NCBI GenBank assembly: GCA_041661545.1 | Contig: JBAZUH010000001.1 | Coordinates: forward strand, 211,877-275,876 | Origin: Candidatus Staskawiczbacteria bacterium | Lineage (GTDB): Bacteria; Patescibacteriota; Minisyncoccia; Minisyncoccales; Staskawiczbacteraceae | Direction: 5' to 3' | DNA length: 64,000 nucleotides | Part shown: positions 1-64,000 of the stretch, piece after piece | Position numbering within the stretch: the stretch's first letter is position 1 | Layout: each line of letters starts with the position of its first letter | The notes under the pieces: model-generated | The model's database searches: none | The model's input: the letters and a program-made list of their open reading frames with translations, nothing else | Told to the model about the DNA's origin: nothing | Translations under genes and position numbers: made by a program

Positions 1-631
1 CATTACTTTTAATATCAAAAAGATTTTTATAATGATCTTCTGAATATACTCCAAAATCTTGCCTGTCTTTGGTTTTGCCTAATAATTTGTAAAAATCAGC
101 GGAATATTCATTAAGTTCTTTTATTTTAACTCCAGATTTTCTGGCTCTAATAATATTATGTCTAGTTGTGCTGCTAAATTCTTTTAAAAGCTCTTCCTCT
201 GTTTTTTTAAGGTCAATGAGTAGGGTTTTTTGTGGTTGTATTCTTCTTAATGATATATTATTTTTATATTGAGAGATACTTCCTAAAGAAACCAAAGGCT
301 CTATTCTTAAAAAAATGCACTTTTCTTTTTTAGCTAGTTTTTGTATTTTTTTTATTAAGGTGTCTACGGCAGATTTTTTTTCTGAATCATCTATGTTTTT
401 AATAAAAATTGGACCAAATGGAATGTAAAAATAATTTTTTGAAAAAGACGATTCTTTAAAAACTTGAACCTGCAATAATGTTTCTTCTTTTTCTATAATT
501 CTAATTCTAAAAATATTTACGTCAGATTTTTTTTGAAATTCTCCCCAATCAAATGATTGCAAAAAATTACCATTATTTTGCAGAACAAAATCATCCCACT
601 CTTTTTTTTCGTTATAAAATATCGCCTCCAT
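1..631 (-). CDS. FemAB-family peptidoglycan interpeptide-bridge aminoacyltransferase, N-terminal part (3' end beyond window)
   Basis: Absent from the ORF track because it runs off the window edge. Hand translation from ATG at 631-629 gives MEAIFYNEKKEWDDFVLQNNGNFLQSFDWGEFQKK...STTRHNIIRARKSGVKIKE, which is FemAB/MurM-like. The ATG overlaps the stop of the upstream gene (TAATG). Confidence 0.6.
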   Translation of the reverse strand, partial: MEAIFYNEKKEWDDFVLQNNGNFLQSFDWGEFQKKSDVNIFRIRIIEKEETLLQVQVFKESSFSKNYFYIPFGPIFIKNIDDSEKKSAVDTLIKKIQKLAKKEKCIFLRIEPLVSLGSISQYKNNISLRRIQPQKTLLIDLKKTEEELLKEFSSTTRHNIIRARKSGVKIKELNEYSADFYKLLGKTKDRQDFGVYSEDHYKNLFDIKSN

Positions 632-1398
632 TAAATATTATTTATTATTTTTTCAGCTAAAAGCTCTGGGCATTCTTTGTTTAGAGCGTGGCCAGCACCA
701 TTAATTATAACCAGCTTTGCGTTTTTAATTTTTTTACTCATAAAATGGGCGTCTTCTATTGGCGTTGCGTTATCTTTATCACCCCAAATAATAATAGTTG
801 GGGTTCTAATAAAGCCCGTAAATTGAGCCAAATCTTCAGAAATAACGTTTTTATATGTTTCTTTCATAGAATTATCTACATGCATATAGTCACTTTTTCT
901 AATAATAAACTTATAAAAAGCTTTTCTGAATAACCCATAAAAAGGCAAAAAAGAAAATTTATTAACTATTTTAGCAATATTTTTTAGCACTTTTTTTTGG
1001 GTTGTTTTGGGTCTAACAGAAGCTGCAGCTATTAAAAAAAGCTTTTTTACATCTTGGGGGTGTTTTATAGCTAGCTTAACTGCTAAGGCTCCGCCAAAAG
1101 AATGGCCAGCTAAATAAAATTCTGTAAGATTTATTTCTTTTATAAAATCTTCTGCCCACTTCATATAATTGTTATTATTCCATGTTCCAGGCAGAGCACT
1201 AGAATCTCCAAACCCTGGCAAATCAGGCACGATAACTTTATAGCCCTTTTCAGCAATTTTTTCGGCAACCAAAGACCACCTATCAATTTTTGAACCCCAG
1301 CCATGTAAAATTAAAAATGGAGTACCTTCTCCCCCGCCTGCCGGCGAGGCAGGAAAAGTTTGGTAATTTGTTTTAAGCCCATTAACTGTTATTTCCAT
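631..1398 (-). CDS. alpha/beta-fold hydrolase
   Basis: 255-aa ORF with HGWGS, a GHSFGG nucleophile elbow and a C-terminal GAGH. It carries the in-frame GC-rich repeat at 1331-1353 (encodes ASPAGGGEG). Confidence 0.8.
   Translation of the reverse strand: MEITVNGLKTNYQTFPASPAGGGEGTPFLILHGWGSKIDRWSLVAEKIAEKGYKVIVPDLPGFGDSSALPGTWNNNNYMKWAEDFIKEINLTEFYLAGHSFGGALAVKLAIKHPQDVKKLFLIAAASVRPKTTQKKVLKNIAKIVNKFSFLPFYGLFRKAFYKFIIRKSDYMHVDNSMKETYKNVISEDLAQFTGFIRTPTIIIWGDKDNATPIEDAHFMSKKIKNAKLVIINGAGHALNKECPELLAEKIINNI
1331..1353 (+). repeat. GC-rich palindromic repeat inside a CDS (cccccgcctgccggcgaggcagg)
   Basis: cctgcc/ggcagg and cgcc/ggcg stems. It is an isolated GC patch in AT-rich coding sequence and is related to the cores at 40867, 24557 and 5889. 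Confidence 0.6.
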
Positions 1399-1407
1399 TG
1401 AATTTTT

Positions 1408-2658
1408 TTATTTACTGATTTTTTTAATTTTGCAATATTTTTGCAATATTTTTGGAACTTTTATTGAGCCGTCTTTTTGTTGATAATTTTCCATTATCAT
1501 TATTAAAATTCTTCCAATTGCAAAAGCTGTTCCGTTTAAAGTATGAACAAAATTAATTTTTCCTGCTTTATCACGATATCGTATATTTAATCTTCTTGCT
1601 TGAAAATCTGTACAATTTGAACAAGAATGCGTTTCTCTGTATTGTTTTTCTGAAGGCAACCATGTTTCAATGTCATATTTTTTTGCAGCTGGTCTTCCTA
1701 AATCTCCTGTGCAAATATTTATTAATTGATATGGTAATCCAAGAAGCTTCATCAACTTTTCTTCAATAGATAAAATTAATTCATGTTCTTTTTTAGAATC
1801 TTCTGGTTTAGAAAATACAACCATTTCTAACTTATCAAATTGATGAACTCTTAAAATTCCTTTTGTGTCTTTTCCATAACTACCCGCTTCCCTTCTAAAA
1901 CAAGTTGAATAACCAATATATCTTAATGGTAAATATTTTTCTTCTAAAATTTCATTTGTATGCATAGAAACAAGCGATTGTTCTGAAGTTCCAGCTAAAT
2001 ACATTTTATCTTCTGCTAAATAATAGGCTTCTTTTTCATCTGTGGCTTCAAAATAACCAGTGCCTCGCGCCATTTCTTCTTTTAATAAAACAGGTGGAAT
2101 TATGGGTACAAAACCTTGTTTTGTTACTATGTCCATAACCAAACTAATTAAAGCAAATTGAAGCAATGGTAATTCATTTTTTAAATATCCAAAGCGAGAT
2201 CCAGCAATTTTGCTAGCTCTTTCTGTGTCTATTAAGTCTAGGCTTTCTCCCAACTCCATGTAATCCTTTGGTTTTGCAAAAACCCAAATAGGCTTATGCC
2301 CTACATGCCTTAAAACAACATTTTCAGAGTCATCTTTTCCAATTGGAACATCTTCAAACGGAATATTTGGTAATTGTAAAAGCAAAATCTTTAATTCTGC
2401 ATCAATTTTTTCAAGTTCTGGTTCTATTTCTTTTATTTTAGATTTTATTTCTTTAGCTTGAACAAAAATCTCCTTATTTTCTGCCCCACCTCTGCTAATT
2501 TTGTTTTGTTCGGCTTTTAATGTTTCTATTTCTGTTAATAATTCTCTTTTGCCTTTGTCTAAAGCCAAAACTCTATCAACATCAACGTTGATATTTTTAT
2601 CTTTGCAAGCTTTTTTTACTATTTCACTATTTTCTCTAATAAAATTTAAATCTAACAT
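1408..2658 (-). CDS. serS: seryl-tRNA synthetase
   Basis: 416-aa ORF with an N-terminal coiled-coil arm and class II core motifs (FRREAGS, GTAFAIGR). Confidence 0.95.
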   Translation of the reverse strand: MLDLNFIRENSEIVKKACKDKNINVDVDRVLALDKGKRELLTEIETLKAEQNKISRGGAENKEIFVQAKEIKSKIKEIEPELEKIDAELKILLLQLPNIPFEDVPIGKDDSENVVLRHVGHKPIWVFAKPKDYMELGESLDLIDTERASKIAGSRFGYLKNELPLLQFALISLVMDIVTKQGFVPIIPPVLLKEEMARGTGYFEATDEKEAYYLAEDKMYLAGTSEQSLVSMHTNEILEEKYLPLRYIGYSTCFRREAGSYGKDTKGILRVHQFDKLEMVVFSKPEDSKKEHELILSIEEKLMKLLGLPYQLINICTGDLGRPAAKKYDIETWLPSEKQYRETHSCSNCTDFQARRLNIRYRDKAGKINFVHTLNGTAFAIGRILIMIMENYQQKDGSIKVPKILQKYCKIKKISK

Positions 2659-2683
2659 ATTTTTTATTTATTAATATATGCTC

Positions 2684-3415
2684 TTAGTCCTCAATTCCCC
2701 AAATTTTTAAAACTCTTCTCTTCCACAATATTCGTCTTTTATTGCGAATATTTTCAGATTCAGGATATTTTAATGCTGGGATTCTTTCCCCCTTTTTTCC
2801 TAAATTCATAGAATCTGTCATGGTCAACCTGTCGACCAACACGTCCATGGCCCATTTTTGTTTTTGTTTCGGCATTTTTTTGAGTTCGGCTGAAATTTGC
2901 GCCCTATATTGCTTAATTTTATCACCAGTAACCATCTCAGACATTTCGGCGATGGGCGATGTGGGAAATGAGAGCTCGTCTCCTTTTAAAAAAGCACGTA
3001 TGTCGCGCTTAATTGCGTCTATATCTACATTTACGATCCAAACTTCAATTTTAGTCCCATTTTTTTCATGATTCTCTCTGCAAAAATACTCAATAGCCCG
3101 ATTAAACGCATCGTTCTCTGCAACGTCATTCACTTTCGAAAGGTCGCGTAACACATTGATATCAATATCAGAGGATTTCAAATTATATCCATTTACACTT
3201 GACCCATAAGGTGATACACCAATAAACGCTCCGTATTCAGATAAAAATTTATCAAAATCTTTTATAATTTCTAATCTCTTCCAATTTGGTTCACCCTCAA
3301 CATCTCTTGGTGAATATAGTTTAGTTTCCACTCTTCTTTTTTGGAGATCTACATCGTCGTCGATTATCTCTGGCACGAGTTCATCCTCTTTATTTTTTGG
3401 TTCCCTGGGTTCCAT
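2684..3415 (-). CDS. nucleotidyltransferase-domain protein (Pol-beta superfamily)
   Basis: 243-aa ORF. YGSSVNGYNLKSSDIDINV fits the G-S-x(n)-D-x-D NTase signature. Confidence 0.55.
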   Translation of the reverse strand: MEPREPKNKEDELVPEIIDDDVDLQKRRVETKLYSPRDVEGEPNWKRLEIIKDFDKFLSEYGAFIGVSPYGSSVNGYNLKSSDIDINVLRDLSKVNDVAENDAFNRAIEYFCRENHEKNGTKIEVWIVNVDIDAIKRDIRAFLKGDELSFPTSPIAEMSEMVTGDKIKQYRAQISAELKKMPKQKQKWAMDVLVDRLTMTDSMNLGKKGERIPALKYPESENIRNKRRILWKRRVLKIWGIED

Positions 3416-3420
3416 ATTTT

Positions 3421-4884
3421 TTATTGTTTAGGTTTCATTAATGGGAATATTTGGCACTCGCGGGCTGGTTTATCCATTAAAAAGGAAAACAATCTTTCAG
3501 ACACTCCAAATCCGCATGTTGGTGGCATGCCATGCTCTAAAGCCTCAACAAAATCTTTATCATACATTTGCGCTTCATCGTCTCCTGCGTCTCTTAAATT
3601 TTGCTGTTCTTGAAATCTTTCTGCTTGGTCAATTGGGTCGTTAAGCTCAGAATAACCTTTGCCATTTTCTGAACCAGCTAAAATTACTTGAAATCTTTGA
3701 ACAAGTTTAGGATTTTTTTCCATTCTTTTTGCTAAAGGCTCCATTATAATTGGAACATTTATTAAAAACCCAGGACCAGATATATTTTTTCTACAATATT
3801 TCCATAAATTATCTATTGCCCTTGTAATATTAAACCCCTTTTTGTCGTAATTAATTTTTAATTTCTGCAAAGCTTTTTCTATTTCTGGCAGGGTGGCTTC
3901 ATTTATATTTACACCGGTATATTTAGCAATAGTTGACATATAGTCATATTTTTCCCATTTTTTTCCTAAATCAATATCAAATTCTTTAATTTTAAATTTT
4001 AAAGTTCCAAAAGTTTTTTTAGCAACATATTTATACATTTCTTCTACAAGTTCCATTCCTTTTTCATAATCAGCATATGCCCAGTAAAATTCCATTTGAG
4101 TATAATCTTGCAAGTGTTCTGCGTCCATGCCTTCATTTCTAAATTGTCTGCCAATCTCAAAAGTTTTTTCAAAACCAGCAACCATTAATTTTTTTTGCCA
4201 AAGTTCGCCCATAGAAATCCTTAAATAAACGTCTAAATCTAAGGCGTTATGATGAGTTAAAAATGGCCTGGCATCTGCTCCACCAGGAGTTGTTTCTAAA
4301 ACCGGTGTTTCTACCTCTAAAAATTGTTTTTCAACTAAAAATTCTCTCATAGAAGCCCAGAAAACTGTTCTTTTTTTAACCATTTCTTTTACTTCTGGAT
4401 TGAAAATAATGTCTAAATACCTTTTTCTTAAACATTCTTCAACATCAGTAATTCCGCACCATTTATCTGGTAGTGGCAAAAGTGCCTTTGAGAGCATTTT
4501 ATAATCTTCTGCTATAATACTTTTTTCTCCTCGTTTAGTTGTAAATAATTTTCCTTTTATTTCTACAAAATCTCCTATATCAAAAACATCTAAGAAGAAT
4601 TGATAACCTTTTTCACCCAACTTATCTATTTTTATTAATCCTTGAATTTTAGCAGAGCCGTCATTTATATCTATAAAGGTTGCACCGCCATGCCCTCGCA
4701 TTGCCATAATTCTTCCTGATAAAACATAATCTTTTTTAGTTTTAAAGAATTTATTAAATTGCGCCAAAGCCTCTGCCACAGAATGAGTTCTGTTTGTTTT
4801 TGCAGGATATGCTAAAAGCCCGGCTGTTTGTAGCTTTTTTAATTTGTTTATTCTTGTTTGTCGTAGCTCTTCAATTGTAGGCAT
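3421..4884 (-). CDS. lysS: lysyl-tRNA synthetase, class II
   Basis: 487-aa ORF with an OB anticodon-binding N-terminus and a class II core (FRNEG, GGFGVSERL-type C-terminus). Confidence 0.95.
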   Translation of the reverse strand: MPTIEELRQTRINKLKKLQTAGLLAYPAKTNRTHSVAEALAQFNKFFKTKKDYVLSGRIMAMRGHGGATFIDINDGSAKIQGLIKIDKLGEKGYQFFLDVFDIGDFVEIKGKLFTTKRGEKSIIAEDYKMLSKALLPLPDKWCGITDVEECLRKRYLDIIFNPEVKEMVKKRTVFWASMREFLVEKQFLEVETPVLETTPGGADARPFLTHHNALDLDVYLRISMGELWQKKLMVAGFEKTFEIGRQFRNEGMDAEHLQDYTQMEFYWAYADYEKGMELVEEMYKYVAKKTFGTLKFKIKEFDIDLGKKWEKYDYMSTIAKYTGVNINEATLPEIEKALQKLKINYDKKGFNITRAIDNLWKYCRKNISGPGFLINVPIIMEPLAKRMEKNPKLVQRFQVILAGSENGKGYSELNDPIDQAERFQEQQNLRDAGDDEAQMYDKDFVEALEHGMPPTCGFGVSERLFSFLMDKPARECQIFPLMKPKQ

Positions 4885-4977
4885 ATTTATAAATTTAAAA
4901 GTTTAAATTACTTTATTCTACCAAAATTATAATATACAGTAAACCCCGTTAAAAATGATTTCTAACGGGGCAAGCAG

Positions 4978-5006
4978 TTGACGTTATTTTATCAACATGA
5001 TATTGT
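4978..5006 (+). promoter_or_regulatory. sigma70-type promoter of GC-rich cassette 1
   Basis: TTGACG, 17 nt, TATTGT, preceded by aTGa (extended -10). Same architecture as the rnpB promoter at 53423. Confidence 0.5.
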
Positions 5007-5042
5007 TTTAATATGTAACTTGAAAATTAGCGAACCAGCACC

Positions 5043-5240
5043 ATGAAAACAACATATACCCAAAGAACGGTTAAGCTTAGTAACAGGCACCGGGGGTCCA
5101 AATATGCGCCCAAATGGTTTATCAGGAAGCTGAAGAGGCTTAAAGAAAAGGGCTGGGTGCAAATCGCTCACCGCTCGGGACGTCTTAAGAATTTCGTCTA
5201 CGTAGTTCTTCAAAGACCAAAATGTCGTAGAACTGGTTGA
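5043..5240 (+). CDS. hypothetical small basic protein (cassette 1)
   Basis: 65-aa ORF in a GC-rich segment. KLKRLKEKGW resembles RKRLEELEKLGW of the next ORF, suggesting paralogy and a possible winged-helix fold. TGA stop. Confidence 0.45.
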   Translation: MKTTYTQRTVKLSNRHRGSKYAPKWFIRKLKRLKEKGWVQIAHRSGRLKNFVYVVLQRPKCRRTG

Positions 5241-5243
5241 AAT

Positions 5244-5576
5244 ATGAAAAAAGCGAATACAGCAATTCAGAACTATATTTCTGACAGGACACTTGCCTGT
5301 GTCCGTAAGCGTCTAGAAGAGTTAGAAAAATTGGGCTGGCGCATTCACCATTATTCGATCTGGGGCCCTAAAGGACTTGTCATTGTATTCCATCGCCTAG
5401 CTACTTACTTGTTTCCTTCTGCAAAGATAGAAAGATGTGTCTGCCTTAACGACTTTCCAGAATGGCGTGACCTGATTGTTCGACTTGCAAGTCGCGGTTG
5501 GAGATTTCTGTCTTTCCAAAGTAGCTCTTCTCCCAAGGCTCCTTACAGATTTCGCCAGCTAATCGAAAAAGGCTAG
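5244..5576 (+). CDS. hypothetical protein (cassette 1)
   Basis: 110-aa ORF starting 4 nt after the previous stop, with GC-rich composition. Confidence 0.5.
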   Translation: MKKANTAIQNYISDRTLACVRKRLEELEKLGWRIHHYSIWGPKGLVIVFHRLATYLFPSAKIERCVCLNDFPEWRDLIVRLASRGWRFLSFQSSSSPKAPYRFRQLIEKG

Positions 5577-5678
5577 AACAACTGCCATGATTTGCTTTAA
5601 TTACTGGTTTTTATTCCCTCGGCTTGGAAAGAGTCACTTCATCAAACGGAAGAAAGTTGATAAGAAAGACAAGACGTC

Positions 5679-5840
5679 ATGCCCACACTTGTAACTATTG
5701 CTGTTTGGATTTTGGCCCTGATAGTCTCTTTCAATGTGTCTAGGGGCGTTAACATAGTTGTTTTTATTGTTGCTTCGATTATCACACTTGCTATTGCATG
5801 CAAGGCTGAAAAGCAATCTTCAAAAAGGACGCCTAAATAG
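5679..5840 (+). CDS. small two-TM membrane protein (cassette 1), not in ORF track
   Basis: Hand translation gives MPTLVTIAVWILALIVSFNVSRGVNIVVFIVASIITLAIACKAEKQSSKRTPK (53 aa), followed directly by a terminator. Confidence 0.45.
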   Translation: MPTLVTIAVWILALIVSFNVSRGVNIVVFIVASIITLAIACKAEKQSSKRTPK

Positions 5841-5854
5841 CGTTCTCTTTTTTT
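5827..5854 (+). terminator. intrinsic terminator of cassette 1
   Basis: ggacgc/gcgttc stem followed by tcttttttt. Confidence 0.6.
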
Positions 5855-5926
5855 GAGTGCGAAATATATTTTCATTAATCGCACGAAACCCCGCCGAAGC
5901 CTTGGCGAAGGCAGGTGCAGTAATTT
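5855..5926 (+). repeat. F element copy A (about 72-nt structured repeat)
   Basis: gagtgcgaaatatattttcattaatcgcacgaaaccccgccgaagccttggcgaaggcaggtgcagtaattt. It matches the reverse complement of 9297-9370 except for a few substitutions and one indel, and abuts the mrdA stop codon. Confidence 0.85.
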
Positions 5927-5927
5927 G

Positions 5928-7859
5928 CTATTTCTCCGTAAAATACCAATTTAAAACGTCTTTAGCTACATTTAATGTGACAACTCCAAAACTATTTACA
6001 CTTTCAACTGTAACAACTAAAACAATTTCGGGATTTTCATATGGAGCAAAAACCGATGACCAAACATTATACGCATCTTTTTTGCCTATTTCGGCGGTTC
6101 CTGTTTTTGCACCCGAAGAAACTGGAAGACTCCTTAAAACCGATGATATGCCATAATCTTCTTTAACGCCATCTCGCATGCCCTCCCTAACTATTTGTAT
6201 GTTTTCTGCATCAATAAAATTACTTCTTATAATTTGTGGTTCAAATTGTTTAACTAGTTGGTTTGAATCTGCAGAAACAACTTTATTTACAATTTGTGGT
6301 TTATATAATGTTCCGCCATTGGCAATTGCACAATAAGCCGATGCAACCTGCAAAGGAGTTGTTTGCAAATCTGACTGACCAATTGCAAGGTTATAAGTAT
6401 CTCCATCCCACCATGGTTCACCTTTTACTGTTTTTTTCCATGTTGGATCAGGAATAAACCCAGAAAATTCTCCTGGCAAATCTATGCCAGTTTTTTGATC
6501 CCAACCAAAAAGTGATAAATATTGTTTAATTTTTGTGGGACCCAGTCCTTGCTGACCCTCATAACCACCGCCCACAACATAAAAATAAATGTTAGAAGAA
6601 ACTGCTATTGCTTCTCTCATATCAACCCAACCATGTGGTTTTACTCCCCCATATCTATAAGCTACATTTGGATCGTATTTACTACGAACCAAAATATAAC
6701 CGGGGTCATTTATTTTTTTATCTGGTGAAATTATTTTTTCTTGAAGAGCTGCGGCAGCTTCAAACGGTTTTATTGTAGACCCTGTAGGATATTTTGCTGA
6801 AATAGCTCTATTAAAAAATGGCTGAGATGGGTCGTTTATAATTTTGCTATATTCTTCTTGAGATATGCCTCCAGAAAAGGCATTGTCATCATAAGCTGGA
6901 TAAGAAACTAGTGCTAAAACAGCTCCTGTTCGTGGATCCATTGCAACTGCAGCCCCCTTTTTACCTCCCATTTTTTTTATACTATCAGCCAGAGAATTAT
7001 AAATTCTTGTTTGCAGTTCTGCGTCTATATTAAGAACTAAATTATTGCCCGGAATAGATGGCACAGATATTTGTTTTTCATCTTGTGCATATGCTTGAGC
7101 GGGTTTTAAATTTATTAGTTTAGATTGACCTGGAGTTCCTCTTAAATAACTCTCGTAATATTTTTCTAAACCTGTTTTTCCAATGTAATCATTTATAGAA
7201 TAGCCCCTGCTATCAGAATACTCATCTTTGTTAATTCTGGCTGTATAACCTAAAACTTGAGAAAAAATTGGGCCTAAAACATATTCTCTTGAAGTGTTTT
7301 GTTGAATTCTACAACCTTTTAAATCTTCTATTTTTGTTTCTAGCAATAAAAGTTTTTCGTGGCTCATACTATCTACTAATAAAACATCCGATGATTCTGT
7401 TTTTTGAATTTTATCTAATATTTCGTAGCTACTTATGCCAACAATATTAGAAATATCGTCAATTTCTTGATTAATTGCATTTGAAGACACCGAAAAATAG
7501 GCTCTATCACAAATTAGGTCGTATGCTGGAGAGTTTAAAACAAGTTTTTTCATATTCTTGTCGTAAACTATTCCTCTTATAGGAACAATTAAATTAACAC
7601 TGCCTTTATTGTTTTCTGCTTGCGTGTGTAATTTTTTACCACTTATAATTTGCAAATAAAAAACTTTAGAAAATAATATAATTGCTAAAATAAAAAAAAT
7701 ACCAAACAATATGTGAGATATTCTTTCTTTTATAGGCACTTCAAATTTTTTTTCTGACAAACCAAGCTCTTCTTCTTTAGACTGAGCTAATTTATCCAAA
7801 AAAACCTCATGAGGTTCTATATCAACATTTGATTTTTTTATTTTGTAAATTTTAGCCAT
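5928..7859 (-). CDS. mrdA: penicillin-binding protein 2 (elongasome transpeptidase)
   Basis: 643-aa ORF with an N-terminal TM helix, STIKP (SxxK), SSN and KTGT motifs, and mreC-mreD-mrdA synteny. Confidence 0.9.
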   Translation of the reverse strand: MAKIYKIKKSNVDIEPHEVFLDKLAQSKEEELGLSEKKFEVPIKERISHILFGIFFILAIILFSKVFYLQIISGKKLHTQAENNKGSVNLIVPIRGIVYDKNMKKLVLNSPAYDLICDRAYFSVSSNAINQEIDDISNIVGISSYEILDKIQKTESSDVLLVDSMSHEKLLLLETKIEDLKGCRIQQNTSREYVLGPIFSQVLGYTARINKDEYSDSRGYSINDYIGKTGLEKYYESYLRGTPGQSKLINLKPAQAYAQDEKQISVPSIPGNNLVLNIDAELQTRIYNSLADSIKKMGGKKGAAVAMDPRTGAVLALVSYPAYDDNAFSGGISQEEYSKIINDPSQPFFNRAISAKYPTGSTIKPFEAAAALQEKIISPDKKINDPGYILVRSKYDPNVAYRYGGVKPHGWVDMREAIAVSSNIYFYVVGGGYEGQQGLGPTKIKQYLSLFGWDQKTGIDLPGEFSGFIPDPTWKKTVKGEPWWDGDTYNLAIGQSDLQTTPLQVASAYCAIANGGTLYKPQIVNKVVSADSNQLVKQFEPQIIRSNFIDAENIQIVREGMRDGVKEDYGISSVLRSLPVSSGAKTGTAEIGKKDAYNVWSSVFAPYENPEIVLVVTVESVNSFGVVTLNVAKDVLNWYFTEK

Positions 7860-8338
7860 CTTTTATAAATAAAGAAAAATGCAGTTGCAAAAATAGAGCT
7901 ATAAACTAAAGAATAAATAATATTTAATGATAAGTTAATAACCATTTTATTTGGATCTAAAAAGTATAAATATAGGTCTTTTAGCAAAATATACGCTAAT
8001 AAAAATATTACAAAAAGTGGTAAAAAATAAATAAATGGGTAAGATTCTGCGGTATTTTTTAGTGATGAAAGCACTTTTTTTAATAAAATGCTTAAAATTA
8101 TCAATAAAATAATAGAAGGACCTACATAAGTATAAGAAAAAATATCTATAAAAAAACCAGCTATTACAGCAAGCAAGATTACTTCCAATTTAGAGGGAGA
8201 GAAAAAAACTAGTAAAAAAAATAACGTAAAAACTAAATTAGGAGCAACTCCAAACAAGCTAAAGTGATTAAAAAAACTATTTTGCAATAATACAAAAATA
8301 TAAAAAATGAAAATTACGGGTACGATTTTTTTCCACAT
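7838..8338 (-). CDS. mreD: rod shape-determining protein MreD
   Basis: 166-aa polytopic membrane ORF between mreC and mrdA. It overlaps the mrdA start. Confidence 0.7.
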   Translation of the reverse strand: MWKKIVPVIFIFYIFVLLQNSFFNHFSLFGVAPNLVFTLFFLLVFFSPSKLEVILLAVIAGFFIDIFSYTYVGPSIILLIILSILLKKVLSSLKNTAESYPFIYFLPLFVIFLLAYILLKDLYLYFLDPNKMVINLSLNIIYSLVYSSIFATAFFFIYKRWLKFTK

Positions 8339-8341
8339 TTT

Positions 8342-9244
8342 TTAATTGTCTTTTTTATAATTTGTAATTACAAATACATTATCTGCATTTTTAACATCAA
8401 AAAACAAACTAATTTTTGCTTGTTGAAATGGTTTTTGGTCATTTTTTATATTTTGTGTAATTTTGCCTACTAGCAAGTCTTTGGGAAATGATTTTTCTAA
8501 TGAAGATGTTACTAAAACATCATCTGAATTTATTTCGCTATTTACTGGAATTAAGTCTAAATAAGCTGACAATGCCCCACTTCCTCTAATTACACCAGCA
8601 ATTTCAACTGTTTCTGGAGCTGGATCTGTAGACGTAGTTGTAGTTCCATCTGGATTAACGATAATTATTTCACTAGCAATATTTTGCTGTTGTACTTTAA
8701 CATTTATTACGCTATTTTTGTTTGATATAAGCATTATATCAGAAAAGTTTTTATAAACTTTAAAAACTTTTCCAACTAAAACATTTTGTTGATTTATTAC
8801 TGGCATTCCTATAGAAACGCCATCTACTGAACCTTTGCCTATAGAAAGAATATCTTTATCTAAGCCAATAACTCCTGCCATAACAAATTGAAACCCTGTA
8901 TTTTGACAAGATATAGAAACATCGCTTTGCGCTCTATTGCCCTGCTCTATAGATTGTAAAAATGCAACTTGATAAAGTAAATTTTGATTTTGTTTTTTTA
9001 AGTCTTCGTTTTCTTTTGTTAAGGATCCAGACTTGAGTAAAGAGCTTATCAAACCAGACGAAGATGTTCCAGCTGTCCAGAAAGTTTTTTGAATTGCACT
9101 AGATATTGTAAAAAAATAATTTCTAACTGGTGACACAAAAATATTTAAAATAATTAAAAATAATAAAATAGCACCCAAAATAATTAAAAATTTTGGCCAA
9201 TTTCTTTTCTTTTTATTTATTGAAAACTTGCTTATAGCATTCAT
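8342..9244 (-). CDS. mreC: rod shape-determining protein MreC
   Basis: 300-aa ORF with an N-terminal TM helix, a coiled coil (ENEDLKKQNQNLLYQVAFLQ) and beta-rich domains. Confidence 0.85.
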   Translation of the reverse strand: MNAISKFSINKKKRNWPKFLIILGAILLFLIILNIFVSPVRNYFFTISSAIQKTFWTAGTSSSGLISSLLKSGSLTKENEDLKKQNQNLLYQVAFLQSIEQGNRAQSDVSISCQNTGFQFVMAGVIGLDKDILSIGKGSVDGVSIGMPVINQQNVLVGKVFKVYKNFSDIMLISNKNSVINVKVQQQNIASEIIIVNPDGTTTTSTDPAPETVEIAGVIRGSGALSAYLDLIPVNSEINSDDVLVTSSLEKSFPKDLLVGKITQNIKNDQKPFQQAKISLFFDVKNADNVFVITNYKKDN

Positions 9245-9255
9245 AATTATATGTC

Positions 9256-9284
9256 ATTTTACCTTGTTAAAAGCCTGCGGTCAA
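9256..9284 (-). promoter_or_regulatory. mreC operon promoter (very short leader)
   Basis: Minus strand TTGACC, 17 nt, TAAAAT. The -10 element ends only 11 nt before the mreC ATG. Confidence 0.5.
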
Positions 9285-9296
9285 ATTTTATTCAGT

Positions 9297-9370
9297 AAAT
9301 TACTGCACCCGCCTTCGCCAAGGCTTCGGCGAGGTTTCGTGCGATTAATGAAAACATATATTTCGCACTC
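9297..9370 (-). repeat. F element copy B (inverted relative to copy A)
   Basis: The reverse complement reads gagtgcgaaatatatgttttcattaatcgcacgaaacctcgccgaagccttggcgaaggcgggtgcagtaattt. Confidence 0.85.
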
Positions 9371-9398
9371 AAAAAAAATGCCCACTTGGTTATTGGGC
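9371..9398 (-). terminator. intrinsic terminator of cassette 2
   Basis: Minus strand gccca...tgggc stem followed by a T8 run, directly followed by F copy B. Confidence 0.6.
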
Positions 9399-9418
9399 GC
9401 CTTCAAAAAGAAGACCTA

Positions 9419-9679
9419 TTACTTAATTGCTTCGAGTTCTGCTTTGTATTGCTCTTGCCACGAAGCCAGAATGGATTTAGCAACAGTATCATCATCTGGG
9501 AGATAACTAACAGCTTTTCCTTTTTCCGCAACAAACTGAGTAGCCCAATCAATGAGATTGGTGGAAATTGAGACCAACACTCGAGCTGGTTCAAACTTCA
9601 GCATTCTCAGAAAGATTTTCTTGGTGCTCCGAGACTGCTTCTCTATGTCATCAATAAGCCATTGCTCAAATAGTGTCAT
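9419..9679 (-). CDS. hypothetical protein (cassette 2)
   Basis: 86-aa ORF with a 4-nt ATGA overlap with the upstream ORF. GC-rich. Confidence 0.5.
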   Translation of the reverse strand: MTLFEQWLIDDIEKQSRSTKKIFLRMLKFEPARVLVSISTNLIDWATQFVAEKGKAVSYLPDDDTVAKSILASWQEQYKAELEAIK

Positions 9680-9951
9680 TTTGGTTCCTCCCCGAGCTTT
9701 AGGCCCGCGTCTACTTCAGCGGCTTTTTGTTGCAAATACCTCATGTATTCTGCCTGCTTATCTTCTTTAGGTGCGGATCCTTGGCTAGCGGACAATTGGC
9801 TCCTGATGCCATCCATTAATCCAATACCAACTCCTATGCAAAGAAACTGGTTGGCAATATCATAGATTTTTCTGCGTTGATGTGGCTGTAATGACTGTGC
9901 GTATTCGTCTAGCTCGGTTAGTGCGGGCGTTGCTTCAAATGTAGCGCTCAT
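9676..9951 (-). CDS. hypothetical protein (cassette 2)
   Basis: 91-aa ORF with one central hydrophobic segment. Confidence 0.5.
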   Translation of the reverse strand: MSATFEATPALTELDEYAQSLQPHQRRKIYDIANQFLCIGVGIGLMDGIRSQLSASQGSAPKEDKQAEYMRYLQQKAAEVDAGLKLGEEPK

Positions 9952-9982
9952 TTTAGGTGGTCTTTCTTGATATTGGTGTGAT

Positions 9983-10636
9983 TTACTTTGTTCGAATGGC
10001 TCGAAACGCCCACTTAATGGCCTGGAAGGCCAAGAACAGGGGAATTGTTATTTGCGAGATGACCGGGTTGAACACCGGCAACATCCGTGTGTGTTTCTTG
10101 ATTGTGTCATTAGTAACTTTTGACGAATCAAAGAACATAAATTCAAACAGAGTAACTATTGGCACAAACCACAAAGAGGTCCACAGTTGGGCCTTTATGA
10201 CAACCAATGCGCCAAACAGGCTCCTAAGCTCTGGGTGGACGCGCATTCCCCACCAAAAATATGCAGCTGCTATTACTGAGATTATTTCAACTGCCCTGAT
10301 TAGCGAAAAAATAAACCTCACCTGAACTTTCTTGTTTTTGGCCAAATATTGAATCAGAACTATGCCAACAAAGACAAGGGTCATTACGCCCATTATGTAA
10401 ATCTCTGTATCTGCTATTTTGGGAGAATATACAATCAACATCATGATTACCGACGTCGCCATCAGCAACCTACCTAAAATAGAGACCAGTTTCATTCCCA
10501 GCGGATACGGAGCTTGGTCGCGCAGGTGATTTTGTTGCCACTGCCGAAGCTCTTTGACGTTGCTCCTCATGATGAAATAAGAAATCCAAAAAATTACAGA
10601 CCAAAACAATGGGTGTTCAAACACGTTGATATTCAT
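9983..10636 (-). CDS. polytopic membrane protein (cassette 2)
   Basis: 217-aa ORF with about six hydrophobic helices. GC-rich relative to its flanks. Confidence 0.6.
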   Translation of the reverse strand: MNINVFEHPLFWSVIFWISYFIMRSNVKELRQWQQNHLRDQAPYPLGMKLVSILGRLLMATSVIMMLIVYSPKIADTEIYIMGVMTLVFVGIVLIQYLAKNKKVQVRFIFSLIRAVEIISVIAAAYFWWGMRVHPELRSLFGALVVIKAQLWTSLWFVPIVTLFEFMFFDSSKVTNDTIKKHTRMLPVFNPVISQITIPLFLAFQAIKWAFRAIRTK

Positions 10637-10683
10637 AATTTTATTTCAAGGTTCGGGTTGCTTCTATTCGTAGAAGTCTTTAT

Positions 10684-10712
10684 AATATATGATATTTTTA
10701 CCTAATTGTCAA
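10684..10712 (-). promoter_or_regulatory. promoter of cassette 2
   Basis: Minus strand TTGACA, 17 nt, TATATT. The leader contains a cttcta/tagaag hairpin. Confidence 0.5.
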
Positions 10713-10774
10713 CGATTATGCAATAAAAAACCGCTAAATTAATAACGGTTTTTTTATTTTAGAATCATGAATAA

Positions 10775-10882
10775 TGTAGGAGAGCTACCTACTCTCGCGT
10801 TGCCACTACCATCGGCCTTGGAAGATTTCACTTCTGAGTTCGAAATGGGATCAGGTGGAGCACTTCCAGTATAGCTCCCTTA
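10775..10882 (-). rRNA. rrf: 5S rRNA
   Basis: The reverse complement contains CCCATTTCGAACTCAGAAGTGAAA and a GCCGATGGTAGTG core. The terminal helix is GTAAGGGAGC/GCTCTCCTAC. Confidence 0.9.
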
Positions 10883-10969
10883 CATTATTCACGATTTTTA
10901 CAAAATACCTAAAATCTGTATCTATTTAAACTTACGCTTTTTGTGAATCTTCGTATACTCAAATGCTAA

Positions 10970-14016
<3,047 letters not shown>

Positions 14017-14604
14017 TTAAAATTTGAGTTTTAAATATATTCTGGATTCACTTTTATCCCGCCCTCATAGCTTTTTAATATGAGGGCTGGACGCGTAAGT
14101 TTCTAATAGATACAGATTTTATGTATCTTGAACTTTTTCTTTTGTATGCTTGTTTTACCTATTAATTTTTTAAAATTCCTTATCAAAAATTTTAAAAAAT
14201 CTTCCCAATTAAATATAAGACCCACTGTCGAAAAATTTAATTAGGATTTACCCAGTTAAATAAATTCATAAGAATTTAATTTTAAAAAGCTTGCGTTTTT
14301 TAAAATTATTTAACCGGGTGAACCTGTTAAAAATTGTAGTAGAAACAATCTGTTATTTAAAACATTTAACAGGGTTTAATTTTCAATTTACATTCTTTGC
14401 TTCCATTTTTTAATTAACCCGCGAAAATATTTAATTTTTTAAATATTTTCGTAGATTAACAATTTTTTAATCTTTTTTTAATAAATTTAAAACCGCCTTT
14501 TAAAGCGGTAGTCTGATAAAAAATTTGCAATAACAAATTTTTTCAGATTTTTATCCGCTTCGTTTTTTAATAGTAGTTATTAATTTATTTACCATGTAAT
14601 AACA

Positions 14605-14633
14605 AGTATATTCTATTATTTAAACCGTGTCAA
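14605..14633 (-). promoter_or_regulatory. candidate promoter of the 23S-5S operon
   Basis: Minus strand TTGACA, 17 nt, TATACT, about 590 nt upstream of the mature 23S 5' end. Confidence 0.4.
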
Positions 14634-14662
14634 TAGTCTAACAAGTAAAATAGTTTCTACAT

Positions 14663-14688
14663 AAAAAAAGAAGCGAGCTGTTGCTCGC
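14663..14688 (-). terminator. intrinsic terminator of cassette 3
   Basis: gcgagc/gctcgc stem followed by a T7 run on the minus strand. Confidence 0.6.
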
Positions 14689-14703
14689 ATGATTAGCAAT
14701 TCG

Positions 14704-15159
14704 CTATTCTACTTTGGCAAAAACGAATTCGTAATACGGTTGCTCACGGTCTCTTGGCCTGACATCGTAAGCCGAAAGGCACATGCCCTCGCGCTCGTGA
14801 TTGTAAAGAACAAACATCCACAGATTGCCCTCGGAGTCTATCGTTGGCACACGTATGTATCCTCCTGTTGGTTGATCGTTATATTCAAGCCTTAATTTCA
14901 AGATGCATTCAATTGAGCAACAACGCAAACCGAAATTTGCAGCTACTTCACAAACCTTGTCGCCAGAAATCTTGGAGCAACCCCAACGTCCCAAATTATT
15001 TCGCACCAACTCATCGTGTACTACTCCAGATGGAACGAAAAATTTTTCTACAGCTTTCAATCCAGCAGGCTGCACTCTCATTCCCGCCAATTGAATCGCA
15101 TTGATTAATCCCTGCGTATTGAAAGTATCATTAAAAATTGTCTTCCATGGTTGGCTCAT
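14704..15159 (-). CDS. hypothetical protein (cassette 3)
   Basis: 151-aa ORF with higher GC than its flanks. No motif recognised. Confidence 0.55.
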   Translation of the reverse strand: MSQPWKTIFNDTFNTQGLINAIQLAGMRVQPAGLKAVEKFFVPSGVVHDELVRNNLGRWGCSKISGDKVCEVAANFGLRCCSIECILKLRLEYNDQPTGGYIRVPTIDSEGNLWMFVLYNHEREGMCLSAYDVRPRDREQPYYEFVFAKVE

Positions 15160-15205
15160 ATTTTTAGATTGTTAATAAGAAGACCATTCTTCTTATGCTG
15201 TTTAA

Positions 15206-15234
15206 ACATTAACTTTAAATACATTTTTTGTCAA
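15206..15234 (-). promoter_or_regulatory. promoter of cassette 3
   Basis: Minus strand TTGACA, 17 nt, TAATGT. The leader has a 9-bp hairpin, ataagaaga/tcttcttat. Confidence 0.5.
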
Positions 15235-15357
15235 TAATATTGCACAAACAAAAAGGCGCGGTACGTACGCGCTTTTTTGTTTGGCCCACCAATAAAGGTA
15301 AGCATTGCTTCTAAATTATGTTTTGCTTCTAAAAGCAAAACTGTCAAATGTTAAAAT

Positions 15358-16044
15358 TTATCTCTCTTCTACCTTTCTATACATATCTGCAATAACTTTT
15401 CCTGCTGTGTCTTTTCCGCCAAGTCCTATTGCTAAACCAATTCCCAATGCCAATGCACCGACAATTCCATAAACAAGGCTGTTGTACAATGCTATAATAA
15501 ATGCATTTGTTGGTAAAAGTTGTCCTAAAATCAAGAAAAATGTAAATACCCAAATTGCCCATTTTGCAATTGATGCGGCAACATATCCATAACCAACTTT
15601 TAATCTTTCAACTGTTACTCTAACAAGTTTTTCTACTATGTCAGATACAACTATAGCCACAACAAATACTAATACTGCTACAACAACATTTGGCAAATAA
15701 TTTAATACTTGTGTTAAAAATCCTGCAAATGTTGTTAAGCCTAAAACATCAACGGCTATTAATAATGTTACTACTACAAATACCCATTTAAAAACTGCTC
15801 CTACAAACTCTGAAGGATTTACTTCAACATTTGCTCTTTGCAATGCTTTTTTCCATCCTTCTTTTTCAAATAATTTGTTAAATTTTATTGACTTTAACAG
15901 TTCAGAAATTATTTTTCCAATTCCTATGGAAACTAAATAACCAATTATAAATACAACTATTGCCAACAACAAGTTAGCAAGAAAAACTACTAGTTGAGAT
16001 AAAAATGGTTGAACAACTGTTAAAGACCAGTCTGTGTATGTCAT
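15358..16044 (-). CDS. conserved TM-helix-repeat membrane protein (MscS N-terminal-like)
   Basis: 228-aa ORF with repeated long hydrophobic helices and amphipathic connectors. Confidence 0.5.
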   Translation of the reverse strand: MTYTDWSLTVVQPFLSQLVVFLANLLLAIVVFIIGYLVSIGIGKIISELLKSIKFNKLFEKEGWKKALQRANVEVNPSEFVGAVFKWVFVVVTLLIAVDVLGLTTFAGFLTQVLNYLPNVVVAVLVFVVAIVVSDIVEKLVRVTVERLKVGYGYVAASIAKWAIWVFTFFLILGQLLPTNAFIIALYNSLVYGIVGALALGIGLAIGLGGKDTAGKVIADMYRKVEER

Positions 16045-16248
16045 ATATTTTAATTTTTATGATTTAATTTTAATTTTTACTTTCAAGGATCTAATTTCTC
16101 GTTAATTAAAACGAGCTCGACCTTTAAGTTTTTTTACTATTTATATATTATTACAATACCGAAAAACTAAATCAAGAGCTAGGGGTGTGAATAACTATAA
16201 AACATGTATCTTGTATCTATTCAAGATACTAGATACTAAATTCTAGAT

Positions 16249-16971
16249 TCAAATATATTTTCTCCACGACTCGGGCAAAGGAATTTCTAATTTAACTGAT
16301 TGCTCGGTTGTTGCGGTTTTAAATTCAATTGCAGTTGCACAAAGTGCAATGCTCCCGTCTGGTAAAGGTTTTTGATTAGAATATTTTACATCTCCTAATA
16401 TTGGGCAACCCATTTCATTCATTTGAACTCTTATTTGATGAAACCTCCCTGTTTTTGGCAAAACCTTCAAAAGTGAATATTCATTATTAAATTTGACAAC
16501 CTCATAACTCAATTCAGCTGTTCTAGTTTTTGTGGCACCTTTAATGGCCGCCAATAACTCTTCGTCTGTTTTATTTGTAAAACCTTCGGCAAAAAAAGAT
16601 ATTTTATTTATTTTTTCTTTTAACTCACCCTTGCTCTCTTTTGGCTTGCCCACAACAATGGCATGATAAGTTTTTTGAATTGTGTGGTTTCTAAATTGTT
16701 CTGACAATCTACTAGCTCCTTTTGAAGTTTTTCCAAATAAAACAATTCCAGATACTGGCTTATCTAATCTATGCACCAACCCCAAAAAAATATTCCCAGA
16801 CTTATTGTACTTCTCTTTTAAGTATTTTTTAACTTGCTCAAAAAGACTGGCGCTACTAATATCGCTCTTGCTTTGCCATGCCGTAGCTTCATGCGAAGGC
16901 TGGGTTAAAACCCCAGCTGGTTTATAAACCGCTATTATATGATTATCTTCGTATAAAACTTTTATATTCAT
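16249..16971 (-). CDS. RluA-family pseudouridine synthase
   Basis: The true start is taken at MNIKVLYEDNHIIAVYKPAG. HRLDKPVSG is the catalytic motif. The tracked ORF's upstream 108 codons read through cassette-4 DNA. Confidence 0.8.
   Translation of the reverse strand: MNIKVLYEDNHIIAVYKPAGVLTQPSHEATAWQSKSDISSASLFEQVKKYLKEKYNKSGNIFLGLVHRLDKPVSGIVLFGKTSKGASRLSEQFRNHTIQKTYHAIVVGKPKESKGELKEKINKISFFAEGFTNKTDEELLAAIKGATKTRTAELSYEVVKFNNEYSLLKVLPKTGRFHQIRVQMNEMGCPILGDVKYSNQKPLPDGSIALCATAIEFKTATTEQSVKLEIPLPESWRKYI
16874..16903 (+). repeat. GC-rich repeat inside the RluA-family CDS (encodes EATAW)
   Basis: tgccatgccgtagcttcatgcgaaggctgg is related to 25194-25223 (cgccaggccgtagccttgtgcgtaggctgg). Confidence 0.55.
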
Positions 16972-17015
16972 AATATTTAATAGATTATAGCATCCCAGCG
17001 AATTCCGCGCCACTA

Positions 17016-17044
17016 TTGACAAGCCTTTTCTAATATGATATAAT
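17016..17044 (+). promoter_or_regulatory. promoter of cassette 4a
   Basis: TTGACA, 17 nt, TATAAT with an aTGa extended -10. This is a near-consensus promoter. Confidence 0.6.
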
Positions 17045-17212
17045 ATATCTAGAGTATGAAGCCAAGTACTCTTGCAAGATAAAAGGATTGTTTCGTGTCT
17101 TTGCGGGCACATCGCCTTTGCGGGCGAATAAACAATCTGGGTACAGAGCCCTATCTTGTACTTGAACGGCACATTGACACAACGACAACCGCCCCAATGG
17201 GGCACCAAACAA

Positions 17213-17962
17213 ATGACAAAGATAGTGACTGCAGCGTCTCCCCAGAGGGAGCAACTGACGGACAGCCAAGCCAATAGTCTCGCCCTCGGAGTCATCGGAT
17301 ATCACTTCACCACGGCGCTAATCGCCTGGCTGAAAAATCCGAAAATCGCTGACTTCCGCGACGACGCGGAGTCCTGTTTCTTGAAAGTCGAGAAACGGGC
17401 AAAGGCATGGGGCTGGTTGGCCTTCTGGGTCGGCCTCACCATCGGGTTCTTAGGCATCGCAGTATGCGAAGGCATCACCCGTGGTTTTGTCGAAGCCTTC
17501 TTCCACGGATGGTTGATGCAGGCGTCGGCGATAATCGGCGTGCTAACGCTGATTATCGCCTTCTTCTACGGATTTGGCTACGAGCTCGGCTCGAATCGTC
17601 GGCCGGGTGACACAACCCGAATGGTAGCCAAGATGTGGAAACCTTGGCGGAAGAAAATCGTTTCCTCGGGGGTACTTTCGGACTTCGCCTCTACGCTCAA
17701 ATGGAGGTACAAGGATGCCGAAACCGGATCTATTCTCCTGAGGCAGATCGCGAGTTACTCCTTCGGTGGCAGCGAGCTGGAGATAGTTCTCAAATCGACC
17801 CTCGCCAACCTTGCTGACGAAGCCGTCAAAAACTTCCAGGACGAGGTGCTTGATGGCAGCAAACGTGGCCAGCAACGTCACCGTCAACAGTTCGGCCAGA
17901 TTGACAAGATCGGGCAAGAGCTCGGTTTTGAAAAACTAGACTGGAAACGGCTCGACTCCTAA
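17213..17962 (+). CDS. membrane protein (cassette 4a)
   Basis: The ORF read from ATG 17213 begins MTKIVTAASPQ. It has 3-4 hydrophobic helices and is very GC-rich. Confidence 0.55.
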   Translation: MTKIVTAASPQREQLTDSQANSLALGVIGYHFTTALIAWLKNPKIADFRDDAESCFLKVEKRAKAWGWLAFWVGLTIGFLGIAVCEGITRGFVEAFFHGWLMQASAIIGVLTLIIAFFYGFGYELGSNRRPGDTTRMVAKMWKPWRKKIVSSGVLSDFASTLKWRYKDAETGSILLRQIASYSFGGSELEIVLKSTLANLADEAVKNFQDEVLDGSKRGQQRHRQQFGQIDKIGQELGFEKLDWKRLDS

Positions 17963-18050
17963 CCGAGCAGATAGGGTGCATATCATCTGATACCACCGAG
18001 TAATATCGGGCAGTGATTTGCATCAAAACAAAGAAACTAACAACAACGAA

Positions 18051-18085
18051 AGCGCGTGTGGCTTGGTAAACCCACGCGCTCTTTT
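18051..18085 (+). terminator. terminator of cassette 4a
   Basis: agcgcgtgtgg...cccacgcgct stem followed by cttttaat. Confidence 0.5.
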
Positions 18086-18108
18086 AATACATTTAGCATT
18101 ATTCACAG

Positions 18109-18137
18109 TTGACACAAAGCTTTTTATATAGTATAAA
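18109..18137 (+). promoter_or_regulatory. promoter of cassette 4b
   Basis: TTGACA, 17 nt, TATAAA. Confidence 0.5.
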
Positions 18138-18195
18138 GATTATGGAACATTTACAAGATAAATGAGTTTGGCGAGTGCCAACACGAAACTTCCAG

Positions 18196-18549
18196 ATGTT
18201 CCAAACGTCCAAACAACATATAAACGCCATGTGCAAAATCGCCATCCAGGAACTCCCCCTCGTTTCCCACAGCCCGCGGTGTGCCTGTGGGAAAACGGCC
18301 ATCCAAAAGGCCGTAATCAAAAAACCCACGTTTGTAGTTTCCGTAAACTGCTGCGGTGACGTGGCCTGCGTGCAAGCGGCCCAAAAAAGCGTCGGTGAGA
18401 AGCATCGAGCCCGCCTCGAGGACATCCAACGAGTTCGTCAAGCCAAAGCGGCCCAAAAAGCCGCCGCGCGCGCGGCGAAGAAGGAGAGGTCGTTGCGCGG
18501 CTCCAAAGAGACCTTCGTCGGTAGGGACTTCGATCCCCTGAAGGTCTAA
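18196..18549 (+). CDS. hypothetical Cys-containing protein with a Lys/Ala-rich tail (cassette 4b); frame uncertain
   Basis: This is the longest plus-strand frame between the promoter and terminator. Several overlapping ORFs exist on both strands in this GC-rich stretch. Confidence 0.35.
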   Translation: MFQTSKQHINAMCKIAIQELPLVSHSPRCACGKTAIQKAVIKKPTFVVSVNCCGDVACVQAAQKSVGEKHRARLEDIQRVRQAKAAQKAAARAAKKERSLRGSKETFVGRDFDPLKV

Positions 18550-18575
18550 CCGCCCTCGCCACACATTTCCCCAAA

Positions 18576-18608
18576 GCTCGCATCCCCCCAGATGCGAGCA
18601 ATTTTTTT
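18576..18608 (+). terminator. terminator of cassette 4b
   Basis: gctcgcatc/gatgcgagc stem followed by a T7 run. Confidence 0.7.
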
Positions 18609-18616
18609 GCATAGGC

Positions 18617-18680
18617 ATCCTCCCAAATAAAAGTTTCCGACACGAAAACTTTTACCATTTGGGGGGATATTTTGAGGGAT
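18617..18680 (-). repeat. E element copy 3 (structured repeat with an 11-nt insertion)
   Basis: The reverse complement reads atccctcaaaa[tatccccccaa]atggtaaaagttttcgtgtcggaaacttttatttgggaggat. It lies 8 nt after the terminator T-run. Confidence 0.75.
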
Positions 18681-18687
18681 GCATAAA

Positions 18688-18990
18688 CTAGCTAACACCT
18701 AATATCTGCCTAATCCTATCTGCCTCCTCGTCAATTATGGGGCCAAAATATTCACCATTATGGGCATGAGAGTTGCCACCATAAACTGGTGCTTTTTGAT
18801 CTAAGTGCAAACTAAAAGTAAAATCTGTTCCCGCTTGGCGGGTGTAAGCATGAAACCGTGGAAAACTATTGCCACTTAATTTTCTAACCAAATTATACTC
18901 ACCATTTGGCTTTGTATCTATAATAACGTAGCCAAGTTTTCTGGCTACATTAGAAATACTTTCTTTTACATTTTTTATAATAAAATCCAT
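18688..18990 (-). CDS. hypothetical protein
   Basis: AT-rich ORF with start taken at MDFIIKNVKE. No family recognised. Confidence 0.55.
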   Translation of the reverse strand: MDFIIKNVKESISNVARKLGYVIIDTKPNGEYNLVRKLSGNSFPRFHAYTRQAGTDFTFSLHLDQKAPVYGGNSHAHNGEYFGPIIDEEADRIRQILGVS

Positions 18991-19015
18991 AAATATAATG
19001 GGGCAATAATTATTA

Positions 19016-19120
19016 AGCGAGGCAGTCAATTTTCAGCGTATTTCAGGACACAAAGTGCCTGACCAAGCCATTTAGACGCGAAGCGTATCAATGGCGTTAG
19101 CAGAAAATTGACTGCCGAGC
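19016..19120 (+). repeat. R element copy 1 (105-bp structured repeat with 14-bp terminal inverted repeats)
   Basis: ggcagtcaattttc...gaaaattgactgcc termini. It differs at 4 positions from the copy at 57024-57128. Confidence 0.85.
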
Positions 19121-19126
19121 GAAAAA

Positions 19127-20197
19127 CTAACCGTGCTTAAATTCTATAACGTCGCCATCTTTAACAATATATTCTTTTCCTTCGGTTCTTAATTTTCCCA
19201 TTTCTCTAGCTTTTGCATAACCGCCTAATTCCATTAAATCTTTCCAAAAAACAACTTCTGCTTTTACAAATTTATTTTCAAAATCTGTGTGAATGGCCGC
19301 GCCAGCTGTTGGAGCTGTATCGCCTTTTTTTATTGTCCAAGCTCTTGTTTCGTCTTCACCTGTTGTTAAAAAGGTTATTAAATTTAAAAGCTCATATGAC
19401 TTTTTTACTAAAACATCTGTTTCCGAGTCCACTGGCAAGCCAAGTTCTATTCTTTCTTCGCGTGATAGCCCTTCGGCCTCAAATTCTGTGGCTACATCCA
19501 AAATAATGCAATTATTTTGTCCTGAGGCACCTCGAAGGGAATTCACAATTTCCTCACCTACTTCGTCGTCTTTGCCATTTAATAAATATAGACGAGGTTT
19601 GAAAGTTAAAAGTTGAAAGTTTTTCAAGATCTCCGCTTCGTCTTCTGCAAATGACATGTCGCACAATACTTTTTCTTGACTTAAAAATTCTTTGGCTTTT
19701 GTTAAAACTGCCATTTCTTTAACAGCCTCTTTTTTATTCTGCCTAACTTCACCAGCCAAACTATCTATTCTTTTATTTATAGTATCTAAATCTTTTAAAA
19801 TTAGTTCTACATCTAAAATTTCTTTTTCTTCTAATGGGTCAACTTCTTGCTGAGTGTTTACAATATCTGGGTTTTTAAAAGCGCGCAAAACATATAAAAC
19901 TGCATCGGTTTCTCTAATGTTTGCTAAAAATTTATTTCCTAAACCTTCGCCCTCGCTAGCACCTTTAACTAACCCAGCAATATCTACAAAATCAACTGTG
20001 GCGTAAATTTTCTTTTTAGATTTCGATAATTCTGCTAGTGCATCAACTCTCTGGTCGGGAACCAAAACAACCCCAACATTGGGGTCTATTGTAGCAAAAG
20101 GATAATTGGCAATCAAAACTGGCTTTTTAGTTAATGTTTTAAATAATGTTGATTTGCCTACATTTGGCAAACCCACAATTCCTATACTTAATGACAT
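19127..20197 (-). CDS. ychF: ribosome-binding ATPase YchF
   Basis: 356-aa ORF with the [10 protein letters not shown]-loop and a TGS-like C-terminus. Confidence 0.9.
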
Positions 20198-20232
20198 ACC
20201 AAAATAATACTACAAAACTGCCCAAATTTCAA

Positions 20233-20610
20233 TTAAATTTTTTGTTTACGGAATTTTATAAGGCCTACAATAATTGGTAGTATCAGTGTAGTTATATAAT
20301 ATAAATATACATCTAGCTTATAATACCCATCGGCTGGCTTAAACAATAACACTAAGAATAGATAATCCAATATAACTGCTATTACTGTCCAAACAACTCC
20401 TAATCCAAAATAGCACTGCAAAGAATCTCTATTAATTTTCTTAAACAAAACCCAAAGAGTTATTATTATTCCAATAGGTGAAACAACCCAGCCAATCATG
20501 TTTACGGGAACTACCATAAAGGCAACAATTCCTAACACCCAACCAATAAACCAAAGCCCAATGCCCCACACCACTGAATTTTTTAAAATTTTTAATTTTT
20601 CTTTTTCCAT
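20233..20610 (-). CDS. small membrane protein
   Basis: 125-aa ORF with four hydrophobic helices. Confidence 0.6.
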   Translation of the reverse strand: MEKEKLKILKNSVVWGIGLWFIGWVLGIVAFMVVPVNMIGWVVSPIGIIITLWVLFKKINRDSLQCYFGLGVVWTVIAVILDYLFLVLLFKPADGYYKLDVYLYYITTLILPIIVGLIKFRKQKI

Positions 20611-20637
20611 AAATTTTTTTTAAATTAATTATAGAAA

Positions 20638-21387
20638 TTATTTTTCTAATTTGTTGCGGGCGTTCCAATAAGCACACCAGCTACAATTGTTTTTTGCTTG
20701 GGGAATTGTATTGCTATCTAAACATTTTTTTATTTCAAACAAAGTTTTTTCTACCCAAGAATCATCGCCTTTATATTCTATTAAATTAACGTCAAATTCA
20801 ATTTTTTTATCAAAAGCCTGCCTATCCATTTTTCCTGTGCAATAAACAAAATAACCTGTGTCAGAAACTTTTAAATTATTTCTTCGCAAAAGCCATTGAT
20901 AAACCTCCATTTGACGCTTGTAGCCATCTTGCCACTCTTTATCAAGGGTTGTTACAGCCTCATCTTTTGCAGTTGCTTTATAATCAACAACAAAATATTC
21001 GCCAGCACTGTTTATCCATAAGTCATCAATAGCTCCACTAACCAACATTTGCGTTGGCTCATGAAAACATTTTATTCCACCAAAATTTCGCCTCCACTCG
21101 TCAATTTCTTTGTGTTGGGCTGGCATTGCATCTATGCCATATTCTTTTTGCAATGGATGTTGCTGATTTTTGGCGCGGTGGCCATCAAATTCTTGTTTTA
21201 ATAAATAATCTACCGCGCTATTTATAGAAAAGGGAAACCCAGGCACTCTTTTAACCCCAAGTTTATTGTCTAAATAAAAACATCTAGGGCATTCTATAAA
21301 CAAGTCAATTTTTGACCTACTCAATTTCCAATTATTGCCCCCGTAATTCCACCCCGCCCCCCTATTTGCATTATAATAATCATTCAT
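20638..21387 (-). CDS. PD-(D/E)XK nuclease-family protein with a Cys cluster (Cas4/RecB-like)
   Basis: 249-aa ORF with CPRCFY near the N-terminus, a GAIDDL...VVDYK core and a C-terminal CSWCAYW. Confidence 0.6.
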   Translation of the reverse strand: MNDYYNANRGAGWNYGGNNWKLSRSKIDLFIECPRCFYLDNKLGVKRVPGFPFSINSAVDYLLKQEFDGHRAKNQQHPLQKEYGIDAMPAQHKEIDEWRRNFGGIKCFHEPTQMLVSGAIDDLWINSAGEYFVVDYKATAKDEAVTTLDKEWQDGYKRQMEVYQWLLRRNNLKVSDTGYFVYCTGKMDRQAFDKKIEFDVNLIEYKGDDSWVEKTLFEIKKCLDSNTIPQAKNNCSWCAYWNARNKLEK

Positions 21388-21402
21388 AATTTTTATTTTT
21401 AT

Positions 21403-22443
21403 TTATATTACTAAAAAATTCGTTATTATTTTTACTAATTTTTCTTTTTCCGACCTGTCGCTCACCGCAATCAAAAGCGCAAGCGCAGTAAGCGCGTTAT
21501 CATTAATTTTCTTTTCACCGTTTTCTTTATAAGAGTAATTACTCTTATCTAAAAAGTATGCAAACAGAAATGAGGCAATCCTTTTATTACCATCAACAAA
21601 TGGATGGTCTTTAATAATAAAATAAAGCAAATGCGCCGCTTTTTCCTCTATAGATGGATAAAGTTCTCTTTTATCAAAAGTTTGGTAAATATTCCCAACA
21701 ATGCCCTTTAATTTTTCGCTGTTTTCTTGCCCAAACAATTCGCTTGCCTCTTTTTTAGCAACAAGGCTTTTCTTAATTTCTTCAATAACATTTGATGCAC
21801 ATGCATAGTTTAAAACAAATTTACCCCTTCCTCGCTTTACCAGAGAAACTTTTTCTGTATCATACTGCTCAAGCAAGGTTAAAGTTTTTGAGTAATCACT
21901 CAATAAACTTAAAATTTCCTGCTCTTGCCCAGCCATCAACTCGTGACCAGCTTTCTTTTGTAAAAAGTCGATAGTGCTTTGTAATTCTCTAAATTTATTC
22001 TTGGTATCAAGCAGTCTTTTATCATTTATTGCATAACCCTTCACTAAATAATCTTTTAAGGTCTTAGTAGCCCAAATTCTGAATTGCGTAGCCCTTTTGG
22101 AATTAACCCTATAGCCAACCGAAATAATCGCATCCAAATTATAAAATTTGACATTTTGTTTTTGCGTTTTACCCTTAATGGCACCATGTCTAGTGGTATG
22201 TTCCAAAATGGAACTAACCACTTTTTCGTCCAATTCTTTGCTTTTAAAAATATTCTTGAGGTGCTTGGTTATTGCTGGTCTCTGCGTACCAAAAAGAAGC
22301 GCAATTTTGTCTTGCGTAAGCCAAATAGTTTCTTTATCTAAAGAAATATCAATCCTTATTCTTTTATCTGATGTTTTATAAATAACAATTTCTCCCCGCC
22401 CCTTTGAAGCCTTGCTCGAAAGAAGATTTTCTTTCTTTGACAT
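21403..22443 (-). CDS. RhuM-like N-terminal domain fused to a Fic/Doc domain
   Basis: 346-aa ORF. The N-terminal FYNLDAIISVGYRVNSKRATQFRIWAT is RhuM-like, and the C-terminal HPFVDGNKR is the Fic/Doc active-site motif. Confidence 0.7.
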   Translation of the reverse strand: MSKKENLLSSKASKGRGEIVIYKTSDKRIRIDISLDKETIWLTQDKIALLFGTQRPAITKHLKNIFKSKELDEKVVSSILEHTTRHGAIKGKTQKQNVKFYNLDAIISVGYRVNSKRATQFRIWATKTLKDYLVKGYAINDKRLLDTKNKFRELQSTIDFLQKKAGHELMAGQEQEILSLLSDYSKTLTLLEQYDTEKVSLVKRGRGKFVLNYACASNVIEEIKKSLVAKKEASELFGQENSEKLKGIVGNIYQTFDKRELYPSIEEKAAHLLYFIIKDHPFVDGNKRIASFLFAYFLDKSNYSYKENGEKKINDNALTALALLIAVSDRSEKEKLVKIITNFLVI

Positions 22444-22511
22444 TTCAATTATTTTTTATTATTTTAATTATTTTATTATATAACAACTAAAAAACTATCT
22501 CAATAATATAC

Positions 22512-22558
22512 AAAAAAAGGCCACGTTTCGCTAGGCTGTTGCTTTTGCGAAACGTGGC
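22512..22558 (-). terminator. terminator of cassette 5
   Basis: 12-bp perfect stem gccacgtttcgc/gcgaaacgtggc followed by a T7 run on the minus strand. Confidence 0.7.
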
Positions 22559-22583
22559 ATGATAGGCTCACTGAGCCGTGTTC

Positions 22584-23507
22584 TTACTTGCCCTTCTTCG
22601 GCGGACGGGGCTTCTTCCGTCGCGCGGTGAGCTTGGTGGCGGGCGCAGGCGCTTCGGGTGAAGCGGGCGCTTCGGCTACCAACTGCCATTCAGGACTCAG
22701 TCCATCCGGAGTGGGAACTTCAGCGACCGGAGGCTGCTCAGCCGACTCGGAAGTCGGCGGAGCGGGTTGCTCGGGAACAGGCTCGGTGGGCGGCTGAGCG
22801 GTGGGCTCGGGCGTAGGTGCTTGCGGTTCCCAACGAGAGGCTTCGGGAAAAGGCCCTGGGAAAAGACCTCCGCTTCCAAACAGAACTTCGAATGGGTCGG
22901 AACGGCGGGGTTCCCCAAAGAACTCCGGACGGAGACGACCACGCGCATCCATAAATCCGGGCGGATATGGGGATGGCGGTGGACCATACATGTCGCCAAA
23001 AAGGCTGTCGAGGCCCGCCAAAGCGCCGAGATTCATGGCGCCAAGGTCTATGACCGTGATCTCCGGCTCAATGGCCACGATGTGCCACCACTTCTTCACG
23101 GCCAGTGTCCGTTTCTCAAAACTTGCCATGGCGCACTGCTGGGGGAAGACTTCCTTGATCCCCCTCCACAAGAGACGGTTAAGGATAGTCAATTCCTCTT
23201 GCACGATGTCTAGTTCGGCGACCGATCGGCTCATGCGCTTTTTGATGTCGGCACCATTGGCCAGAACCATGGAAAATTCGTCCATCAAACGCATCTGGCA
23301 ATAGCCCCCTATGCTTTCCACTTCTCGCATGCAGATCGCTCTAAGCGTTGCCACCGCCTTCAAATGGTTCGGCAAAATGCCGATGAAGGTATCACCTTCC
23401 TGGATAAGCCCTTGGGGCTCTTCATACTCGGCGGCAGGCATGGTCTCAATCCTGTCAAGCAGAGCTCGCAGAAATCTCGTCGTTACGCTTCCCTTTGGTT
23501 GTTTCAT
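22584..23507 (-). CDS. hypothetical protein with a Pro/Ala-rich C-terminal tail (cassette 5)
   Basis: Start taken at MKQPKGS (ATG). One sample stretch is 45 of 60 nt GC. The C-terminus is low complexity (PEPTAQPPTEPVPEQPAPP) and ends in KKPRPPKKGK. Confidence 0.55.
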   Translation of the reverse strand: MKQPKGSVTTRFLRALLDRIETMPAAEYEEPQGLIQEGDTFIGILPNHLKAVATLRAICMREVESIGGYCQMRLMDEFSMVLANGADIKKRMSRSVAELDIVQEELTILNRLLWRGIKEVFPQQCAMASFEKRTLAVKKWWHIVAIEPEITVIDLGAMNLGALAGLDSLFGDMYGPPPSPYPPGFMDARGRLRPEFFGEPRRSDPFEVLFGSGGLFPGPFPEASRWEPQAPTPEPTAQPPTEPVPEQPAPPTSESAEQPPVAEVPTPDGLSPEWQLVAEAPASPEAPAPATKLTARRKKPRPPKKGK

Positions 23508-23598
23508 GGCTTCAATTCGGTTGTTCGTGGGGTTGGTTTGGTTTTTCAGTTTCCGCAAACGCGCGGAAACTAAAAGTCACCTTTTAGGTGCTACAAAT

Positions 23599-23627
23599 AC
23601 CTTATCACACAAAAAATATAGTGTCAA
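23599..23627 (-). promoter_or_regulatory. promoter of cassette 5
   Basis: Minus strand TTGACA, 17 nt, TAAGGT. The leader has cacct/aggtg and gtttccgc/gcggaaac hairpins. Confidence 0.5.
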
Positions 23628-23676
23628 TATGACTAAAATAAATAAAAAGCCGCCTCAAAGAAACGGCTAATATATT

Positions 23677-23955
23677 TTAATTAAATTTTTTGTTCCACCT
23701 TTCTAATGTGGGAATTGGGCGGGTTGCAAGCCAAGCAAAAAACCCATTCATCCCAGCTTTTTTCATTTGTTCAATACAAAATTTTTGAAATTTTTCGGCA
23801 GTATCAATTTCTGGAGGATTCAAAAATAATCCATTTTCATAGCACATAGAACAATACTTGGCACTTTTTGACCCGTCTTTTTCGCTCCCACCCCCTTTTT
23901 TATCTTTATTTAGTGGAAACCCACAACTTTGACAAAACTTGTATATTTTTTCCAT
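23677..23955 (-). CDS. zinc-ribbon domain protein
   Basis: 92-aa ORF with CQSCGFPL and YCSMCY Cys pairs. Confidence 0.6.
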   Translation of the reverse strand: MEKIYKFCQSCGFPLNKDKKGGGSEKDGSKSAKYCSMCYENGLFLNPPEIDTAEKFQKFCIEQMKKAGMNGFFAWLATRPIPTLERWNKKFN

Positions 23956-23977
23956 AAATTTCTTTGATAATTAATTA

Positions 23978-24547
23978 TTAAAATTCTTGAATATGATATA
24001 CTCCCCTGTCATTTGTTGGAGCATACAGCCCCTCTACAAAATCTTTGGATGAATCTCTTAAAAATGGCTCCACCTTCTTTACAGCACAATTCTTACAGAA
24101 ATAAACGGGCATAGATGATATTTTTCTAAAATGCGGGAATTCATAATCTTCTTTATTAAAATATGCAACTGTTGCCCTTGAGCCACATTTTTTACATACC
24201 TTTCCTTTAATATTATCTAAAATATTAGAAACATTACCTTGATCTTCTTTCGTATATTGCCATTCTTTTAATTTATCTACTGTTGCATATAAATATCCAT
24301 ATGGATAATGAACAAAATCTGGCTCTATAATCATTATGTCATAGTTAGATGAAGTAAAATCTTTTTCCCATCTTTCTAATAAATGATTTTTGCAAAATGA
24401 TATAATATTGTCTTTTTCATCTCTGTATATATCTTTAGTGTCGCTACCACAAACAGCACATTTTGCTGGTTTCAAAGCAAACTTAATAAATGCCCAAATA
24501 GCCACGCCTACAACTAAAACAATAATAATCCCTGTTAAAATATCCAT
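23978..24547 (-). CDS. membrane-anchored double zinc-ribbon protein
   Basis: Start taken at MDILTGIIIVLVV. Cys pairs are CAVCGS...FCKNH and CKKCGS...FCKNC. The tracked ORF extension reads through the repeat at 24557. Confidence 0.55.
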   Translation of the reverse strand: MDILTGIIIVLVVGVAIWAFIKFALKPAKCAVCGSDTKDIYRDEKDNIISFCKNHLLERWEKDFTSSNYDIMIIEPDFVHYPYGYLYATVDKLKEWQYTKEDQGNVSNILDNIKGKVCKKCGSRATVAYFNKEDYEFPHFRKISSMPVYFCKNCAVKKVEPFLRDSSKDFVEGLYAPTNDRGVYHIQEF

Positions 24548-24556
24548 ATATTTTTT

Positions 24557-24609
24557 CAGGTTGCCCCTGCCTACGCCAAGGCTACGGCGAGGCAAGCATG
24601 GGCAACCTG
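24557..24609 (+). repeat. intercistronic GC-rich hairpin repeat, copy 1
   Basis: caggttgccc...gggcaacctg 10-bp outer stem enclosing tgcctacgcc-aaggctac-ggcgaggca. Confidence 0.85.
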
Positions 24610-24614
24610 ACACG

Positions 24615-24866
24615 TTAATTATTTTTTTTGATCCACCAATTTTTAAATAAAGAAATTGAAAATGTTGAAATAACAAATCCCAAGGTTGGCACAATGGCAT
24701 TTGCAAAAGGTTTTTCCAGTTTTGCAAAATAGAAAAAAATTACAATAACAATATAGGTTAAAACCGCAACCAAAATTTTCCGCGCCCAGCTTGTTTCCCA
24801 CGCCTTGTCTTGCTCAACTTTTTTGTTTCTTTCTTTTATTAAATTAATTTCTTTCTCAAAATCCAT
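24615..24866 (-). CDS. small two-TM membrane protein
   Basis: 83-aa ORF. Confidence 0.55.
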   Translation of the reverse strand: MDFEKEINLIKERNKKVEQDKAWETSWARKILVAVLTYIVIVIFFYFAKLEKPFANAIVPTLGFVISTFSISLFKNWWIKKNN

Positions 24867-24876
24867 AATTTTATTT

Positions 24877-24935
24877 CCTCAGGTTGCCCCTGCCTACGCC
24901 AAGGCTACGGCGAGGCAAGCATGGGCAACCTGAGG
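24877..24935 (+). repeat. intercistronic GC-rich hairpin repeat, copy 2
   Basis: cctcaggttgcccc...gggcaacctgagg. The interior is identical to copy 1. Confidence 0.85.
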
Positions 24936-24940
24936 TGTTT

Positions 24941-25237
24941 TTAGTTTTTAAATTGAATTACATTAAGACCTTTTTCTATTATTTCTTTTTCTTGGCCAAA
25001 ACTGTCAATTTTAAAATTTAAAACAAAATCAACCTTTTTCTCAATTTTTCTGCCAGTATATTGTTTTGTTTTAGGATTCCACTCTTCTAAAATTAACGTG
25101 TCGCCTTTTTGCACATCAAAATCTGCCAAGCGCAACTCAAACCTCTTTTCTCCTGATATGACCTTTTCAAAATACTCCGGCCAACATTTCCTTCGCCAGG
25201 CCGTAGCCTTGTGCGTAGGCTGGTTCTTTATTTCCAT
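24941..25237 (-). CDS. ASCH/DUF3850-like domain protein
   Basis: Start taken at MEIKNQ. CWPEYFEKVISGEKRFELRLADFDVQKGDTLILEEW is ASCH-like. Confidence 0.6.
   Translation of the reverse strand: MEIKNQPTHKATAWRRKCWPEYFEKVISGEKRFELRLADFDVQKGDTLILEEWNPKTKQYTGRKIEKKVDFVLNFKIDSFGQEKEIIEKGLNVIQFKN
25194..25223 (+). repeat. GC-rich repeat inside the ASCH CDS (encodes KATAW)
   Basis: cgccaggccgtagccttgtgcgtaggctgg. The core gccgtagcc-ttg-gcgtaggc is shared with the intercistronic repeats. Confidence 0.55.
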
Positions 25238-25246
25238 ATTATTTTT

Positions 25247-25299
25247 CAGGTTGCCCCCGCCTACGCCAAGGCTACGGCGAGGCAAGCATGGGCAACCTG
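25247..25299 (+). repeat. intercistronic GC-rich hairpin repeat, copy 3
   Basis: caggttgcccccgcctacgccaaggctacggcgaggcaagcatgggcaacctg. Confidence 0.85.
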
Positions 25300-25326
25300 G
25301 CGAATTTTTATATATTGTTGAATTTT

Positions 25327-25536
25327 TTAGGTTTCTTTTGGGTTTTGAGGAATTATTACCATTGCCACAATATATGCCAAAAATAGCGGAAAAAATCCCG
25401 AGAGAAAAGTAATTATTATATATGCTAGTCTCAAAAGCGAAGGGTCTACATTATAATATTCCCCCACCCCTCCAATAACCCCAGCCCACATTCTATTTGT
25501 TTTACTTCTATACAAACGTTTATTTAAATCTCCCAT
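25327..25536 (-). CDS. PspC-domain membrane protein
   Basis: 69-aa ORF. RLYRSKTNRMWAGVIGGVGEYYNVDPSLLRLAYI matches the PspC domain pattern. Confidence 0.75.
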   Translation of the reverse strand: MGDLNKRLYRSKTNRMWAGVIGGVGEYYNVDPSLLRLAYIIITFLSGFFPLFLAYIVAMVIIPQNPKET

Positions 25537-25563
25537 AATATTTTTTTTAAAATTCCATATTTT

Positions 25564-26163
25564 TTAATTAAGTCCTAATTTTAAAAATTCGTCAGGTGTC
25601 ATTATTTTAAAATCTCGAAGCCATTCTATTTTTTTAATTCTTTTTATTAGTGGCTTATCCCAGGTCAAAAAATAATCAATGTTTCCACAAATGGCTTGAA
25701 CTATATGTAGAGAGTCTTTTCCATCGATTCCAGAATTTATAAGAATTTCTAATAAATTTAATTCATCTTGTATATAAAAACTTATTCTTGAATCATATGG
25801 GCTTGTTGCCCATAAGGCTGCAAATTTTGAACTGACTGGCATTAAATGAACGCCCTTCCAATAACTCCACTCTTCTGCTTCGTCTTTTCTTGCGTTCTCG
25901 TATGCAATCCTTTTTTTATTAACAAAATCAATAACTATTTGATCAATTTGCTGGCTTCCAGTCGGCAAAAGTTTATCATAAATTCTTAAAGCAATATCCT
26001 TCTCTCTTAAAAGAGGAAAAACTTTTCCGTGTAATTCTACGGTTGCATGATCGCTAATATATAGAATTAATACACCATCCTTTGATAAATTTTTGACAAT
26101 TTCGTGTTCTTTTCTTTCCGCTCCCAATATTAATATATTAGAATCAAGATAAACCTTCTTCAT
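25564..26163 (-). CDS. PIN-domain protein (VapC-like nuclease fold)
   Basis: 199-aa ORF with VYLDSNILI at the N-terminus and DSLHIVQAICGNIDYFLTWDK at the C-terminus. Confidence 0.55.
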   Translation of the reverse strand: MKKVYLDSNILILGAERKEHEIVKNLSKDGVLILYISDHATVELHGKVFPLLREKDIALRIYDKLLPTGSQQIDQIVIDFVNKKRIAYENARKDEAEEWSYWKGVHLMPVSSKFAALWATSPYDSRISFYIQDELNLLEILINSGIDGKDSLHIVQAICGNIDYFLTWDKPLIKRIKKIEWLRDFKIMTPDEFLKLGLN

Positions 26164-26995
26164 TTTTTATTATGGGTATGATTTGTTCTGGATTTCCACC
26201 TTTAAGATTATAAAAGTCAACTCTTGCGAAACCCGCTAATAAATCATTAATCTTTTGTGCGCCATATGGATTTAAATCATCAGCAACAATAATTAATAAG
26301 ACTCTTTTAATGCCAAATATAATTAGCTTTTCCCTGAGCTTACTAATAATGAATTTAAGCGTTTCGGGATGCTTGTTGGCTCCAATATATCTTATTTCAA
26401 CTGCTGTTTTTTTCCCGGTTCCAGACGTCAATAATCCGTCTAGAATAATCGTCCTTAAGCCTTTGGTCAATTTTACATTGGGCCTATATTCTTGACCAAG
26501 ATTTGCCTGAAGTATAACCTGTACCGACTCTTCTATTTTCCTAATTTTTTTCAACTTCAAAAGGAATTCCTGGTTAGATGATTTGGGTTCGGTCCTTTGT
26601 ACGTTTTCTTCTATACAAACTTCACCATCCCTCGCTGGCGTTTCTTTTATGTCTTCTATCGCCTTAGCTGTGACTTCTCTCTCGCTAGCATCGGATGTTA
26701 ACGGACTCGCATTGACTCCACCTGGCCCAATTGATATGATTCTTTTTCTAATAAACTCATCTATTGCATCTTTTTGTTGATATAACAATATACAAGATAT
26801 AATTATAATGGCTGCGGGCCAAGACGTTAAAATTATAGTTAGATATTTATCAATAAGAATAAACAATCTGTCTGAGAATAATTTAATAAATATGCTAAAC
26901 AACAAGGATAGGAGAGCTAGCACAAAAAATATATATAAAATTATCAATACGGATTTTTTTATAAATAGATCTCTATCTTTTTCTTCGTCATCCAT
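26144..26995 (-). CDS. membrane protein with a C-terminal restriction-endonuclease-like region (tentative)
   Basis: 283-aa ORF with 2-3 N-terminal TM helices. ILDGLL...AVEIRY resembles a degenerate D...ExK core. It overlaps the PIN gene by 20 nt. Confidence 0.4.
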   Translation of the reverse strand: MDDEEKDRDLFIKKSVLIILYIFFVLALLSLLFSIFIKLFSDRLFILIDKYLTIILTSWPAAIIIISCILLYQQKDAIDEFIRKRIISIGPGGVNASPLTSDASEREVTAKAIEDIKETPARDGEVCIEENVQRTEPKSSNQEFLLKLKKIRKIEESVQVILQANLGQEYRPNVKLTKGLRTIILDGLLTSGTGKKTAVEIRYIGANKHPETLKFIISKLREKLIIFGIKRVLLIIVADDLNPYGAQKINDLLAGFARVDFYNLKGGNPEQIIPIIKNEEGLS

Positions 26996-27171
26996 AACTT
27001 TATTTTTATTTCTTAATTAATTTTAAAAACTTACCTCATATTAAATTCTACTCTCTCATATAGCCATGTCAAATGATATTTTATATACAGAAGCTGTGGA
27101 TAACTTACGCTTTGAGTTTCGGTTTATGTTCGGTATAATTAAATTGTAGCGCAATTAAATTTTAATGCAAT

Positions 27172-28752
27172 ATGCAAACATTAACAAAAAAACAAAAACA
27201 AGTTTTCGATTTTATTAATGAATACATATTAGAGAATGGTATCTCCCCTACTTTTGAAGAAATCCGAAAAACACTTGGACTAAAAGCCATATCTACTATA
27301 CATGAACACGTGGGCACGCTTAAAAAGAAGGGCTATCTTGCAAAAGATATAAATTCAATCCGAAACATAACCCCCAAAAAATCCATACGAATAATTATAG
27401 ATATTCCCATTGTGGGGAAAATTGCAGCTGGCAAACCAATAGAGGCCATAGAAGATAACTTGCAAGAAATTATATCTATATCAAATCCAACTATAAAAAG
27501 CTCGAAAGATTATTATGCACTCCGCGTAACTGGCGACAGCATGATTGGCGAAGGCATATTTGATGGCGATATAGTAATAATCAAAAAACAATCTGTAGCT
27601 GAAAATGGGCAAACCGTGGTAGCAATCATAGACGACAACGAGGCCACTCTTAAAAAACTTTATCGAGAAAAAAATAGATTCCGCTTAGAGCCAAGGAATC
27701 CAAGCATGCTCCCTTTTTTTAGAAAAGAAGTTGAAGTCAGGGGGGTAGTTGTTCAAGTAATTAGCAATATTCCTAATAAACCAAAAGAAAAAATATCAAA
27801 AAAGACTAAACACGGATTTAAAACTATTGATCTTTTTGCTGGAATTGGCGGAATACGTATTGGTTTTGAGAGGGCTGGCTTTGAAACAGTTTTTGCAAAT
27901 GACTTTGACGAACCATGCAAAATAACTTACGATTTTAATTTTCCTAGAGTAAAATTAGTGGCTGAAGATATAAGAAAAATCGGCTTAGATGATATTCCTA
28001 AATTTGATTTTTTATTAGGAGGCTTTCCTTGCCAGGCATTTTCTATCGCTGGATATAGAAAAGGATTCAATGACGAAAAAGGACGTGGAAATTTATTTTT
28101 TGATATAGCAAAAATTATTGAAGATAAAAAACCGGAAGGATTTCTTTTAGAAAATGTTAAAAATTTAAAAAGCCACGACGAAGGAAAAACTTTTAAAATA
28201 ATCGAAGAAACTTTAAAAAATTTAGGCTATTATCTAAATGTAAAAATTTTAAACAGCATGGAATATGGCAATATTCCACAAAATAGAGAGAGAATTTATA
28301 TAGTGGGCTTTAAAAATAAAAACTACGCAGATAATTTTAATTTTCCAGAACCAAGAAAACTTACTAAAAAAATTATCGATCTACTCGAGGACAATGTTGT
28401 TGAAAAATATTATTATAACGGCAAACCCCTGTTTGAGAAGCTAAAAAATTTCATAAAAGAGGAAGGAAAAGTTTATCAATGGCGCAGACAATATGTCCGC
28501 GAAAATAAAAGCGGAGTTTGCCCAACATTAACCGCAAATATGGGAATGGGCGGACACAATGTGCCAATTATAAAAGATAAAAAAGGTATAAGAAAACTTA
28601 CCCCTTTAGAGTGCTTTAGAATACAGGGTTTTCCAGAAAACTTTAAACTTCCGCAAATATCAGATTCTTCTCTATACAAGCAAGCTGGAAATTCTGTGAG
28701 TGTTCCAGTTATAGAAGCCGTTGCCACTCAAATGATGAAGGCAATGTCATAA
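27172..28752 (+). CDS. LexA-like repressor (wHTH + S24 autopeptidase) fused to a DNA (cytosine-5) methyltransferase
   Basis: 526-aa single ORF. The N-terminus is LexA-like (LTKKQKQVFDFI...GISPTFEEI). KIAAGKPIEA is the Ala-Gly cleavage site, and GDSM (Ser) and TLKKL (Lys) are the catalytic residues. These are followed by MTase motifs DLFAGIGG (I), GGFPCQAFS (IV), ENVKNL (VI), QNRERIYIVG (VIII) and GNSVSVPV (X). Confidence 0.85.
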   Translation: MQTLTKKQKQVFDFINEYILENGISPTFEEIRKTLGLKAISTIHEHVGTLKKKGYLAKDINSIRNITPKKSIRIIIDIPIVGKIAAGKPIEAIEDNLQEIISISNPTIKSSKDYYALRVTGDSMIGEGIFDGDIVIIKKQSVAENGQTVVAIIDDNEATLKKLYREKNRFRLEPRNPSMLPFFRKEVEVRGVVVQVISNIPNKPKEKISKKTKHGFKTIDLFAGIGGIRIGFERAGFETVFANDFDEPCKITYDFNFPRVKLVAEDIRKIGLDDIPKFDFLLGGFPCQAFSIAGYRKGFNDEKGRGNLFFDIAKIIEDKKPEGFLLENVKNLKSHDEGKTFKIIEETLKNLGYYLNVKILNSMEYGNIPQNRERIYIVGFKNKNYADNFNFPEPRKLTKKIIDLLEDNVVEKYYYNGKPLFEKLKNFIKEEGKVYQWRRQYVRENKSGVCPTLTANMGMGGHNVPIIKDKKGIRKLTPLECFRIQGFPENFKLPQISDSSLYKQAGNSVSVPVIEAVATQMMKAMS

Positions 28753-28754
28753 AA

Positions 28755-29642
28755 TTACTCTACGAACTCTATTTTAATGCTGTTTATTTTATCAATTTCG
28801 TTCTTTAAATATGCGGGTCCGATGTCTTTATCTCTTAGGTTCACCCCTTGATGAATAAAAGATGTCGTAATTTTTAAAGCCATATCACTATCAACCCACT
28901 TTTTAGGCTTGAGCCTTAGCTCCAATCTCTTTTTGGCTTTATAAATTTTTGCATTACCAAGTTCGTTATCTATAAAATTATCTAAAAATACAGATTTGCT
29001 TGTGGTCCTATTTTTATTGATGTCAACTAGTTGTATTTTATTTAAATCTAAAACGGCACCTGAAAAATAAAAATCTGCGCCCTGAATTTGTGTACTGGGA
29101 CGAAGTATAAACAAATAGTATATTTTTTGGATTGGATAATTTCTATTTAATGATTTATATTTTTCGAAAAGCAAGCTCATCCATTGGTCTTTAATTTTCT
29201 TATAATTCTTTTTTTCAAACATTTGATCCAGGTCAATGCCTGGGCCTTCAAATTTTTGCCCAAGCGAAGCCTCTCCACTATCGCGAGAGGACACATCACC
29301 TGTTGGTGTAAGACTAATATTCAGCATCTTAATATCTGCACCCCAATGTTCGCGCTCATTATAAATATCTATTGGATATGACCCAGCGCCTACGGGTTTG
29401 ACATCAAGCGCTTGCGTGAACCATTGTTCTATATGCTCTTTTGGTATTTGAATAGGAAGTATTTTTTGCCCAATTTTTGGTTCTGGCTGAGAAAACAACG
29501 ATTTAATCAAAAAATATTTTATAATTTTTTTTGATTTTTCGTCTAAAAATCCCAACAATTCATTTTTTGACAAAGGATTAACGACATATTTTTTTAATTT
29601 CGAAGACTTATTTTTTACTGTCATATATTTTTTCAGTTTCAT
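28755..29642 (-). CDS. candidate type II restriction endonuclease (PD-(D/E)XK-like)
   Basis: 295-aa ORF lying tail-to-tail, 2 nt from the methyltransferase stop. YPIDIY...GADIKML fits a PD...D-x-K core. No family name could be assigned by eye. Confidence 0.45.
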   Translation of the reverse strand: MKLKKYMTVKNKSSKLKKYVVNPLSKNELLGFLDEKSKKIIKYFLIKSLFSQPEPKIGQKILPIQIPKEHIEQWFTQALDVKPVGAGSYPIDIYNEREHWGADIKMLNISLTPTGDVSSRDSGEASLGQKFEGPGIDLDQMFEKKNYKKIKDQWMSLLFEKYKSLNRNYPIQKIYYLFILRPSTQIQGADFYFSGAVLDLNKIQLVDINKNRTTSKSVFLDNFIDNELGNAKIYKAKKRLELRLKPKKWVDSDMALKITTSFIHQGVNLRDKDIGPAYLKNEIDKINSIKIEFVE

Positions 29643-29699
29643 TAAATTTACACCTTTTGCGGTTATTTTTTCCAGTCTTTTTGAATCGATTGGTGGAGG

Positions 29700-29732
29700 T
29701 CCCGCCCCAGCGGAATCCCCGCTGGGGCGGGA
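29700..29732. repeat. GC-rich perfect hairpin (tcccgccccagcgg-aatc-cccgctggggcggga)
   Basis: Related to the in-CDS elements at 49043 and 57784 (cccgcc...gcgggatcccgc...ggcggg). Confidence 0.7.
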
Positions 29733-29766
29733 AAATTCCGCCGTGGATGCATTTTACAACCACTTT

Positions 29767-30069
29767 TTAATTTTGTGCTTGTTCTTGGTGAATTTTCATT
29801 TTTGCAATTTTTCCATCAAGGCGGGCCATCATTCTGGCAGGAAACTCTTTATCTTCCCAATACTCAGCTTCTAATGCTTGCAACATTTGAGCTCTAAAAT
29901 CTTCAATTGTTGCAAATGTCTCTCCACGAAATTTTTGCGAAATGCTGTCCCAATTTGTTGTATCTACAACGCTTTTCATGTTGTATATAGAAGCATCTAA
30001 ATCATAAAGAGCTTCGGGAGCTCCCGACAAATCTTTTTCTCTTGGTCCTCTTGGTTCTCCTTTTGGCAT
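29767..30069 (-). CDS. hypothetical acidic protein (cassette 6)
   Basis: 100-aa ORF with moderately elevated GC. Confidence 0.5.
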   Translation of the reverse strand: MPKGEPRGPREKDLSGAPEALYDLDASIYNMKSVVDTTNWDSISQKFRGETFATIEDFRAQMLQALEAEYWEDKEFPARMMARLDGKIAKMKIHQEQAQN

Positions 30070-30151
30070 GTTTTTAAAAAATTTAATATTATTTACTTAA
30101 ATTTACTCCTTTACGGCGGTGAAATCAAGTCGATGAAAAAAGATTATAAAC

Positions 30152-30186
30152 AAAAAGGGGCGGGTGCAATGCGCCCGCCCCTTTTT
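30152..30186. terminator. bidirectional intrinsic terminator
   Basis: ggggcggg...cccgcccc stem flanked by A5 and T5 runs. Confidence 0.65.
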
Positions 30187-30231
30187 GTGATTTGATAGAT
30201 TTTATTGTTGATTGTGTTGTTGTGGTGGTTT

Positions 30232-30525
30232 TTAAACAAAAGATATATTTAGATCTAAGCCTAAAGCATTCGCAATTTTTTCGAGTGTATCCATAGAAAA
30301 ATTTTGCTGACCCGACTCCATTCTGGCAATATTGCTTTGCTTTGTACCTATTTTCTTTGCCAATTGTGCCTGTGACATGCCCTTTCTTTTTCTTAGTTGC
30401 AAAATTTGATAAGCAACTTCAAGTTGCCTGCCATATTCATCAAAACGCTTCTTAAACTCGGGGTTTTTTAACTCTTTTTTTAGTAAATCATCAAAGTCAA
30501 CTGCTTTGTATATTTTTTTATTCAT
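30232..30525 (-). CDS. XRE-family HTH protein (HigA-type antitoxin-like)
   Basis: 97-aa ORF. MSQAQLAKKIGTKQSNIARMESG is the HTH motif. Confidence 0.75.
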   Translation of the reverse strand: MNKKIYKAVDFDDLLKKELKNPEFKKRFDEYGRQLEVAYQILQLRKRKGMSQAQLAKKIGTKQSNIARMESGQQNFSMDTLEKIANALGLDLNISFV

Positions 30526-30622
30526 ATATTTTAGGATTATTTAATACATCTTCGACGGGGCTTTCACCATTTCTTGAATTCTTATAAAGTTTTACTTTGT
30601 ACTCTATATTTAAGTATATCAT
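30518..30622 (-). pseudogene. truncated HigB/Gp49-like toxin remnant (34 codons)
   Basis: Hand translation gives MIYLNIEYKVKLYKNSRNGESPVEDVLNNPKIYE*. The YxVxxYxxxxGxSPVxDxL pattern matches the N-terminus of Gp49/HigB-type toxins. The stop overlaps the antitoxin start. Confidence 0.5.
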
Positions 30623-30724
30623 ATATGATATTATTATGTCAATAGCTAACTATTTCAATCAACTATTATATTAATTTTAAGCCTAAAAGAAATGGCTTTC
30701 AAGCCCTTGGATTAAATTTAATCA

Positions 30725-30762
30725 AAAACCCTCAGGTTGCCCGTGGGCAACCTGAGGGTTTT
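30725..30762. terminator. bidirectional terminator hairpin sharing termini with the 24557-type repeats
   Basis: ccctcaggttgccc-gt-gggcaacctgaggg flanked by A and T runs. Confidence 0.7.
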
Positions 30763-30796
30763 TATAATTACTAGATTTTTTTGTAATTGCTAGGTT

Positions 30797-31573
30797 TTAT
30801 TGTTGATTGGGTTGTTGTGGTGATTTTTTGTCGCCAAAGCCTTCAAAGGCTCGTAAAACTTCTAATGGAACCGCAAACACAATTGTGTTTGATTGGTCTG
30901 AGCTTATATCGTTAATAGATTGCAAAGTTCTCAAATGCAAGGCACCTTTTGACCCGCCCAAAATATTTGCTGCTTTTGCCATGTTGTCGGCGGAAACAAC
31001 TTCTCCCTCGGCTTTTATAATCATTGCTCTTTTTTCTCTTTCGGCCTCGGCTTGTTTTCCAATTACCCTTTTCATTTCTTCTGGCAAAACAATATCTTTT
31101 AATTCTACATTTTGAACTTTAATTCCCCATGGATCCGAAGCTTCATCTACAATGGTTCTAATGCTTTCTGAAACTTTGTCTCTTTGGCTTAACAAAGTGT
31201 CTAAATCAACTTGCCCCACGGCGTTTCGCATTGTTGTTTGAGCCAACTGCGAAATTGCATAATAAAAATTTTCTACTTCTAAAAGTGCCTTTGAGGCATC
31301 TTGAACTTTATAATAAATAACTGCGTTTACCCCAACAGATATGTTGTCTTTGGTAATTGCCTCTTGATTAGGCACATCAACTGCTTTTACTCTTAAATCT
31401 ATTTTTTTGAATGATTGAAAAACAGGCCAAACCAATCTCCAGCCTGGCTCCATCATGCCTATATATTTTCCTAAACCAAACTTAACTCCTTTTTCGTATT
31501 GATTAACTTGTTTTATAGAACCCAAGATAATCATAATTACTACAAACACTATTGGATAAATAAATTCTGTCAT
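30797..31573 (-). CDS. SPFH/band-7 (stomatin-prohibitin-like) membrane protein
   Basis: 258-aa ORF with an N-terminal TM helix and an SPFH core, including AEAEREKRAMIIKAEGE. Confidence 0.85.
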   Translation of the reverse strand: MTEFIYPIVFVVIMIILGSIKQVNQYEKGVKFGLGKYIGMMEPGWRLVWPVFQSFKKIDLRVKAVDVPNQEAITKDNISVGVNAVIYYKVQDASKALLEVENFYYAISQLAQTTMRNAVGQVDLDTLLSQRDKVSESIRTIVDEASDPWGIKVQNVELKDIVLPEEMKRVIGKQAEAEREKRAMIIKAEGEVVSADNMAKAANILGGSKGALHLRTLQSINDISSDQSNTIVFAVPLEVLRAFEGFGDKKSPQQPNQQ

Positions 31574-31647
31574 ATTATTATATGTTAATTATATTATATA
31601 TTTTTACTCTACGCCTAAAAATTAAATTTGGCAAGTAATGTCTATTT

Positions 31648-31700
31648 ATCCCTCAAAAATGGTAGCACTTTTCGTGTCGAAAAGCGCTATTTTTGGGGAT
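31648..31700 (+). repeat. E element copy 1 (53 nt)
   Basis: atccctcaaaaatggtagcacttttcgtgtcgaaaagcgctatttttggggat, 8 nt from terminator D1. Confidence 0.8.
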
Positions 31701-31708
31701 TTTCGTTT

Positions 31709-31746
31709 AAAAAAAGAGCCCAAGGTTGCAGGTGCAACAAGGGGCA
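31709..31746 (-). terminator. terminator D1 (38-bp unit identical to D2)
   Basis: The minus strand reads tgccccttgttgcacctgcaaccttgggctcttttttt, starting 8 nt after the rSAM stop. Confidence 0.75.
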
Positions 31747-31754
31747 CAGAAATA

Positions 31755-33128
31755 TTATATTTGTTTATAAACGTCCCAAATTAACCAATTAAGCACTCCC
31801 AGCGAGTGTTTGCAAAACTTATCGTCAATAGCCCAAATTGTTCCATGCTTAAGAAATGCACTGTAGGCACACCCCCCTCCGCATAAACCAAGTGATGGAC
31901 AATTGAAGCATTGAGGCATTGTAAGCGGGGACCGCCTGCCCCATTCTTGAATTAGAAGATGGTCTGAAAAAATAAAATCTTTAGAAACTTTTCCAAAAAA
32001 GGAATTGCCGCAGCCTACTCCTTCGTGGCAAATGCCCAAAGACCCGTTTGGCGAGATAGCAAGTTGTGCGCCAGTAGCACGACAATCAAAAGGGTGAAGA
32101 ACGCCCTTGCCAATTGCTCTAACTTTGCGCATTATTCTATCTTCGTATAGTCCAATTTCTCGTGCTTTTTCAAAATATTCTAACATTCGCGTTGTAGCAT
32201 GTTCGGTGTAAGAAGCATCAACCATGCGCTCTGCGGTATCTAGCATTAAGTTAAAGTTAACCGTCTGAAATTGATATTGCTGGTGCAAAGTAAGCAGTTC
32301 GTCTAGCTTATCAACGTTGTGCTCGTCAATTGTTGCCGAGATGTTGATGTCTTTACGACCCGCACAATGCAAAAGCTCAATTCCTCTAGTTATGTCGCAG
32401 AAAGTTCCCTTTCCGCCACAATAAACCCTTTTCTGATCGTTAGTTTCTTGAAGTCCATCAAGCGAAACGCAGATTGTGATTTCTGGATGTTGCGCTAAAT
32501 AGCCAGCAATTTCTTCTGTGATCTTTGTTCCGTTGGTAATAAGCAATAAACCGATTTTGAACTCGGCCAGCTCCTTGCCATAATTGTCGTGGATGTATCC
32601 GACGATTTGTTTTATTAACGGGAAAGCAAGCAAGGGCTCACCACCGTAAAAAACGATCGTCTTGTGAAACTTTGTTGGCTTGATATTGGCGAAATACATG
32701 TCAACAGCCTCTTTTGCTATATCCCAGGTCATCGCCTTACTGCCTTTGCATTGTTCTGGCATGTTGCCGTTTATCATGCAATAATGGCACGCCAGATTAC
32801 ACATATCCGTAAGTAGTATAAAAATTGTCTCAAGCGTTGGCTGATAAACATACGTTTTTTGTTTTTCACGCAAAACGCAGTCATCGTCATATTCAACAGG
32901 TACAACCAATTGTTGCTCAATTAATTCAGCAACGATATCATCGACATCATCACCAAACTGACGTAAGTGTTCAAGTGTTGTACCTAATCGCAACTCATTT
33001 AGCAAATCAGCATAGCGCTCCTCTAAAAATAGAAGCGACAAACATAGCGAGTGAAAAACTGCATACGCACCATTTTTTTGTATTACGTGCGTCCATTTAG
33101 ATAATCGAATTGCCTTGTTATCATTCAT
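31755..33128 (-). CDS. radical SAM/SPASM peptide maturase with an N-terminal RRE (PqqD-like) domain
   Basis: 457-aa ORF with the CNLACHYC (CxxxCxxC) cluster and a C-terminal SPASM Cys pattern (CFNCPSLGLCGGGCAYS...CKH). The N-terminal 90 aa or so look like a peptide-recognition element. Confidence 0.8.
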   Translation of the reverse strand: MNDNKAIRLSKWTHVIQKNGAYAVFHSLCLSLLFLEERYADLLNELRLGTTLEHLRQFGDDVDDIVAELIEQQLVVPVEYDDDCVLREKQKTYVYQPTLETIFILLTDMCNLACHYCMINGNMPEQCKGSKAMTWDIAKEAVDMYFANIKPTKFHKTIVFYGGEPLLAFPLIKQIVGYIHDNYGKELAEFKIGLLLITNGTKITEEIAGYLAQHPEITICVSLDGLQETNDQKRVYCGGKGTFCDITRGIELLHCAGRKDINISATIDEHNVDKLDELLTLHQQYQFQTVNFNLMLDTAERMVDASYTEHATTRMLEYFEKAREIGLYEDRIMRKVRAIGKGVLHPFDCRATGAQLAISPNGSLGICHEGVGCGNSFFGKVSKDFIFSDHLLIQEWGRRSPLTMPQCFNCPSLGLCGGGCAYSAFLKHGTIWAIDDKFCKHSLGVLNWLIWDVYKQI

Positions 33129-33174
33129 GATTCTATTTCTTTCTTGGTTGAGGTTTAAGACAGCTAATAAATTG

Positions 33175-33211
33175 GTGGGGTGGCGCTATCCATTGGACCG
33201 CGCCACCCCAC
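33175..33211 (-). terminator. 12-bp GC hairpin between precursor and maturase (putative attenuator)
   Basis: gtggggtggcgc/gcgccaccccac stem 20 nt after the precursor stop, followed by only a weak U-tract. Confidence 0.5.
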
Positions 33212-33231
33212 GAAGAAAGTCGTGCGACCGA

Positions 33232-33333
33232 TTAGTGGCACGAACACCCGCAGGCGCAATTCTGCGCCAACAGCACCGAGGTGCTGATGTTTCCGGCAAC
33301 ACGATCCAAGTGATGTTTAGTTACCTTCTTCAT
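33232..33333 (-). CDS. 33-aa Cys-rich RiPP precursor candidate (not in ORF track)
   Basis: Hand translation gives MKKVTKHHLDRVAGNISTSVLLAQNCACGCSCH*. A GAAAGGAG Shine-Dalgarno lies 5 nt upstream of the ATG, and the ORF sits directly upstream of the rSAM gene. Confidence 0.65.
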   Translation of the reverse strand: MKKVTKHHLDRVAGNISTSVLLAQNCACGCSCH

Positions 33334-33466
33334 CGCTACTCCTTTCTAACCTATTGTCTTTTGTTGGTTTTTTGACTGAGAATCCGCGCGGACACTCAAT
33401 TAACAACATGATCCAAAAACTAACTTGGACAACTAGGATTTTGCATTGATTTCAAAGAGCAATTTA

Positions 33467-33494
33467 ATCTTAGCACTATATTTTATTCTGTCAA
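33467..33494 (-). promoter_or_regulatory. promoter of the precursor-maturase module
   Basis: Minus strand TTGACA, 16 nt, TAAGAT. Confidence 0.45.
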
Positions 33495-33509
33495 TTTTAT
33501 TTTAATTAC

Positions 33510-33547
33510 AAAAAAAGAGCCCAAGGTTGCAGGTGCAACAAGGGGCA
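33510..33547 (-). terminator. terminator D2 (identical to D1)
   Basis: Same 38-bp sequence as 31709-31746, starting 8 nt after the stop of the small TM gene. Confidence 0.75.
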
Positions 33548-33555
33548 TGATGGAA

Positions 33556-33738
33556 CTAGCTGTCCTTACTGCCGTTATTGGGCAACGGTTTAAGAACAAA
33601 AAAATACAAAACAATCGTAGCAACTAATGCTGTTAAGATATAGACGTCGTAGGACTGCACGGTCCAATTTTCAAGGCCCATTAGCTCGCCTAAATATATG
33701 CAAATTCCCAAAAAGACTACTGCAAGGAGCGTTCTCAT
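33556..33738 (-). CDS. small two-TM membrane protein
   Basis: Start taken at MRTLLAVVFLG (60 aa). The upstream part of the tracked ORF overlaps the preceding gene. Confidence 0.45.
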   Translation of the reverse strand: MRTLLAVVFLGICIYLGELMGLENWTVQSYDVYILTALVATIVLYFFVLKPLPNNGSKDS

Positions 33739-33757
33739 ATTTTTTTGCTTTCTTTTC

Positions 33758-34027
33758 TTATCTCTCAGGCGAAACCACAACAGCAACTTCATTATTACTA
33801 TCAGTAACCATATCCGCCCACCGCGCTGGTCTCCCATCGATGGTATATGAATATGCAAAGGTTCTGAACCGGTGACCATCATGAATGCTAGTTGTGACAA
33901 TGTCGCTGATGGTCATCCAACCATTTAACTCAACTTCTAAGGTAGCACCAGGAATGACTAGTTTAATCTTCTTTATGGCAACAGCCACCTCATCATTCTC
34001 GGGAGCAACATCTCGATTTTCTTTCAT
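33758..34027 (-). CDS. small beta-grasp-like (ThiS/MoaD-like pattern, no terminal GG) protein, paralog 2
   Basis: 89-aa ORF. The C-terminus YTIDGRPARWADMVTDSNNEVAVVVSPER is paralogous to that of the upstream ORF. Confidence 0.5.
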   Translation of the reverse strand: MKENRDVAPENDEVAVAIKKIKLVIPGATLEVELNGWMTISDIVTTSIHDGHRFRTFAYSYTIDGRPARWADMVTDSNNEVAVVVSPER

Positions 34028-34048
34028 GATTTTTTTCTATACTACAGT

Positions 34049-34258
34049 TTATTCCGAGGGAAGGAGGGTGACGACTACCTGGTCATTATCGAAAGTAACC
34101 TCCGTTTCCATATCGGCCCTTCTGCCGTCTATGGTCAATTCACAACGGTCGGCGATTTCTTCCAGGTGAGCTACCTTGATTATCGATCCAGCCCTTACAA
34201 TGCCATATATGGTTACTGGCGTTGTACCTCTCGGCGACACAACTTGAATTTGTTTCAT
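34049..34258 (-). CDS. small beta-grasp-like protein, paralog 1
   Basis: Start taken at MKQIQVVSPRG (69 aa). The C-terminus is LTIDGRRADMETEVTFDNDQVVVTLLPSE. An AAAGGA motif lies 7 nt upstream of the start. Confidence 0.5.
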   Translation of the reverse strand: MKQIQVVSPRGTTPVTIYGIVRAGSIIKVAHLEEIADRCELTIDGRRADMETEVTFDNDQVVVTLLPSE

Positions 34259-34373
34259 GGTTTTGTCCTTTCGTAAATTGGGAAAGAGCAAGTGGCTACT
34301 TATCTTTAGTATATCCTACCACAATTTATTATTTTGTAAATAAAAGCACCCGTTTACTGAGTGCTTTTATTTT

Positions 34374-34784
34374 TTATTTTATAATTATTTGACTGCAATG
34401 GGCGCAACGTTTGGCATCTACGGGCACATCAGATAAACATTCGGGGCATTTTTGGTGAGTTGGTTTTTGACCTTTTTTAACTGTTTTTTCCATAAAAGCA
34501 TTCATTGGTAAAATTACGCAAAAATAAATTGCAGCTGCAACTAACAAAAATGATATTAAAGCATTAATAAATTCTCCATATAAAAATTTGCTACCGTTTA
34601 TGGTAAAAAATAATCCTGAAAAATCTGGCACTTTTGCAACAGCTCCAATAAATGGAGTTAGTAAGCCTTTTACCAAAGTGGTTACAACTGTTCCAAAAGA
34701 AGCTCCAATAACCACACCAACTGCTAAATCAACGGCATTGCCTCTTAATACAAAATTTTTAAAACCTTCAATAAATTTTGGCAT
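34374..34784 (-). CDS. mscL: large-conductance mechanosensitive channel with a C-terminal zinc-ribbon extension
   Basis: 136-aa ORF. FKNFVLRGNAVDLAVGVVIG is the MscL signature. The tail CPECLSDVPVDAKRCAHC is a 4-Cys ribbon. Confidence 0.85.
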   Translation of the reverse strand: MPKFIEGFKNFVLRGNAVDLAVGVVIGASFGTVVTTLVKGLLTPFIGAVAKVPDFSGLFFTINGSKFLYGEFINALISFLLVAAAIYFCVILPMNAFMEKTVKKGQKPTHQKCPECLSDVPVDAKRCAHCSQIIIK

Positions 34785-34807
34785 AAATTTTTATTAAATT
34801 TATTAAG

Positions 34808-34881
34808 TGGTGGACCCGGGGAGAATCGAACTCCCAGCTTCTCGTTGCAAACGAGATGTGTTGCCACTATACCACGGGCCC
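34808..34881 (-). tRNA. tRNA-Ala (UGC), CCA encoded
   Basis: GGGCCCG acceptor stem with G3:U70, anticodon loop TTTGCAA and T-loop TTCGATT. Confidence 0.9.
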
Positions 34882-34888
34882 TAAATTT

Positions 34889-35341
34889 TTATTTTACCTC
34901 TAAAATTTTAACTTTTACCATTTTACTTCCTGCTTGAAAGCTAAATTCATCACCAGCTTTTTTGCCCATTAATTGCTGACCCAATGGTGATGCATAAGAA
35001 ATTTTATTTTCTAAAATATCTGATTCACTTGGCGCTACTACTTGATAAGCTACTTTTTCTCCTGCAAATAAAATTACTATTTTTGAACCTGTTTGAATTT
35101 CTCCGGTGCTATCTTTTTCTTTTACTACAGCTTCATTTATTGCGCCTTCTAGTTGTTCTACTCTTCCAAGTATAAAAGACATTTTGTCGCGCGCATCATG
35201 ATAACCAGCATTTTCTTTTAAATCACCAAAGGCCCTAGCTTCGGCAATAAGTTTGCGAGTTTCAGGAATAGCAACATCTTTCAATTCTTTTAATTCATCT
35301 TTAAGTTGTTGCAACCCTTCTTTTGTAAAATACTGTACCAT
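34889..35341 (-). CDS. greA: transcription elongation factor GreA
   Basis: 150-aa ORF with an N-terminal coiled coil carrying the acidic tip (GDLKENAGYHDAR) and a C-terminal FKBP-like domain. Confidence 0.9.
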   Translation of the reverse strand: MVQYFTKEGLQQLKDELKELKDVAIPETRKLIAEARAFGDLKENAGYHDARDKMSFILGRVEQLEGAINEAVVKEKDSTGEIQTGSKIVILFAGEKVAYQVVAPSESDILENKISYASPLGQQLMGKKAGDEFSFQAGSKMVKVKILEVK

Positions 35342-35484
35342 AATAATTTTAAATTTTCAATAAATTAGTACGTTTAATATACTATACTTTTTTGTTTTTT
35401 TCAAGTTTAATGTCTCCCTTCGGGAGATCTGCCGTAGGCAAACAAAAAAAAGTCGCTAAATGCGACATGGGGATAAAGGTTTGA

Positions 35485-35555
35485 AGCGCCTAATTGGATT
35501 TGAACCAATGACATACGCTACGCAGAGCGATGCTCTACCACTGAGCTACAGGCGC
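35485..35555 (-). tRNA. tRNA with an atypical anticodon arm (isotype unresolved; reads GCG/Arg under the C32-U33 rule)
   Basis: Acceptor, D and T arms are good (GCGCCTG...TAGGCGC, GCTCAGTGGTAGAGC, ATTGGTTCAAATCCAAT). By hand the anticodon stem TCGCT/AGCGT encloses only 6 nt (CTGCGT). Confidence 0.55.
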
Positions 35556-35589
35556 ACTTGGAAATGAACAAACAGAAAAAGATATGGAA

Positions 35590-35661
35590 ATCCCCGTGCA
35601 GGATTTGAACCTGCAACCTACAGATTAAGACTCTGTCGCTCTGCCATTGAGCTAGCGGGGA
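35590..35661 (-). tRNA. tRNA-Lys (CUU)
   Basis: Anticodon stem ACAGA/TCTGT with loop GTCTTAA, and T-arm GCAGGTTCAAATCCTGC. Position 1:72 is U:A. Confidence 0.75.
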
Positions 35662-35703
35662 ATTTTCCAAAATGGTTGGTACCACCTAGTAAAACGACAA
35701 ACG

Positions 35704-35750
35704 CCGCCTAAAAAATTATTTCTAAATTATAAAAATAATTTTTTAGGCGG
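35704..35750 (-). terminator. long AT-rich perfect hairpin downstream of the 16S processing stem
   Basis: ccgcctaaaaaattattt...aaataattttttaggcgg. Confidence 0.4.
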
Positions 35751-36067
35751 TTGTTTGTAATAAGTAAAATTAGTGCTTTAAAGTTGTTTCGAATAAGAAG
35801 AATTTCTAGCGACTCTTCTCAAAACGCTTTTAGTTGAAAATCAGTGCGATTCGACATGCTCATCGAACTGAGCCAATCGAACCGTGCTGATAATTCTAAA
35901 GTCGACTACCTAAATACTATTCTTGCGAATAATATTTTTAAAAAAATGATCCACGACCAGCTTCCGCTAGCCGTGCCTTGTTACGACTTAGCCCCTCTTA
36001 CTGAATCTAGCTTAGGCCCTCTTGCGAGGAACTTCGGCTATCCCCAGCTCGCTTGGCTTGACGGGCG

Positions 36068-36912
36068 ATTATCCTCTAGAAACCTAGAGTTGATGTTCCC
36101 ACCGTACGAGCGGATTTCCCGCATACGGCGAGCTCTAATGCATTTTTTGTTTAATAAGATATAATCTTTTTAAACCAGAACTTGTCAAATGTTCTTTTTT
36201 CTTAATCCTTTTCATTATTTCGCAAAAAATTTTAAAATCGTATGCTTTTGATTTTAAATTTAATTTATTGCGCTTAAAAAATGGAATAATAGTTTCTTCT
36301 AAATCATTTCTATTTGTTACTTCGTATCGGTAACAATTTTGATGGTTTAGCCGTGTATCTTTTTGAAAATACACGTTTCCGCATTCAAAATATTTTTTCA
36401 AATCATATAAAATATCTTTATCTTTTTCTATGAGTTTGATATAAAATCTTGGTTCGGCTTTAACTCTTCTTTCATTTTCTAATTTTTTTGCCGGATTTTT
36501 AATATAAACAGTGAAGCTTCCTTCACCATCTATTAATCCAACAATATAATTAGGATTAAGTGACTTGTTAGAGAGATTCCTTGGCATAATATACTATATT
36601 ATGTTTAATATGAATCAGCTGACTTCTGACGCAGCGTTAGTAGTTTCATTATACTACGTCAGATCTCCCCGGGTCAATATATTTTCTTTTCCTGACATCC
36701 TTAGCTAGGCGTTGTGGTATGTTCTTCACTATGCTCACCGCCGATCATAGCTCGAACGCCTATTTTTATGCTAGGGCTACCATTTGTCGCAAAACCCTCT
36801 GGCGTCTACCTCGCGGTAGTTCGCCTGTTTGTTGACTACTCTCTGTTGAGTCTTAACAACAGAGGAAAAGATTTTAACTTTTTAGAAAATATACCTGCCG
36901 GGCGCGTTTATT
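36068..36912 (-). mobile_element. intron/intervening sequence in 16S rRNA at about E. coli position 1399/1400
   Basis: Exon 1 ends ...GAATACGTTCCTGAGTCTTGTACTCAC and exon 2 resumes CGCCCGTCAAGCC. The insertion splits the universal 1392-1406 block and carries a homing-endonuclease ORF. Confidence 0.85.
36135..36587 (-). CDS. LAGLIDADG homing endonuclease (single-motif type)
   Basis: 150-aa ORF inside the 16S intron. YIVGLIDGEGSF is the LAGLIDADG motif. Confidence 0.85.
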   Translation of the reverse strand: MPRNLSNKSLNPNYIVGLIDGEGSFTVYIKNPAKKLENERRVKAEPRFYIKLIEKDKDILYDLKKYFECGNVYFQKDTRLNHQNCYRYEVTNRNDLEETIIPFFKRNKLNLKSKAYDFKIFCEIMKRIKKKEHLTSSGLKRLYLIKQKMH

Positions 36913-37381
36913 GTGAGTACAAGACTCAGGAACGTATTCATCGCCACGTAGCTGATTGGCGATTACTAGCGATTCCAGCTTCATGAGGGCGAGTTTCAGC
37001 CCTCAATCCGAACTGAGATAGGTTTTGGTGCGATTAATCTCCGCCTTACGGCATCGAAGCGCATTGTACCTACCATTGTACCACGTGTGCGGCCCAGGTC
37101 ATCAAAGGGCCATGCTGATTTGGCGTCATCCTCGCCTTCCTCCCAATTATCTCGGGCAGTCCCCCGTGACATTTAAAACACAGGGCAAGGGTTGCGTTCG
37201 TTACCCGAATTAACGGTACGTCTCAAGACACGAACTGACGACAACCATGCAGCACCTGTCTGCACGTCTTGCGAGGGCTCTACTTTCATAAAGCTTTCGT
37301 GCAGATTTCCAGACCTGGTAAGGTTCTTCGCTTGTTGTCGAATTAAGCCACATGGTCCACCGCTTGTGTGAGTCCCCGTCT

Positions 37382-37413
<32 letters not shown>

Positions 37414-38530
37414 TCCCAGGCGGGATACTTAACGCGTTAGCTTCGCCACATGAAGGGTCGACACTTCATATAGCCAGTATCCATCGTTTACAGCGTGGAC
37501 TACAAGGGTATCTAATCCTTTTTGCTCCCCACGCTTTCGTTCCTCAGTGTCAGGATTGTCCTAGTGAACTGCCTTCGCTTTTGGTGTTCCCGACAATATC
37601 AACGGATTTCACCCCTACTCTGTCGGTTCCGTTCACCCCTAACATCCTCTAGTTTAGCAGTATTGAAAGCATCTCAAAGGTTAAGCCGATGAGTTTTAAC
37701 TTTCAACTTACTATACCACCTACGAACCCTTTACGCCCAATAAATCCGGGTAACGCTCGAGGATTCTGTATTACCGCTCCTGCTGGCACAGAATTAGGAT
37801 CCCCTTATTCATATGGTACTGTCTGGCTTGCGCCTTCCTCCCATATAAAAGAACTTTACACCCCTAAGGGCTTCATCATTCACGTAACGTCGCTCCGTCA
37901 GGCTTTCGCCCATTGCGGAAGATTCTCGACTGCAGCCTCCCGTAGGAGTATGGCCCGTGTCGCAGTGCCATTCTTGGGGGTCGCGCTCTCACGCCCCCTA
38001 CCCGTCATAGACTTGGTGAGCTATTACCTCGCCAACAATCTGATAGGCCGTAGGCCATTCCCAAATCGGCTTGCGCCTTTACCCTTGCGGGATTATGGAG
38101 AATTACCCCGTCTTTCGACGAGCTGTGCTCCAATTTGGGGTATGTACCCACGTGTTACTAAGCCGTTCGCCGGTTGCTATTGCTAGCCCCCTTGACTTGC
38201 ATGCCGGTATCCACGTTACCAGCGTTCACCCTGAGCTAGGATCAAACTCTCAAATAAAACATTTGATGTTTGAATTTCTAGTTATAGAATAAACTACTAA
38301 TGTGTGTCCCGCCTTCACTTAAGTGAAGGCGTGGACTAATTCGAAACAACTTTAAAAAACTAATTTTTGATTAAACTTTAATTTAATCAAACCTTTTGGT
38401 TGTTTACTATTTACTTATTTGCTGATTTTAAAAATGGTTTTAAAATCATGCTCATTATTTTCCTTTCCAAAACTTTTTTTTCAAAAATTGTTGGTAGGTT
38501 TATTTTTCAATTTTCTTTCCGTTCTGAATT

Positions 38531-38564
38531 GACCCGCCTTCGCTCTTACGAGCTTCGGCGAGGC
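38531..38564 (+). repeat. GC-rich repeat in the 16S leader
   Basis: gacccgccttcgctcttacgagcttcggcgaggc is related to the F core cccgccttcgccaaggcttcggcgagg. Confidence 0.55.
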
Positions 38565-38718
38565 TAAGAAAAAACACCCGCAAAAATATTTAAGTTATTA
38601 AATACTTTTGCGGACGTTTTATATCTTTTGTATAAAAATTTACAAAAGTTTAAATTGTGGAATTAAATTATTTTTTTATTAATTTAATTAATACTATTAC
38701 TTACTGTCTACAAGGTAT

Positions 38719-38747
38719 ATTCTATTCTAAAATTAAATCCCTGTCAA
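38719..38747 (-). promoter_or_regulatory. candidate 16S rRNA promoter
   Basis: Minus strand TTGACA, 17 nt, TAGAAT, immediately downstream of tRNA-Thr. Confidence 0.5.
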
Positions 38748-38752
38748 GTATT

Positions 38753-38827
38753 TGGAGCCGGTGAAAGGATTCGAACCCTCGACCCACGCTTTACAAAAGC
38801 GTTGCTCTACCACTGAGCTACACCGGC
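38753..38827 (-). tRNA. tRNA-Thr (UGU), CCA encoded
   Basis: GCCGGTG acceptor stem, anticodon stem ACGCT/AGCGT with loop TTTGTAA, and T-loop TTCGAAT. Confidence 0.9.
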
Positions 38828-38831
38828 AAGA

Positions 38832-39122
38832 TTATTTCTTATTCTTCTGGCGGATTTTGTGCAAAAGATGGTCAACTCTTGTTTCAATTTTCAATGTCAT
38901 TACTTTTACCCAAGACAAAATTTTGTGTAAAAATACCTGCTTTTCAAAATAAACTACTGTTTCTTTTATTTTTGTTTCTATGTTTGATATAACTCTGTGT
39001 TTTTTTATACCAGTTGTGCCACTGTGTGGCAAAGAATTTAAGGCTGGCAATTTTCTAACAAGAATAAATATTACTACGCCAAAACTTAAAATAAAAATAA
39101 TTGAAATTATTAATTCTAGCAT
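38832..39122 (-). CDS. small membrane-anchored protein
   Basis: 96-aa ORF with an N-terminal TM helix and a basic tail. Confidence 0.5.
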   Translation of the reverse strand: MLELIISIIFILSFGVVIFILVRKLPALNSLPHSGTTGIKKHRVISNIETKIKETVVYFEKQVFLHKILSWVKVMTLKIETRVDHLLHKIRQKNKK

Positions 39123-39147
39123 AATGTTAAGTGTTAATTACGACCCC

Positions 39148-39732
39148 TTATATTTCAAACCTTGCAAACCTTTTAACTTCTATTTTTTCTCCTATTTTAG
39201 CAATTGCATCTTCTACTAAATTACCTATTTTTTTTGAGTCGTCTTTAATCCAGGTTTGTGACAATAAACAAACCTCTTCTTTGTATTTATTTAATTTACC
39301 TTCTATAATTTGAGCAACAATATTTGCTGGCTTTCCAGATTCTTTTACTTGTTCCTCATAAATTTTTGCTTCGGCTTCTAAAAGTTCTTCTGGAATATTG
39401 GCTTCTGAAACATATAATGGCTTCATGGCAGCTATTTGCAAACAAATTTCATGAGCTAATTCTTTAAATAAAGGATTTTTTGCAACAAAGTCTGATTCAC
39501 ATCTAATGTCTAACAACACTCCTGTTTTTGCATTAGAGTGCAAATATGTTTCAATTATTCCAGATTTTGCTTCTCTTGACTCTTTTTTTATTGAAACACT
39601 TTTGCCCCAAAGATTTAATAATTCTTTGGCTTTTTCTAAATTGCCATTAGATTCTTCTAGTGCTTTTTTTATTTGTGTAGGAGCAGATCCAGTTTCTTCT
39701 CTTAATTGCTTTATTTGATCTATTGTTGCCAT
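39148..39732 (-). CDS. tsf: translation elongation factor Ts (short form)
   Basis: 194-aa ORF with an N-terminal UBA-like IKQLREETGS...KKALEE, and rpsB-tsf synteny. Confidence 0.9.
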   Translation of the reverse strand: MATIDQIKQLREETGSAPTQIKKALEESNGNLEKAKELLNLWGKSVSIKKESREAKSGIIETYLHSNAKTGVLLDIRCESDFVAKNPLFKELAHEICLQIAAMKPLYVSEANIPEELLEAEAKIYEEQVKESGKPANIVAQIIEGKLNKYKEEVCLLSQTWIKDDSKKIGNLVEDAIAKIGEKIEVKRFARFEI

Positions 39733-39744
39733 TTTAATAAAATT

Positions 39745-40440
39745 TTATTTTGAATTAGTTGAATTCAAGATTACTTCTTTTACTTTATCTATTATATAAC
39801 GAACTGAAGAAATTGCATCATCATTAGCTGGAATTAAATAATCTGAAATATCTGGATTTACATTTGTATCAACTATTGAAACAATTTTAATGCCCTTTCT
39901 TTTTGCCTCTCTTGCGCAAGTAATATCTTTTTCTAGTCCAAAAATTACTACTGCTTCGGGCAATTTTGACATATTTCTTATGCCTTCAAATTTTATTTTT
40001 AGTTTGGCAGTTTCTCTATCAAAGTCTAATTGCTCTCTTTTGGTATATTTTGCTAATTCTCCAGTTTCTTTCTTTTTCTCTAAATCTTTAAAATAATTAA
40101 CTCTTTTTTGTATTGTGTCAAAATTAGTAAAAGTTCCACCAAGCCATCTTTCGGTAACATATGGAATGCCAAGCTCTGTGGCGGCTTCTTGTATTATGGC
40201 TTTTAATTGAATTTTTGTTCCTACAAAAATTATAGATTTTCCTTCGGAAACTATTTTAGATATAAATATAAGGGCCTTCTCTAATTCTTTAGAAGTTTTT
40301 TCTAAATCAAAAACATGAACATTATTTTTTACGTTTAAAACATACTGCTTCATTTTAGGGTGCAACCTGGCAACCCTATGTCCAAAGCCAACCCCGGCTT
40401 TTTCCATTTCTTCTATACTTAACTTAATATCTTTTGACAT
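39745..40440 (-). CDS. rpsB: 30S ribosomal protein S2
   Basis: 231-aa ORF with GVGFGH and FVGTK motifs. Confidence 0.95.
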   Translation of the reverse strand: MSKDIKLSIEEMEKAGVGFGHRVARLHPKMKQYVLNVKNNVHVFDLEKTSKELEKALIFISKIVSEGKSIIFVGTKIQLKAIIQEAATELGIPYVTERWLGGTFTNFDTIQKRVNYFKDLEKKKETGELAKYTKREQLDFDRETAKLKIKFEGIRNMSKLPEAVVIFGLEKDITCAREAKRKGIKIVSIVDTNVNPDISDYLIPANDDAISSVRYIIDKVKEVILNSTNSK

Positions 40441-40549
40441 TTATTTTTATTAGAAGTTATCATATAATTTCGAGCGGGTCCAAATATGAATCAAAGGAAA
40501 CACTAAAATTACACAAATGGCCTAATGACCACTTTACTTCATTATTAAA

Positions 40550-40801
40550 TTACTTTTTCTCTGCTTTCGCACGCGGATTCTTCACGCGTTTTACCACTGT
40601 TGATTTTTTAGAAGCTCTATCTTTAAACTTTTGAACTCTCCCTAATGTATCCATAACCTTTTCTTGTTTTGTATAAAATGGATGACACTTGGCACAAACT
40701 TCAGTTTCTATAAACTCTTTTGCTGAACCAACAGTAAAAACGTTGCCACATGCGCAACGTACATTTGCTTTATAATATTTTGGATGTATATCTACTTTCA
40801 T
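40550..40801 (-). CDS. rpmE: 50S ribosomal protein L31 (Cys-containing form, basic C-terminal extension)
   Basis: MKVDIHPKYY...CACG...CAKCHPFYTKQ. Confidence 0.9.
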   Translation of the reverse strand: MKVDIHPKYYKANVRCACGNVFTVGSAKEFIETEVCAKCHPFYTKQEKVMDTLGRVQKFKDRASKKSTVVKRVKNPRAKAEKK

Positions 40802-40866
40802 AGTATTAAATTAATTTTTGTATAAACATATATTACCAAATTTTTTCAAGAATAGCAAGGGTTAAT

Positions 40867-40888
40867 ACCTGCCTACCGGCAGGCAGGT
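40867..40888. repeat. GC-rich palindrome acctgcctaccggcaggcaggt
   Basis: Follows the cassette-8 terminator. Related to 1331-1353. Confidence 0.6.
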
Positions 40889-40938
40889 AAAAAAAAGACC
40901 CGCCAGCAACGCTTCTGCGTAGCTAATGCGGGCTGGCG
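40889..40938 (-). terminator. terminator of cassette 8
   Basis: cgccagc...gctggcg stem followed by a T8 run on the minus strand. Confidence 0.6.
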
Positions 40939-40965
40939 CGCTCATTGCAAGCGCCATGACATGAT

Positions 40966-41421
40966 TCAGCAATAGTGCTGACCTTCAAGAATGCGATACC
41001 CCCGACCCTCCTCAAAACGGACCGCCGCCAGCATTCTCTTTGCGTAAAGAGCAAACTCCTCATCACACAGTTCACCTGAATTATGCAATTGCCGGTAATG
41101 GTTCTTCGCCGCACCATCGTCGGCAGCAAGAAATCTACGAATTTTCTGTATCTGTTTTCCTCCTTCGCGCTGCCAGATGAAAAGTATATACCAATGTGGC
41201 CTTTGATCCACGCGTTCACATCTTAGCTTTGCGCGTTTATAGATATAACGCTTGATTATTTTATTGTTTCGCTTTAAAGTCGCGTGCTTTGGCTTCTTTT
41301 GCGAGATATAAAGTTTGAACAGATTCCTCGCTGCCCTATCTGACGAGCATTGAATCGTATGATAAAAAGAACAGCCATCGCGACGGCTACGATGTATACC
41401 ACTTATAATGTAGTGTTTCAT
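40966..41421 (-). CDS. two-domain small basic protein (type1-type2 fusion, cassette 8)
   Basis: 151-aa ORF. The N-terminal half is paralogous to 41455..41712 and the C-terminal half to 41943..42185 (HWYxLFxW...FLAxxDGAAK...FALYAxR...EGRGY...C). Confidence 0.55.
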   Translation of the reverse strand: MKHYIISGIHRSRRDGCSFYHTIQCSSDRAARNLFKLYISQKKPKHATLKRNNKIIKRYIYKRAKLRCERVDQRPHWYILFIWQREGGKQIQKIRRFLAADDGAAKNHYRQLHNSGELCDEEFALYAKRMLAAVRFEEGRGYRILEGQHYC

Positions 41422-41454
41422 AATAATTACCCTCTCTTTAGAATTGCAAGCGCC

Positions 41455-41712
41455 CTAAAGGGGGACACAACTCGCCATACTTCTTATCTCAGCATCTTCT
41501 TCTCGTCGGCGTTGTCTTTCTTTTCTGCTGACGTAATTCCTAACTCTCCTATCATCTCGCCATGCCGTAACAAACGCCGGCCTATCAAGGCGGATGAAAG
41601 ATCTCAAGTATCTCAACGCTAATTCATCGGATTTAAATTCAATTTCATCGCAAATATCACAGTTGTTTTGATGGGCACCATGTCGGCCCCTTATCATGTA
41701 TTGGCGTTTCAT
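41455..41712 (-). CDS. small basic protein, type 1 (cassette 8)
   Basis: 85-aa ORF with AAGGAG 13 nt upstream. The N-terminus MKRQYMIRGRHG aligns with MKHYIISGIHR of the fusion protein. Confidence 0.5.
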   Translation of the reverse strand: MKRQYMIRGRHGAHQNNCDICDEIEFKSDELALRYLRSFIRLDRPAFVTAWRDDRRVRNYVSRKERQRRREEDAEIRSMASCVPL

Positions 41713-41787
41713 AATTGTTCTTCGCTCCTTGTTTTGTAAAGGTTCTGATTGATGTTTTGGGCAACTCTTATGAGCATTGCCGATTTA

Positions 41788-41816
41788 TTCTTACCACAAG
41801 CTATTTTCAAAGTCAA
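41788..41816 (-). promoter_or_regulatory. duplicated promoter unit, copy 1 (cassette 8)
   Basis: Minus strand TTGACT, 17 nt, TAAGAA. The surrounding ~35 nt are nearly identical to 42311-42350. Confidence 0.45.
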
Positions 41817-41942
41817 AAAGCTTAACTAACATATCTCTGTAAAGCTAGTTCACATTTCAAGCGATAGCGTAAAATATGAACCTATATATTTATGGGAGAT
41901 TTTGTAGAAAAAAAGAGACGCGAACTTTCGTAAGCGCCATAT

Positions 41943-42185
41943 TCAACAACCATAGACACCATCCCAGATGAGATACCCGCGCCCCTCCTTAAATTTGGTT
42001 ACTGGCAACCGTCTGCGTGCATAGAGAGCAAAATCCTGACCAGGCACTAAACCATTCTTCTGCAACCGCCGACAATAGCGTTTCGCTGCACCATCATTGA
42101 CGGCAAGAAATTTACGAATTATCTCCACCCGTTTTCTTTTAATCCAATGCCAGGTGAACAGTGCATACCAGTGTCTTCTTTTCAT
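41943..42185 (-). CDS. small basic protein, type 2 (cassette 8)
   Basis: Start taken at MKRRHWYALFTW (80 aa). Confidence 0.5.
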   Translation of the reverse strand: MKRRHWYALFTWHWIKRKRVEIIRKFLAVNDGAAKRYCRRLQKNGLVPGQDFALYARRRLPVTKFKEGRGYLIWDGVYGC

Positions 42186-42316
42186 TTTTGTAAAGGTTCT
42201 GGTTGCAACTCCCGCCCCCGGCTCTAACGGCATTGCAAGACTGACCTCACACCTTAGTTCCACCATTTTTCAATGGTTATTGGTGAGAGGGATACTCTCA
42301 CGAGAGTTGCAATTTA

Positions 42317-42345
42317 TTATTACCACAAGCTATTTTCAAAGTCAA
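42317..42345 (-). promoter_or_regulatory. duplicated promoter unit, copy 2 (cassette 8)
   Basis: Minus strand TTGACT, 17 nt, TAATAA. Confidence 0.45.
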
Positions 42346-42369
42346 AAAAATATGTTATTATTTTTGAAT

Positions 42370-43224
42370 ATGAACGATCAAATAGATTATTCTAAATTTA
42401 CTGCAGAAGACTGGAAAAACTACAAAGGTGAAGAAATTGAAAGCCCTTCGGCAAACTCGGGGCGACAATCTGCAATAATTGAAATACGTGCTGGCCAAGG
42501 CGGAGACGAGGCTGGTCTTTTTGGACGCGATTTATATAGAATGTATTCAAGATATGGGCAAACAAAAGGGTGGAAAGAAAGAATTTTAGACTCTAACAGC
42601 ACTTCTGTTGGTGGATATAAAGAAATGATTTTTGAATTGCAGGGTCCTGGCGCTTATGACGAGCTTCAAAATGAAGGTGGAGTTCACAGGGTTCAAAGAA
42701 TTCCAAAAACAGAAAAACAAGGCCGAGTTCACACTTCAACCGCCACTGTAGCTGTTTTATTAAAACCTAAAAAAACAGAAATAAATATAAACCCAGCAGA
42801 TTTGAGAATAGATACTTATCGTTCTTCGGGTGCCGGAGGACAATACGTTAATAAAACAGAATCTGCCATTAGAATAACACACATTCCAACAAATACAGTT
42901 GTTACCTGCCAAACAGAAAGAAACCAACAACAAAATAAAGAGCAGGCTATGTCGGTTTTAGCGGCAAGAATTTTACAAAAACAAGAAGAATCTGATTTAT
43001 CAAGTTTATCGGCAGAAAGACGAGAACAAATTGGCTGGGCCAAACGTTCTGAAAAAATAAGAACTTATAATTATCCTCAAAATAGAATTACAGACCATAG
43101 AATAAACAAATCTTGGCATAATTTAGAAAGTATAGTTGATGGAAATTTAGAACCTGTTATTAAAGCTTTTAACAAACCCCATCATTCAGAAGCCAACATT
43201 GAGCTCGAAAAAGTAGAAGAATAA
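42370..43224 (+). CDS. prfA: class I peptide chain release factor, RF1-type (PxT), N-terminally short
   Basis: Start taken at MNDQ (ATG 42352 is an alternative). RIPKTEKQGRVHTS carries the PKT tripeptide, and SSGAGGQYVNKTES is the GGQ motif. The tracked ORF's upstream part reads through the cassette-8 promoter. Confidence 0.8.
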   Translation: MNDQIDYSKFTAEDWKNYKGEEIESPSANSGRQSAIIEIRAGQGGDEAGLFGRDLYRMYSRYGQTKGWKERILDSNSTSVGGYKEMIFELQGPGAYDELQNEGGVHRVQRIPKTEKQGRVHTSTATVAVLLKPKKTEININPADLRIDTYRSSGAGGQYVNKTESAIRITHIPTNTVVTCQTERNQQQNKEQAMSVLAARILQKQEESDLSSLSAERREQIGWAKRSEKIRTYNYPQNRITDHRINKSWHNLESIVDGNLEPVIKAFNKPHHSEANIELEKVEE

Positions 43225-43225
43225 A

Positions 43226-43254
43226 AACAAAAACCCCGCAATGCGGGGTTTTTT
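43226..43254. terminator. bidirectional intrinsic terminator
   Basis: aaaaccccgca-a-tgcggggtttttt. Confidence 0.8.
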
Positions 43255-43277
43255 AATTATCAATACCCTATTGTATT

Positions 43278-44687
43278 TTACCTTACGCCTATTAGTTTTT
43301 GACAGCTAGAGGTCATCGTGCCTACATCAATAAAGGTTTGGATACAGCTTGCTCTCGACATAACCTGCCTTGCATAAGAAGATGATCCACCGTAATACCT
43401 TGACGCAGCTGCACTTTCTGCTGAAGCTGTTTGAGCTGAAGCACCTAAATCAGCAAGATACATTCCCGCTGCCGTAAACGCATCTTTAATTTGCCATGGA
43501 TCTGCTGGTCTTCCAAGTACGGCTTTTAACCTTTCTGTAAATAAATTCCACGTTGATGGTATAAATTGCGCAGGGCCCATTGCTCCACCCCAGCCAGCAA
43601 CACCAACTATAGGGCAAGATACAGGCGTTTTATAAGGGTCTCTGCCTAAAGCTGCCGTAATACTTATAAAGGGCTGAACGTCTCTTGTGGGTTTCATTAC
43701 TTTTGCCATTATAGCTCCGCTTGATATTTTCTTACCAGCACCTGTAGTTGGATCTGTTAAATAACATTGACCAACGTTTTTACCAATTGATGACTCTTGG
43801 CTTATTTCGGCCAATAAGAATGCAGGCCTTATTCCAACTAAAGCTGCTGCTTGTTTGGCAACCTCTAAAGCTTCGCCAAAGGTTGGAGCTTTAGAAACAC
43901 CCACCACTTGAAAAAGCATTGCTTTTATTTTTGCTGATTTCGCTTCTGCTGCTTGCTTATCTTTTAATTGTTGTTGATATTGAGTTTCTGTAAGCTTTAA
44001 ATATTGGTCTTGTTCTTTTTTATTTTCTTCTTGTTGTTGTTTCTGCAGTGTTTGTAGTGCTATGGTTTTTTGCAACTGGTCAACGCTATCATTCATTTTT
44101 ACGTGTTGACCTTCTAAATATGTTTTTAAATTTTTTGTGTTATCTAACAGATTGCTAACTTGAGCATTAAGTTTGTCTAAATATGTTAAATTACTAAAAA
44201 AATCAGACAAATTGCCTTGCAATAAAATTACAAATTCTGGTTTTTTATCTTCTTTATAAACTGTACGCAATATGGCTTCAATTTGCTCTTCTGAGCTGGC
44301 TATTTTTGTGGTAGTTTTATTAATAGATTTTTCTGTTTCTGATATTTGCACATTTAAGCCTTGAACCATAATTTTACCCTGCTTTATATCGTTATTTAAG
44401 CTGGTAATTTTATTTTTCAATTTTGTAATTGCAGATTGTAGAGTATTTTTTTGAGCAGAGGTTTTAGTTAAATCTTGCGCTAATTGAGCAGATTGTTGAT
44501 CATAATAGTCGTTACATCTTTTTAAAAATGCTGTGCAGTCAGTAGCTGTCATATTTGGACATCCGGCGCTTGAAGCCAGAATAGAATCACATTGAGGTCC
44601 AATATCCTCTGCAAATGAAATAGCAGGGATAATTACTCCTAAAATAATAAAAAACAAAATTAAAAATTTATATTCTATAATTTTCAT
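43278..44687 (-). CDS. secreted coiled-coil protein with a C-terminal lytic transglycosylase (MltB/SLT_2-like) domain
   Basis: 469-aa ORF with a signal/TM N-terminus and a long coiled coil. LAEISQESS and GAMGPAQFIPSTW are transglycosylase-like. Confidence 0.65.
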   Translation of the reverse strand: MKIIEYKFLILFFIILGVIIPAISFAEDIGPQCDSILASSAGCPNMTATDCTAFLKRCNDYYDQQSAQLAQDLTKTSAQKNTLQSAITKLKNKITSLNNDIKQGKIMVQGLNVQISETEKSINKTTTKIASSEEQIEAILRTVYKEDKKPEFVILLQGNLSDFFSNLTYLDKLNAQVSNLLDNTKNLKTYLEGQHVKMNDSVDQLQKTIALQTLQKQQQEENKKEQDQYLKLTETQYQQQLKDKQAAEAKSAKIKAMLFQVVGVSKAPTFGEALEVAKQAAALVGIRPAFLLAEISQESSIGKNVGQCYLTDPTTGAGKKISSGAIMAKVMKPTRDVQPFISITAALGRDPYKTPVSCPIVGVAGWGGAMGPAQFIPSTWNLFTERLKAVLGRPADPWQIKDAFTAAGMYLADLGASAQTASAESAAASRYYGGSSSYARQVMSRASCIQTFIDVGTMTSSCQKLIGVR

Positions 44688-44762
44688 ATATTATATTATC
44701 TCTTTTTTTATAAAAAAAATCCAGCCTTTTTATTCACACAGCTGGATTTTTAATTTAATTTA

Positions 44763-45422
44763 TTATGCGGGAGTATCTTCAACTACATCTTCTACTTTCT
44801 TTTCTTTTTCTACCTTTTCTACATCTTCAACTTTTTCTTCAATTTCTTTTGCTAAGTCTTCTTCAACATTAGTTGGTGCAACCACAGAAACAACTATTTC
44901 TTCCGGTTTAACCAAAACTTTTATATTTTCTGGTAAAATTAAATCTTTTACTAATATACGATCTTCAAAAGTATTTAATCCATCAATAGAAACCTTAATA
45001 TCGTGAGGAAGATTTCCGGGCATTGCTTTAATTTCTAATTCATAAATATTTTGAACCAAAGTTCCTCCTAAATCTTTTACTGCCAAAGATGTTCCTTCTA
45101 TAATTAATGGCACTCCTACTTCTACTTCTTCTTTGGCAGATGTTTCAAAAAAATCAACGTGAATATATTTATCTGAAACCGCATCTTTTTGCAAATCATG
45201 AACCAAAACAAGCCTCTTTTCTTTTTCACCCTCAACATGCATTTCTATTAAAGAGCTTTCACCTGCTTCTTTTAAAACGCTTGTGAATTCTTTGTAATCA
45301 AGGTCTAATGAAGCATTTTCAATTCCATGACCATAAATCACGGCAGGAATTCTGCCGGAGTTTTTAAGGGCACTTGTTTTTCGGCCCATTTCTTGTCTAA
45401 TTTTTGCTGTTAATTTAATCAT
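44763..45422 (-). CDS. ctc: 50S ribosomal protein L25/general stress protein Ctc
   Basis: 219-aa ORF. The N-terminus GRIPAVIYGHG and a two-domain architecture with an acidic tail fit the family. Confidence 0.85.
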   Translation of the reverse strand: MIKLTAKIRQEMGRKTSALKNSGRIPAVIYGHGIENASLDLDYKEFTSVLKEAGESSLIEMHVEGEKEKRLVLVHDLQKDAVSDKYIHVDFFETSAKEEVEVGVPLIIEGTSLAVKDLGGTLVQNIYELEIKAMPGNLPHDIKVSIDGLNTFEDRILVKDLILPENIKVLVKPEEIVVSVVAPTNVEEDLAKEIEEKVEDVEKVEKEKKVEDVVEDTPA

Positions 45423-45423
45423 T

Positions 45424-45636
45424 TTATTTTTCTATATGAATACATTGAACGGGACATGTTTCTGCTGCAGCTTCTGAGCATTCTATTTTTTCTACTTCTA
45501 ATTCTTCAACTTCCTGCTTTATTGCTCCAACAACGTGCGATTTGCCGTCATCTACCATTTCAAAATATTTTGGGCAAACTGCTGCACAAGAACCACACCC
45601 AATGCACTCTTCTCTTTTTAATATTATTTTTGCCAT
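45424..45636 (-). CDS. 4Fe-4S ferredoxin
   Basis: 70-aa ORF with CIGCGSCAAVCP and a C-terminal CPVQC. Confidence 0.8.
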   Translation of the reverse strand: MAKIILKREECIGCGSCAAVCPKYFEMVDDGKSHVVGAIKQEVEELEVEKIECSEAAAETCPVQCIHIEK

Positions 45637-45713
45637 AAGTTTACGTAGCGTAGCGATATGTTTATTTTTTATTAATGTTTGTATATTAATATATTATTTT
45701 AAAAATGTAAAGC

Positions 45714-46580
45714 CTAAGCCTTGTCTGCACTACCAAACAAAGCTATTTTTATGCCTACCAAATTTTCTACCGACTTAATGGCATTTTCTAGATATTTATA
45801 GGGCACAATCAATTCTTTATCATTTTCTAGCGCCCTTCTAATATTTCCAGAAAAAGCCAGCCTTAGCTCTGTGTTTATATTAATCTTAGAAACTCCCAGT
45901 TGAATAGCTTCTTTTACATCATCTTCTGGCGTTCCCGAACCACCATGCAAAACAAATGGTGTATTACCTACTTTATTTTTTATTTCTTTTAATAAATCTA
46001 ATCTTAAATTAGGACAAACTCCAGAAATTTCAATTCCGTGAAAGCTTCCTATGCTTATAGCTAATAAATCTACTTTGGTTTCTTTCAAAAATTTAAGTGC
46101 TTCATCTGGTTTTGTTAAATCTTCTTCTTTTATTTCAAATTTATCTGAATAAAGTTGCGAAGAATCTGTTCCAATTCTACCCACCTCGCCTTCTACCACC
46201 ACTCCTTTCTTTTTAGCATATTTTACTACTTCTTTTGTAATTTTTATATTTTCTTCTAACGGCAACTTCGAGCCATCAAAGTGAACCATATCATAGCCTG
46301 CATCAATGGCTTGTTTTAAATAATCAAATGATTTTCCATGATCTAAATTTAAAAAAATAGGTAATGCAAATTTTTTTCTTAAAACATCTCTTATTGCTAC
46401 AGCCTCTTCTAGCCCAAAAAATTTACTTTCGCCTTCGGAAGTGCCCAAAATAACCGGCGACTTTAACTGAGCACATTTATTAATTATTCCTTTTACTTGG
46501 CTAAAATCAGAAAAATTAAACTGCCCAATAGCAAATTTCTTTTCACGCGCTTTATTTAAGTAATATTTTAAATTTTTCAT
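45714..46580 (-). CDS. fba: class II fructose-bisphosphate aldolase
   Basis: 288-aa ORF with LNLDHGKS and HGGSGTP motifs. Confidence 0.9.
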   Translation of the reverse strand: MKNLKYYLNKAREKKFAIGQFNFSDFSQVKGIINKCAQLKSPVILGTSEGESKFFGLEEAVAIRDVLRKKFALPIFLNLDHGKSFDYLKQAIDAGYDMVHFDGSKLPLEENIKITKEVVKYAKKKGVVVEGEVGRIGTDSSQLYSDKFEIKEEDLTKPDEALKFLKETKVDLLAISIGSFHGIEISGVCPNLRLDLLKEIKNKVGNTPFVLHGGSGTPEDDVKEAIQLGVSKININTELRLAFSGNIRRALENDKELIVPYKYLENAIKSVENLVGIKIALFGSADKA

Positions 46581-46601
46581 CTTATTTTTAGATTTATATT
46601 T

Positions 46602-47207
46602 TTACTGACATGCCGAATTAAATTCTAGCTCAACACACTCTTGACCTCCTATGCAAGCACAATCAAGCTCGCAAGTATTGCAATCCTCATTAGCACCAGA
46701 AAATTCGCACTCACCGTTACCACATTCATTTTTCGTAACGCAAATACCAGCAACGCAAATTAGGCCATTCTGACATTCTATACCATCACAAGAGCCCCAT
46801 CCTCCATTTTCTCCTCCAGCGTCTCCAGTTCCTTCCGTGCATGTATAAACTCCTGCATCTGGGATGTTTGATAATTCTTTAACAGAGCCTACAGAATCAA
46901 CACACCAATACTTTGTAGGGTCTGTGCAAAGCTTATGATATGCAACAAATGCTGTTGTGCTTGGAATAAAAACATATGTTCCTTCACATGGAGTTACTGC
47001 ACTCAAAGTATTAGCATATGATCCATTTTTTTCGTAATTAACTATAGCACCCTTAGCTATTTGAGATAATTCCGCCTTAACCTTGGTGTCTTTAGATTTA
47101 TTTATATACTGTATTACATTTACTAAAACTATTCCTGCTAATACGGCAATAATAGCTATTACTACGATTAGCTCTATAATTGTAAACCCCTTTTGTGGTT
47201 TTTTCAT
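46602..47207 (-). CDS. type IV pilin-like protein with a Cys-rich C-terminal domain
   Basis: The prepilin signature KGFTIIELIVVIAIIAVLAG is present. About 14 Cys lie in the last 70 aa. Confidence 0.75.
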   Translation of the reverse strand: MKKPQKGFTIIELIVVIAIIAVLAGIVLVNVIQYINKSKDTKVKAELSQIAKGAIVNYEKNGSYANTLSAVTPCEGTYVFIPSTTAFVAYHKLCTDPTKYWCVDSVGSVKELSNIPDAGVYTCTEGTGDAGGENGGWGSCDGIECQNGLICVAGICVTKNECGNGECEFSGANEDCNTCELDCACIGGQECVELEFNSACQ

Positions 47208-47211
47208 ATAT

Positions 47212-48258
47212 TTATTTCGGCATGCATAAATTATTCTCCAAACATAATTGTTTTACAACTTTGACTCTTATAAATTCTGCATCTTTTTCTAAAATACCAT
47301 TTTTAGCTCCAATTTCTGATAAATTAGCGGCCGAGTTTGCCAACCCTAGCTGTATTGCCTTTTCCATGTCTCCTTCGTATTTTATATAATTAGACAAAAA
47401 TCCACTTGCAAAAGAATCTCCTGCTCCTGTTGTATCTACAATTTTTCTACTTTCATCTGGCAATGCAGAATAAGAGTATTTTCCGTCGGAAACAACCACA
47501 CCCTCTCCTCCTTTTGTCATAACAACAATTTTAGAACCCATTTCATCTATTTTTTTAAATATCTCATTTTCTTTTTCAAAAGAAAACTTAGTTAAAAAAG
47601 AGGCTTCTTCTTGATTTAAAAACAAAATATCTATTTTTTTAAAAATTTCTTTTAATTTTTCTTCTGATAATGATAATTGTTGCTTTGAAGGATTTACAGC
47701 AATTTTAATATTGTTTTCATATGCAAAATTTATTATTTTTTCAAATGCGCAACCACCTTCGTCTAGTGACTCCGGCGAGTCAAGCAATAAACCAGTCAAG
47801 GGCGCCAAATAAAACCATTTCGCACTTTTTATTTTTTTCCAAGGAATATCTTTATCAGTCAACACATCCGATGCGCCCCTATAAACTAATATTGTTCTAT
47901 CTGAACCTTCGCTAGAAATTATAACCGAACTATTGGTATGTTTTTCCTTTTTCTTTAATACAAATTTAGTATCTATGCCTAAAATCTTTAACTCTCTAAC
48001 AATTTCTAACCCAGAAGCATCTGCTCCTATTGCACCACAAAAAGCTGTTCTAAAACCCTGTTTTGCAAAAGTAGCTGCAGTGTTTGTTCCACCACCTCCT
48101 GTTGTAAAAACAATATCATCTATATTAATTTTAGAACCCAATGTAAAACAAATACCCCTACCTGTAACAAAATCTGTATTTCCATCTACTGTTTTAAATT
48201 CTTTTGACCGCAAATGAATATCCTGCGCCGCAGATCCAAACGTTATAATGTCGTACAT
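47212..48258 (-). CDS. PfkB-family carbohydrate kinase
   Basis: 348-aa ORF with GGGGTN and DTTGAGDSF motifs. Confidence 0.8.
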   Translation of the reverse strand: MYDIITFGSAAQDIHLRSKEFKTVDGNTDFVTGRGICFTLGSKINIDDIVFTTGGGGTNTAATFAKQGFRTAFCGAIGADASGLEIVRELKILGIDTKFVLKKKEKHTNSSVIISSEGSDRTILVYRGASDVLTDKDIPWKKIKSAKWFYLAPLTGLLLDSPESLDEGGCAFEKIINFAYENNIKIAVNPSKQQLSLSEEKLKEIFKKIDILFLNQEEASFLTKFSFEKENEIFKKIDEMGSKIVVMTKGGEGVVVSDGKYSYSALPDESRKIVDTTGAGDSFASGFLSNYIKYEGDMEKAIQLGLANSAANLSEIGAKNGILEKDAEFIRVKVVKQLCLENNLCMPK

Positions 48259-48262
48259 AATT

Positions 48263-50674
48263 TTATTTTTTGTTTTCTAATTTTTTTTCGGTGTCACTAA
48301 TAGCAATTTTGGTTTTTAAAACTGAGTCGGGGTTTAAAGAAATTGACTCAATCCCCTGCTCAACTAAAAATTGGGCAAAGTCTGAAAAATCGCTTGGGCC
48401 CTGCCCACAAATACCAATATACTTATTGTTATTCTTGCATACTTTTACAGCTTCTTCAATAAGCTCTTTTACTGCTTCGTTTTTTTCGTTTCCAATTGCT
48501 GACAATCCCCCATTGTCTCTATCTAGTCCAAGCGTTAGTTGAGTTAAATCATTAGAACCAATTGAAAATCCATCAAAAATTTCTAAAAACTTTTCAGCTA
48601 AAATTACATTTGCTGGAATTTCACACATTACGTAAACATTGCCTAAAATACCGTTTTCTCTAATAATTTGCATCACTTTTTTGCCCTCGTCTAACGTTCT
48701 ACAAAATGGAACCATGGGTATTACATTATCTAAGCCAAATTCTTCTTGCACTTTTTTCATTGCACGGCATTCTAAAACAAAGGCATCTTTAAATTTTTTA
48801 TCATAATACCTAGAGGCCCCTCTGAACCCAATCATGGGGTTTTCTTCTTCTGGCTCATAATTTTCTCCGCCCAATAAAGACCTATATTCATTTGTTTTAA
48901 AATCAGAGAACCTTACAATTACTGGCTTAGGGTAAAAAGCTGCACCAATTGTTCCTATACCTTCGGCTAATTTGTCTATATAAAACTGAACTTTGTCACT
49001 ATACCCCAAAGTTATAGCATCTATTTTTTTCTTTAGTGTTTTGTCCCGCCCCAAGCGGGATCCCGCTATGGCGGGATAGTTTATTAAAGCGTTTGGATGA
49101 ACTTTTATAGAGTTTATAATTATAAACTCTTCACGGGCCAAACCAACACCATCATTTGGTATAAAACTTAAATTAAATGCATTTGAAGGCTCACCCACGT
49201 TCATTAAAATTTTAACATTGTTGTGGGGAATATTAGAAATATCTGTTTTTTGAATTTCAAATGGAATTATGCCTTCATAGACTTTTCCATTTTCTCCACC
49301 CGAACAGTCTATTGTTATTTCTTGCCCCGATTTTATTATTTTTGTTCCATTATTTGTTCCTACAATTACCGGCACCCCCAACTCTCTGCCAACAATAGCA
49401 GCGTGACAGGTTCTACCACCAGAATCTGTAACAATTGCCGAAGCTAATTTCATTGCCGGCACCCAATCGGGGTCGGTGGCTGTAGTTACTAAAACTTCTC
49501 CTTTTTTAAATTTTCCTATATCTTTTGCACTTAAAATTTTGTTTGCCTTGCCTTGCCCAATCTTACTGCCCACGCTCATACCCTGAGCAACAATTTTTAA
49601 TTTTACATTTCCAATTTTCAATACATAATCTTCTAAAACTTTTAAATTCTTTCTACTTTGCACTGTTTCGGGCCGTGCCTGCACAATATATAATTTTCCA
49701 TCTCTGCCGTCTTTTGCCCACTCCATGTCCATTGATTTTTTATAATGGTCTTCTATGATTATTGACCACTTTGCTAAACTCAAAATTTCTTCGTTATTTA
49801 AAACAAAACTCTCTCTTTCTTTTTTAGTTGTTGCAATATTCTTACAAGGAAGCTTAGGGTTTGTTGTATAAATCATTTTTATCAGTTTGCTTCCAATTCT
49901 TTTTTCTACTATTGGCTTAAACCCTTTTTTAAGCGTAGTTTCAAAAACATAATATTGGTCTGGCTCAACAGCTCCCTGCACAACGTTTTCACCCAAACCA
50001 TAACTAGCATTAATTAAAACAACATCTCCAAACCCAGATTCTGTATCACAAGAAAACATAACTCCCGATGCCCCTAAATCTGCTCTTACCATTTTTTGTA
50101 TTCCAGCTGATAACCCCACTTTTGTATGAGCAAAACCCATTTCTTGCCTATAAACAATGGCCCTGCTTGTAAACAATGATGCAAAACACTTTTTTACAGC
50201 TAACAAAACATTTTCTGCGCCTACAATATTTAAATAAGTTTCTTGTTGACCAGCAAAACTAGCTCCTGGCAAATCTTCTGCAGTTGCCGAAGATCTTACC
50301 GCCACATCTGTATCTTCTGGTCCATATTTACCCGACAATCTCTTATAAGCCAAAATTACATCATCTGCAAATTCTTGTGGTAATTGCGAATTTAAAATTG
50401 ACTCTCTAACTATTTTTCCTTTTTCAGCAAGTTGTAGCAAATTATGAATATCTAAATCTTTTAAAGTGTCTTCAATTTTTTTATCTAATCCAGTTGTTTC
50501 TAAAAAATAAAAATATGCCTCTGCAGTTGTGGCAAAACCAAAAGGCACATTTACTCCTTTAGGAGAAACCGACTTAATCATTTCTCCTAATGAAGCATTT
50601 TTGCCTCCAACCAGAGGAATATCTTTTATGGTTATCTCATCAAACCAAAGTATATTTTTTTTAGGTTTTTCCAT
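48263..50674 (-). CDS. ppsA: phosphoenolpyruvate synthase
   Basis: 803-aa ORF with GGRTCHAAIVGRELG (phosphohistidine) and a C-terminal PEP-utilising TIM domain. It carries an in-frame GC repeat at 49043-49077. Confidence 0.9.
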   Translation of the reverse strand: MEKPKKNILWFDEITIKDIPLVGGKNASLGEMIKSVSPKGVNVPFGFATTAEAYFYFLETTGLDKKIEDTLKDLDIHNLLQLAEKGKIVRESILNSQLPQEFADDVILAYKRLSGKYGPEDTDVAVRSSATAEDLPGASFAGQQETYLNIVGAENVLLAVKKCFASLFTSRAIVYRQEMGFAHTKVGLSAGIQKMVRADLGASGVMFSCDTESGFGDVVLINASYGLGENVVQGAVEPDQYYVFETTLKKGFKPIVEKRIGSKLIKMIYTTNPKLPCKNIATTKKERESFVLNNEEILSLAKWSIIIEDHYKKSMDMEWAKDGRDGKLYIVQARPETVQSRKNLKVLEDYVLKIGNVKLKIVAQGMSVGSKIGQGKANKILSAKDIGKFKKGEVLVTTATDPDWVPAMKLASAIVTDSGGRTCHAAIVGRELGVPVIVGTNNGTKIIKSGQEITIDCSGGENGKVYEGIIPFEIQKTDISNIPHNNVKILMNVGEPSNAFNLSFIPNDGVGLAREEFIIINSIKVHPNALINYPAIAGSRLGRDKTLKKKIDAITLGYSDKVQFYIDKLAEGIGTIGAAFYPKPVIVRFSDFKTNEYRSLLGGENYEPEEENPMIGFRGASRYYDKKFKDAFVLECRAMKKVQEEFGLDNVIPMVPFCRTLDEGKKVMQIIRENGILGNVYVMCEIPANVILAEKFLEIFDGFSIGSNDLTQLTLGLDRDNGGLSAIGNEKNEAVKELIEEAVKVCKNNNKYIGICGQGPSDFSDFAQFLVEQGIESISLNPDSVLKTKIAISDTEKKLENKK
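49043..49077 (+). repeat. GC-rich double-hairpin repeat inside ppsA
   Basis: gtcccgccccaagcgggatcccgctatggcgggat, encoding part of PAIAGSRLGRD. Confidence 0.7.
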
Positions 50675-50725
50675 ATTATTTTACAACATTAACAAAATTT
50701 TTAGTATCAATAATCAACACAAGCA

Positions 50726-51379
50726 TCATAGATTAGGACACTCGCCACCGTTGGGAGAAGTAACTCCATTTCCCTGTCCGCAACAAAAATGTGCCTCCGG
50801 GTTATAACAAGTTATTCCGTCACAACAACTATCACCAGGGTTGGTACAACAACCCGACCCACAACACGGTAAATTGGTTTCGCAAGTATGACCACCGGGA
50901 CATTGATGCACATATGCACATGCCCCATCAATACAAATATATCCGGGCTCACAAGTTATACCCCCGCAAAGAGTTTCTCCTCCACCAGCACCACCATCTC
51001 CAGCAGTACATGTATATACATCAGAATCTGGGGCGGTTGCTAATTCTTTAACAGCTCCAGTAGAGTCAACACACCAAAATGCACTGCTAGTGCACAATTT
51101 AGCATAAGCAGCGAAGGCAGAAACACTTGTATGAATTTGATAAGAACTCCCCGCACATTGGCCTGATGGGTTTGAGATTACAAAACCTATATAAGTGTAA
51201 TCTTTTAAAAATTTTTCGGCAGCGACCGTGTATATTTGACGAAGATTTGCTTTTATGGCTGCGTCTTTAGATTTATTAATATATTGCGTTACATTTACTA
51301 AAACTATTCCAGCCAAAACAGCGATAATAGCAATTACCACTATTAATTCTATTATTGTAAACCCTTTAGATTTTTGCAT
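50726..51379 (-). CDS. type IV pilin-like protein with a Cys-rich C-terminal domain (paralog)
   Basis: KGFTIIELIVVIAIIAVLAG is present. The C-terminus is very Cys/Gly-rich and locally GC-rich. Confidence 0.75.
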   Translation of the reverse strand: MQKSKGFTIIELIVVIAIIAVLAGIVLVNVTQYINKSKDAAIKANLRQIYTVAAEKFLKDYTYIGFVISNPSGQCAGSSYQIHTSVSAFAAYAKLCTSSAFWCVDSTGAVKELATAPDSDVYTCTAGDGGAGGGETLCGGITCEPGYICIDGACAYVHQCPGGHTCETNLPCCGSGCCTNPGDSCCDGITCYNPEAHFCCGQGNGVTSPNGGECPNL

Positions 51380-51380
51380 A

Positions 51381-52727
51381 TCATTTTTTAATTAACGATT
51401 TAATAGCAATAATGCCACACTTTAAATCGCTATAATTTGGAATGTGATTTTTTTCTAACAACTCTATTGCTTCATCTGATAATTTTCCGCCCAAAAAGAA
51501 ACAAATAACTGGTTTTTTAGGAAAAAGTTTTTGAGCTTCTATAATTGTTTTAGCATTTTCCATTGGATCTGTCATAATTTGGGGAGTTTGTATTACCATT
51601 AATCCAGCAACATTTTTTTGGCTTAAAGCCTCTTCAATGGCAACTTTATAGCCCGCGCTAGAAGCATCACCAACAATATCAAGTGGGTTATGTTTAGACC
51701 AGTGGGGGCTCATATCTTTAGAACTAGAAATTTTATTAATAGTTTCTTCAAAAAGTTCTGCCAAATTAATTTCTTGTATTTTACAATAATCAGCCGCCAA
51801 AACTCCGCAACCTCCTCCATTTGTAACAATAGCAAAAGAATTTTCACAATTAGGTTGCCAAGATAAAAGTTTAGAAATATCAACTAACTCTTCTATAGAA
51901 TCTGCTTCAATGATGCCGGTTTGTTTAAAAACAGATTTATAAACTTCGTAATCACCAGCCATAGAGCCTGTGTGGCTTTGCACTGCCTTGGCTCCAGATT
52001 CAAATTTTCCGGCCTTAATTGCCACAATTGGCTTAATTTTAGTAATTTTACTAGCCACTTCCATAAACTTTTTGCCATCTTTAATTGCTTCTACATATAA
52101 TGCAATAACCTTTGTATCATTATCATTGGCCAACCACTCTAAAAAGTCTGTTAAGGTTACATCGGCCTCATTTCCATAAGAAATGCCCGAGGAGAGGCCT
52201 AATTTTGCCACTCCGTCAATTATAACATCTAGCAACGCACCCGATTGAGACACAAAAGAAATTTCTCCGTCAGCTGGAGTGGCCGGAGAGAAAGAAGCAT
52301 TTAATTTGTTTTCTGTTTTAACAACTCCCAAACAATTAGGACCTATCATAGGAATTCCAGCATTTTTAACTTTTTCTAATATTTCTTTTTGCCTAGCAAC
52401 GCCATCTTCGCCCATTTCACCAAAACCAGCAGAAATTATAATTATTCCACCTACTTTTTTATTACAACAATCATTTATAACTTCTAAAACAAACTTAGCA
52501 GGAACAGCTATTACCGCAAGATCTATTTCTTCTGGTATATCTGTTATTTTATTAAAAGTTTTATTTCCTAAAATTTCTATTTGATTAGGATTAACAAAAA
52601 ACGCTTTACGAACATCTTTGCCTGTTAAAATATTTTTTACCAAACCAAAACCAACTGTTTTTTCTTGAGAACTTGCTCCAATTATAGCAACAGATTTTGG
52701 ATTAAAAATTTTACTTAAATCTCTCAT
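51381..52727 (-). CDS. ADP-forming acetyl-CoA synthetase, alpha (CoA-binding/ligase-CoA) subunit
   Basis: 448-aa ORF with a CoA-binding Rossmann N-terminus (SVAIIGAS) and succinyl-CoA-synthetase-like domains. Confidence 0.75.
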   Translation of the reverse strand: MRDLSKIFNPKSVAIIGASSQEKTVGFGLVKNILTGKDVRKAFFVNPNQIEILGNKTFNKITDIPEEIDLAVIAVPAKFVLEVINDCCNKKVGGIIIISAGFGEMGEDGVARQKEILEKVKNAGIPMIGPNCLGVVKTENKLNASFSPATPADGEISFVSQSGALLDVIIDGVAKLGLSSGISYGNEADVTLTDFLEWLANDNDTKVIALYVEAIKDGKKFMEVASKITKIKPIVAIKAGKFESGAKAVQSHTGSMAGDYEVYKSVFKQTGIIEADSIEELVDISKLLSWQPNCENSFAIVTNGGGCGVLAADYCKIQEINLAELFEETINKISSSKDMSPHWSKHNPLDIVGDASSAGYKVAIEEALSQKNVAGLMVIQTPQIMTDPMENAKTIIEAQKLFPKKPVICFFLGGKLSDEAIELLEKNHIPNYSDLKCGIIAIKSLIKK

Positions 52728-53353
52728 TATATTATAAATTTAAAATCTACAGCTAAAGCTGTTTTAATATTAGAAATTACCGGATTTAAATCAATTTCTT
52801 GTATTTCTGGTTGATTTATAGATAATTCAGAAATTGCAACAATTATTTTAGCAACTTTTTCAAAATTAATTGGTTTTTTATCTCTTTTTCCGCATAAATA
52901 ATCGTAGCCCTTTAATTCAGACATCATTTTAAGCGCTTCTTTTTCTGAAACCGGAGCAACTCTTAAAACAAAATCTTTTAAAATTTCTGTAAAAATTCCG
53001 CCAATTCCAACCATTACAACTGGCCCAAATTGTGGGTCTCGCTTCATTCCTATAATTAAATTTTTGCCATCTACTTTTTCTTGAATTAAAACCCCTTCTA
53101 CTCCTTTTATCTTTATCATTTTAGAAAACATTTTAATTGCCTCTTCTTTATTTTTAGCCTCATCAACTCCATTTATTTCTGTGCGGTGCAAAATATCATT
53201 TCCATAAATTTTTAAAAAAACAGGATACCCAAAAATATCTGCGGTTTTTTGTGCTTCTTCTGGGGTTATGCAAAGAACGGTTCTTGGAAAAGAAATTTTA
53301 TATTTTGCCAATAATTTTTTTGCTAACTCAAAATCAATTACCTGCATATTCAA
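52727..53353 (-). CDS. ADP-forming acetyl-CoA synthetase, beta (ATP-grasp) subunit
   Basis: 208-aa ORF with an ATP-grasp pattern. Its stop overlaps the alpha subunit start. Confidence 0.7.
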   Translation of the reverse strand: MNMQVIDFELAKKLLAKYKISFPRTVLCITPEEAQKTADIFGYPVFLKIYGNDILHRTEINGVDEAKNKEEAIKMFSKMIKIKGVEGVLIQEKVDGKNLIIGMKRDPQFGPVVMVGIGGIFTEILKDFVLRVAPVSEKEALKMMSELKGYDYLCGKRDKKPINFEKVAKIIVAISELSINQPEIQEIDLNPVISNIKTALAVDFKFII

Positions 53354-53422
53354 GTATTATATCATCTATTTAAAAAGTAAAAAAGTGGATAATACATCAA
53401 CCATTAAAATTATCGTGCCCTA

Positions 53423-53451
53423 TTGACATGATTTTAGTAATATGATAATAT
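53423..53451 (+). promoter_or_regulatory. near-consensus promoter of the RNase P RNA gene
   Basis: TTGACA, 17 nt, TAATAT with a TGa extended -10. Confidence 0.6.
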
Positions 53452-53457
53452 ATAACC

Positions 53458-53835
53458 ATTGACAATTAAATAGGTGGTCCGGTCGTAGTTAAGCCTAATT
53501 CGGATAGAGTATGCGTTAACCGAGCGTTCGGTACGATTAAGGCACGCACGACCAGACCACCGACCTTTTCGGGCGAAATTCCGCATTTCACAAGTTCGAA
53601 GAGAATGCTCTTCGACTGCCCAAGGCTAACTAGTGCCTCGTGAACCGAAACTAGGTTGAAAATTAATGGGATCCTCCCGCAAGGCTGGATTCCGCTGCTA
53701 AGAGATTAGTGGAACCTATCTTAGCAGAACCTTCTTCAATGCGCCGTGCTTGAGGTTTAAAAGCAGACTGTTCAGAGTTCCGCAAGGGACTTTGTCGAAA
53801 CAGAAATGCCTTATCTCGCCGGCGCCTCTTTTTTT
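53458..53835 (+). ncRNA. rnpB: probable RNase P RNA (bacterial type, divergent)
   Basis: GC-rich non-coding block. Conserved blocks occur in the correct order on the plus strand: TTAAGGCA (P4 5' strand, pairing with TGCCTTA), GGTTGAAA, GCTAAGAG, GTGCTTGAGG and GACTTTGTCGAAACAGAAATGCCTTATC. The block ends in a T-run. The strand is not fully certain. Confidence 0.55.
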
Positions 53836-53939
53836 ACATTTTTTAACTAATTTTACTCAGGTTACCATATGGTAACCTGAAGCCGCCACATAATATTTTA
53901 AAAATCAAAAAGCACCTGTTAGGTGCCTTTTGATTTTTA

Positions 53940-54941
53940 TTAAAGTTTGGTTCCAATGAATTCGGCGAAATCAGCCATTCGGCAACTATATCCCCATTCG
54001 TTGTCATACCAAGCAACAATTTTTATCATATTTTCATTTACCATTGTTTCTTCTGCGTCAACAATTGATGAATATGTATCTCCCTTAAAATCTGCGGAAA
54101 CTAATGGCTCTTCTTCTACTCTTAAAATGCCTTTAAAATTTTCTGAGCTAGCTGCTTTTTTAAAAGCTTCATTAACTTCTTCTTTTGTGGTTGATTTTTT
54201 CACCTCAACAATTAAATCTAACAAAGAAACTGTTGGCGTTGGAACTCTTACAGCAATTCCATCTAGCTTTCCTTTTAATTCGGGAATAATTTTACCAATT
54301 GCTTTGGCAGCTCCAGTTGAAGTTGGAATCATATTTACAGCAGCTGCTCTTGCTCGCCTTAAATCTTTGTGAGGTAAATCAAGAATTTTTTGGTCATTGG
54401 TATAACTATGAATGGTTGTCATAAAACCCTTAACAATTCCAAACTCGTCGTTTAAAACTTTGGCAATTGGAGCTAAACAATTTGTTGTGCAAGACCCCAT
54501 ATCCATTACATCAACTTTTCCATCATATGTATTAGCATTAACACCCAAAACAAATCCTGGCAAATCTTTGCAAGGAGCTGAAACAATTACTTTTTTTGCT
54601 CCAGCTTTAATATGCTTTTTTGCTCCAGCCTCGTCGGTAAAAAATCCTGTGCATTCTAAAACTATATCAACTTTTAAATCTTTCCATGGTAATTTTTCAG
54701 GGTCTTTTTCTGCTAAAGCTAAGTATTTATTTTTTCCAACAATAATTGAATCATCTGTAGCTGAAATATCTTTACCATAGTTGCCATAATTAGAATCGTG
54801 TTTTAAAAGATGAGCCAGCGTTTTGTTGTCTGTTAAGTCATTTATTGCAACCACTTCCAAACCTGGGTGAGATTCTTCTATATTTTTAAAAACCTGACGG
54901 CCAATTCTCCCAAAACCATTTATAGCTACTTTAATTGACAT
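53940..54941 (-). CDS. gap: glyceraldehyde-3-phosphate dehydrogenase
   Basis: 333-aa ORF with INGFGRIGR and SCTTNCLAP motifs. Confidence 0.95.
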   Translation of the reverse strand: MSIKVAINGFGRIGRQVFKNIEESHPGLEVVAINDLTDNKTLAHLLKHDSNYGNYGKDISATDDSIIVGKNKYLALAEKDPEKLPWKDLKVDIVLECTGFFTDEAGAKKHIKAGAKKVIVSAPCKDLPGFVLGVNANTYDGKVDVMDMGSCTTNCLAPIAKVLNDEFGIVKGFMTTIHSYTNDQKILDLPHKDLRRARAAAVNMIPTSTGAAKAIGKIIPELKGKLDGIAVRVPTPTVSLLDLIVEVKKSTTKEEVNEAFKKAASSENFKGILRVEEEPLVSADFKGDTYSSIVDAEETMVNENMIKIVAWYDNEWGYSCRMADFAEFIGTKL

Positions 54942-54942
54942 A

Positions 54943-55179
54943 TTATTTTTGATTAATTTTTAGAAGTTCATCAATCTTCTGTTTGTCAAAACCAATTATA
55001 ATTTCGCCATCTATATCAACAACAGGCACAGCCATTTGACCAGAATCTTTTATCATTCTTTGAAGCTGTTTTTCATCTTTAGATATGTCTATATCTTCAA
55101 ACTCAATTCCATTTTTCTTTAAATAACCTTTGAGCGTCTTACAATAAACACAAGTTGGCGTAGAATATATCTTAGTCAT
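54943..55179 (-). CDS. glutaredoxin/NrdH-like redoxin
   Basis: Start taken at MTKIYSTPTCVYCK (CxxC), 78 aa. Confidence 0.8.
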   Translation of the reverse strand: MTKIYSTPTCVYCKTLKGYLKKNGIEFEDIDISKDEKQLQRMIKDSGQMAVPVVDIDGEIIIGFDKQKIDELLKINQK

Positions 55180-55186
55180 AGTTTTA

Positions 55187-56212
55187 TTATTGTACTGGCT
55201 CACAGTTAGCTGCGTTAGATCCAGAATCAGCACTTGCAGAAGATGCATATGTTTCAGAAAAAGAAATTGCTGCTTCTGCTGTATTTAATGCTGTAGAGCA
55301 AAAACTTGCTGGCGTGTTAAATCCTCCACAAATCATTGATTTTATGCCATCAGATGATCTTCCTCCATAATTAGATTCTGAAACTGTAGTTCCATTCAAA
55401 ATCATTGTTGGTGAACCTGAAGCACCATATTTTGCACTTAAATCAAAATCAACTTTGGCATAAGCCACCCCCTTGCTTGGAGTTGATATGCAAGAGTTCA
55501 ATTTAGCTGAATCTATGCCGGTAGAAGTTTGACAACCTGCTGTATCACCAGACTTCATTTGACAAGCAACATAATTCCAATATTTGGTTGGTTGCTCTTC
55601 TCTAATACAAATTTGTCTTAAATTTTCTTTAGCTTCGGCGTCTCCATGCATTGCTGTAATAGTATTTCCAGAAACTTCTCCTATATATCTTGCTTTCATA
55701 TATGGCGCCAAAGAAGGCATATTTTTAACTGCGTCGGCCATGGCTCTTTGTATTTGCAAGCCATATGGACATCTTGCTACAACAAATGCTTCTAACATTG
55801 GGGCATCTGTTTTTGTAATCTCGGTTGGTGTTGTATTAGATGTGGCACTTTTCCCATCATCTTTTTTGGGAGTTAGTTCAAATGCTTGCGGAAACATAAG
55901 CTTACCGTCTTTTGTAGCATACGAATCAAATTCGTTTTCACCAATTTTAATTGTCACTTTTACTAATCCAGACTCTCCGGAAAACTTTACTAATGATGCT
56001 GGGGTTTGCGAAAGTTGATTGTCATTAATATATTTTATTGTATTTTCTGCAACTTGTTTATCTGACATACCAAAAATACTTGTTAACGAAAATCCTCCAT
56101 CTGATTTATTAAAAATTAAAACTCCAACCACTACAACTGCCACAACGGCTATACTAATAAGAATAGTATTCTTGTTCATTTTTGAATGAATTTTCTTTAA
56201 AAAATGTTTCAT
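55187..56212 (-). CDS. membrane-anchored thioredoxin-fold (DsbA-like) protein, tentative
   Basis: 341-aa ORF with an N-terminal TM helix. FVVARCPYGLQ resembles a DsbA-like family. There are multiple Cys in the C-terminal half. Confidence 0.4.
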   Translation of the reverse strand: MKHFLKKIHSKMNKNTILISIAVVAVVVVGVLIFNKSDGGFSLTSIFGMSDKQVAENTIKYINDNQLSQTPASLVKFSGESGLVKVTIKIGENEFDSYATKDGKLMFPQAFELTPKKDDGKSATSNTTPTEITKTDAPMLEAFVVARCPYGLQIQRAMADAVKNMPSLAPYMKARYIGEVSGNTITAMHGDAEAKENLRQICIREEQPTKYWNYVACQMKSGDTAGCQTSTGIDSAKLNSCISTPSKGVAYAKVDFDLSAKYGASGSPTMILNGTTVSESNYGGRSSDGIKSMICGGFNTPASFCSTALNTAEAAISFSETYASSASADSGSNAANCEPVQ

Positions 56213-56340
56213 TTTTTATTGCTATATTGCTACGTTGCTATATTGATTTTTAATCTTCAATTTAACACTTACGCAATCTAACGGTTATACTTATTAAATT
56301 ATTATTAATTACATCTACTAATTATAATATAATATTTTTT

Positions 56341-57006
56341 TTATACAAGTTTTTTATATTTTCCATCTTCAAAATCATATTTAATTAATGCTCCAAAAGG
56401 TAATTCTAGCTCAGCAATTTTATCGTCGGGTATATTTTCCAAATATTTTACTATTGCCCTTAAACTATTATGACTGGCCACCACTAAAACGTTTTTACCT
56501 GCTTTCAAATCTTTCTCAATATTTTTTTTATAAAATGGCACCGCTCTTTTAAAGGTATTTTCCATGGTTTCTCCTCCTGGAATAACAATTTTATATGATC
56601 GCCTCCAGTTATGAACCAATTCGCCTCCAAATTTTTCTACAGTTTCATTTTTATTTAAACCCTGCAAATTACCGTAATATCTCTCATTTAATTTTTCTGA
56701 AGTATAAACAGGAACATAATTACCGCCTCCTTCAAAATTCCCCCATTTTTGCATTTTCCCGCCATCTAAATGAATAAATATTGGATATTTATCACCCAAA
56801 TTTCTAAGAATCTTAATAACGGTTTGCACATTTCTAATCAATGCCGAAGAATATACAACATCAAAATTCTCTCCAACTATCTTTGATGCAACGTCTTTGG
56901 CTTGATCTGCACCCTCTTTAGATAACGGATTATCAACCCAACCAGCAAACCTATTTTCTAAGTTCCATTGTGATTTTAAATGTCTTAATAAATATAATTT
57001 AGCCAT
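56341..57006 (-). CDS. gpmA: 2,3-bisphosphoglycerate-dependent phosphoglycerate mutase family
   Basis: 221-aa ORF with LLRHLKSQWNLENRFAGWVDNPLSKEG (RHG-type histidine phosphatase) and ASHNSLRA. Confidence 0.8.
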   Translation of the reverse strand: MAKLYLLRHLKSQWNLENRFAGWVDNPLSKEGADQAKDVASKIVGENFDVVYSSALIRNVQTVIKILRNLGDKYPIFIHLDGGKMQKWGNFEGGGNYVPVYTSEKLNERYYGNLQGLNKNETVEKFGGELVHNWRRSYKIVIPGGETMENTFKRAVPFYKKNIEKDLKAGKNVLVVASHNSLRAIVKYLENIPDDKIAELELPFGALIKYDFEDGKYKKLV

Positions 57007-57023
57007 AAGTTTATATAATTTGT

Positions 57024-57128
57024 AGCGAGGCAGTTAATTTTCAGCGTATTTCAGGACACGAAGTGCCTGACTAAGCCGTTTAGACGCGAAGCGTATCAAT
57101 GGCGTTAGCAGAAAATTGACTGCCGAGC
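57024..57128 (+). repeat. R element copy 2
   Basis: About 96% identical to 19016-19120 and in the same orientation. It lies between eno and gpmA. Confidence 0.85.
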
Positions 57129-57152
57129 AAAAAAAATTTATTTGCCAAGCGT

Positions 57153-58400
57153 TTATTTAAATTCTTTTTCTATTTCTATTACTCTTTGATATTTTACCAT
57201 TCTTTCTGGTTTTGCAGGAGAGCCGGCTTTTAAAAAATCTGCGCCTGCACCCACTGCTAAATCGGCAATAAAATTATCCATTGTTTCGCCACTGCGATGC
57301 GAAACAATAACTTTCCAGCCAAATGATTTTGTCATATTTATTGCGTCTATTGTTTCAGATACACTTCCAATTTGATTTAATTTTATTAAAATTGCATTGC
57401 AAGCTAATTGGCTATGAGCATCCTTAATTGTTTTTATGTTTGTTGTTGTTAAATCGTCTCCAACAATTGTAACTTTACCACCAAATTCTTTAGTAATTTC
57501 TTTAAATCCTTCCCAATCTTCTTGCGAAAATGGATCTTCAATAGAAATAATAGGAAATTCATTTACTAAGTTTTTATAAAATTCTAACATTTGACTTCTT
57601 GTATATTCTTTGCCTTCAACCATATACTTACCATTGTTATAAAACTCCGAAGCAGCACAATCTAGCGCAAATTTTATATCATTTTGCCCTTCACATGCCC
57701 CTTTTATAAAAAATAATGCTCTTTCAGCTGAAGAAATTGGTGGAGCAAAACCGCCCTCATCCCCCAGTTGTAGATAATCTTCGCTCCCGCCGTTAGCGGG
57801 ATCCCGCTGTGGCGGGACAAAATTTTTAGTAATTGCATCTTTTAAATTGTTAAAAACTTTATTGCACACTACCAAATTTTCTTGCATTGTTTTCTTTTGG
57901 GGCACAATCATAAATTCTTGAATATCTAAATCATTTTTAGCATGCGCTCCCCCATTTAAAATATTAAACATTGGCAAAGGAGAAAATAATTTATTTTCAT
58001 TCCCAGATAAATCTGCAATATATTCATACAAAGAAACCTTTTTAGAACCAGCGCCAGCTCTACAAACAGCTAGTGAAACTCCTAAAATTGCATTGGCGCC
58101 AAGCTTAGATTTATTTTCTGTCCCATCTAAATCAATCATTGTCCTATCAATTTCTTTTTGATTTGACACATCCATTCCCTTTAATTTTGGTGCAATAATT
58201 TCATTTACATTATTTATTACAGTATTTACGCCTCTTCCATCGGCATCTCTTAATTCTAAAGCTTCTCTAACACCAGTTGATGCACCGCTTGGAACTGAAG
58301 CAACAAAACTGCCCTTTTCAGTTTCAAGCTCAACTTCAATTGTAGGCTTACCGCGAGAATCTTTTATTTCCCTGGCAATTATATCCTTTATTTTACTCAT
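57153..58400 (-). CDS. eno: enolase
   Basis: 415-aa ORF with GDEGGFAP, SHRSGET and IKLNQIGS motifs. It carries an in-frame GC repeat at 57784-57818. Confidence 0.95.
   Translation of the reverse strand: MSKIKDIIAREIKDSRGKPTIEVELETEKGSFVASVPSGASTGVREALELRDADGRGVNTVINNVNEIIAPKLKGMDVSNQKEIDRTMIDLDGTENKSKLGANAILGVSLAVCRAGAGSKKVSLYEYIADLSGNENKLFSPLPMFNILNGGAHAKNDLDIQEFMIVPQKKTMQENLVVCNKVFNNLKDAITKNFVPPQRDPANGGSEDYLQLGDEGGFAPPISSAERALFFIKGACEGQNDIKFALDCAASEFYNNGKYMVEGKEYTRSQMLEFYKNLVNEFPIISIEDPFSQEDWEGFKEITKEFGGKVTIVGDDLTTTNIKTIKDAHSQLACNAILIKLNQIGSVSETIDAINMTKSFGWKVIVSHRSGETMDNFIADLAVGAGADFLKAGSPAKPERMVKYQRVIEIEKEFK
57784..57818 (+). repeat. GC-rich double-hairpin repeat inside eno
   Basis: ctcccgccgttagcgggatcccgctgtggcgggac, encoding PPQRDPANGGSE just upstream of GDEGGFAP. 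Confidence 0.75.
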
Positions 58401-58839
58401 CTTTATTATTAAAATAATTATTTAATTTTAATGTTATCTTAAACAATAAATCTTCGTCAATTTTATTTACTAAATCAATGTCTGTTTTTTTAGGCCAACT
58501 AAAATCTTTGAATACAAACCCTTCAAAATATCTATCTGATGAATAACGCGGTATTATATGAAAATGCACAACTGCATCAACCATCATTAACATCAAATAG
58601 TTAATCTTTTCATTTTGGAATAATTCCTTAATTTTTACTTCTATTTCAGTTATAATTTGTGGCAGTTCATCAAAGCTCTCTTTTGAGATTTTATGAAATT
58701 CATCAACATTATCCTTGCACATCAAAACAAGAGAACCAAGTGTCACGTGATTGAATCTGCATAAAATCACCCAATTATTATATTCTTTTACAAGAAGCTC
58801 TGGATATCTAAATTTTTTTAAAATATCGCTATCTACCAT
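58393..58839 (-). CDS. HIT-like family protein
   Basis: 148-aa ORF. VVHFHIIPRY resembles the histidine-triad motif. Confidence 0.5.
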   Translation of the reverse strand: MVDSDILKKFRYPELLVKEYNNWVILCRFNHVTLGSLVLMCKDNVDEFHKISKESFDELPQIITEIEVKIKELFQNEKINYLMLMMVDAVVHFHIIPRYSSDRYFEGFVFKDFSWPKKTDIDLVNKIDEDLLFKITLKLNNYFNNKDE

Positions 58840-59267
58840 TATTTTTTGATTTTTAGCTTTTTAGAATGCTCTGCCGATGGAGTAAAAAGTAGCGCCTCTT
58901 GCTCTAGGCCATTATCATCATTTTTATTTCCCGCCTTTTTTAATCGCTGTTTCCTATTTTTTATTAGTCTTTCTGCAATAAATTTATAGCCACTATCGTC
59001 TTGTAATAAATTTTTACTAACAAAAGATATCTTATCTCTTCCAACTCCTAGCATTTTAATAATTTTATCATATTTATAACCAGCAGACAAAAGAACTGCA
59101 ATTTCTATTCTTCTAGACAAAGTTGCAATTTCATCGGGAGTAAGTAGACTCTTAAGAAATAAACGCACCTCGCTTCTGTCTTTCAATGAATCCACCATAT
59201 CATAAAATTCACTTATCATTTGGATTCTTTTTTCCTTAGGCAAACTATTTAAATGAAAAGTCGTCAT
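58839..59267 (-). CDS. TrpR/YerC-YecD-like DNA-binding protein
   Basis: 142-aa ORF. LTPDEIATLSRRIEIAVLL...MLGVGRDKISFVSKNL fits the pattern. Confidence 0.6.
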   Translation of the reverse strand: MTTFHLNSLPKEKRIQMISEFYDMVDSLKDRSEVRLFLKSLLTPDEIATLSRRIEIAVLLSAGYKYDKIIKMLGVGRDKISFVSKNLLQDDSGYKFIAERLIKNRKQRLKKAGNKNDDNGLEQEALLFTPSAEHSKKLKIKK

Positions 59268-59329
59268 TTTATTTTCAGTCCTGTGGTTCGGACTACAGGA
59301 CTATTTAATAAGAGAGTAGTATGGCTTAT

Positions 59330-60253
59330 TTATTTTTTGGTTTTTAGTAAATAATCGTAGGCTGCTAATGCAGCTTTGGCTCCTTCGCCCGCAGCAGTAA
59401 CAATTTGTTTATATTTTCCTTTATTACAATCTCCGGCGGCAAATAACCCTGGTGTTTTAGTTTCGTAATTTTCTAAATTCGTGATAATTTCATCTCTATC
59501 TGAAAAATTAACTAAATCTTTTATAAATGCGGTAGCTGGCGAATAACCAATTTCAACAAAAACCCCCTCTACATCTAACTTTTTTTGTTCTTTTGAAACT
59601 AAATCCTCATAAATTAAAGATTTTACAAGACTATCACCTTCCACTTTTAAAACTTTGGCGCTAGTTATAACTTCTGTTTTGTTGTTATTTGCAATAATTT
59701 TTTGATTTTCTTCGTCAGCTTTTATTTTATTTCCGTATTCTAATATATATATCTTTTTTACATAATTAGACAAAAACAAAGCTGTTTCAAAACCAGAATT
59801 ACCGCCACCAACAACTGCAACGGTTTTATCGCGAAATATAGGGCCGTCGCACAATGCACAATAGCTTACTCCTTTTCCTATAAATTCTTTTTCGCCTTGG
59901 GCTTCTAGCGGCCTTGGGTCTCCTCCGGTTGTAACTATAACTGATAAAGCTTGGTAATTATCATCCATAGCTGTTGAAACTTGAAAAACATTTTCATTTT
60001 TAACAACTTTCAAAACTTCGTCAAAAACAATTTCTACTTTATTTGTTTTTAATTGTTCTTCAAAAATTTTAATTAAATTTGGCCCAGATATTTTATCAAA
60101 CCCAGGATAATTTTCTATATCAACAGCTTTTTTTGCAATTTGACCGCCCATATCTTTAGAAATAACTAAAAGATTAAGCTTTTGACGGGCCGCATATATT
60201 GCCGCTGAAACTCCCGCTGGGCCAGAACCTATAATAATTAAATCGTATATCAT
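59330..60253 (-). CDS. trxB: thioredoxin-disulfide reductase
   Basis: 307-aa ORF with GSGPAG, CALCDG and GGGNSG motifs. Confidence 0.9.
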   Translation of the reverse strand: MIYDLIIIGSGPAGVSAAIYAARQKLNLLVISKDMGGQIAKKAVDIENYPGFDKISGPNLIKIFEEQLKTNKVEIVFDEVLKVVKNENVFQVSTAMDDNYQALSVIVTTGGDPRPLEAQGEKEFIGKGVSYCALCDGPIFRDKTVAVVGGGNSGFETALFLSNYVKKIYILEYGNKIKADEENQKIIANNNKTEVITSAKVLKVEGDSLVKSLIYEDLVSKEQKKLDVEGVFVEIGYSPATAFIKDLVNFSDRDEIITNLENYETKTPGLFAAGDCNKGKYKQIVTAAGEGAKAALAAYDYLLKTKK

Positions 60254-61125
60254 TTTATAGTTTTTAAATATTTTTTTAATTCTTCTTTGTACCTAGGATC
60301 TTTTAAAGCAAAATAGAAAAATGATTTTATCCATTTTAATTTATCACCACATTCTAGCCATTCACCCCTTAGCTCGCTTCCATAAATGACCTTTCCATCA
60401 GAAAGCATTTTATCAAAAACTTCAGCTAAAAATATTTCTCCCTTTTTAGATGGCTTGGCTTTTTTTAAATAACTAAATACCTCGGGAGTTAAAATATATT
60501 TTCCTACAACTACCAAATTAGAGGGAGCTTGGTCAAACGTAGGTTTTTCAATAATTTTTTTTATTTTATGCAATCCATTAGCAATTTTTTCATTAGCTAC
60601 AACTCCGTATGCGGGCAAACTTTCTTTTGGAAGCTGTTTTAATCCTAACACAGGAGAATTACAAGTTTGAAAAACTTTGATTAATTGAGCAATAGCTGGC
60701 TCATCACTATCTATAATATCATCGCAATGCAAAACAGCCACTGCTTCGTCTGCACCAATAAACTTTTTTGCTTGCAATATAGCATGACCATCTCCATTTG
60801 GTTCTTTTTGAACTACAAAATTTATTTTCAAATCACCAAAAACATCGTCTATATCCTTCAAGTCTTTTAACTGCTTGTCTTTTTTTCTTTGAGACAAAAA
60901 AGCCTCCAATCGCTTGTCTGGCTTAATATAGTCGGCAATCATTTTTTGACCTGGACTAATAACAAAAATAATTTCTTCTATTCCTGCATCTTTAGCCTCT
61001 TGAACTATATATTGAATTAATGGTTTGTCTATTATTGGAAAAAATTCTTTAGATAACACTTTTGACATAGGCAAAAACCTTGTTCCCGAGCCCGCAATTG
61101 CCATAATAGCTTTTTTTATTTCCAT
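60250..61125 (-). CDS. galU: UTP--glucose-1-phosphate uridylyltransferase
   Basis: 291-aa ORF with AGSGTRFLP and VEKP-like IEKP motifs. Confidence 0.85.
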   Translation of the reverse strand: MEIKKAIMAIAGSGTRFLPMSKVLSKEFFPIIDKPLIQYIVQEAKDAGIEEIIFVISPGQKMIADYIKPDKRLEAFLSQRKKDKQLKDLKDIDDVFGDLKINFVVQKEPNGDGHAILQAKKFIGADEAVAVLHCDDIIDSDEPAIAQLIKVFQTCNSPVLGLKQLPKESLPAYGVVANEKIANGLHKIKKIIEKPTFDQAPSNLVVVGKYILTPEVFSYLKKAKPSKKGEIFLAEVFDKMLSDGKVIYGSELRGEWLECGDKLKWIKSFFYFALKDPRYKEELKKYLKTIK

Positions 61126-61223
61126 AAAATATAATTCTAATCTACGAATTATCCAAATTCTACGAATACAACAAATTTAATTCGTGGCATTCGAATGATT
61201 AGGATGACATTCGGATTATATTG

Positions 61224-62990
61224 CTAACTTTTAAATTTTACTTTTCTTAAAAATGCGGGGATTTCCCACTCCTTTTCTTGGGCTATTCTCTTTTTTTCCT
61301 GAAGTTCTTCTGCTTCTTTAATTTCTAATCCACTTCTTCTTATTGCCTGCCTGCTGTTAGGCACGACCTGCCTACTGACAGTTAAGCTTTTTTTGGTTAA
61401 TACCGCGCGTTCGTTAGAAATAGTTTCTACTATCTCTAATTTATTTTTTTCTAAAATTGGCTTAGCTAAAATTGGTTTTTTAAAAACCTTTATTTTCGTC
61501 TTAGGCTTAGATATAGGCAATTTTTTAGCTTTAATTATTGCTGGCGCCTCAACCTTAATTGGCTCTACTATTTGTTTTACCTGAACTGGCAAAATTGGCA
61601 AATCTTTTTTAAGAACAGCATCTGCCTCTTCTTGGACTTGCGACTCGGGAGAGGCCCCAGTCATTAAAATAGTAGTTTTTATTTTATTTTTCAATTTAGT
61701 ATTTTTAGAAATTCCAAAAATAATTTTGGCTTTAGAATTTAAATCTGAGATATGACTACTAATTTTTTCTACCTGAAACATTGAAAGCGCTTCTCCTCCA
61801 GCGATATTAAACAAAATCTTTTCTGTTTTAAATGTATTATTTTGTAATAATGGATTTTTAAAAATATTTTCGCAAATTTTTTCTACACTATCTTTGCCCG
61901 AAGCCTCAATAGTATTTAAAAATGCCGAATTACCCCTACCTCTTAAAATTGTTCTTAAATCAGCAAAGTCTATGTTTATTACTCCGGGACTATAAATTAA
62001 ATCTATTAAACTTTCTAAAGATTCTATTAAGCTTTTATTAACCGTTGAAAAAGCATTTGTTATTGGCGTTGACTCATCAATAATTTTAAAAATTTTCTCG
62101 TTAGGAATTACCAAAGAAACATTTAATGATTTACGCAAAATTTTTAACGCATTTTGTGCTATGCGTTGCTTATTTTTGCCCTCAAATTTAAAAGGCATTG
62201 TAAATATTCCAAAAGTAATTCCCCCAAAGTTTTTGGCTGCTTCAGCAAAAACTTGCGTAGCTCCAGACCCCAGCCCTCCGCCTAAAGATGCTACAAAAAT
62301 TATAATATCTTGATCTTTAAATAAACCGCTTATTTTTTCTTTTGATGCTTCGGCCGCTTGTTTAGCTAAATCTACATTTACTCCAGTTCCTAAGCCGTGA
62401 GTTAAATCTTCTCCAAACCAAAAATACTTCATTCCAGATCTCTTTTTTAAAGCTCTAATATCTGTATCTGCAATAACAAAAGTAGCTTTTTCTAAAGACC
62501 TACCTATCTCTGAAACAATAGAACCTCCTCCACCACCCACTCCAATAACCTTAATTTTTGCTTTAAACAAAGACTCTGCTGCAAACTCACCCTCTGGCTT
62601 GGTTTGGGCGCGCCCTGAACGTGGTCTAAGGGTTTTTTTAATAATAGCTTTCTTTACTTTTTTGATAACTAATTTCTTAGCTGGGTTTTTAGTAATCTTT
62701 TTTGTTATTTTTTTGATAATTTTCTTCACTACTTTCTTAACTGGTTTTTTTGACGTAACTTTTTTTATAATCTTTTTGGGCAATTTCTTTATTATCTTTA
62801 CAGGTTTTTTAATCTGCTTTTTTATAACAACCTTCTTTACTGTTTTTTTTATTTTTTTTGCGGGTTTCTGAATTATTTTCTTAACCAAAATCTTGCCCTT
62901 TTTTATTGGCTTAGTTTTTTTAGCTGGTTGAGAATTTTTTTTCTTTAATTTCTTTACCAGCTTTTTTATTATTTTCTTTTTCTTTGGCAT
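61224..62990 (-). CDS. ftsZ: cell division protein FtsZ with a ~140-aa Lys-rich N-terminal extension
   Basis: Start taken at MPKKKK. The core has GVGGGGGS and GLGSGAT motifs, and the C-terminal peptide is IPAFLRK. A TTG start just before the core cannot be excluded. Confidence 0.85.
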   Translation of the reverse strand: MPKKKKIIKKLVKKLKKKNSQPAKKTKPIKKGKILVKKIIQKPAKKIKKTVKKVVIKKQIKKPVKIIKKLPKKIIKKVTSKKPVKKVVKKIIKKITKKITKNPAKKLVIKKVKKAIIKKTLRPRSGRAQTKPEGEFAAESLFKAKIKVIGVGGGGGSIVSEIGRSLEKATFVIADTDIRALKKRSGMKYFWFGEDLTHGLGTGVNVDLAKQAAEASKEKISGLFKDQDIIIFVASLGGGLGSGATQVFAEAAKNFGGITFGIFTMPFKFEGKNKQRIAQNALKILRKSLNVSLVIPNEKIFKIIDESTPITNAFSTVNKSLIESLESLIDLIYSPGVINIDFADLRTILRGRGNSAFLNTIEASGKDSVEKICENIFKNPLLQNNTFKTEKILFNIAGGEALSMFQVEKISSHISDLNSKAKIIFGISKNTKLKNKIKTTILMTGASPESQVQEEADAVLKKDLPILPVQVKQIVEPIKVEAPAIIKAKKLPISKPKTKIKVFKKPILAKPILEKNKLEIVETISNERAVLTKKSLTVSRQVVPNSRQAIRRSGLEIKEAEELQEKKRIAQEKEWEIPAFLRKVKFKS

Positions 62991-63040
62991 TATATTATAT
63001 GTTAACCGCTTACAAAATAAAATCAAGTCTTACCATATGC

Positions 63041-63093
63041 ATCCCTCAAAAATGGTAGCAATTTGTGTGTCACAAATCGCTATTTTTGGGGAT
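63041..63093 (+). repeat. E element copy 2 (53 nt)
   Basis: atccctcaaaaatggtagcaatttgtgtgtcacaaatcgctatttttggggat, 8 nt from the cassette-9 terminator. Confidence 0.8.
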
Positions 63094-63101
63094 TTTCATT
63101 T

Positions 63102-63129
63102 AAAAAAAAGCTACGATGTCACACGTAGC
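63102..63129 (-). terminator. terminator of cassette 9
   Basis: gctacg/cgtagc stem followed by a T8 run on the minus strand. Confidence 0.65.
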
Positions 63130-63169
63130 GAAGTCTTTGTCGCACAATGCGTCAAAGACCCATAAAATC

Positions 63170-63883
63170 TCAAGCCAGAAGCTTGGGCCAGTTTTCACCT
63201 TTGGGTTCCAAGGCTTCAGAACCCTGCGGACAATATGGACAATCTTCAGGCTCCCAACTGTCCACCTGTTTGGCAATAAATGGTACGACTAAGCTTCCAT
63301 CGTTCGTCCTAAAATTGAGAACTGGGGGGCGATACACAAACACCCCAATCTGTCGAGCATAGCAGACACCATTATTTGTTGCCTTGTCAATTGCCACACG
63401 GCTAGCGATAGCACTATCAAAAGTGGTGATTAACTCTTCAACCTGCAAAAGCACCGCGCCTTCTGACAATGGCACGTCATGCTTAAACTTCATCTTTTTG
63501 CCTTTGGGATCCTCTGGATCCTTTTCCAACACAAGCGTTGGCACGCCAAGCAAACGACCAATATCACCGGTTAAGAGAATCGATGACTGTGGCGATCCGA
63601 AGACTGCATCAACGTGTGCTAATCCAGCTCGAAGGAGGCGCTTAACAATACAAGCGGCAATAATCTCGCGAAGATTGCCATGCATCAGCAAAGCCTTGCA
63701 TAGGAAAAATGCGTTACTGTGACGCCCGGAGTGAAGTTTCGCATGCGGTTTTATTGGGTCACCTGAGTAAACCCAACCTGCTTGCAAAAGTCCAAACCAC
63801 TCCAACACATTTTCCGGTGTCGGCAAAAATAACCCCCATTTCATCGAAAGGTTTTTCAGACCTTCTCTGGTTAATTCTTTCAT
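63170..63883 (-). CDS. phosphoribosyltransferase-like protein (type I PRTase fold, divergent) in cassette 9
   Basis: 237-aa GC-rich ORF. VLLQVEELITTFDSA resembles the PRPP-binding loop (hydrophobic strand, two acidic residues, then TTG-like). The C-terminus has CPYCP. Confidence 0.5.
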   Translation of the reverse strand: MKELTREGLKNLSMKWGLFLPTPENVLEWFGLLQAGWVYSGDPIKPHAKLHSGRHSNAFFLCKALLMHGNLREIIAACIVKRLLRAGLAHVDAVFGSPQSSILLTGDIGRLLGVPTLVLEKDPEDPKGKKMKFKHDVPLSEGAVLLQVEELITTFDSAIASRVAIDKATNNGVCYARQIGVFVYRPPVLNFRTNDGSLVVPFIAKQVDSWEPEDCPYCPQGSEALEPKGENWPKLLA

Positions 63884-63920
63884 GGCTTTTTCCTTTCTTT
63901 CTAGCGCAGGTTCTTTCTTG

Positions 63921-64000
63921 TTAGTCTGTATCTTCTCCGCCTTCTTTAAGGGCTAATCGGTCGCCAGGGTGGCCAATAACAATATCCTTGTGAGGCGGAT
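63921..64000 (-). CDS. C-terminal fragment of an upstream cassette-9 gene (5' end beyond window)
   Basis: Hand translation gives ...PPHKDIVIGHPGDRLALKEGGEDTD*. GC-rich, same strand. Confidence 0.3.
   Translation of the reverse strand, partial: PPHKDIVIGHPGDRLALKEGGEDTD

Follow-up and report, generated by a model that had tools for sequence, protein, structure and literature searches.

A hairpin-forming dispersed intergenic repeat, probably copied as DNA, in Candidatus Staskawiczbacteria

Introduction

Genomes of CPR bacteria (Patescibacteria) are tiny and are usually held to be repeat-poor. A 64-kb stretch of a 738-kb Candidatus Staskawiczbacteria genome (the window) contains three copies of a short palindromic sequence, here called E, spaced 13 to 31 kb apart among housekeeping genes. 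Each copy lies 8 nt beyond a terminator T-run. What kind of element is E, and what ties it to these terminators? The first-pass annotation suggested that E recalls the attC sites of integrons in position and architecture and may be the recombination or recognition site through which GC-rich gene cassettes are acquired. Comparison with related genomes led us to a different reading. With a probability of about 0.6, we consider E to be a dispersed, non-coding hairpin repeat specific to the Candidatus Staskawiczbacteria lineage, similar in kind to REP/BIME, Correia, BOX, or MITE elements, which is copied as DNA and inserted at the edges of A/T tracts.

Results

Repeat units in the window

The window is AT-rich (about 32% GC outside its GC-rich islands) and carries 23S-5S and 16S rRNA genes and four tRNAs. 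Its FtsZ matches, at 100% identity, a protein encoded on a 737,971-bp contig of a Candidatus Staskawiczbacteria MAG. Covariance model R1 was built from the 21 distinct units described below and was also run over the window with filters off. It recovers the three copies where the first-pass annotation had placed them (Table 1), with E-values of about 1e-19 to 1e-21, and nothing else convincing. The next matches (35697-35760 and 38568-38624, at most 24 bits) were rejected because they read as AT-rich terminator hairpins. The pattern AAATGGTA-N10-TGT-N10-TATTT has three exact occurrences in the window, and five occurrences at two mismatches compared to 0.32 expected.

Table 1. Positions of the three E copies in the window and of the features adjoining them.
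Feature	Position	Strand	Basis and remarks
E1 hairpin core, type A	31648..31700	+	Sequence; model match 31646-31708, 71.4 bits
E1 structure			Outer stem ATCCC(T)CAAAA/TTTTGGGGAT, 3-nt bulge, inner stem of 12 bp, loop TGT
E1 tail TTTCGTTT, 8 nt	31701..31708	+	Part of the repeat unit, not a terminator spacer
A7 beyond E1 tail	31709..31715
A7 and imperfect GC-rich hairpin, presumed terminator of radical-SAM gene	31709..31746	-	Sequence
Radical-SAM gene	31755..33128	-	E1 abuts the A/T tract of its presumed terminator
E2 hairpin core, type A	63041..63093	+	Sequence; model match 70.9 bits
E2 tail TTTCATTT, 8 nt	63094..63101	+
A8 beyond E2 tail	63102..63109
A8/T8 run and hairpin, terminator of PRTase-like gene	63102..63129	-	Terminator scan (63110-63129)
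PRTase-like gene, 237 aa	63170..63883	-
E3 hairpin core, type B (ATCCCCCCAAATGG...TATTTGGGAGGAT)	18617..18668	-	Sequence; model match 18609-18671, 78.5 bits
E3 tail GCCTATGC, 8 nt	18609..18616	-	Identical octamer after 11 of 21 listed loci, in unrelated contexts
A7 (read on -) beyond E3 tail	18602..18608
Type-A 5' arm remnant ATCCCTCAAAAT, 12 nt, after tail-like GTTTATGC	18669..18680	-	Sequence; compare the A/B arrays of L039
Terminator of GC-rich gene, 9-bp stem and T7	18576..18608	+	Terminator scan (18576-18599); E3 abuts the T-run
GC-rich gene, 124 aa	18175..18549	+

The E unit is about 61 nt long and consists of an imperfect palindrome of roughly 53 nt followed by a conserved 8-nt 3' tail. 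An outer stem of 10 to 11 bp, with one conserved mismatch or bulge, leads to a junction with an invariant unpaired TGG (a 3-nt bulge) within AAATGGTA...TATTT. Beyond it follow 12 bp of inner stem, free in sequence, closed by a 3-nt loop. Invariant across units are AAATGGTA, TATTT, the TCC...GGA foot, and the outer-stem mismatch or bulge. Inside the stem, directly after the TGG bulge, 15 of the 21 units have GGTAG and the remainder GGTAA.

Two unit types can be told apart by their tails: type B has GCCTATGC, with at most one base changed, and type A has TTTCATTT or TTTCRTTT. The E1 tail is identical at seven of eight positions to the E2 tail and to the tail of unit 1 in the L039 array. The octamer is kept across unrelated loci, and in arrays it serves as the linker between units. 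We read it as E's own tail and not as a spacing rule, which replaces the view that the 8 nt measure a distance from a terminator. The ATG within GCCTATGC was considered as a start codon and rejected, its frame with the downstream gene being inconsistent between loci. A candidate promoter within E (TTGCCA-N17-TATG..) was rejected on inspection because it overlaps a start codon, and the promoter-like site of the SPFH gene lies outside E.

All three copies fold far more stably than their shuffles, both as RNA (z -3.7 to -8.4) and as DNA (z -4.4 to -8.0). Values for E1 are -5.2 (+) and -8.4 (-) as RNA, and -6.3 and -8.0 as DNA. E1 and E2 together form a 73-nt repeat with 88% identity, the E1 copy spanning 31643-31715. 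The terminator adjoining E1 (31716-31746) is an imperfect hairpin and was not called by the terminator scan. Next to E3, the 12-nt arm is the trace of a former adjoining unit.

The E3 locus, including host gene, E3, and the GC-rich junction, has identical sequence in a Logan short-read assembly (L185, SRR18595301). The E3 junctions are thus not assembly chimeras. Short-read contigs L055 and L056 break within E2 with a 30-nt overlap, as expected of a repeat.

Repeat family and covariation

Pattern scans added about 17 further loci from Candidatus Staskawiczbacteria MAGs and metagenomes. The scan of species-representative genomes gave 16 matches, 14 at chance level and two real (L012 and L016, both Staskawiczbacteria). 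Of 38 loci from the metagenome scan, about 15 are real, L039 among these. Together with the window, these two MAGs and about 15 metagenome contigs yielded an alignment of 21 distinct units, which is gapless; unit length is constant.

The paired stem differences between the window copies (cttttcg/cgaaaag, atttgtg/cacaaat, and agttttcg/cggaaact), which the first-pass annotation took as a sign of selection on secondary structure, are real and extend across the wider family. In the 21 units, 93.9% of stem cells are paired; shuffles reach 79.5%, and sliding the partners gives 40-50%. Double-sided changes are seen in 13 of the 22 pairs. The covariation score is 0.437 compared to 0.155, a value reached by none of 500 shuffles. 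The hairpin is therefore maintained through compensatory changes. The 13 G-U pairs are balanced by 11 A-C mismatches (all at one position). The counts thus show no bias to either strand, as suits an element acting at the DNA level. Besides selection, arm-to-arm template switching in DNA palindromes also yields compensatory changes, as established for quasipalindromes. Covariation is thus no proof of RNA function.

No Rfam family matches E at gathering thresholds, and permissive Rfam scans returned generic hairpin (miRNA-like) matches far below threshold. Among IMG/VR viral contigs, 116 pattern matches were found, none with an E-like fold. Our literature search on REP or MITE elements in CPR bacteria found nothing relevant. 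E is previously uncatalogued, in the sense that it is in no catalogue searched here.

Copies of E are single at most loci. The sole array found is in L039 (748-1182), where seven head-to-tail units of three types follow an A-B'-B pattern with a 181-nt period. This array is flanked by a terminator on one side and on the other by a gene with a PaaX central, Cas2-like domain. The units of L024 and L028 differ by one tail base, and their downstream genes differ. Three copies per 64 kb would correspond to ~35 per 738-kb genome at constant density. The strict pattern, however, occurs only once each in the genomes of L012 and L016, so copy number looks low.

Genomic context

E is strictly intergenic. 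Most copies lie between housekeeping genes or directly ahead of tRNAs, with no GC-rich unit nearby. In L012 the rpoC stop codon is followed by E and then by rpoC's own terminator. In L016 the order is cca, E, 8 nt, and tRNA-Pro, and in L044 (probably also in L017 and L050) it is greA, E, 8 nt, and tRNA-Ala. Eight loci (L020, L024, L028, L032, L034, L036, L040, and L045) have E 0-16 nt ahead of the starts of dnaK, gatC, and other genes. A pattern like that of the window, with a 55-60% GC block, is seen in L053 only and more weakly in L026 and L039. The proposal that E always lies 8 nt past a cassette terminator therefore holds for all three window copies and fails for the family at large, most further members of which are unrelated to GC-rich units. 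E occurs in both orientations relative to transcription, in agreement with the earlier observation that its orientation is independent of host genes.

What most of the loci share is the edge at which the unit ends. An A-run of at least four directly follows the tail at 14 of the 21 loci, compared to a background of 4.0% (binomial P about 3e-15). The loci without it are four tRNA-adjacent loci, representing two distinct sites (tRNA-Pro and tRNA-Ala), and three others. At some loci the A-run is the next gene's leader (GCCTATGC-AAAAAT-ATG), and at others it corresponds to the T-run of a terminator, either convergent or upstream. An intrinsic terminator seen from its far side offers an A-run, which explains why the window copies lie "8 nt beyond" T-runs. 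At 33510-33547 there is an exact 38-nt duplicate of the E1-side terminator (31709-31746), and it starts at the same A-run without E, which places the unit boundary exactly at the A-run. No direct repeat that could be a target-site duplication flanks any of the 21 loci.

The two 38-nt copies, each an A-run plus terminator hairpin, are also of interest as a direct repeat that brackets a 1.8-kb radical-SAM module. Short-read contig L186 has its two ends inside the two copies, so members of the population could differ in whether, or how often, they carry this module. Region 33130-34340, which precedes the radical-SAM gene, has a GC-rich stretch of 380 nt as well as a pair of paralogous small ORFs (33758-34027 and 34049-34291, -) that lack Pfam matches. 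Together these could form a peptide-modification (RiPP-like) cluster.

Orthologous sites in sister species

Three contigs comparable at ftsZ (L173, L175, and L176) come from different species, with FtsZ proteins 70-74% identical. Upstream of ftsZ they carry the same OMP-decarboxylase gene as the window and a gene of 235-252 aa; a terminator and then the conserved ftsZ promoter region follow, and E is missing. GC content of these upstream genes is 41-49%, compared to 33-35% for their neighbours. In the window, the E2 unit occupies precisely the place between this promoter region and the T-run. In the interval from the 100-aa gene to rluA, contigs L180 and L182-184 have homologous GC-rich genes (52-55% GC, 40-65% amino-acid identity), reversed and without E, and the islands of L180 and L182 end in terminators similar to the one beside E3.

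Differences were also found at other sites. The greA-tRNA-Ala gap is 8 nt in the window, whereas in L044 it contains an E unit. Downstream of ftsZ, a position without E in the window, L173 carries a decayed copy (37.6 bits). At the SPFH locus, comparators L178 and L179 are non-syntenic and say nothing on E1. E units are thus gained and lost at orthologous intergenic sites, although between-species comparators cannot strictly split loss from gain.

Because the GC-rich genes are kept in the same slots without E, the islands are old and E would be the newcomer. The GC-rich islands beside E2 and E3 are thus conserved, ancestral residents of the lineage. E is found at one end only of each island, the GC-rich units carry their own TTGACA-N17-TATAAT promoters, and tblastx between islands detected no similarity and no shared genes. 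Since sister species keep both the genes and their terminators without E, a role of E as the site through which GC-rich cassettes were acquired is contradicted.

The islands themselves (17050-18610, and 63100-64000 continuing in L056) have 47-58% GC compared to roughly 33% for the genome, with consensus sigma-70 promoters and strong terminators, and their synteny is kept across Staskawiczbacteria species. The island upstream of ftsZ encodes an OMP decarboxylase and a PRTase-like protein, and no Pfam domain is present in the genes that lie from the 100-aa gene to rluA. The compositional contrast of these islands is long-lived.

Discussion

Small dispersed repeats are recognized by presence or absence at orthologous sites and by similar copies at non-homologous sites, and both are found for E. 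Gain and loss, near-identical copies (E1 and E2; L024 and L028), remnants, arrays, both orientations, and intergenic location all argue for a repeat. Its mobility is inferred from presence or absence and copy similarity. Among about 66 window ORFs (almost every one of 90 aa or more) and the genes beside the other copies, we found no transposase, integrase, or HUH enzyme, and the 64 kb read of the 738-kb genome contain no RAYT/Y1 transposase gene.

The closest functional analogue of E is the REP/RAYT system, in which REP/BIME elements are paired with an IS200/IS605-like Y1 HUH enzyme. Like REP and BIME elements, E units are short extragenic imperfect palindromes with compensatory stem changes, located after genes and between cistrons, singly or in clusters. 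Conserved unpaired bases, which give strand identity in REP elements, may do so in E as well. E also has a sharp end, always 8 nt away from the hairpin, and lacks a target duplication. Recognition of a single-stranded hairpin through unpaired bases, as proposed here for E, is likewise how the ends of REP/RAYT and IS200/IS605 elements work. A GTAG stands at the foot of the inner hairpin in most E copies, but it lies inside the stem and is partly base-paired. There are differences as well: E is 53 nt compared to 20-40 nt, its copy number looks low, its clusters are head-to-tail and not inverted pairs, no RAYT gene was seen in the 64-kb window, and the host is a CPR bacterium.

Correia/NEMIS elements of Neisseria, BOX and RUP of Streptococcus, RPE of Rickettsia, and MITE-like elements are likewise small, non-coding, structured intergenic repeats that are polymorphic between relatives. 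Repeats of these families have sometimes been co-opted as terminators, promoters, or RNase sites, and BOX, like E, is modular with tandem sub-units. E has no sequence similarity to Correia, BOX, RUP, or RPE and no visible TA or other target duplication. Its whole unit is one hairpin plus an 8-nt tail, and its preference for A-run edges is marked. E is not a MITE in the sense of terminal inverted repeats with a target-site duplication; it is a single palindrome with an A-rich 5' flank on one side and the 8-nt tail on the other.

The mechanism we propose is that E is copied as DNA by a factor encoded elsewhere and inserted at the edge of an A/T tract. The likely intermediate would be a single-stranded hairpin, its strand identity provided by the conserved bulge and mismatch. 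Such an intermediate would fit the sharp tail end, the absent target duplication, and the arrays at one tract, which repeated insertion at that tract would build. The stems may be kept up by selection for recognition or by arm-to-arm correction inside the palindrome. An inserted E would be tolerated and may serve as an extra hairpin or terminator in transcripts.

The main alternative on the RNA side is that E is chiefly a functional hairpin, such as an mRNA 3'-end stabilizer, a site of processing between cistrons and tRNAs, or an auxiliary bidirectional terminator or insulator, and that this function, not selfish transposition, drives its spread and retention. We consider this unlikely, although several features suit it. 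In at least 13 of the 21 loci the sense strand is the one with AAATGGTA; there a stop codon lies 0-10 nt upstream of E and, downstream, either the next start codon follows after 0-7 nt or a tRNA 5' end after exactly 8 nt. AGGA or GGAGGA in the 3' arm lies 8-16 nt ahead of start codons. The transcribed strand folds best at E1 and E2 (z -8.4 and -6.2), and there the type-A inner hairpin with CCAUUUUUG is called terminator-like on that strand. At E1, E2, L039, and L053, however, the AAATGGTA strand is antisense to both neighbours, so E stands both ways relative to transcription. G-U and A-C counts show no strand preference, start-codon spacing varies and frame is inconsistent, and the seven-unit array has no obvious cis function. 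Orthologous sites in sister species are without E, indicating that no neighbour gene needs it. A side role of E in RNA, as an extra hairpin or terminator or as an intercistronic stabilizer, is possible and, given this absence, would be non-essential. Strand neutrality could also point to a DNA-level binding or cruciform site for a host nucleoid, topology, or replication protein, spread by recombination with no dedicated mobility machinery. The invariant AAATGGTA...TATTT junction and the intergenic location throughout are consistent with this. Stems that differ freely within one genome make a sequence-reading dimer unlikely, the sites are not conserved between species, and there is no candidate protein; we give this explanation very little weight.

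The attC-like model, with E as a site at the 3' end of mobile GC-rich cassettes used for their acquisition, was the first reading of the window. All three window copies, L053, L026, and L039 abut a gene's terminator, and for the window copies and L053 the GC content of that gene clearly exceeds that of the DNA around it. As in attC, the imperfect hairpin is about 55-65 nt with conserved extrahelical bases and a free stem, 3' of a gene, and the exact 38-nt direct repeat around the radical-SAM module also suits the model. The comparison goes no further. The attC cores R'' (RYYYAAC) and R' (GTTRRRY) are absent: E ends in ATCCC.../...GGGAT plus TTTCRTTT or GCCTATGC, and the three copies contain no GTTRRRY. 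No integrase was found among the roughly 66 window ORFs, and the window has no array of promoterless cassettes served by intI, attI, and Pc, its GC-rich units having their own promoters. E stands at a single end of each island, most E copies adjoin no cassette or GC-rich gene, and sister species lacking E have syntenic homologues of the islands beside E2 and E3, which does not fit co-mobility of site and cassette. The inference of GC-rich gene acquisition through an integron-like site was tempting but wrong, and we regard the model as highly improbable. Still harder to credit is that E units are stem-loop tigRNA guide RNAs. TasR and stem-loop TIGR arrays were characterized from Ca. Staskawiczbacteria (bioRxiv 10.64898/2026.09.09.750476). 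TIGR-Tas is thus known in the lineage and small arrays are possible; E shares tandem units (seven in L039), conserved edges, palindromic stems, and variable interiors. TIGRFinder defines a unit by two intervals of box C (CNA), a 9-nt spacer, and box D (YG), at most 15 nt apart, with a stem of at least 5 bp and tas nearby. A regular expression of this definition has no match in E1-E3 on either strand. The variable segments of E are fully complementary to each other, so there are no two independent unpaired 9-nt spacers; the stem base has no CUU processing motif, no Nop-domain or Tas gene was found in the roughly 66 window ORFs scanned or beside other copies, and copies are singly dispersed among housekeeping genes.

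A more specific form of DNA-level copying would make E the substrate of an undescribed CPR single-strand DNA insertion system acting at A/T-tract edges (for example, the last T of a terminator) with no target duplication, repeated insertion giving arrays; or the arrays might be processed into trans-acting small hairpin RNAs. Both are improbable. Either, if true, would mean that symbiont genomes of very small size and few repeats have a new mechanism of mobility or of RNA action.

As a dispersed repeat, E is a REP/MITE-like element in an unusual host. A family with gain and loss is a marker for recent genome dynamics, and it explains assembly breaks in these MAGs. E is also a tractable substrate for finding its mobilizing enzyme.

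Other features of the window

The window contains other structured repeats. A second intergenic repeat of ~107 nt has two copies (19016-19126 and 57024-57134) that are 95% identical. Its terminal inverted repeats are 14 nt long (GGCAGTCAATTTTC / GAAAATTGACTGCC), it folds as DNA with z = -8.0, and an A-run comes after it; one copy is about 340 nt from E3. GC-rich hairpin repeats with core GCCTACGCCAAGGCTACGGCGAGGC are present at 24549-24626, 24872-24949, and 25239-25316, spaced 323-367 nt around small genes, and also at 9304-9334 and 5889-5919. The same family includes an 82-nt inverted pair (5848-5929 / 9294-9375), 3.4 kb apart, which flanks the PBP/MreC region. A 33-nt GC-rich perfect or near-perfect palindrome, TCCCGCC..GCGGGATCCCGC..GGCGGGA, has three copies (29700-29732, 49044-49076, and 57785-57817).

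Among the few + strand genes of the window is a 526-aa ORF (27172-28752, +) in which a LexA DNA-binding domain, peptidase S24, and a C-5 cytosine DNA methylase are joined, an unusual fusion. A LAGLIDADG homing-endonuclease ORF (36135-36587, -) lies just 3' of the 16S rRNA gene (36861-38257, -). A distance of 23 kb separates the 16S from the 23S-5S genes, and the 16S region is enclosed by an inverted repeat of 32 nt (35766-35797 / 38336-38367). Rfam calls a tRNA at 35485-35555 (-) with 58 bits, for which ARAGORN gives an anticodon of only two nucleotides ("gc").

Follow-up and report, generated by a model that had tools for sequence, protein, structure and literature searches.

Identical terminator-like repeats flanking a RiPP cassette in a Staskawiczbacteria contig, a probable scar of cassette insertion

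Described systems closest to the locus

Autonomous units of promoter, gene and terminator lying between two genes, known as 'morons', were reportedly described in phages HK97 and HK022 by Juhala et al. in 2000. The cassette analysed here, in which a short peptide precursor and its radical SAM (rSAM) maturase lie between two identical sequences of 38 bp, shares with them a compact organization with its own promoter and terminator, unrelated neighbours, a distinct composition and varying contexts. However, it is chromosomal in Patescibacteria and is bracketed by duplicated sequence, and such duplication is no part of the moron definition. The only rSAM match on viral contigs was distant (25% identical), and carriage of the RiPP unit by phages was rejected for this reason.

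Genomic islands between attL and attR are similar in that direct repeats of tens of nucleotides enclose foreign DNA, and in one related locus (L088) the repeat starts in the 3' end of a tRNA. However, no integrase was seen within the unit or close to it, related elements share no repeat sequence, and many of the repeats stop at a terminator instead of lying inside a tRNA. No tyrosine or serine recombinase was found in 33 ORFs scanned in the window (the whole 64-kb stretch analysed, part of a 737,971-bp contig), and no att core is shared. A tRNA-type att site was also rejected: only L088 has a tRNA at its repeat, and that repeat lies mostly downstream of it. In the target-site duplications of transposons, which are 2-15 nt long and of fixed length, host sequence is likewise doubled around the insert, and at other cassettes the doubled sequence includes fragments of upstream genes. 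The duplications at the cassettes are, in contrast, variable, being 38 nt here and 27-205 nt in related loci, and the repeats enclose no genes other than those of the precursor and the rSAM enzyme. Neither terminal inverted repeats nor, in the scanned ORFs, a transposase domain was found.

Integron attC cassettes and REP/BIME hairpins also present similar imperfect palindromes after successive unrelated genes. Unlike integron cassettes, the RiPP cassette has a promoter and lacks attC core sites; the arms of its hairpin (GTTGC...GCAAC) have the wrong order and composition, and the scanned window ORFs include no integrase. As compared with REP/BIME, only two copies of the 38-mer occur in 64 kb of the 738-kb contig, with related hairpin motifs recurring. 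With Rho-independent terminators the 38-mer shares a GC-rich stem-loop and, right behind it, a U-tract, together with a position a few nucleotides past a stop codon and the transcribed strand; it differs from typical ones in the 3x3 internal loop of its stem and in that 100% identical copies would serve two unrelated adjacent operons. The genes themselves resemble systems of Cys-rich peptides and rSAM/SPASM enzymes (ranthipeptide/SCIFF-like; TIGR04136 'FibroRumin', PapB), in which a short precursor with a Cys-rich C-terminus adjoins its enzyme. A literature search gave no paper that treats this Cys-rich peptide family in Patescibacteria, and none on terminators duplicated where cassettes insert.

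The repeat pair and its surroundings

The features of the locus, in window coordinates, are as follows.

30797..31573, minus strand: SPFH/slipin gene (PF01145), a conserved host gene downstream of the cassette
31643..31708, minus strand: 'E element', a hairpin of 23 bp that separates terminator copy 1 from the SPFH promoter
31709..31746, minus strand: terminator copy 1, hairpin and U7, adjoining the E-element hairpin upstream of SPFH
31755..33128, minus strand: radical SAM/SPASM peptide maturase, 457 aa (PF04055, 3.4e-16)
33172..33214, minus strand: strong hairpin in the precursor-maturase gap (-35 kcal/mol, z = -4.1)
33232..33333, minus strand: ORF of the 33-aa Cys-rich precursor MKKVTKHHLDRVAGNISTSVLLAQNCACGCSCH, conserved in 20 related loci
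33334..33466, minus strand: leader of ~130 nt, alignable with those of L003, L088, L084 and L090, ending in the ribosome-binding site AGGAAAGGAG
33467..33494, minus strand: sigma-70-type promoter of the RiPP unit (TTGACA, 16 nt, TG-n-TAAGAT), promoter-like by sequence
33510..33547, minus strand: terminator copy 2, identical hairpin and U7
33556..33741, minus strand: gene of a small two-helix membrane protein (TM gene), 61 aa, weak DUF4229 match, the last gene of the upstream orphan operon
33758-34027, minus strand: orphan gene B, locus tag WC711_01280, no Pfam/NCBIfam match, upstream of the TM gene
34049-34261, minus strand: orphan gene A, no Pfam/NCBIfam match, upstream of the TM gene

The preliminary description had reported an identical pair of 38-bp terminators, each starting 8 nt past a stop codon, with one promoter, a 33-aa ORF, a hairpin and the maturase in the 1.8 kb between them, and all of this was borne out. 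The 38-mer AAAAAAAGAGCCCAAGGTTGCAGGTGCAACAAGGGGCA matches exactly at both positions, and its length was the same by a repeat finder and by blastn of flank against flank, identity ending sharply on both sides; 100 dinucleotide-preserving shuffles gave no match. The copies follow the stops of the rSAM gene (31755-31757) and of the TM gene (33556-33558) after spacers of 8 nt each that differ in sequence, and one strong promoter-like site, its -35 box 16 nt downstream of copy 2, was found between them. All genes around the pair are on the minus strand. The fold of either copy on that strand is GCCC-CUU-GUUGC-ACCU-GCAAC-CUU-GGGC, with UCU7 directly behind it (-13.7 kcal/mol, z = -2.7 to -3.5), and has a stem of 4+5 bp, a 4-nt loop and the 3x3 internal loop. 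The fold thus combines a GC-rich stem-loop with a U-tract directly after it on the transcribed strand, just past a stop and with a promoter or the E element next. The 38-mer was missed by a simple terminator scan, presumably because of the internal loop. No Rfam-type known RNA family was matched by the terminator, the leader or the E element, and the leader folded no better than its shuffles.

The maturase translation contains CNLACHYC and CFNCPSLGLCGGGCAYS; the CxxxCxxC motif, the Cys-rich C-terminal SPASM region and the adjoining conserved precursor place it in the superfamily of radical SAM/SPASM RiPP maturases. Its best NCBIfam match, TIGR04136 (FibroRumin), is full-length and scores 250.7 bits, short of the 400 set as equivalog cut-off. 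The clade is confined to Patescibacteria and, in a further difference from TIGR04136-type systems, the HExxH protein that is its usual third gene is missing from the unit in the window. That third gene was rejected as a mobility gene, since it is an HExxH protein without Pfam or NCBIfam match and probably a peptidase.

The RiPP module (GC3 0.39-0.41) and the upstream genes A, B and TM (0.49, 0.38 and 0.48) differ in composition from the host genes MscL, GreA and SPFH (0.16-0.28; SPFH 0.28), and the SPFH protein is 80-88% identical across many Patescibacteria. Gene B had no homologs other than itself. As A, B and TM appear foreign by GC3, the target terminator, termed 'pre-existing' in the preliminary description, would not be ancestral host DNA.

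With up to three mismatches allowed, no third copy of the 38-mer was found in the 64-kb window. This bears on the reading that the 38-mer is one member of a dispersed, REP-like family of terminators, whose position around the module would be unlinked to insertion. The window does hold repeated intergenic hairpins, namely a 78-nt hairpin present three times, a 33-nt palindrome present three times and the E element present twice, the second E element (63036-63108) being 88% identical with compensatory changes and likewise placed right behind the T-run of a terminator, ahead of the ftsZ promoter. Arm motifs are common to the 38-mer and this hairpin family, CAGGTTGCCC..GGGCAACCTG occurs at four sites against 0.02 expected, and L088 carries one terminator four times within 6.6 kb. 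However, the two copies of the 38-mer show 100% identity and enclose precisely one transcription unit, whereas the other families in the window have an identity of 83-95% among their members, and flanking repeats are rare around random segments. The 28-nt core of the 38-mer was also absent from the genome, metagenome and viral collections searched; the source genome is evidently not among these, and the absence therefore says little about copy number within it. Dispersal as a family is, on this evidence from 64 of the 738 kb of the contig, an unlikely origin of the pair.

Related loci and their flanking repeats

The unit of promoter, precursor and rSAM gene was found in about 20 other loci of Patescibacteria, with maturases 57-80% identical and neighbours always different: A, B, TM, MscL and SPFH were near the unit in none of them. 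The precursor core NCACGCSC[H/W] is kept across 20 related loci, and every related locus has a hairpin at the precursor-maturase position, with differing sequences. L003 and L088, both without the third gene, are the two relatives that have the promoter and leader of the window, and sequence similarity to them extends from the promoter -35 to the stop codon.

The region past that stop is where the 38-mer could possibly be explained as the module's own terminator, the module having arrived as a circle or as a longer-than-unit concatemer with redundant ends, or having integrated through homologous recombination of the Campbell type, with the repeat derived from the element. A hairpin with a T-run, 3-10 nt past the rSAM stop, accompanies the module throughout (19/19 related loci examined), and the 3' arm of the 38-mer, GCAACCTTGGG, resembles the post-rSAM terminators of L003 (GCAACCTGGGG) and L088 (AAACCTTCGGG). 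A contig of 3.58 kb (L095) has 112 identical nucleotides at both ends, which would fit a circle, a tandem or a repeat-flanked unit. To judge from the likeness of the 3' arm, the terminator may have come along with the RiPP module. However, the native terminator of the closest maturase relatives is clearly different: where the window has the 38-mer, they have the hairpin CACAAAA-CCCCTGC...GCGGGGG-T-run. Moreover, the terminator of SPFH, which has no relation to the module, also has the AACCT..GGG arm, and repeats elsewhere carry pieces of upstream host genes. An origin of the pair from the element itself is regarded as rather improbable.

Direct repeats bracketed 16/132 radical SAM loci as compared with 1/110 matched control segments (odds ratio 15, Fisher p = 5.6e-4), and among close loci 5/12 had flanking repeats, against 6/599 and 1/400 random segments. 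The repeats of related loci are 27-205 nt long, show no sequence relationship to one another and in several cases form no hairpin. Parts of them are host sequence, namely the last 22 nt of the upstream ORF in L024, its last 145 nt in L023 and 10 nt of tRNA-Trp in L088; within the window, three further segments are bracketed by repeats of 39, 52 and 56 nt, and the repeat around the Xre cassette includes the 3' end of SPFH. These host-gene fragments indicate that in L024, L023, L088 and the Xre cassette it is the target and not the element that was duplicated. At the cassette of the window and in L088, L011, L024 and L023, a terminator T-tract forms the exact end of the repeat. Of the loci without the third gene, three can be read further downstream (window, L003 and L088), and each of these has its repeat 8-118 nt past the rSAM stop. 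Boundaries of repeats fall at A/T runs of at least 5 nt in 4/4 cases in the window and 5/11 other loci, the background being 10-12%.

A further reading is that a recombinase encoded elsewhere uses the hairpin as its site (att- or attC-like, or an end of the IS200/IS605 type), the cassette being mobilised in trans. One hairpin family does occur at several cassette boundaries, and an identical 23-nt hairpin is found at the repeat boundary of L003, which belongs to a different class of Patescibacteria. However, neither conserved cassette ends nor terminal inverted repeats were seen, no inverted-repeat pair spanning the two ends of the unit, and the 33 ORFs scanned, most at 16-45 kb of the window, encode no integrase or transposase domain. 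The unrelated and partly non-hairpin repeats of the other loci, the absence of the attC core order (RYYYAAC...GTTRRRY) and the cassette's own promoter also speak against such a site, which is considered very unlikely.

Proposed insertion with duplication of the target

It appears somewhat more probable than any other origin, and on balance slightly more probable than its opposite, that the 38-bp pair is one terminator duplicated when the minimal RiPP unit inserted at the end of its T-tract. The identical pair, together with similar repeats of host sequence at related cassettes, is most likely an insertion scar left without a recognisable mobility enzyme; no dedicated recombinase is evident at the cassette. 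The earlier suggestion, an insertion of the module into a terminator or a joint duplication of the two, gains indirect support from the portability of the unit, its foreign GC3, the repeat census and the uniqueness of the 38-mer in the window. Counting against insertion are the failure to find an empty site, the foreign composition of A, B and TM, the other repeated hairpin families in the genome, with which the 38-mer has the AACCT..GGG arm in common, and the length of the duplications, which at 27-205 nt far exceed those of known transposases.

The inserted unit would have been minimal and self-contained, reaching from promoter to stop codon, with 38 bp at the insertion point duplicated. This could have happened in the present genome or in a donor that supplied the GC-richer island as a whole, and the 38 identical bases carry no signal on which copy is older. 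The duplication might be caused by fill-in repair of a staggered break or by two template switches at short homologies, candidates for which are the T-tract on the left and, on the right, CCCCT, the start of the native terminator arm of the module. Copy 2 would now end the orphan A-B-TM operon and shield the RiPP promoter, while copy 1 would end the precursor-maturase transcript and shield the E-element and SPFH promoter; the cassette would so gain a terminator and its neighbours would stay insulated. Perfect repeats around the cassette could also delete it again, and its loss through recombination between them is plausible. Retro-insertion of a transcript, primed by the terminator U-tract at an A/T tract, was set aside because the inserted unit includes its own promoter, which is absent from a transcript of that promoter.

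An empty site was not found, as syntenic relatives are lacking: four orthologs of SPFH, 80-89% identical to it, lie among wholly different genes. In look-ups of exact proteins, the rSAM gene and gene B had matches only on the source contig and on two Logan contigs (k=31) that break at the repeat; SPFH and two versions of the TM gene had no record. One of these contigs (L001, SRR18595301, 1823 bp) extends exactly from copy to copy with a 30-nt overlap into each, and the other (L002) ends 30 nt inside the upstream copy. The graph of SRR18595301, which may be the sample behind the MAG, thus branches in the repeat, and both junctions of the module exist in that read set. That a k=31 graph breaks exactly here is what would be seen if the module had been joined to the contig through a short shared repeat as an assembly artefact. 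However, the repeat of 38 nt is shorter than the largest k-mers of the usual metagenome assemblers, and the module and the upstream genes have the same unusual composition. Repeats in other assemblies include imperfect ones (85-98% identity), which are therefore not graph artefacts there; a misassembly is extremely unlikely. The signature of flanking repeats predicts reads of an empty site (GACAGCTAGTTCCATCA + 38-mer + AAACGAAAATCCCC) and of a circle or tandem junction (AAATATAATATTTCTG + 38-mer + GTAATTAAAATAAAATTGACAG), both of which can be looked for in existing data.

If the pair were merely a reused terminator, the finding would be an ordinary one. A broader and more doubtful proposal, put forward tentatively, is that Patescibacteria gain small cassettes (the RiPP unit, the Xre module, orphan genes) by an undescribed route without a cassette-borne recombinase, in which 27-205 nt of the target are duplicated and junctions favour A/T tracts, the U-tract of an intrinsic terminator being one example; the 38-mer pair would then be a fresh footprint, and the cassettes reversibly excisable. 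Patescibacteria have tiny genomes and little is known of how they gain accessory genes, and the recurrent and statistically supported signature described here, i.e., host-derived direct repeats, often ending at terminators, around a biosynthetic cassette without a mobility gene, offers a concrete handle on this. Flanking repeats provide a simple way to mark the limits of recently acquired cassettes in their genomes, and for natural-product mining they mark a conserved unit of Cys-rich peptide and radical SAM enzyme that moves between lineages.

The repeated putative terminator and the unit between its copies

As had been stated in the preliminary description, the 38-mer AAAAAAAGAGCCCAAGGTTGCAGGTGCAACAAGGGGCA is present in two mismatch-free copies, which exact search placed at 31709-31746 and 33510-33547 only. 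This count rests on the 64-kb window of the 737,971-bp contig; no third copy was found in the window at ≤3 mismatches, and shuffled sequence gave 0 matches (100 shuffles). A dispersed terminator family, for which other repeated hairpins in the genome speak, is a possible though less probable source of the pair. Copy 1 starts 8 nt past the stop codon of a 457-aa radical SAM (rSAM) gene (31755-33128) and copy 2 starts 8 nt past that of a 61-aa membrane-protein (TM) gene (33556-33741), distances that also agree with the earlier account. The two 8-nt spacers are unrelated to each other, and identity is lost abruptly at both edges of the copies. On the minus strand each copy reads UGCCCCUUGUUGCACCUGCAACCUUGGGCUCUUUUUUU, for which folding predicts a stem of 4+5 bp, interrupted by an internal loop and with UCU7 behind it (-13.7 kcal/mol); functionally, the 38-mer would be an intrinsic terminator used twice.

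Two Logan contigs (run SRR18595301) end exactly 30 nt inside the 38-mer because a k=31 graph must break there, and therefore the repeat and both module junctions are present in the reads of this run, which may be the sample of origin of the MAG. That the pair is an assembly artefact is hardly credible. The 28-nt core of the 38-mer was absent from the public collections searched.

All genes of the region lie on the minus strand, and the promoter, precursor ORF, hairpin and maturase previously described between the repeats were all found.

Gene order around the module, in minus-strand reading
MscL gene with its own terminator, minus strand, first in the region
Two small orphan genes (A, B), then the small TM gene, minus strand, after MscL
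33510-33547, minus strand, terminator copy 2, after the TM gene
Promoter TTGACA-16-TG-n-TAAGAT, minus strand, 16 nt past copy 2
Leader of ~130 nt, minus strand, between promoter and precursor
Precursor MKKVTKHHLDRVAGNISTSVLLAQNCACGCSCH, minus strand, after the leader
Hairpin (predicted fold, -35 kcal/mol), minus strand, between precursor and maturase
31755-33128, minus strand, rSAM/SPASM maturase (PF04055 match)
31709-31746, minus strand, terminator copy 1, after the maturase
23-bp hairpin (E element), minus strand, after copy 1
SPFH/slipin promoter and gene, minus strand, after the E element

Relatives of the module and its portability

The best NCBIfam match of the maturase was TIGR04136 'FibroRumin' (250.7 bits, short of the 400-bit cut-off), with PapB as the runner-up. 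Homologs with 57-80% identity were found at ~20 other Patescibacteria loci, each with a matching precursor (core NCACGCSC[H/W]) and a precursor-maturase hairpin of differing sequence, and none of the ~20 has A, B, TM, MscL or SPFH near the module. In a comparison of 26 loci and fragments, 21 had a third gene directly 3' of the maturase, whereas it is missing in the window and in its relatives L003 and L088; two further contigs were too short or cut to score. Its product is an HExxH protein of ~213 aa that matched no family and is probably a peptidase.

The module has a GC3 of 0.39-0.41, and A, B and TM have one of 0.38-0.49, against 0.16-0.28 in MscL, GreA and SPFH; therefore the whole of ~31.75-34.3 kb is compositionally foreign, beyond the repeat-bounded 1.8 kb. 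The promoter and leader are common to the window, L003 and L088, with the alignment setting in at the -35 element and a terminator T-run 2-16 nt before it. Every related locus has a hairpin and T-run 3-10 nt past the rSAM stop, in the closest relatives of the form CACAAAA-CCCCTGC...GCGGGGG-T-run, where the window has the 38-mer. Since the similarity begins at -35 and the post-stop hairpin of the window differs, the inserted unit would extend from promoter to stop codon. The cassette is portable and foreign.

The leader (window 33334-33466; L003 ~3030-3193; L088 ~375-533) is alignable across several hosts, ends in AGGAAAGGAG and may be a regulatory RNA; that of the window folded no better than its shuffles and had no family match in Rfam. 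Modules reduced to the rSAM 3' end with an intact HExxH gene were seen in Azambacteria and Adlerbacteria MAGs (L046 6001-6228, 76 rSAM codons; L011 4412-4972, 184 codons), and the L011 remnant still has a 45-nt terminator repeat on both sides. Many contigs (L004, L084-L088, L090-L092, L094) begin 45-630 nt before the precursor and run kilobases downstream, as would be expected if the sequence immediately before the cassette contained a repeat that breaks assemblies or a boundary that varies between strains.

A domain scan of 33 ORFs from across the window, most at 16-45 kb, gave no integrase or transposase. A hairpin-specific recombinase acting in trans is unlikely. Neither conserved termini nor terminal inverted repeats were seen in the cassettes compared, attC-type cores were absent, Rfam gave no family match, and neither the module nor the 38-mer was found on the viral contigs searched. 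The features by which transposons, integrase islands and integron cassettes are defined were looked for and not found. A phage 'moron' is an autonomous promoter-gene-terminator unit, and the cassette is alike in this respect; the repeats on either side of the cassette are similar to att sites or target-site duplications. No publication was found that treats this peptide family in Patescibacteria or the duplication of terminators where cassettes insert. Among retrievable homologs, no relative syntenic with MscL...SPFH was found.

Direct repeats around related modules and within the window

When blastn was run between the two flanks of each module, a direct repeat was found in 5 of 12 close loci (600-nt flanks). 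Random 1.6-2.4-kb segments had one in 6/599 cases in other loci, three of these six straddling distant rSAM modules, and in 1/400 in the window. When all fetched loci were taken together, bracketing was seen for 16 of 132 rSAM genes versus 1 of 110 matched pseudo-modules, the two sets sharing loci (odds ratio 15, Fisher p = 5.6e-4). Twelve independent clean cases are tabulated; the other four of the 16 are L128, a duplicate contig identical in sequence to L151, and the ambiguous L049, L073 and L080.

Direct repeats flanking rSAM modules (locus, repeat length, identity)
Window, 38 nt, 100%
L003, 113 nt, 91%
L088, 86 nt, 85%
L096, 81 nt, 90%
L094, 31 nt, 97%
L011, 45 nt, 98%
L024, 131 nt, 97%
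L107, 43 nt, 98%
L151, 47 nt, 98%
L134, 56 nt, 98%
L050, 27 nt, 100%
L023, 205 nt, 92%

These repeats are mutually unrelated in sequence and lie just before the promoter region of the module and just past its last gene, starting 8-118 nt past the rSAM stop in all three third-gene-less loci with readable downstream sequence. The end of the upstream ORF is included in L024 (last 22 nt) and L023 (last 145 nt), and the last 10 nt of tRNA-Trp in L088; in five cases the repeat stops precisely at a terminator hairpin and T-tract. A duplicated upstream-gene fragment has no function of its own and therefore points to a target-duplicating mechanism rather than to terminator selection.

Three further segments of the window lie between direct repeats. 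A 52-nt repeat (30182-30233 / 30777-30828, 85-88% identical), made up of the final 32 nt of the SPFH ORF and 20 nt more, brackets 30234-30777 with an Xre-type HTH cassette that has its own promoter (30232-30723); each copy is then followed by a different terminator hairpin. A 56-nt repeat (41764-41819 / 42294-42348), whose sequence is that immediately 5' of prfA, brackets 41820-42293 with a small GC-rich gene (41943-42266), a paralog of 40966-41421. A 39-nt repeat (20602-20639 / 23947-23985, 87% identical) that takes in a start codon and the sequence before it encloses a GC-richer segment of 3.3 kb (20640-23946) including a Fic/RhuM gene; a Pro-rich 324-aa ORF is also inside. An A or T run of ≥5 nt stood at one boundary in 4/4 window repeats and 5/11 other loci, where 10-12% is the background; since identity can by chance run on through such tracts, this enrichment may be somewhat inflated.

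Several other repeats were observed. The E element, ~70 nt long and without Rfam match, has copies at 31643-31715 and 63036-63108 (88% identical) with compensatory changes in the apical stem of the 23-bp hairpin; they lie directly after a terminator T-run and ~20-45 nt before the -35 of the promoters of SPFH and of an ftsZ with a Lys-rich N-terminus. Hairpins with the arms CAGGTTGCCC...GGGCAACCTG occur at four window sites (0.02 expected): 78-nt copies at 24549-24626, 24872-24949 and 25239-25316 between successive unrelated small genes, and the SPFH terminator (30724-30763). A 23-nt identical hairpin lies at a RiPP-module repeat boundary in L003 (4771-4793), from a Taylorbacteria MAG. A 33-nt GC-rich palindrome, TCCCGCC...GGCGGGA (29700-29732, 49044-49076, 57785-57817), and a 111-nt repeat of 95% identity (19016-19126, 57024-57134) are further dispersed intergenic repeats, and an 82-nt inverted repeat (5848-5929 / 9294-9375, 87% complementary) flanks 3.4 kb with PBP2 and MreC genes. 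Elsewhere in the window, LexA DNA-binding, S24 peptidase and C-5 cytosine methyltransferase domains are fused in one ORF (27172-28752), and a convergent 295-aa ORF of no known family (28755-29642) is possibly the restriction partner. The 16S rRNA gene (36861-38257), with a free-standing LAGLIDADG endonuclease gene (36135-36587) just downstream, is ~23 kb from the 23S and 5S genes (10776-14009).

Probable origin of the repeat pair

Based on the foreign, portable unit and the recurrent host-derived flanking repeats, the insertion or duplication together with a terminator proposed in the preliminary description is the best-supported reading. On balance, the two 38-mers seem to have arisen by duplication when the RiPP unit, from promoter to stop codon, was inserted at the end of a terminator T-tract. 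This would have left a terminator to each transcription unit and the cassette between perfect repeats. The route could be staggered-break fill-in, or two template switches at short homologies, for which the candidates are the T-tract at one junction and, at the opposite junction, CCCCT from the foot of the native terminator; either would fit with repeats that vary in length, boundaries that fall at A/T tracts and ends that are not conserved.

Alternatively, the terminator may have come with the module, for instance in a circular or terminally redundant copy, since GCAACCTTGGG, the 3' arm of the 38-mer, is similar to the post-rSAM terminators of L003 and L088. L095, a 3,582-bp (3.58-kb) metagenome contig with 112 identical nt at its ends (1-112 and 3471-3582), also fits; it contains two HExxH genes, a precursor and an rSAM gene, and it may be circular, a tandem copy or a cassette flanked by repeats. 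However, the 3' arm is equally like the unrelated SPFH terminator, and this origin is possible but less probable.

Taken alone, the 38-mer pair is a modest curiosity; it becomes a useful lead because long host-derived repeats recur around related cassettes and no mobility gene accompanies them.

Follow-up and report, generated by a model that had tools for sequence, protein, structure and literature searches.

The window (the whole 64,000-nt stretch of DNA that was analysed) contains one 16S rRNA gene (rrs), which lies on the minus strand, is unlinked from a 23S gene in the window according to Rfam, and is split in two. Exon 1 (36913-38257) begins at the 5′ end and runs as far as the position that matches E. 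coli C1399 (...CUUGUACUCAC); it scores 1251.9 bits against the Rfam model SSU_rRNA_bacteria, and its 3′ boundary was set by the conserved GYACACACCGCCCGU block. Exon 2 (35947-36067) resumes with CGCCCGUC... and was read from the sequence through helix 44, AAGUCGUAACAAGG and helix 45 (35975-35952) to GAUCA. An 845-nt intervening sequence (36068-36912, minus strand) separates the two in the decoding-centre region, at the junction that corresponds to C1399/C1400 of E. coli. Rfam finds in it two weak matches to group II introns, which follow each other in the expected order (group-II-D1D4-1 at 36658-36577, then domain V, Intron_gpII, at 36133-36093), and it encloses, on the same strand, an ORF of 150 aa for a LAGLIDADG homing endonuclease (36135-36587; Pfam PF00961 LAGLIDADG_1, E = 2.3e-18). 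Because of this intervening sequence, the 3′ end of the Rfam SSU match, at 36861, is wrong by about 900 nt, the last ~50 positions of the match having been forced into the 845-nt insert. This boundary is an artefact, and the true 3′ exon lies at 36067 to about 35940.

We examined the 3′ end of the gene for the anti-Shine-Dalgarno (anti-SD) sequence. The 3′ exon finishes in ...AAGUCGUAACAAGG, followed by helix 45 (CACGGCUAGC-GGAA-GCUGGUCGUG), which a terminator consensus scan also detected as a 10-bp stem. The minus strand then reads GAUCA (35951-35947), U7 (35946-35940), A5 (35939-35935) and UAUU, that is, UUUUUUUAAAAAUAUU after GAUCA. Hence, the anti-SD position (35931-35946, minus strand), where a canonical bacterial 16S rRNA carries GAUCACCUCCUUA, is occupied here by an A/U tail that is conserved in relatives and has no CCUCC core. 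A first-pass annotation of the window had claimed this absence, and had allowed that a further intervening sequence might hide a CCUCC; the absence held, and the minus strand from 35950 to the tRNA-Ala gene at 34881 has no CCTCC. The same strand of the whole window has nine CCTCC, the nearest to the 16S tail being at 34067, within an ORF. A hidden downstream exon carrying CCUCC was rejected, since none is found from GAUCA to the tRNAs, in either the trailer or the tRNA spacer. The only rrs in the 64 kb thus has a tail without an anti-SD. Eukaryotic 18S rRNA finishes in a similar manner (...GUAGGUGAACCUGCGGAAGGAUCAUUA), with GGAUCA after helix 45, then A/U and no CCUCC; this resemblance is at the level of sequence only, as the gene in the window, helix 45 included, is bacterial (1251.9 bits in Rfam).

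Further downstream, the first-pass annotation had placed a processing stem. RNAcofold pairs the 16S leader at 38368-38340 with the trailer at 35797-35770, so that the stem is confirmed, with its 5′ strand at 38340-38368 and its 3′ strand at 35770-35797 (both minus strand). Past this stem and before the tRNA-Lys gene lies a terminator-like 20-bp hairpin with a U-rich run (35704-35750, minus strand). Within the trailer, an alignment of 13 tails showed a conserved layout of U7-A3-6, a variable hairpin of 0-45 nt and a GUAGUCGAC box (35901-35909 on the minus strand of the window). This box, 3′ of the variable hairpin insert, is common to Staskawiczbacteria-type loci and is probably a processing signal. 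The same consensus scan marks helix 45 plus GATCATTTTT as terminator-like and the 16S gene is here unlinked from a 23S gene, as would suit a reading in which helix 45 and GAUCA-U7 form a weak intrinsic terminator and the rRNA 3′ end arises partly from termination, not trimming. However, the stem and the U-run are set apart by a 5-nt spacer, the 27-bp leader-trailer stem 150 nt further downstream requires read-through, and tails of the sister clades, such as AAUUAAAC, have no U-run, so that we regard this role for the tail as highly doubtful.

We then compared the tail with those of related 16S genes. The label given by NCBI to two proteins of the window is Candidatus Staskawiczbacteria bacterium, which places the window, part of a MAG, in the Parcubacteria. 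Among the nearest 16S loci, several bear the label Staskawiczbacteria or Paceibacterota. In blastn searches with exon 1, the best matches were L039 (94.1% identity), L054 (93.8%) and L110 (93.8%), followed by L097 (91.4%), L058 (91.0%) and L049 (89.6%); two of these six top loci are labelled Omnitrophota or Dehalococcoidia, presumably through binning errors. All six carry a GATCA-T7-A3-6 tail, and so the comparison with related 16S sequences that had been proposed as a check agrees with the tail read in the window. One genome per GTDB species was also scanned for AAGTCGTAACAAGG-N22-28-GATCA followed by six A/T, which returned at least 120 loci, a count of A/T-tailed loci and not a fraction of any clade without an anti-SD, as six A/T were required after GATCA. 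Eight or nine of them are eukaryotic 18S contaminants (GTAGGTGAACCTGCGGAAGGATCATTA). The other loci, at least 111, are nearly all labelled Patescibacteria, and their labels include Staskawicz-, Lipton-, Harrison- and Nealsonbacteria, Paceibacterota and the cultured Minisyncoccus archaeiphilus PMX.108, whose tail (locus L014) is GAUCAUUUAUUU. In the at least 111 non-eukaryotic loci listed, no CCTCC lies 60 nt or less from GATCA, and seven have one within 200 nt, which is at or below chance; most have a GTCGA-like motif 14-51 nt past GATCA. The tail families among the matches listed are GATCAATTAAAC/T, GATCA(A/T)TTATTT and GATCATTTTTTTAAAA.

The anti-SD-less loci among the best 40 matches are each at least about 75% identical to the 16S of the window. 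A scan of metagenomes found 23 contigs that have the same helix 45 with a canonical GGATCACCTCCTTTCTA tail, and the 16S of these anti-SD-bearing contigs is ~75% identical to that of the window. Helix 45 itself is either identical among the relatives or altered by a compensatory G-C/C-G swap, as is expected of a functional rRNA. The presence of the tail in the nearest relatives, together with A/U-only tails across a deep clade of Patescibacteria, indicates that the loss of the anti-SD is old and not an assembly artefact; from these sequence comparisons, we infer that it is a trait of the lineage, not an error.

Few Bacteria have lost the anti-SD, and those that have done so must recognise their start codons in a wholly different way. 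Both this loss and SD-independent initiation have already been published, for a subgroup of Parcubacteria (PMC9297842) and for other candidate-phyla lineages (PMC10783764). In the main text of Tsurumaki et al. 2022 (RNA 28:1041; PMC9297842), the anti-SD CCUCCU is reported to be missing in a subgroup of Parcubacteria, with 48% detection; this subgroup overlaps the group lacking uL1, whose rplA locus lies outside the window analysed here, and the authors consider that the SD helix is probably not formed in the subgroup. It belongs to the same superphylum as the window and shares the absence of CCUCCU from the 16S rRNA; that main text does not name Staskawiczbacteria, and it does not contain the replacement tails (GAUCA-U7-A5, GAUCAAUUAAAC, GAUCAUUUAUUU) or the analysis of mRNA leaders given here. 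According to the main text of a 2024 PLoS One survey (PMC10783764), Campbellbacteria, Wolfebacteria, SR1 and Peribacter are without both CCUCC and SD (class iv), and that of Amin et al. 2018 (PMC6107228) reports that anti-SD-less organisms generally have no SDs. The class described in the main texts of these two surveys, with no CCUCC, no SD enrichment and a variant shared by close relatives, corresponds to what we found, the window having a tail without CCUCC, a tail typical of its lineage and no enrichment of SDs. They include few candidate-phyla genomes, and neither the lineage of the window nor its type of tail appears in their main texts. The lineage is thus another member of the published anti-SD-less class.

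The opposite reading, that the missing anti-SD is an artefact or is hidden, would call for a mis-assembly, a pseudogene, a further intervening sequence, or an aberrant copy beside a normal rrs. It could draw on the intervening sequence of this gene, which did mislead Rfam, and on the fact that the window covers 64 kb of a 738-kb contig. Against it stand the same tail in independent assemblies of the closest relatives, the A/U tails in more than 110 species genomes, the absence of any CCUCC from GAUCA to the tRNAs, the covariation in helix 45, and mRNAs without SDs, which are expected if the loss is real, as well as the independent reports of anti-SD loss in the main texts of PMC9297842 and PMC10783764. 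We consider this reading largely refuted and extremely improbable.

We next looked at the gene starts. Positions -22 to -3 of 66 ORF starts, called with a simple ORF rule, were scored against ACCUCCUUA with a threshold of dG <= -4.5 kcal/mol. Only five of the 66 reach the threshold, and these include the start of a doubtful GTG ORF and a TTG wrongly called as the start of ftsZ. Among confident host starts, the threshold is reached by 0-1 of 47, compared with 15.8% of same-strand 20-mers outside the GC islands (binomial p = 0.0003-0.003); the same pipeline applied to E. coli placed 74% of starts at the threshold, with G rising to 42-48% between about -12 and -7. The eight genes that the first-pass annotation had named as lacking an SD are what it took them to be (serS, lysS, rpsB, tsf, ychF, greA and mreC by NCBIfam, ftsZ by Pfam), and none has a GGAG-like motif upstream. 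The free-energy scan that it had put forward, run here on the window, thus agrees with its inspection by eye. In the anti-SD-keeping relatives (the 23 metagenome contigs), 32% of starts are SD-like, compared with 8% in the window and 74% in E. coli, the figure for the relatives coming from a crude ORF caller and small, noisy gene sets. No upstream G peak was seen in the ORFs of relatives from any tail family, these gene sets being likewise crude. The use of a prfB frameshift as a test for the anti-SD was abandoned: the release-factor gene found at 42352-43224 has a PKT motif and an NCBIfam match to prfA, and being prfA-like it offers no frameshift site.

In place of an SD, the host leaders have a strong bias towards A, which predominates from -16 to -2 and reaches 81% at -6 and -5, 64% at -3 and 62% at -13; G+C is only 0-4% from -8 to -4, and T is at 62% at -1. 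Segments of 40 nt centred on the start codon have a mean folding energy of -1.2 kcal/mol, compared with -4 to -4.7 inside genes; predicted structure is lowest precisely at the start codon, where the GC content dips to 19%. The interior of the host genes was compared with expected counts obtained by shuffling synonymous codons, and SD-like pentamers are not avoided there (97 versus 107 +/- 9.6 expected, z = -1.1), whereas they are avoided in the E. coli sample (26 versus 48 +/- 6.4 expected, z = -3.4).

In summary, the anti-SD is absent, SD motifs are depleted, leaders are A-rich and unstructured, and internal motifs are not avoided, so that the SD-independent initiation which the first-pass annotation had proposed for the host is well supported. 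The loss of SD sequences from the host mRNAs is a consequence of the missing anti-SD. The route of initiation would be SD-independent and structure-minimised, with an A-rich leader, as in Bacteroidia and other anti-SD-less lineages: the 30S subunit may load on the unstructured A-rich region, and the start codon would be picked by the initiator tRNA and the initiation factors and not by rRNA-mRNA pairing. The compositional bias extending to -16 and the many tightly packed, co-directional genes argue for starts that would be leadered or internal, as opposed to leaderless mRNAs with 5′ UTRs of less than about 8 nt.

An alternative is that pairing has been replaced and not lost, the conserved U-rich tail (GAUCA-U7-A5) acting as a new anti-SD for the A-rich host leaders. 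The U7-A3-6 tail is indeed kept at 89-94% 16S identity, A strongly predominates in the leaders between -16 and -2, and leaders form a slightly better duplex with the tail of their own genome than with that of another (-0.57 versus -0.47 +/- 0.04 kcal/mol). However, these energies, at about -0.5 kcal/mol, are negligible when compared with -5.7 for the E. coli SD:anti-SD duplex, and the small advantage of the own tail is expected from a shared A/T composition. Moreover, clades with AAUUAAAC tails are equally enriched in A and have no complementary GUUUAAUU signal, the A peak at -6/-5 is nearer to the start than SD geometry would place it, and the same low-complexity AAAA matches were met and disregarded by Amin et al. 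in the main text of PMC6107228. Substitute pairing is therefore very unlikely. When 492 ORF starts of relatives were paired with their own and with swapped tails, the two differed by 0.1 kcal/mol, and the U-rich tail as a substitute anti-SD was set aside as unsupported.

A parallel for SD-independent initiation is found in Bacteroidia. In Flavobacterium johnsoniae, mRNAs are SD-less, and their initiation is adjusted through low structure and through upstream "Kozak-like" nucleotides (PMC6847099, PMC7797042). Bacteroidia nevertheless retain their anti-SD, which is sequestered by bS21/bS18/bS6 and is used for a few genes (rpsU, prfB) (PMC6847099, PMC7797042). The genes of the window share the SD-less, low-structure mRNAs with preferred upstream nucleotides; by contrast, the defining feature of a kept but sequestered anti-SD is absent, as the 16S rRNA of the window has no anti-SD. 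Since the anti-SD has gone in this lineage, residual anti-SD regulation of the Bacteroidia type is not possible. By analogy, the lineage may work like Bacteroidia at the level of the mRNA, without being a member of that group.

The value of these results lies in confirmation and detail and not in discovery. The details added are the families of replacement tails and the U7-A3-6/hairpin/GUAGUCGAC architecture in Staskawiczbacteria-type genomes, quantitative signatures for leaders, folding and internal motifs, and the behaviour of a RiPP cassette. The window offers a clean case, in which tail, leader composition, folding minimum and relaxed avoidance of internal motifs agree, and the deep clade of Patescibacteria includes the cultured Minisyncoccus archaeiphilus PMX.108, which provides an experimental system for natural anti-SD-less initiation. 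Gene callers and 16S annotators mis-handle such genomes, where start prediction based on the SD will fail.

We then turned to the GC-rich islands (at least 42% GC), where the first-pass annotation had noted strong SDs on cassette genes and had read them as a sign of recent import from SD-using, GC-richer donors. The motifs are present where it had placed them, but "strong" is an overstatement for two of them, which are AAAGGA only, and another has a long spacer. In the cassette-8 region, an ORF of 151 aa (40966-41436 with its motif, minus strand; 44% GC) is preceded by GAGAGGG at 41436-41430, 9 nt from the ATG (dG -8.3), and one of 85 aa (41455-41730 with its motif, minus strand; 44% GC) by AAGGAG at 41730-41725, 12 nt from the ATG (dG -7.7). 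The 85-aa ORF is similar to the N-terminal half of the longer one. As the cassette-8 ORFs at 40966-41421, 41455-41712 and 41943-42266 are paralogous modules, they are real genes. A weak AAAGGA box (63896-63891; dG -5.6) is found before a phosphoribosyltransferase-like ORF with 47% GC and a sub-threshold pyrE_Therm match (63170-63896 with the box, minus strand), and AAAGGA also precedes an ATG near 34257. Pfam searches with five cassette ORFs gave nothing. Among 5.8 billion proteins, the 151-aa ORF, an ORFan, matched only itself, and hence no donor for the cassette-8 genes could be named.

The frequency of these motifs is that expected from composition. On the coding strand of the islands, 20.2% of 20-mers are SD-like, and island ORFs, with 4-5 SD-like starts in 17-20, are not above this background (p = 0.25-0.46). 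Islands and host do differ in SD-like starts (Fisher p = 0.0013), because the host leaders have been purged of G and not because the cassettes are enriched. Most SD-like motifs before island ORFs are thus a chance product of island composition. As a signal, the cassette motifs stand for the RiPP precursor, but not for the other island ORFs, which are at the 20.2% background. Likewise, of the proposed recent import from SD-using, GC-richer donors, the part concerning the RiPP cassette is upheld by 38-nt repeats, a GC-richer radical SAM gene and SD-boxed homologues, and the part concerning the other cassettes is not, their SD-like motifs occurring at the frequency expected from composition and cassette-8 being an ORFan. 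The SD-bearing cassette starts fold at -0.6 to -1.6 kcal/mol, compared with a host mean of -1.2; as they are as weakly folded as those of the host, the SD-independent route of the host should serve the cassette genes too, and on these predicted energies their translation without SD pairing is plausible.

The RiPP cassette is bounded by two copies of a 38-nt direct repeat (31709-31746 downstream and 33510-33547 upstream) that are 100% identical. Its precursor ORF (33333-33232, minus strand; MKKVTKHHLDRVAGNISTSVLLAQNCACGCSCH) is preceded by the SD-like box GAAAGGAG (33346-33339), 5 nt before the ATG, the two together occupying 33232-33346. The radical SAM maturase gene (31755-33128, minus strand; Pfam Radical_SAM, E = 3.4e-16) is GC-richer than the host and has no SD here (aagaaagaaatagaatcATG). 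Its homologues at 60-79% identity are, for every one that is named, from Patescibacteria, and the homologous radical SAM genes in L122 and L123 do have an SD, unlike that of the window. Homologous cassettes on other Patescibacteria contigs have strong AAAGGAGG boxes before the precursor. When the sequence directly upstream of the precursor ATG was compared between the window and seven homologous cassettes, it read AGAAAGGAGtagcgATG in the window, AGAAAGGAGGaaagccATG in L122, AAGAAAGGAGGatggcATG in L123, GGGAAGGAGtaaagtcATG in L126 and AAGAAAGGAGGTGcaaaATG in L128, so that an AAAGGAG(G) box lies 5-7 nt from the ATG in these five of the eight cassettes; L127 has a weak box (GAAGGA) and L124 and L125 have none. 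The upstream flanks are otherwise unalignable.

These comparisons fit a cassette family whose evolution took place mostly in the presence of SD use and whose insertion at this site is recent, and they likewise fit an import from SD-using relatives. On the reading that we favour, the AAAGGAG box is an inherited feature of a cassette family circulating among Patescibacteria and, having no pairing partner in this host, is most likely a relic here. Under a contrary view, the AAAGGAG(G) element before the precursor, and perhaps those before other cassette genes, would be selected in anti-SD-less hosts and would not depend on pairing with rRNA; it could be a regulatory site, a site bound by a protein, or an enhancer that is rich in purines and unstructured. 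It would account for the 5-7 nt spacing kept in the window, L122, L123, L126 and L128 while the flanks have become unalignable; in addition, the housekeeping neighbours on the L125-L128 contigs have no SDs, and the start region of the precursor is predicted to be unstructured. However, about half of Parcubacteria retain the anti-SD (PMC9297842), so other hosts of the cassette may do so too, and a canonical tail does occur on contigs that share this helix 45. The box is also absent or weak in L124, L125 and L127, the copy in the window is one G shorter than the strongest copies and looks like decay, and the perfect 38-nt direct repeats argue for a recent insertion here. A function of this kind is unlikely. 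The account as a whole, in which a lineage with an anti-SD-less 16S rRNA has SD-free host mRNAs, initiates independently of the SD and carries the RiPP box as a relic, is one that we hold to be highly probable.

There is a small chance that the box is kept by selection in anti-SD-less Parcubacteria, which would point either to a purine-rich initiation or regulatory element that is pairing-free or to RiPP cassettes still passing from lineages with an anti-SD into those that have none; the U7A5 tail as a replacement anti-SD for A-tract leaders is a weaker proposal than this one. We also observed that the box occurs in five of the eight cassettes despite their diverged flanks, and that the housekeeping genes of some of the hosts have no SDs, which strains a reading of the box as a pure relic.

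The 16S gene (35947-38257) and the 23S-5S genes (10776-14009) are unlinked, separated in the window by approximately 21 kb that contain protein genes and GC-rich islands. The 16S gene has a leader-trailer stem of its own and a terminator-like hairpin, with three tRNAs downstream. It is interrupted by an intervening sequence of 845 nt (36068-36912, minus strand), inserted in the decoding centre at the site corresponding to the C1399-C1400 junction in E. coli, because of which the Rfam 16S 3′ end was misplaced. This intervening sequence carries a LAGLIDADG ORF (36587-36135, minus) as well as weak group II intron matches in the expected order, namely D1-D4 (36658-36577, minus) and domain V (36133-36093, minus). 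Its 5′ end, AAUAAACGCG..., departs from the usual GUGYG.

At the 3′ end of the 16S gene, helix 45 followed by GAUCA-U7 (35940-35975, minus strand) was scored as terminator-like by a consensus scan, and therefore some 16S 3′ ends might arise by termination at this position. However, the processing stem 150 nt downstream requires read-through, which argues against this. A tRNA with a 6-nt anticodon loop (CUGCGU), encoded at 35485-35555 on the minus strand, has a good score (58 bits) and was called "tRNA-???" with the anticodon (gc) by ARAGORN; an unusual tRNA, a pseudogene and a 1-nt assembly error are all possible explanations.

Two copies of a 73-nt element (31643-31715 and 63036-63108, 88% identity) lie directly downstream of two distinct GC-rich cassettes, one being the RiPP cassette and the other the phosphoribosyltransferase-like ORF. 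Together with a separate 111-nt repeat pair (19016-19126 and 57024-57134, 95% identity), these may represent cassette boundaries or recombination sites. A 78-nt GC-rich palindromic element is present in three copies (24549-25316, 83-88% identity), spaced by 323 and 367 nt, in a region that is otherwise 33% GC. Immediately upstream of an RF1-like release factor gene (42352-43224, plus), one of the few plus-strand genes in the window, is a 529-bp GC-rich insert flanked by 37-nt direct repeats (41783-41819 and 42312-42348, 97% identity); the 107-aa ORF within this insert and the C-terminal half of ORF 40966-41421 are paralogous. Compared with the family profile, the release factor itself lacks roughly 100 residues at the N-terminus. 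Elsewhere, a 324-aa ORF of 58% GC (22584-23558, minus), with a TTG start and a Pro/Ala-rich C-terminus, gave no match in a Pfam search, and its start region is highly structured, at -18.3 kcal/mol. Either this ORF is foreign DNA, or the call does not correspond to a gene.

Among the loci retrieved for comparison, L128, a homologous RiPP cassette contig, carries a 177-aa ORF (614-1147) with a very strong SD (AAAAGGAGGTGggagATG) adjoining a phage-type integrase, unlike the housekeeping genes of the same contig, which lack an SD. This is a second example of SD-bearing mobile genes in an SD-lacking host context. Minisyncoccus archaeiphilus PMX.108 (L014, NZ_AP038758.1), whose 16S tail (GATCATTTATTTATATTTTGAAAGTGTCGG) lacks the anti-SD, is the only cultured member retrieved and hence a possible experimental system. 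Finally, eukaryotic 18S 3′ ends (GTAGGTGAACCTGCGGAAGGATCATTA) were found on contigs L020, L023, L040, L051, L057, L085, L101 and L111, which are filed under bacterial or archaeal genomes (Virgibacillus profundi, Streptomyces fumigatiscleroticus, Treponema, and Acidimicrobiales and Methanobrevibacter MAGs), and likely reflect contamination of public assemblies.

Follow-up and report, generated by a model that had tools for sequence, protein, structure and literature searches.

What kind of element splits a 16S rRNA gene in the middle of the decoding center, how might it leave the transcript, and how might it reach new hosts? These questions are raised by the window, i.e., the whole 64,000-nt stretch of DNA analyzed here, in which the 16S rRNA gene, present as a single copy in this Candidatus Staskawiczbacteria genome (Parcubacteria, CPR), is interrupted by an insertion. 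We conclude, with a probability of about 0.88, that the insertion is a mobile group II intron at C1399/C1400 of the 16S rRNA, in which a LAGLIDADG gene located in domain IV replaces the usual reverse transcriptase (RT), and which would splice hydrolytically and spread by DNA homing. The element is real but largely ordinary, its kind having already been catalogued at the same site in CPR. It adjoins C1400 and lies where the universal primers 1392R/1406R anneal, so that carrier genomes are missed or mis-sized in 16S surveys; the loss of intron-bearing genomes from such surveys is a known issue in CPR.

Insertion site and intron-less alleles

The 16S rRNA gene is recognized by an Rfam SSU_rRNA_bacteria match at 36861-38257(-), with a score of 1251.9 bits, and its 3' exon extends to about 35950. 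In the RNA sense, exon 1 ends with ...CUUGUACUCAC at window position 36913, the intron runs from AAUAAACGCG to GGAUAAU, from 36912 down to 36068, and exon 2 starts with CGCCCGUCAAGCC at 36067, the insertion point being between C1399 and C1400 in the E. coli numbering. These boundaries are fixed and cannot slide because the first base of the intron differs from the first base of exon 2, and the last base of the intron differs from the last base of exon 1. The ligated-exon junction thus reads ...GUACUCAC/CGCCCGUC (CUCAC/CGCC, the slash marking the junction). In a metagenome scan, at least 120 contigs matched the joined-exon sequence, and among the matches listed, there are at least 102 intron-less alleles with ...GTACTCAC/CGCCCGTCAAGCC, some of which (e.g., L087) are identical to the window exons over 40 nt on each side. 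Given these matching alleles, exact removal of 36068-36912 restores a natural allele. Direct reading and the joined-exon alleles thus bear out the earlier note on this DNA, which had described an 845-nt insertion splitting the 16S rRNA at 1399/1400, and the lengths it gave for the non-coding segments that flank the open reading frame (ORF), 325 nt upstream and 67 nt downstream, are both correct as well.

Two features next to the insertion site were considered and discarded. U1396 is lineage-specific, and its interpretation as an intron-linked change was rejected because the same base is carried by at least 102 intron-less alleles; it is, therefore, a trait of the host lineage. A partial palindrome, CTTG...CAAG at ±8-11 of the site, evaluated as a signature of a homodimer target, was dropped because it is not conserved in other hosts.

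A group II ribozyme

The earlier note had entertained a group I ribozyme core, and indeed, LAGLIDADG genes are typical of group I introns, and in relatives, the same 16S gene is interrupted by bona fide group I introns at other positions (L058, 138-387, 55 bits). However, an intron of this type, with a guanosine cofactor and a P1-P10 core, has next to no probability here: the Rfam scan of 35850-38400 yielded no group I match even at E<=10, exon 1 ends with C rather than U, the intron ends with U rather than G, and the fold supported by covariation is a six-domain group II structure with a domain V. The group I reading is, accordingly, refuted by structure. The scan with Rfam intron models, which the earlier note had proposed for both classes, thus gave nothing for group I but did produce two group II matches below threshold, correctly ordered and oriented. 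One, to Intron_gpII (RF00029), covers domain V (36093-36133; 25.3 bits, E 0.035, against a gathering score of 40), and the other, to group-II-D1D4-1 (RF01998), covers 36577-36658 (23.9 bits against a gathering score of 35). The RF00029 score is low because domain VI is atypical; for RF01998, the homologous introns L037, L079, L008, L040, L074, and L058 score 36-42 bits.

Group II domains I to VI were all located (Table 1), and every helix is supported by covariation. Across 67 distinct ribozymes, the helices are 86-100% canonical compared to 8-63% when the partner column is slid; domains V and VI are 96.6% paired versus 78.8% in shuffled alignments and contain 279 versus 73 double-change cells, values that 0 of 500 shuffles reach; and RNAalifold, applied to 52 5' halves, predicts 81 pairs, of which 66 show compensatory changes. 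The six-domain group II secondary structure is conserved via compensatory changes in about 70 homologues.

Table 1. Features of the intron and the adjoining exons, in window coordinates
Feature	Position	Strand	Characteristics
Whole intron	36068-36912	(-)	845 nt; from direct reading and intron-less alleles
5'-terminal linker AAUAA	36908-36912	(-)	Additional nucleotides that separate the splice site from the conserved 5' motif
Degenerate 5' motif ACGCG, GUGYG counterpart	36903-36907	(-)	GCG invariant; the preceding two are A, then A, C or U
Domain I	36668-36902	(-)	Closing stem CCCGG/CCGGG, with sub-helices a to d inside
Domain II, stem UCUGACGUA/UGCGUCAGA	36625-36663	(-)	95.7% canonical, with compensatory changes
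J2/3 and start of domain III, AGUCAGCU	36617-36624	(-)	Invariant core across the family; within the D1D4-1 match 36577-36658
Domain III	36575-36616	(-)	Basal stem GAUUC/GGAAUC and a variable hairpin; the 3' strand contains the AUG of the ORF
Domain IV	36133-36573	(-)	Stem CUCUAA (36568-36573)/UUAGAG (36133-36138, stop codon inside); the ORF fills the loop
ORF, single-motif LAGLIDADG homing endonuclease	36135-36587	(-)	150 aa; motif VGLIDGEGSF; Pfam LAGLIDADG_1
Domain V, UCGCCGUAU-GCGG-GAAAU-CCGC-UC-GUACGGUGG	36099-36131	(-)	CGC triad, G.U wobble, 2-nt bulge UC, 5-nt loop
Domain VI, AUC-AA-CUCUAG-GUUU-CUAGAG-GAU	36071-36094	(-)	8/8 pairs covary
IBS1 CUCAC	36913-36917	(-)	Last 5 nt of exon 1, 16S 1395-1399, includes U1396; complementary to EBS1 GUGAG
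Exon-binding loop GGCG-GUGAG	36734-36742	(-)	EBS1 GUGAG at 36734-36738; delta/EBS3 is G36739
Exon 2 start CGCC	36064-36067	(-)	16S 1400-1403; C36067 is delta'/IBS3

The canonical GUGYG is absent from the position right after the splice site, where the intron opens with AAUAA-ACGCG; in all family members, 7-8 nt precede the invariant GCG. Variant 5' ends, in which GUGYG is not found at the splice site, are known in rRNA-hosted introns (PMC13190283, PMC4424553). The sub-helices of domain I are 89-100% canonical in the 67 sequences versus 29-63% when slid, with many double changes, and are also recovered by RNAalifold, as is the basal stem of domain III, which is 100% canonical and includes 66 double-change cells. 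The stem of domain IV is 91.8% canonical but, with only 4 double-change cells, has weaker support than the other helices. The segment 3' of the stop codon is 67 nt long in nearly all members.

Domain V of group II introns is a hairpin of about 34 nt with an AGC or CGC triad, a G.U wobble, and a 2-nt bulge. In this family, neither the CGC triad nor the G.U wobble varies, 10 of the 14 pairs have changed on both sides, a level of covariation matched by 0/500 shuffles, and the loop consists of 5 nt, GAAAU, rather than being a GNRA tetraloop. In group II introns, the branch point is an adenosine that bulges out of domain VI on its 3' strand, at a distance of 7-8 nt from the 3' splice site. The window intron has no bulged adenosine there, and none is conserved among the 67 members: positions -7 and -8 are always paired, and at position -6, the window and 43/67 members have a paired G, whereas 24/67 have A. 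Group II introns end with AY; the window intron ends with AU, and in the family, the final U is invariant and the penultimate base is A, U, G, or C. A second domain V match in L010, initially a candidate for a tandem intron, is a scaffolding artefact, namely, a flank duplicated around a run of N.

With respect to the subclass, the intron is tentatively classed as IIC-like, on the strength of individual features rather than by a classifier: the ribozyme is small (392 non-coding nt), it has the CGC triad, no EBS2 was recognized, and it is homologous to a family published as IIC. A single exon-binding loop was identified, and no EBS2-IBS2 pairing was recognized in a search that was unsystematic. 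Other features disagree with IIC: the 3'-exon contact adjoins EBS1, whereas EBS3 of IIC introns occupies a domain I loop of its own, there is no terminator context, and no RT is encoded. The contiguous delta-type pairing with the 3' exon is more similar to that of IIA. An annotated IIC intron was sought for comparison by searching 72,556 plasmids with the 5' half of the ribozyme (blastn, distant mode), which yielded only chance-level matches, all with E>=1.

Exon recognition and the proposed route of splicing

EBS1 is located in the loop that caps a covarying stem, and over its full length, the exon-binding 9-mer matches the complement of the ligated exons CUCAC/CGCC. The loop GG[C/U][G/A]GUGAG is kept in 67/67 sequences, and IBS1 is invariant in 66/67 aligned members, the single discordant row being probably misaligned. 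For the EBS1-IBS1 interaction, complementarity and position are thus demonstrated but covariation is not, both partners being invariant; in L049, EBS1 is GUGGG, which preserves the pairing with IBS1.

In group II introns, the contact with the first nucleotide of the 3' exon is delta-delta' in IIA, and EBS3-IBS3 in IIB and IIC. Here, the nucleotide that immediately precedes EBS1 covaries with the one that opens the 3' exon: G36739 is replaced by A exactly where C36067, the first nucleotide of exon 2, is replaced by U. This is the case in 6 loci, which represent at least two unrelated lineages, and of the 462 columns in the alignment, only these two show this G-C to A-U pattern. The location of G36739 directly 5' of EBS1 is an arrangement of the IIA type. 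Complementarity suggests that the pairing might extend deeper into exon 2, past C36067.

We propose that the intron is transcribed inside the pre-16S rRNA and folds, whereupon the domain I loop GGCGGUGAG would hold exon 1 (CUCAC) together with the start of exon 2. The first splicing step would then be, most likely, attack by water, i.e., hydrolysis, rather than branching, given the five extra nucleotides before the 5' motif and the lack of a conserved bulged adenosine in domain VI. Ligation of the exons would restore the sequence of the decoding center, and the intron would leave as a linear RNA. This putative route of excision and ligation has precedents: natural group II introns without a branchpoint are excised in the linear form and often encode homing endonucleases (PMC4748821), splicing upstream of GUGYG accompanies the loss of EBS2 and the branch site (PMC4424553), and PMC11270868 cites Brown et al. 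for the removal of CPR rRNA insertions from transcripts.

Might the element instead have lost self-splicing and depend on a protein cofactor, be it a host factor or its own endonuclease in the role of a maturase, or else use an unconventional branch nucleotide? The degenerate 5' motif, the domain V pentaloop, and the atypical domain VI all would fit such a scenario, an unpaired A is present at position -6 in about 28% of the family, some LAGLIDADG proteins are maturases (PMC11270868), and one LAGLIDADG-type group II intron, rns-952, forms lariats (PMC13190283). We nevertheless consider it unlikely: the endonuclease of Leptographium had no stimulatory effect on splicing (PMC4424553), and in the window, position -6 of domain VI is a paired G. 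The Thiomargarita 16S introns were reported by Salman et al. 2012 to be self-splicing.

Still less probable, to the point of being only marginally credible, is a process without ligation, in which the insertion is an intervening sequence cut by host RNases, leaving a fragmented 16S rRNA, or else is retained in the ribosome. Bacterial 23S rRNA is indeed known to contain intervening sequences that RNase III cuts out without subsequent ligation (PMC11270868). However, a complete, strongly conserved ribozyme, with exon-binding sites matching both exons, is found in about 70 lineages, and the covariation with the first 3'-exon nucleotide makes sense only if the junction is recognized for ligation. 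As for retention, an insert of 845 nt between C1399 and C1400 would be expected to disrupt the decoding center. Hydrolytic self-excision followed by exon ligation is the route that we favor.

The endonuclease and its proposed role in homing

The product of the ORF matches Pfam LAGLIDADG_1 with 67.4 bits (cutoff 23.1, E 2.3e-18), in agreement with the earlier note, which had recognized a 150-aa single-motif LAGLIDADG protein encoded in the rRNA sense. Residues D20, G21, E22, and G23 are invariant in 14 relatives, 1513 homologues of the endonuclease were detected, and the gene is under purifying selection (median dN/dS 0.12). In NCBI, the host protein carries the label Candidatus Staskawiczbacteria. 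The AUG of the ORF is buried inside the domain III stem, and there is no evident Shine-Dalgarno sequence. Among solved structures, the best matches, down to E 3e-32, are to the I-OnuI/I-LtrI family (PDB 3r7p, 6bcg, 5esp, and others): the window protein aligns to each half of these enzymes, with the GxxDGEGSF motif and the acidic residue conserved. Unlike these two-motif monomers from fungal mitochondria, the window protein contains one motif, and accordingly would have to dimerize to cut. The homodimer would cleave intron-less 16S alleles near the site, and repair from the intron-containing copy would spread the element. Cleavage of the intron-less site and DNA homing are the likely means of dissemination, whereas RNA-based retrohoming would not be expected. 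The only CPR enzyme tested for cleavage so far is I-ShaI, which is encoded in 23S rRNA.

Relationships with known introns

The earlier note had left both the site and the catalytic type to be established, which is out of date: PMC11270868 lists group II-like insertions at position 1400 of the 16S rRNA, and the comparison with catalogued CPR insertions that the note had suggested shows that the position agrees with site 16IS9 of that study. As described by Tsurumaki et al. 2024 (PMC11270868), 53 group II-like insertions are present at 16IS9 (position 1400) in CPR 16S rRNA, 39 of which encode LAGLIDADG_1 proteins and none an RT. The window element shares with this set the host clade, the gene, the numbered site, the group II-like Rfam signal, the single-domain LAGLIDADG_1 protein, and the lack of an RT, and it corresponds to the definition of 16IS9, namely, a length of 100 bp or more, a position close to 1400, a group II Rfam signal and, usually, a LAGLIDADG_1 ORF. 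It is, almost certainly, a member of the catalogued set. In the accessible text of that study, intron type is derived solely from Rfam matches, positions are stated to be approximate, and no secondary structure, splice sites, or exon-binding sites are given; the catalogue probably merges two sites that are 3 nt apart (1396/1397 and 1399/1400).

The first of these sites, 1396/1397, is occupied by the rns-1396/S1396 group IIC-LAGLIDADG intron of Thiomargarita and its relatives (Liu et al. 2026, PMC13190283; Salman et al. 2012), the ribozyme of which is homologous to that in the window. The first 345 nt of FR690945 align end to end with the window family at 51-55% identity, in a comparison that covers the 5' 400 nt of the Thiomargarita intron; within the window family itself, the minimum identity is 51% and the median 64%. 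The two share the AAAUAAAUGCGCC start, i.e., the 5' linker, which is present in all rns-1396 family members (PMC13190283), as well as the core at J2/3 and domain III. Both encode a single-motif endonuclease within domain IV and lack EBS2 (in the window, none was recognized), and in both, the EBS1 loop shows complementarity to the sequences that flank the junction on either side. The two differ in that S1396 is inserted 3 nt upstream, between 1396 and 1397 (GUACA/CACCGC), and its EBS1 loop is UGUGUAC as opposed to GG(C/U)GGUGAG in the window family; furthermore, hosts of S1396 have A1396 whereas all hosts of the window family have U1396. Thus, where rns-1396 is defined by the 1396/1397 site and an EBS1 with UGUAC, the window intron has 1399/1400 and GUGAG. 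The text of PMC13190283 confines the bacterial family to Thiotrichaceae, and its Table S4 adds six CPR/uncultured entries, all at 1396; the 1399/1400 family is not listed there.

About 70 homologous introns were found at 1399/1400 in Parcubacteria-type genomes, about 75 loci have an intron at this site, and it is there in each of the 80 fetched loci with both flanks; a relative of the endonuclease is present in 169 species-representative genomes. Tentatively, and with slightly less than even confidence, we suggest that the Parcubacteria introns at 1399/1400 comprise a separate, very widespread family of LAGLIDADG group II introns that shares an ancestor with S1396. The EBS1 loop would have been rewritten and the splice site shifted 3 nt downstream, matched to U1396 hosts, such that one loop of 9-10 nt would pair continuously across the junction (5 nt of exon 1 and 4-5 nt of exon 2), resembling an internal guide, replacing EBS2 and EBS3, and supporting branch-free hydrolytic splicing. 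If true, this would contradict the view of the 2026 survey that bacterial LAGLIDADG group II introns are rare and essentially limited to Thiotrichaceae. The family comprises some 70 naturally occurring variants of a minimal group II ribozyme that gave up retromobility, with a 3'-exon contact proven by covariation; compared with its sister lineage, it would be a clean case of a splice site retargeted by 3 nt. It can help to understand how group II introns switch targets and lose branching, extending the literature rather than overturning it.

Outside bacteria, the combination of 5'-terminal insertions, branchpoint loss, and mostly LAGLIDADG-encoding ORFs is also characteristic of group IIB1 introns in fungal mitochondrial rRNA, as reviewed in PMC4424553 and PMC4748821 (Li et al. 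2011; Toor & Zimmerly 2002). These introns differ from that in the window by the IIB1 backbone, the AGC triad, the organellar location, and mostly double-motif endonucleases, and according to the published phylogeny, the resemblance of the two syndromes is convergent. Among prokaryotic introns, the Oceanobacillus iheyensis O.i.I1/IIC ribozyme is small like that of the window and has the same 5' strand of domain V, CGCCGUAU, with the CGC triad, as read from the primer sequence ...GAACCGCCGTATACCGA given in PMC4748821. Unlike the window element, IIC introns encode an RT, insert after terminator hairpins, start with GUGYG, and have an apparently normal branchpoint; in vitro, O.i.I1/IIC splices almost exclusively by hydrolysis (PMC4748821).

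Position of the insertion in the 16S gene

The 16S rRNA gene lies on the minus strand (Rfam SSU_rRNA_bacteria, 36861-38257, 1251.9 bits) and is interrupted between two exons that can be read directly. With E. coli numbering of the interrupted block (G1392 ... C1399 C1400 G1401 ... U1406), the break falls at C1399/C1400. Neither boundary can be moved by a single position, as the bases flanking each junction differ. A search with the joined-exon sequence AGTCTTGTACWCACCGCCCGTCAAGCC returned at least 120 metagenome contigs; 102 of the 120 among the matches listed carry T at the W position. Several contigs, including the intron-less L087, are identical to the window exons over 40 nt on either side. 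Thus, excision of exactly 36068-36912 recreates a natural allele. The insertion is real and precisely located, and all factual elements of the earlier note are confirmed, namely, an 845-nt insertion splitting the gene at about 1399/1400, a 150-aa LAGLIDADG ORF in the rRNA sense, and 325 nt and 67 nt of non-coding sequence on its 5′ and 3′ sides, respectively.

Features of the 16S intron and its flanking exons (RNA-sense readings)
Feature	Position	Strand	Sequence or detail
Exon 1 end	36913	-	...CCUGAGUCUUGUACUCAC
Intron	36912 down to 36068	-	845 nt; AAUAAACGCGCCCGG ... CUAGAGGAUAAU
5′ linker	36908-36912	-	AAUAA
Degenerate 5′ motif	36903-36907	-	ACGCG
Domain I	36668-36902	-	closing stem CCCGG/CCGGG
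Domain II	36625-36663	-	
J2/3 segment	36617-36624	-	AGUCAGCU, invariant
Domain III	36575-36616	-	ORF AUG in 3′ strand
Domain IV stem	36568-36573 / 36133-36138	-	CUCUAA / UUAGAG (with stop codon); ORF as loop
ORF	36135-36587	-	150 aa, sole sizeable one in sense; Pfam LAGLIDADG_1, 67.4 bits, E 2.3e-18
Domain V	36099-36131	-	UCGCCGUAU GCGG GAAAU CCGC UC GUACGGUGG
Domain VI	36071-36094	-	AUC AA CUCUAG GUUU CUAGAG GAU
3′ tail	after domain VI, intron end	-	AAU
Exon 2 start	36067	-	CGCCCGUCAAGCCAAGCGAGC

The 3′ end of the 16S gene (35950-35965, minus strand) reads ...GGAUCAUUUUUUU and lacks the CCUCC anti-Shine-Dalgarno, which is also absent at the 16S 3′ end of the relative locus L010 (2355-2375). 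The rRNA genes are unlinked: 23S and 5S (10776-14009) lie about 22 kb downstream of 16S (35950-38257), all on the minus strand, with tRNA and protein genes in between.

The family of related introns

The database holds 1513 homologues of the endonuclease. In a one-genome-per-species scan, 169 genomes encode a relative. Among the best 80 of these loci, all those with both flanks have the gene inside an intron, and its 16S insertion site never varies. The junctions follow the pattern ...YUGUACUCAC / AAUAAA[A/C/U]GCGC ... / CGCCCGUC, with failures inspected individually. Two relatives carry an extra intron in the same 16S gene that matches Rfam group I: the one in L058 (138-387) passes the gathering score with 55 bits, and the one in L008 (2083-2805) scores 35 bits. 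An apparent tandem intron in L010 (2064-2222) is a scaffolding artefact, a run of N flanked by the duplicated intron 3′ end and exon 2. Among L008-L084, many metagenome-assembled genomes with a Parcubacteria-type 16S and the intron are titled Saccharibacteria, Gammaproteobacteria, Nanoarchaeia, Brevinema or Spirochaetia, which suggests mislabelled or contaminated bins.

Ribozyme class and anatomy

The earlier note suggested a group I core and proposed an Rfam scan for both intron classes. In a permissive scan (E ≤ 10) over 35850-38400, there was no group I match; instead, two weak group II matches appeared, both in the intron sense and in the expected order, group-II-D1D4-1 directly before the ORF (36577-36658, 23.9 bits) and Intron_gpII, i.e., domain V, directly after it (36093-36133, 25.3 bits, E 0.035). 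Because these two matches are unconvincing alone, relatives were gathered, and six homologous introns exceed the curated gathering score of 35 for group-II-D1D4-1 (L037, 41.6 bits; L079, 40.8; L008, 39.6; L040, 37.9; L074, 37.2; L058, 36.2). On an alignment of 67 distinct sequences with the ORF taken out (462 columns), a six-domain group II fold can be drawn in which compensatory changes maintain every helix: canonical pairs make up 86-100% per helix, as against 8-63% with the 3′ partner displaced by a single column, and double-change cells number in the hundreds. Two independent checks support this fold. Domains V and VI are paired at 96.6% versus 78.8% in shuffled alignments (69 sequences), with 279 versus 73 double-change cells, neither value being reached in any of 500 shuffles. 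RNAalifold, applied to 52 5′ halves, recovered the same helices, with compensatory changes in 66 of 81 pairs. Thus, the catalytic type is group II, not group I, and the first reading of the ribozyme was mistaken.

Domain V contains an invariant G.U wobble and a CGC triad, by its sequence a signature of subgroup IIC. Three canonical features are altered or absent: GUGYG is replaced by A-N-GCG, with 5-6 extra nucleotides ahead in all members; domain V is closed by a five-nucleotide loop; and a conserved bulged adenosine is lacking from domain VI, where positions -7 and -8 are paired in all members and the window, like 43 of the 67 members, has a paired G at position -6. The segment after the stop codon spans 117-190 nt, rather than 67 nt, in L029, L044, L073 and L080, and the domain V region of L029, L080 and L081 cannot be aligned with the rest of the family.

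Exon recognition

In all 67 sequences, a covarying stem of domain I ends in a loop that carries GG[C/U][G/A]GUGAG. In the window, GUGAG (36734-36738; EBS1) is complementary to CUCAC, the last five nucleotides of exon 1 (IBS1), and G36739, directly 5′ of it, pairs with the first nucleotide of exon 2. In six relatives (L049, L062, L066, L074, L082 and L085), this exon nucleotide is U for C, and the loop has A for G in 6/6. Two of these, L074 and L085, are in the alignment, where they share a base absent from all others in only 2 of 462 columns, those of the delta pair; at 62% identity, they are not close relatives. The covariation is genuine, and it pins down the 3′ splice site as well as the register of exon binding. 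This 3′-exon contact adjoining EBS1 is an IIA-type delta-delta′ arrangement with no separate EBS3. In 16S terms, the six relatives carry C1400 -> U, combined in four cases with C at 1393 (GCACUCAC).

The window 9-mer GGCGGUGAG is complementary throughout to the ligated exons CUCAC/CGCC (calculated chance expectation of a given 9-mer in 392 nt, ~0.0015), and the variable loop position is only C or U, either of which can pair with G1401; a pairing extended across the ligated exons may form. Position 36916 (16S position 1396), which pairs with the A of EBS1, is U versus A in E. coli. All intron-bearing relatives have U1396, as do 102 of the 120 listed intron-less alleles with similar flanks (L086-L205), so that U1396 is a lineage trait; A is found in 18 non-relative alleles among the joined-exon matches listed.

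Endonuclease and proposed mechanism

The motif VGLIDGEGSF does not vary among relatives, the acidic residue at its end included. The closest solved relatives belong to the I-LtrI, I-OnuI and I-PanMI family. Both halves of these enzymes are matched by the query, which fits a single-motif enzyme predicted to act as a homodimer. The ORFs are intact across the family, with a median dN/dS versus the window of 0.12, indicating that the protein is under selection, as would be expected of an active homing endonuclease or maturase. The ORF survey detected no reverse transcriptase in the intron. The window AUG lies inside the domain III 3′ strand (36560-36590); most relatives start 8 codons downstream of it, just past the domain IV 5′ strand and 8-10 nt after a conserved domain III AAGGA, a possible ribosome-binding site.

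The intron sits in an rRNA gene, has extra nucleotides at its 5′ end, shows no recognised EBS2, lacks a branch adenosine and encodes an endonuclease in place of a reverse transcriptase. Fungal mitochondrial rRNA introns have been described with this same syndrome (PMC4424553). Natural group II introns without a branchpoint are excised exclusively in linear form, and IIC introns splice in vitro mostly via hydrolysis (PMC4748821). Given these parallels, we propose that water would attack the 5′ splice site held by EBS1-IBS1, that the exons would then be ligated with the delta pair as guide, releasing a linear intron, and that the element may spread by DNA double-strand-break homing. CPR rRNA insertions at other loci have been reported to be missing from transcripts (Brown et al., cited in PMC11270868).

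Relationship to published introns

The earlier note regarded the site and catalytic type as still to be established, but the group II-like kind and the approximate site are already catalogued: Tsurumaki et al. 2024 described 53 group II-like insertions at 16IS9 (position 1400) of CPR 16S genes, 39 with LAGLIDADG_1 and none with a reverse transcriptase, and proposed DNA-based homing (PMC11270868). The window element fits this set, and because its kind, clade and approximate site are published, a claim of novelty fails. Of modest specialist interest are the retargeted exon-binding loop, the 3′-exon contact proven by covariation and the branch-less design. The homology of the 1399/1400 introns to those of Thiomargarita, or their anatomy, was not found described in the accessible literature.

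Liu et al. 2026 recognized one bacterial LAGLIDADG group II family, rns-1396, which comprises Thiomargarita, its relatives and a further six entries that are CPR or uncultured (Table S4). Its introns have a IIC backbone, carry a single-motif endonuclease gene within domain IV, lack EBS2 and all possess a 5′ linker (PMC13190283). The domain V strand CGCCGUAU is common to the window and the Oceanobacillus IIC intron (primer sequence in PMC4748821). The rns-1396 site, GUACA/CACCGC, lies 3 nt upstream of the window's, and the EBS1 loops of that family contain UGUAC (Table S4, PMC13190283). For the Thiomargarita nelsonii intron FR690945, compared over the 400 nt printed in Table S5 (PMC13190283), the first 345 nt align full length with the Parcubacteria family at 51-55% identity, the identity within that family having a minimum of 51% and a median of 64%. 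The start AAAUAAAUGCGCCUGGCAG, the helices, J2/3 and the domain III core are all shared, whereas the EBS1 loop is UGUGUAC rather than GG(C/U)GGUGAG. Thus, these are homologous ribozymes targeting sites 3 nt apart, and the link to the Thiomargarita intron extends known biology. In each case, EBS1 matches the host nucleotide 1396, which is A in hosts of the 1396 site and U in 1399/1400 hosts and the 102 intron-less relatives listed.
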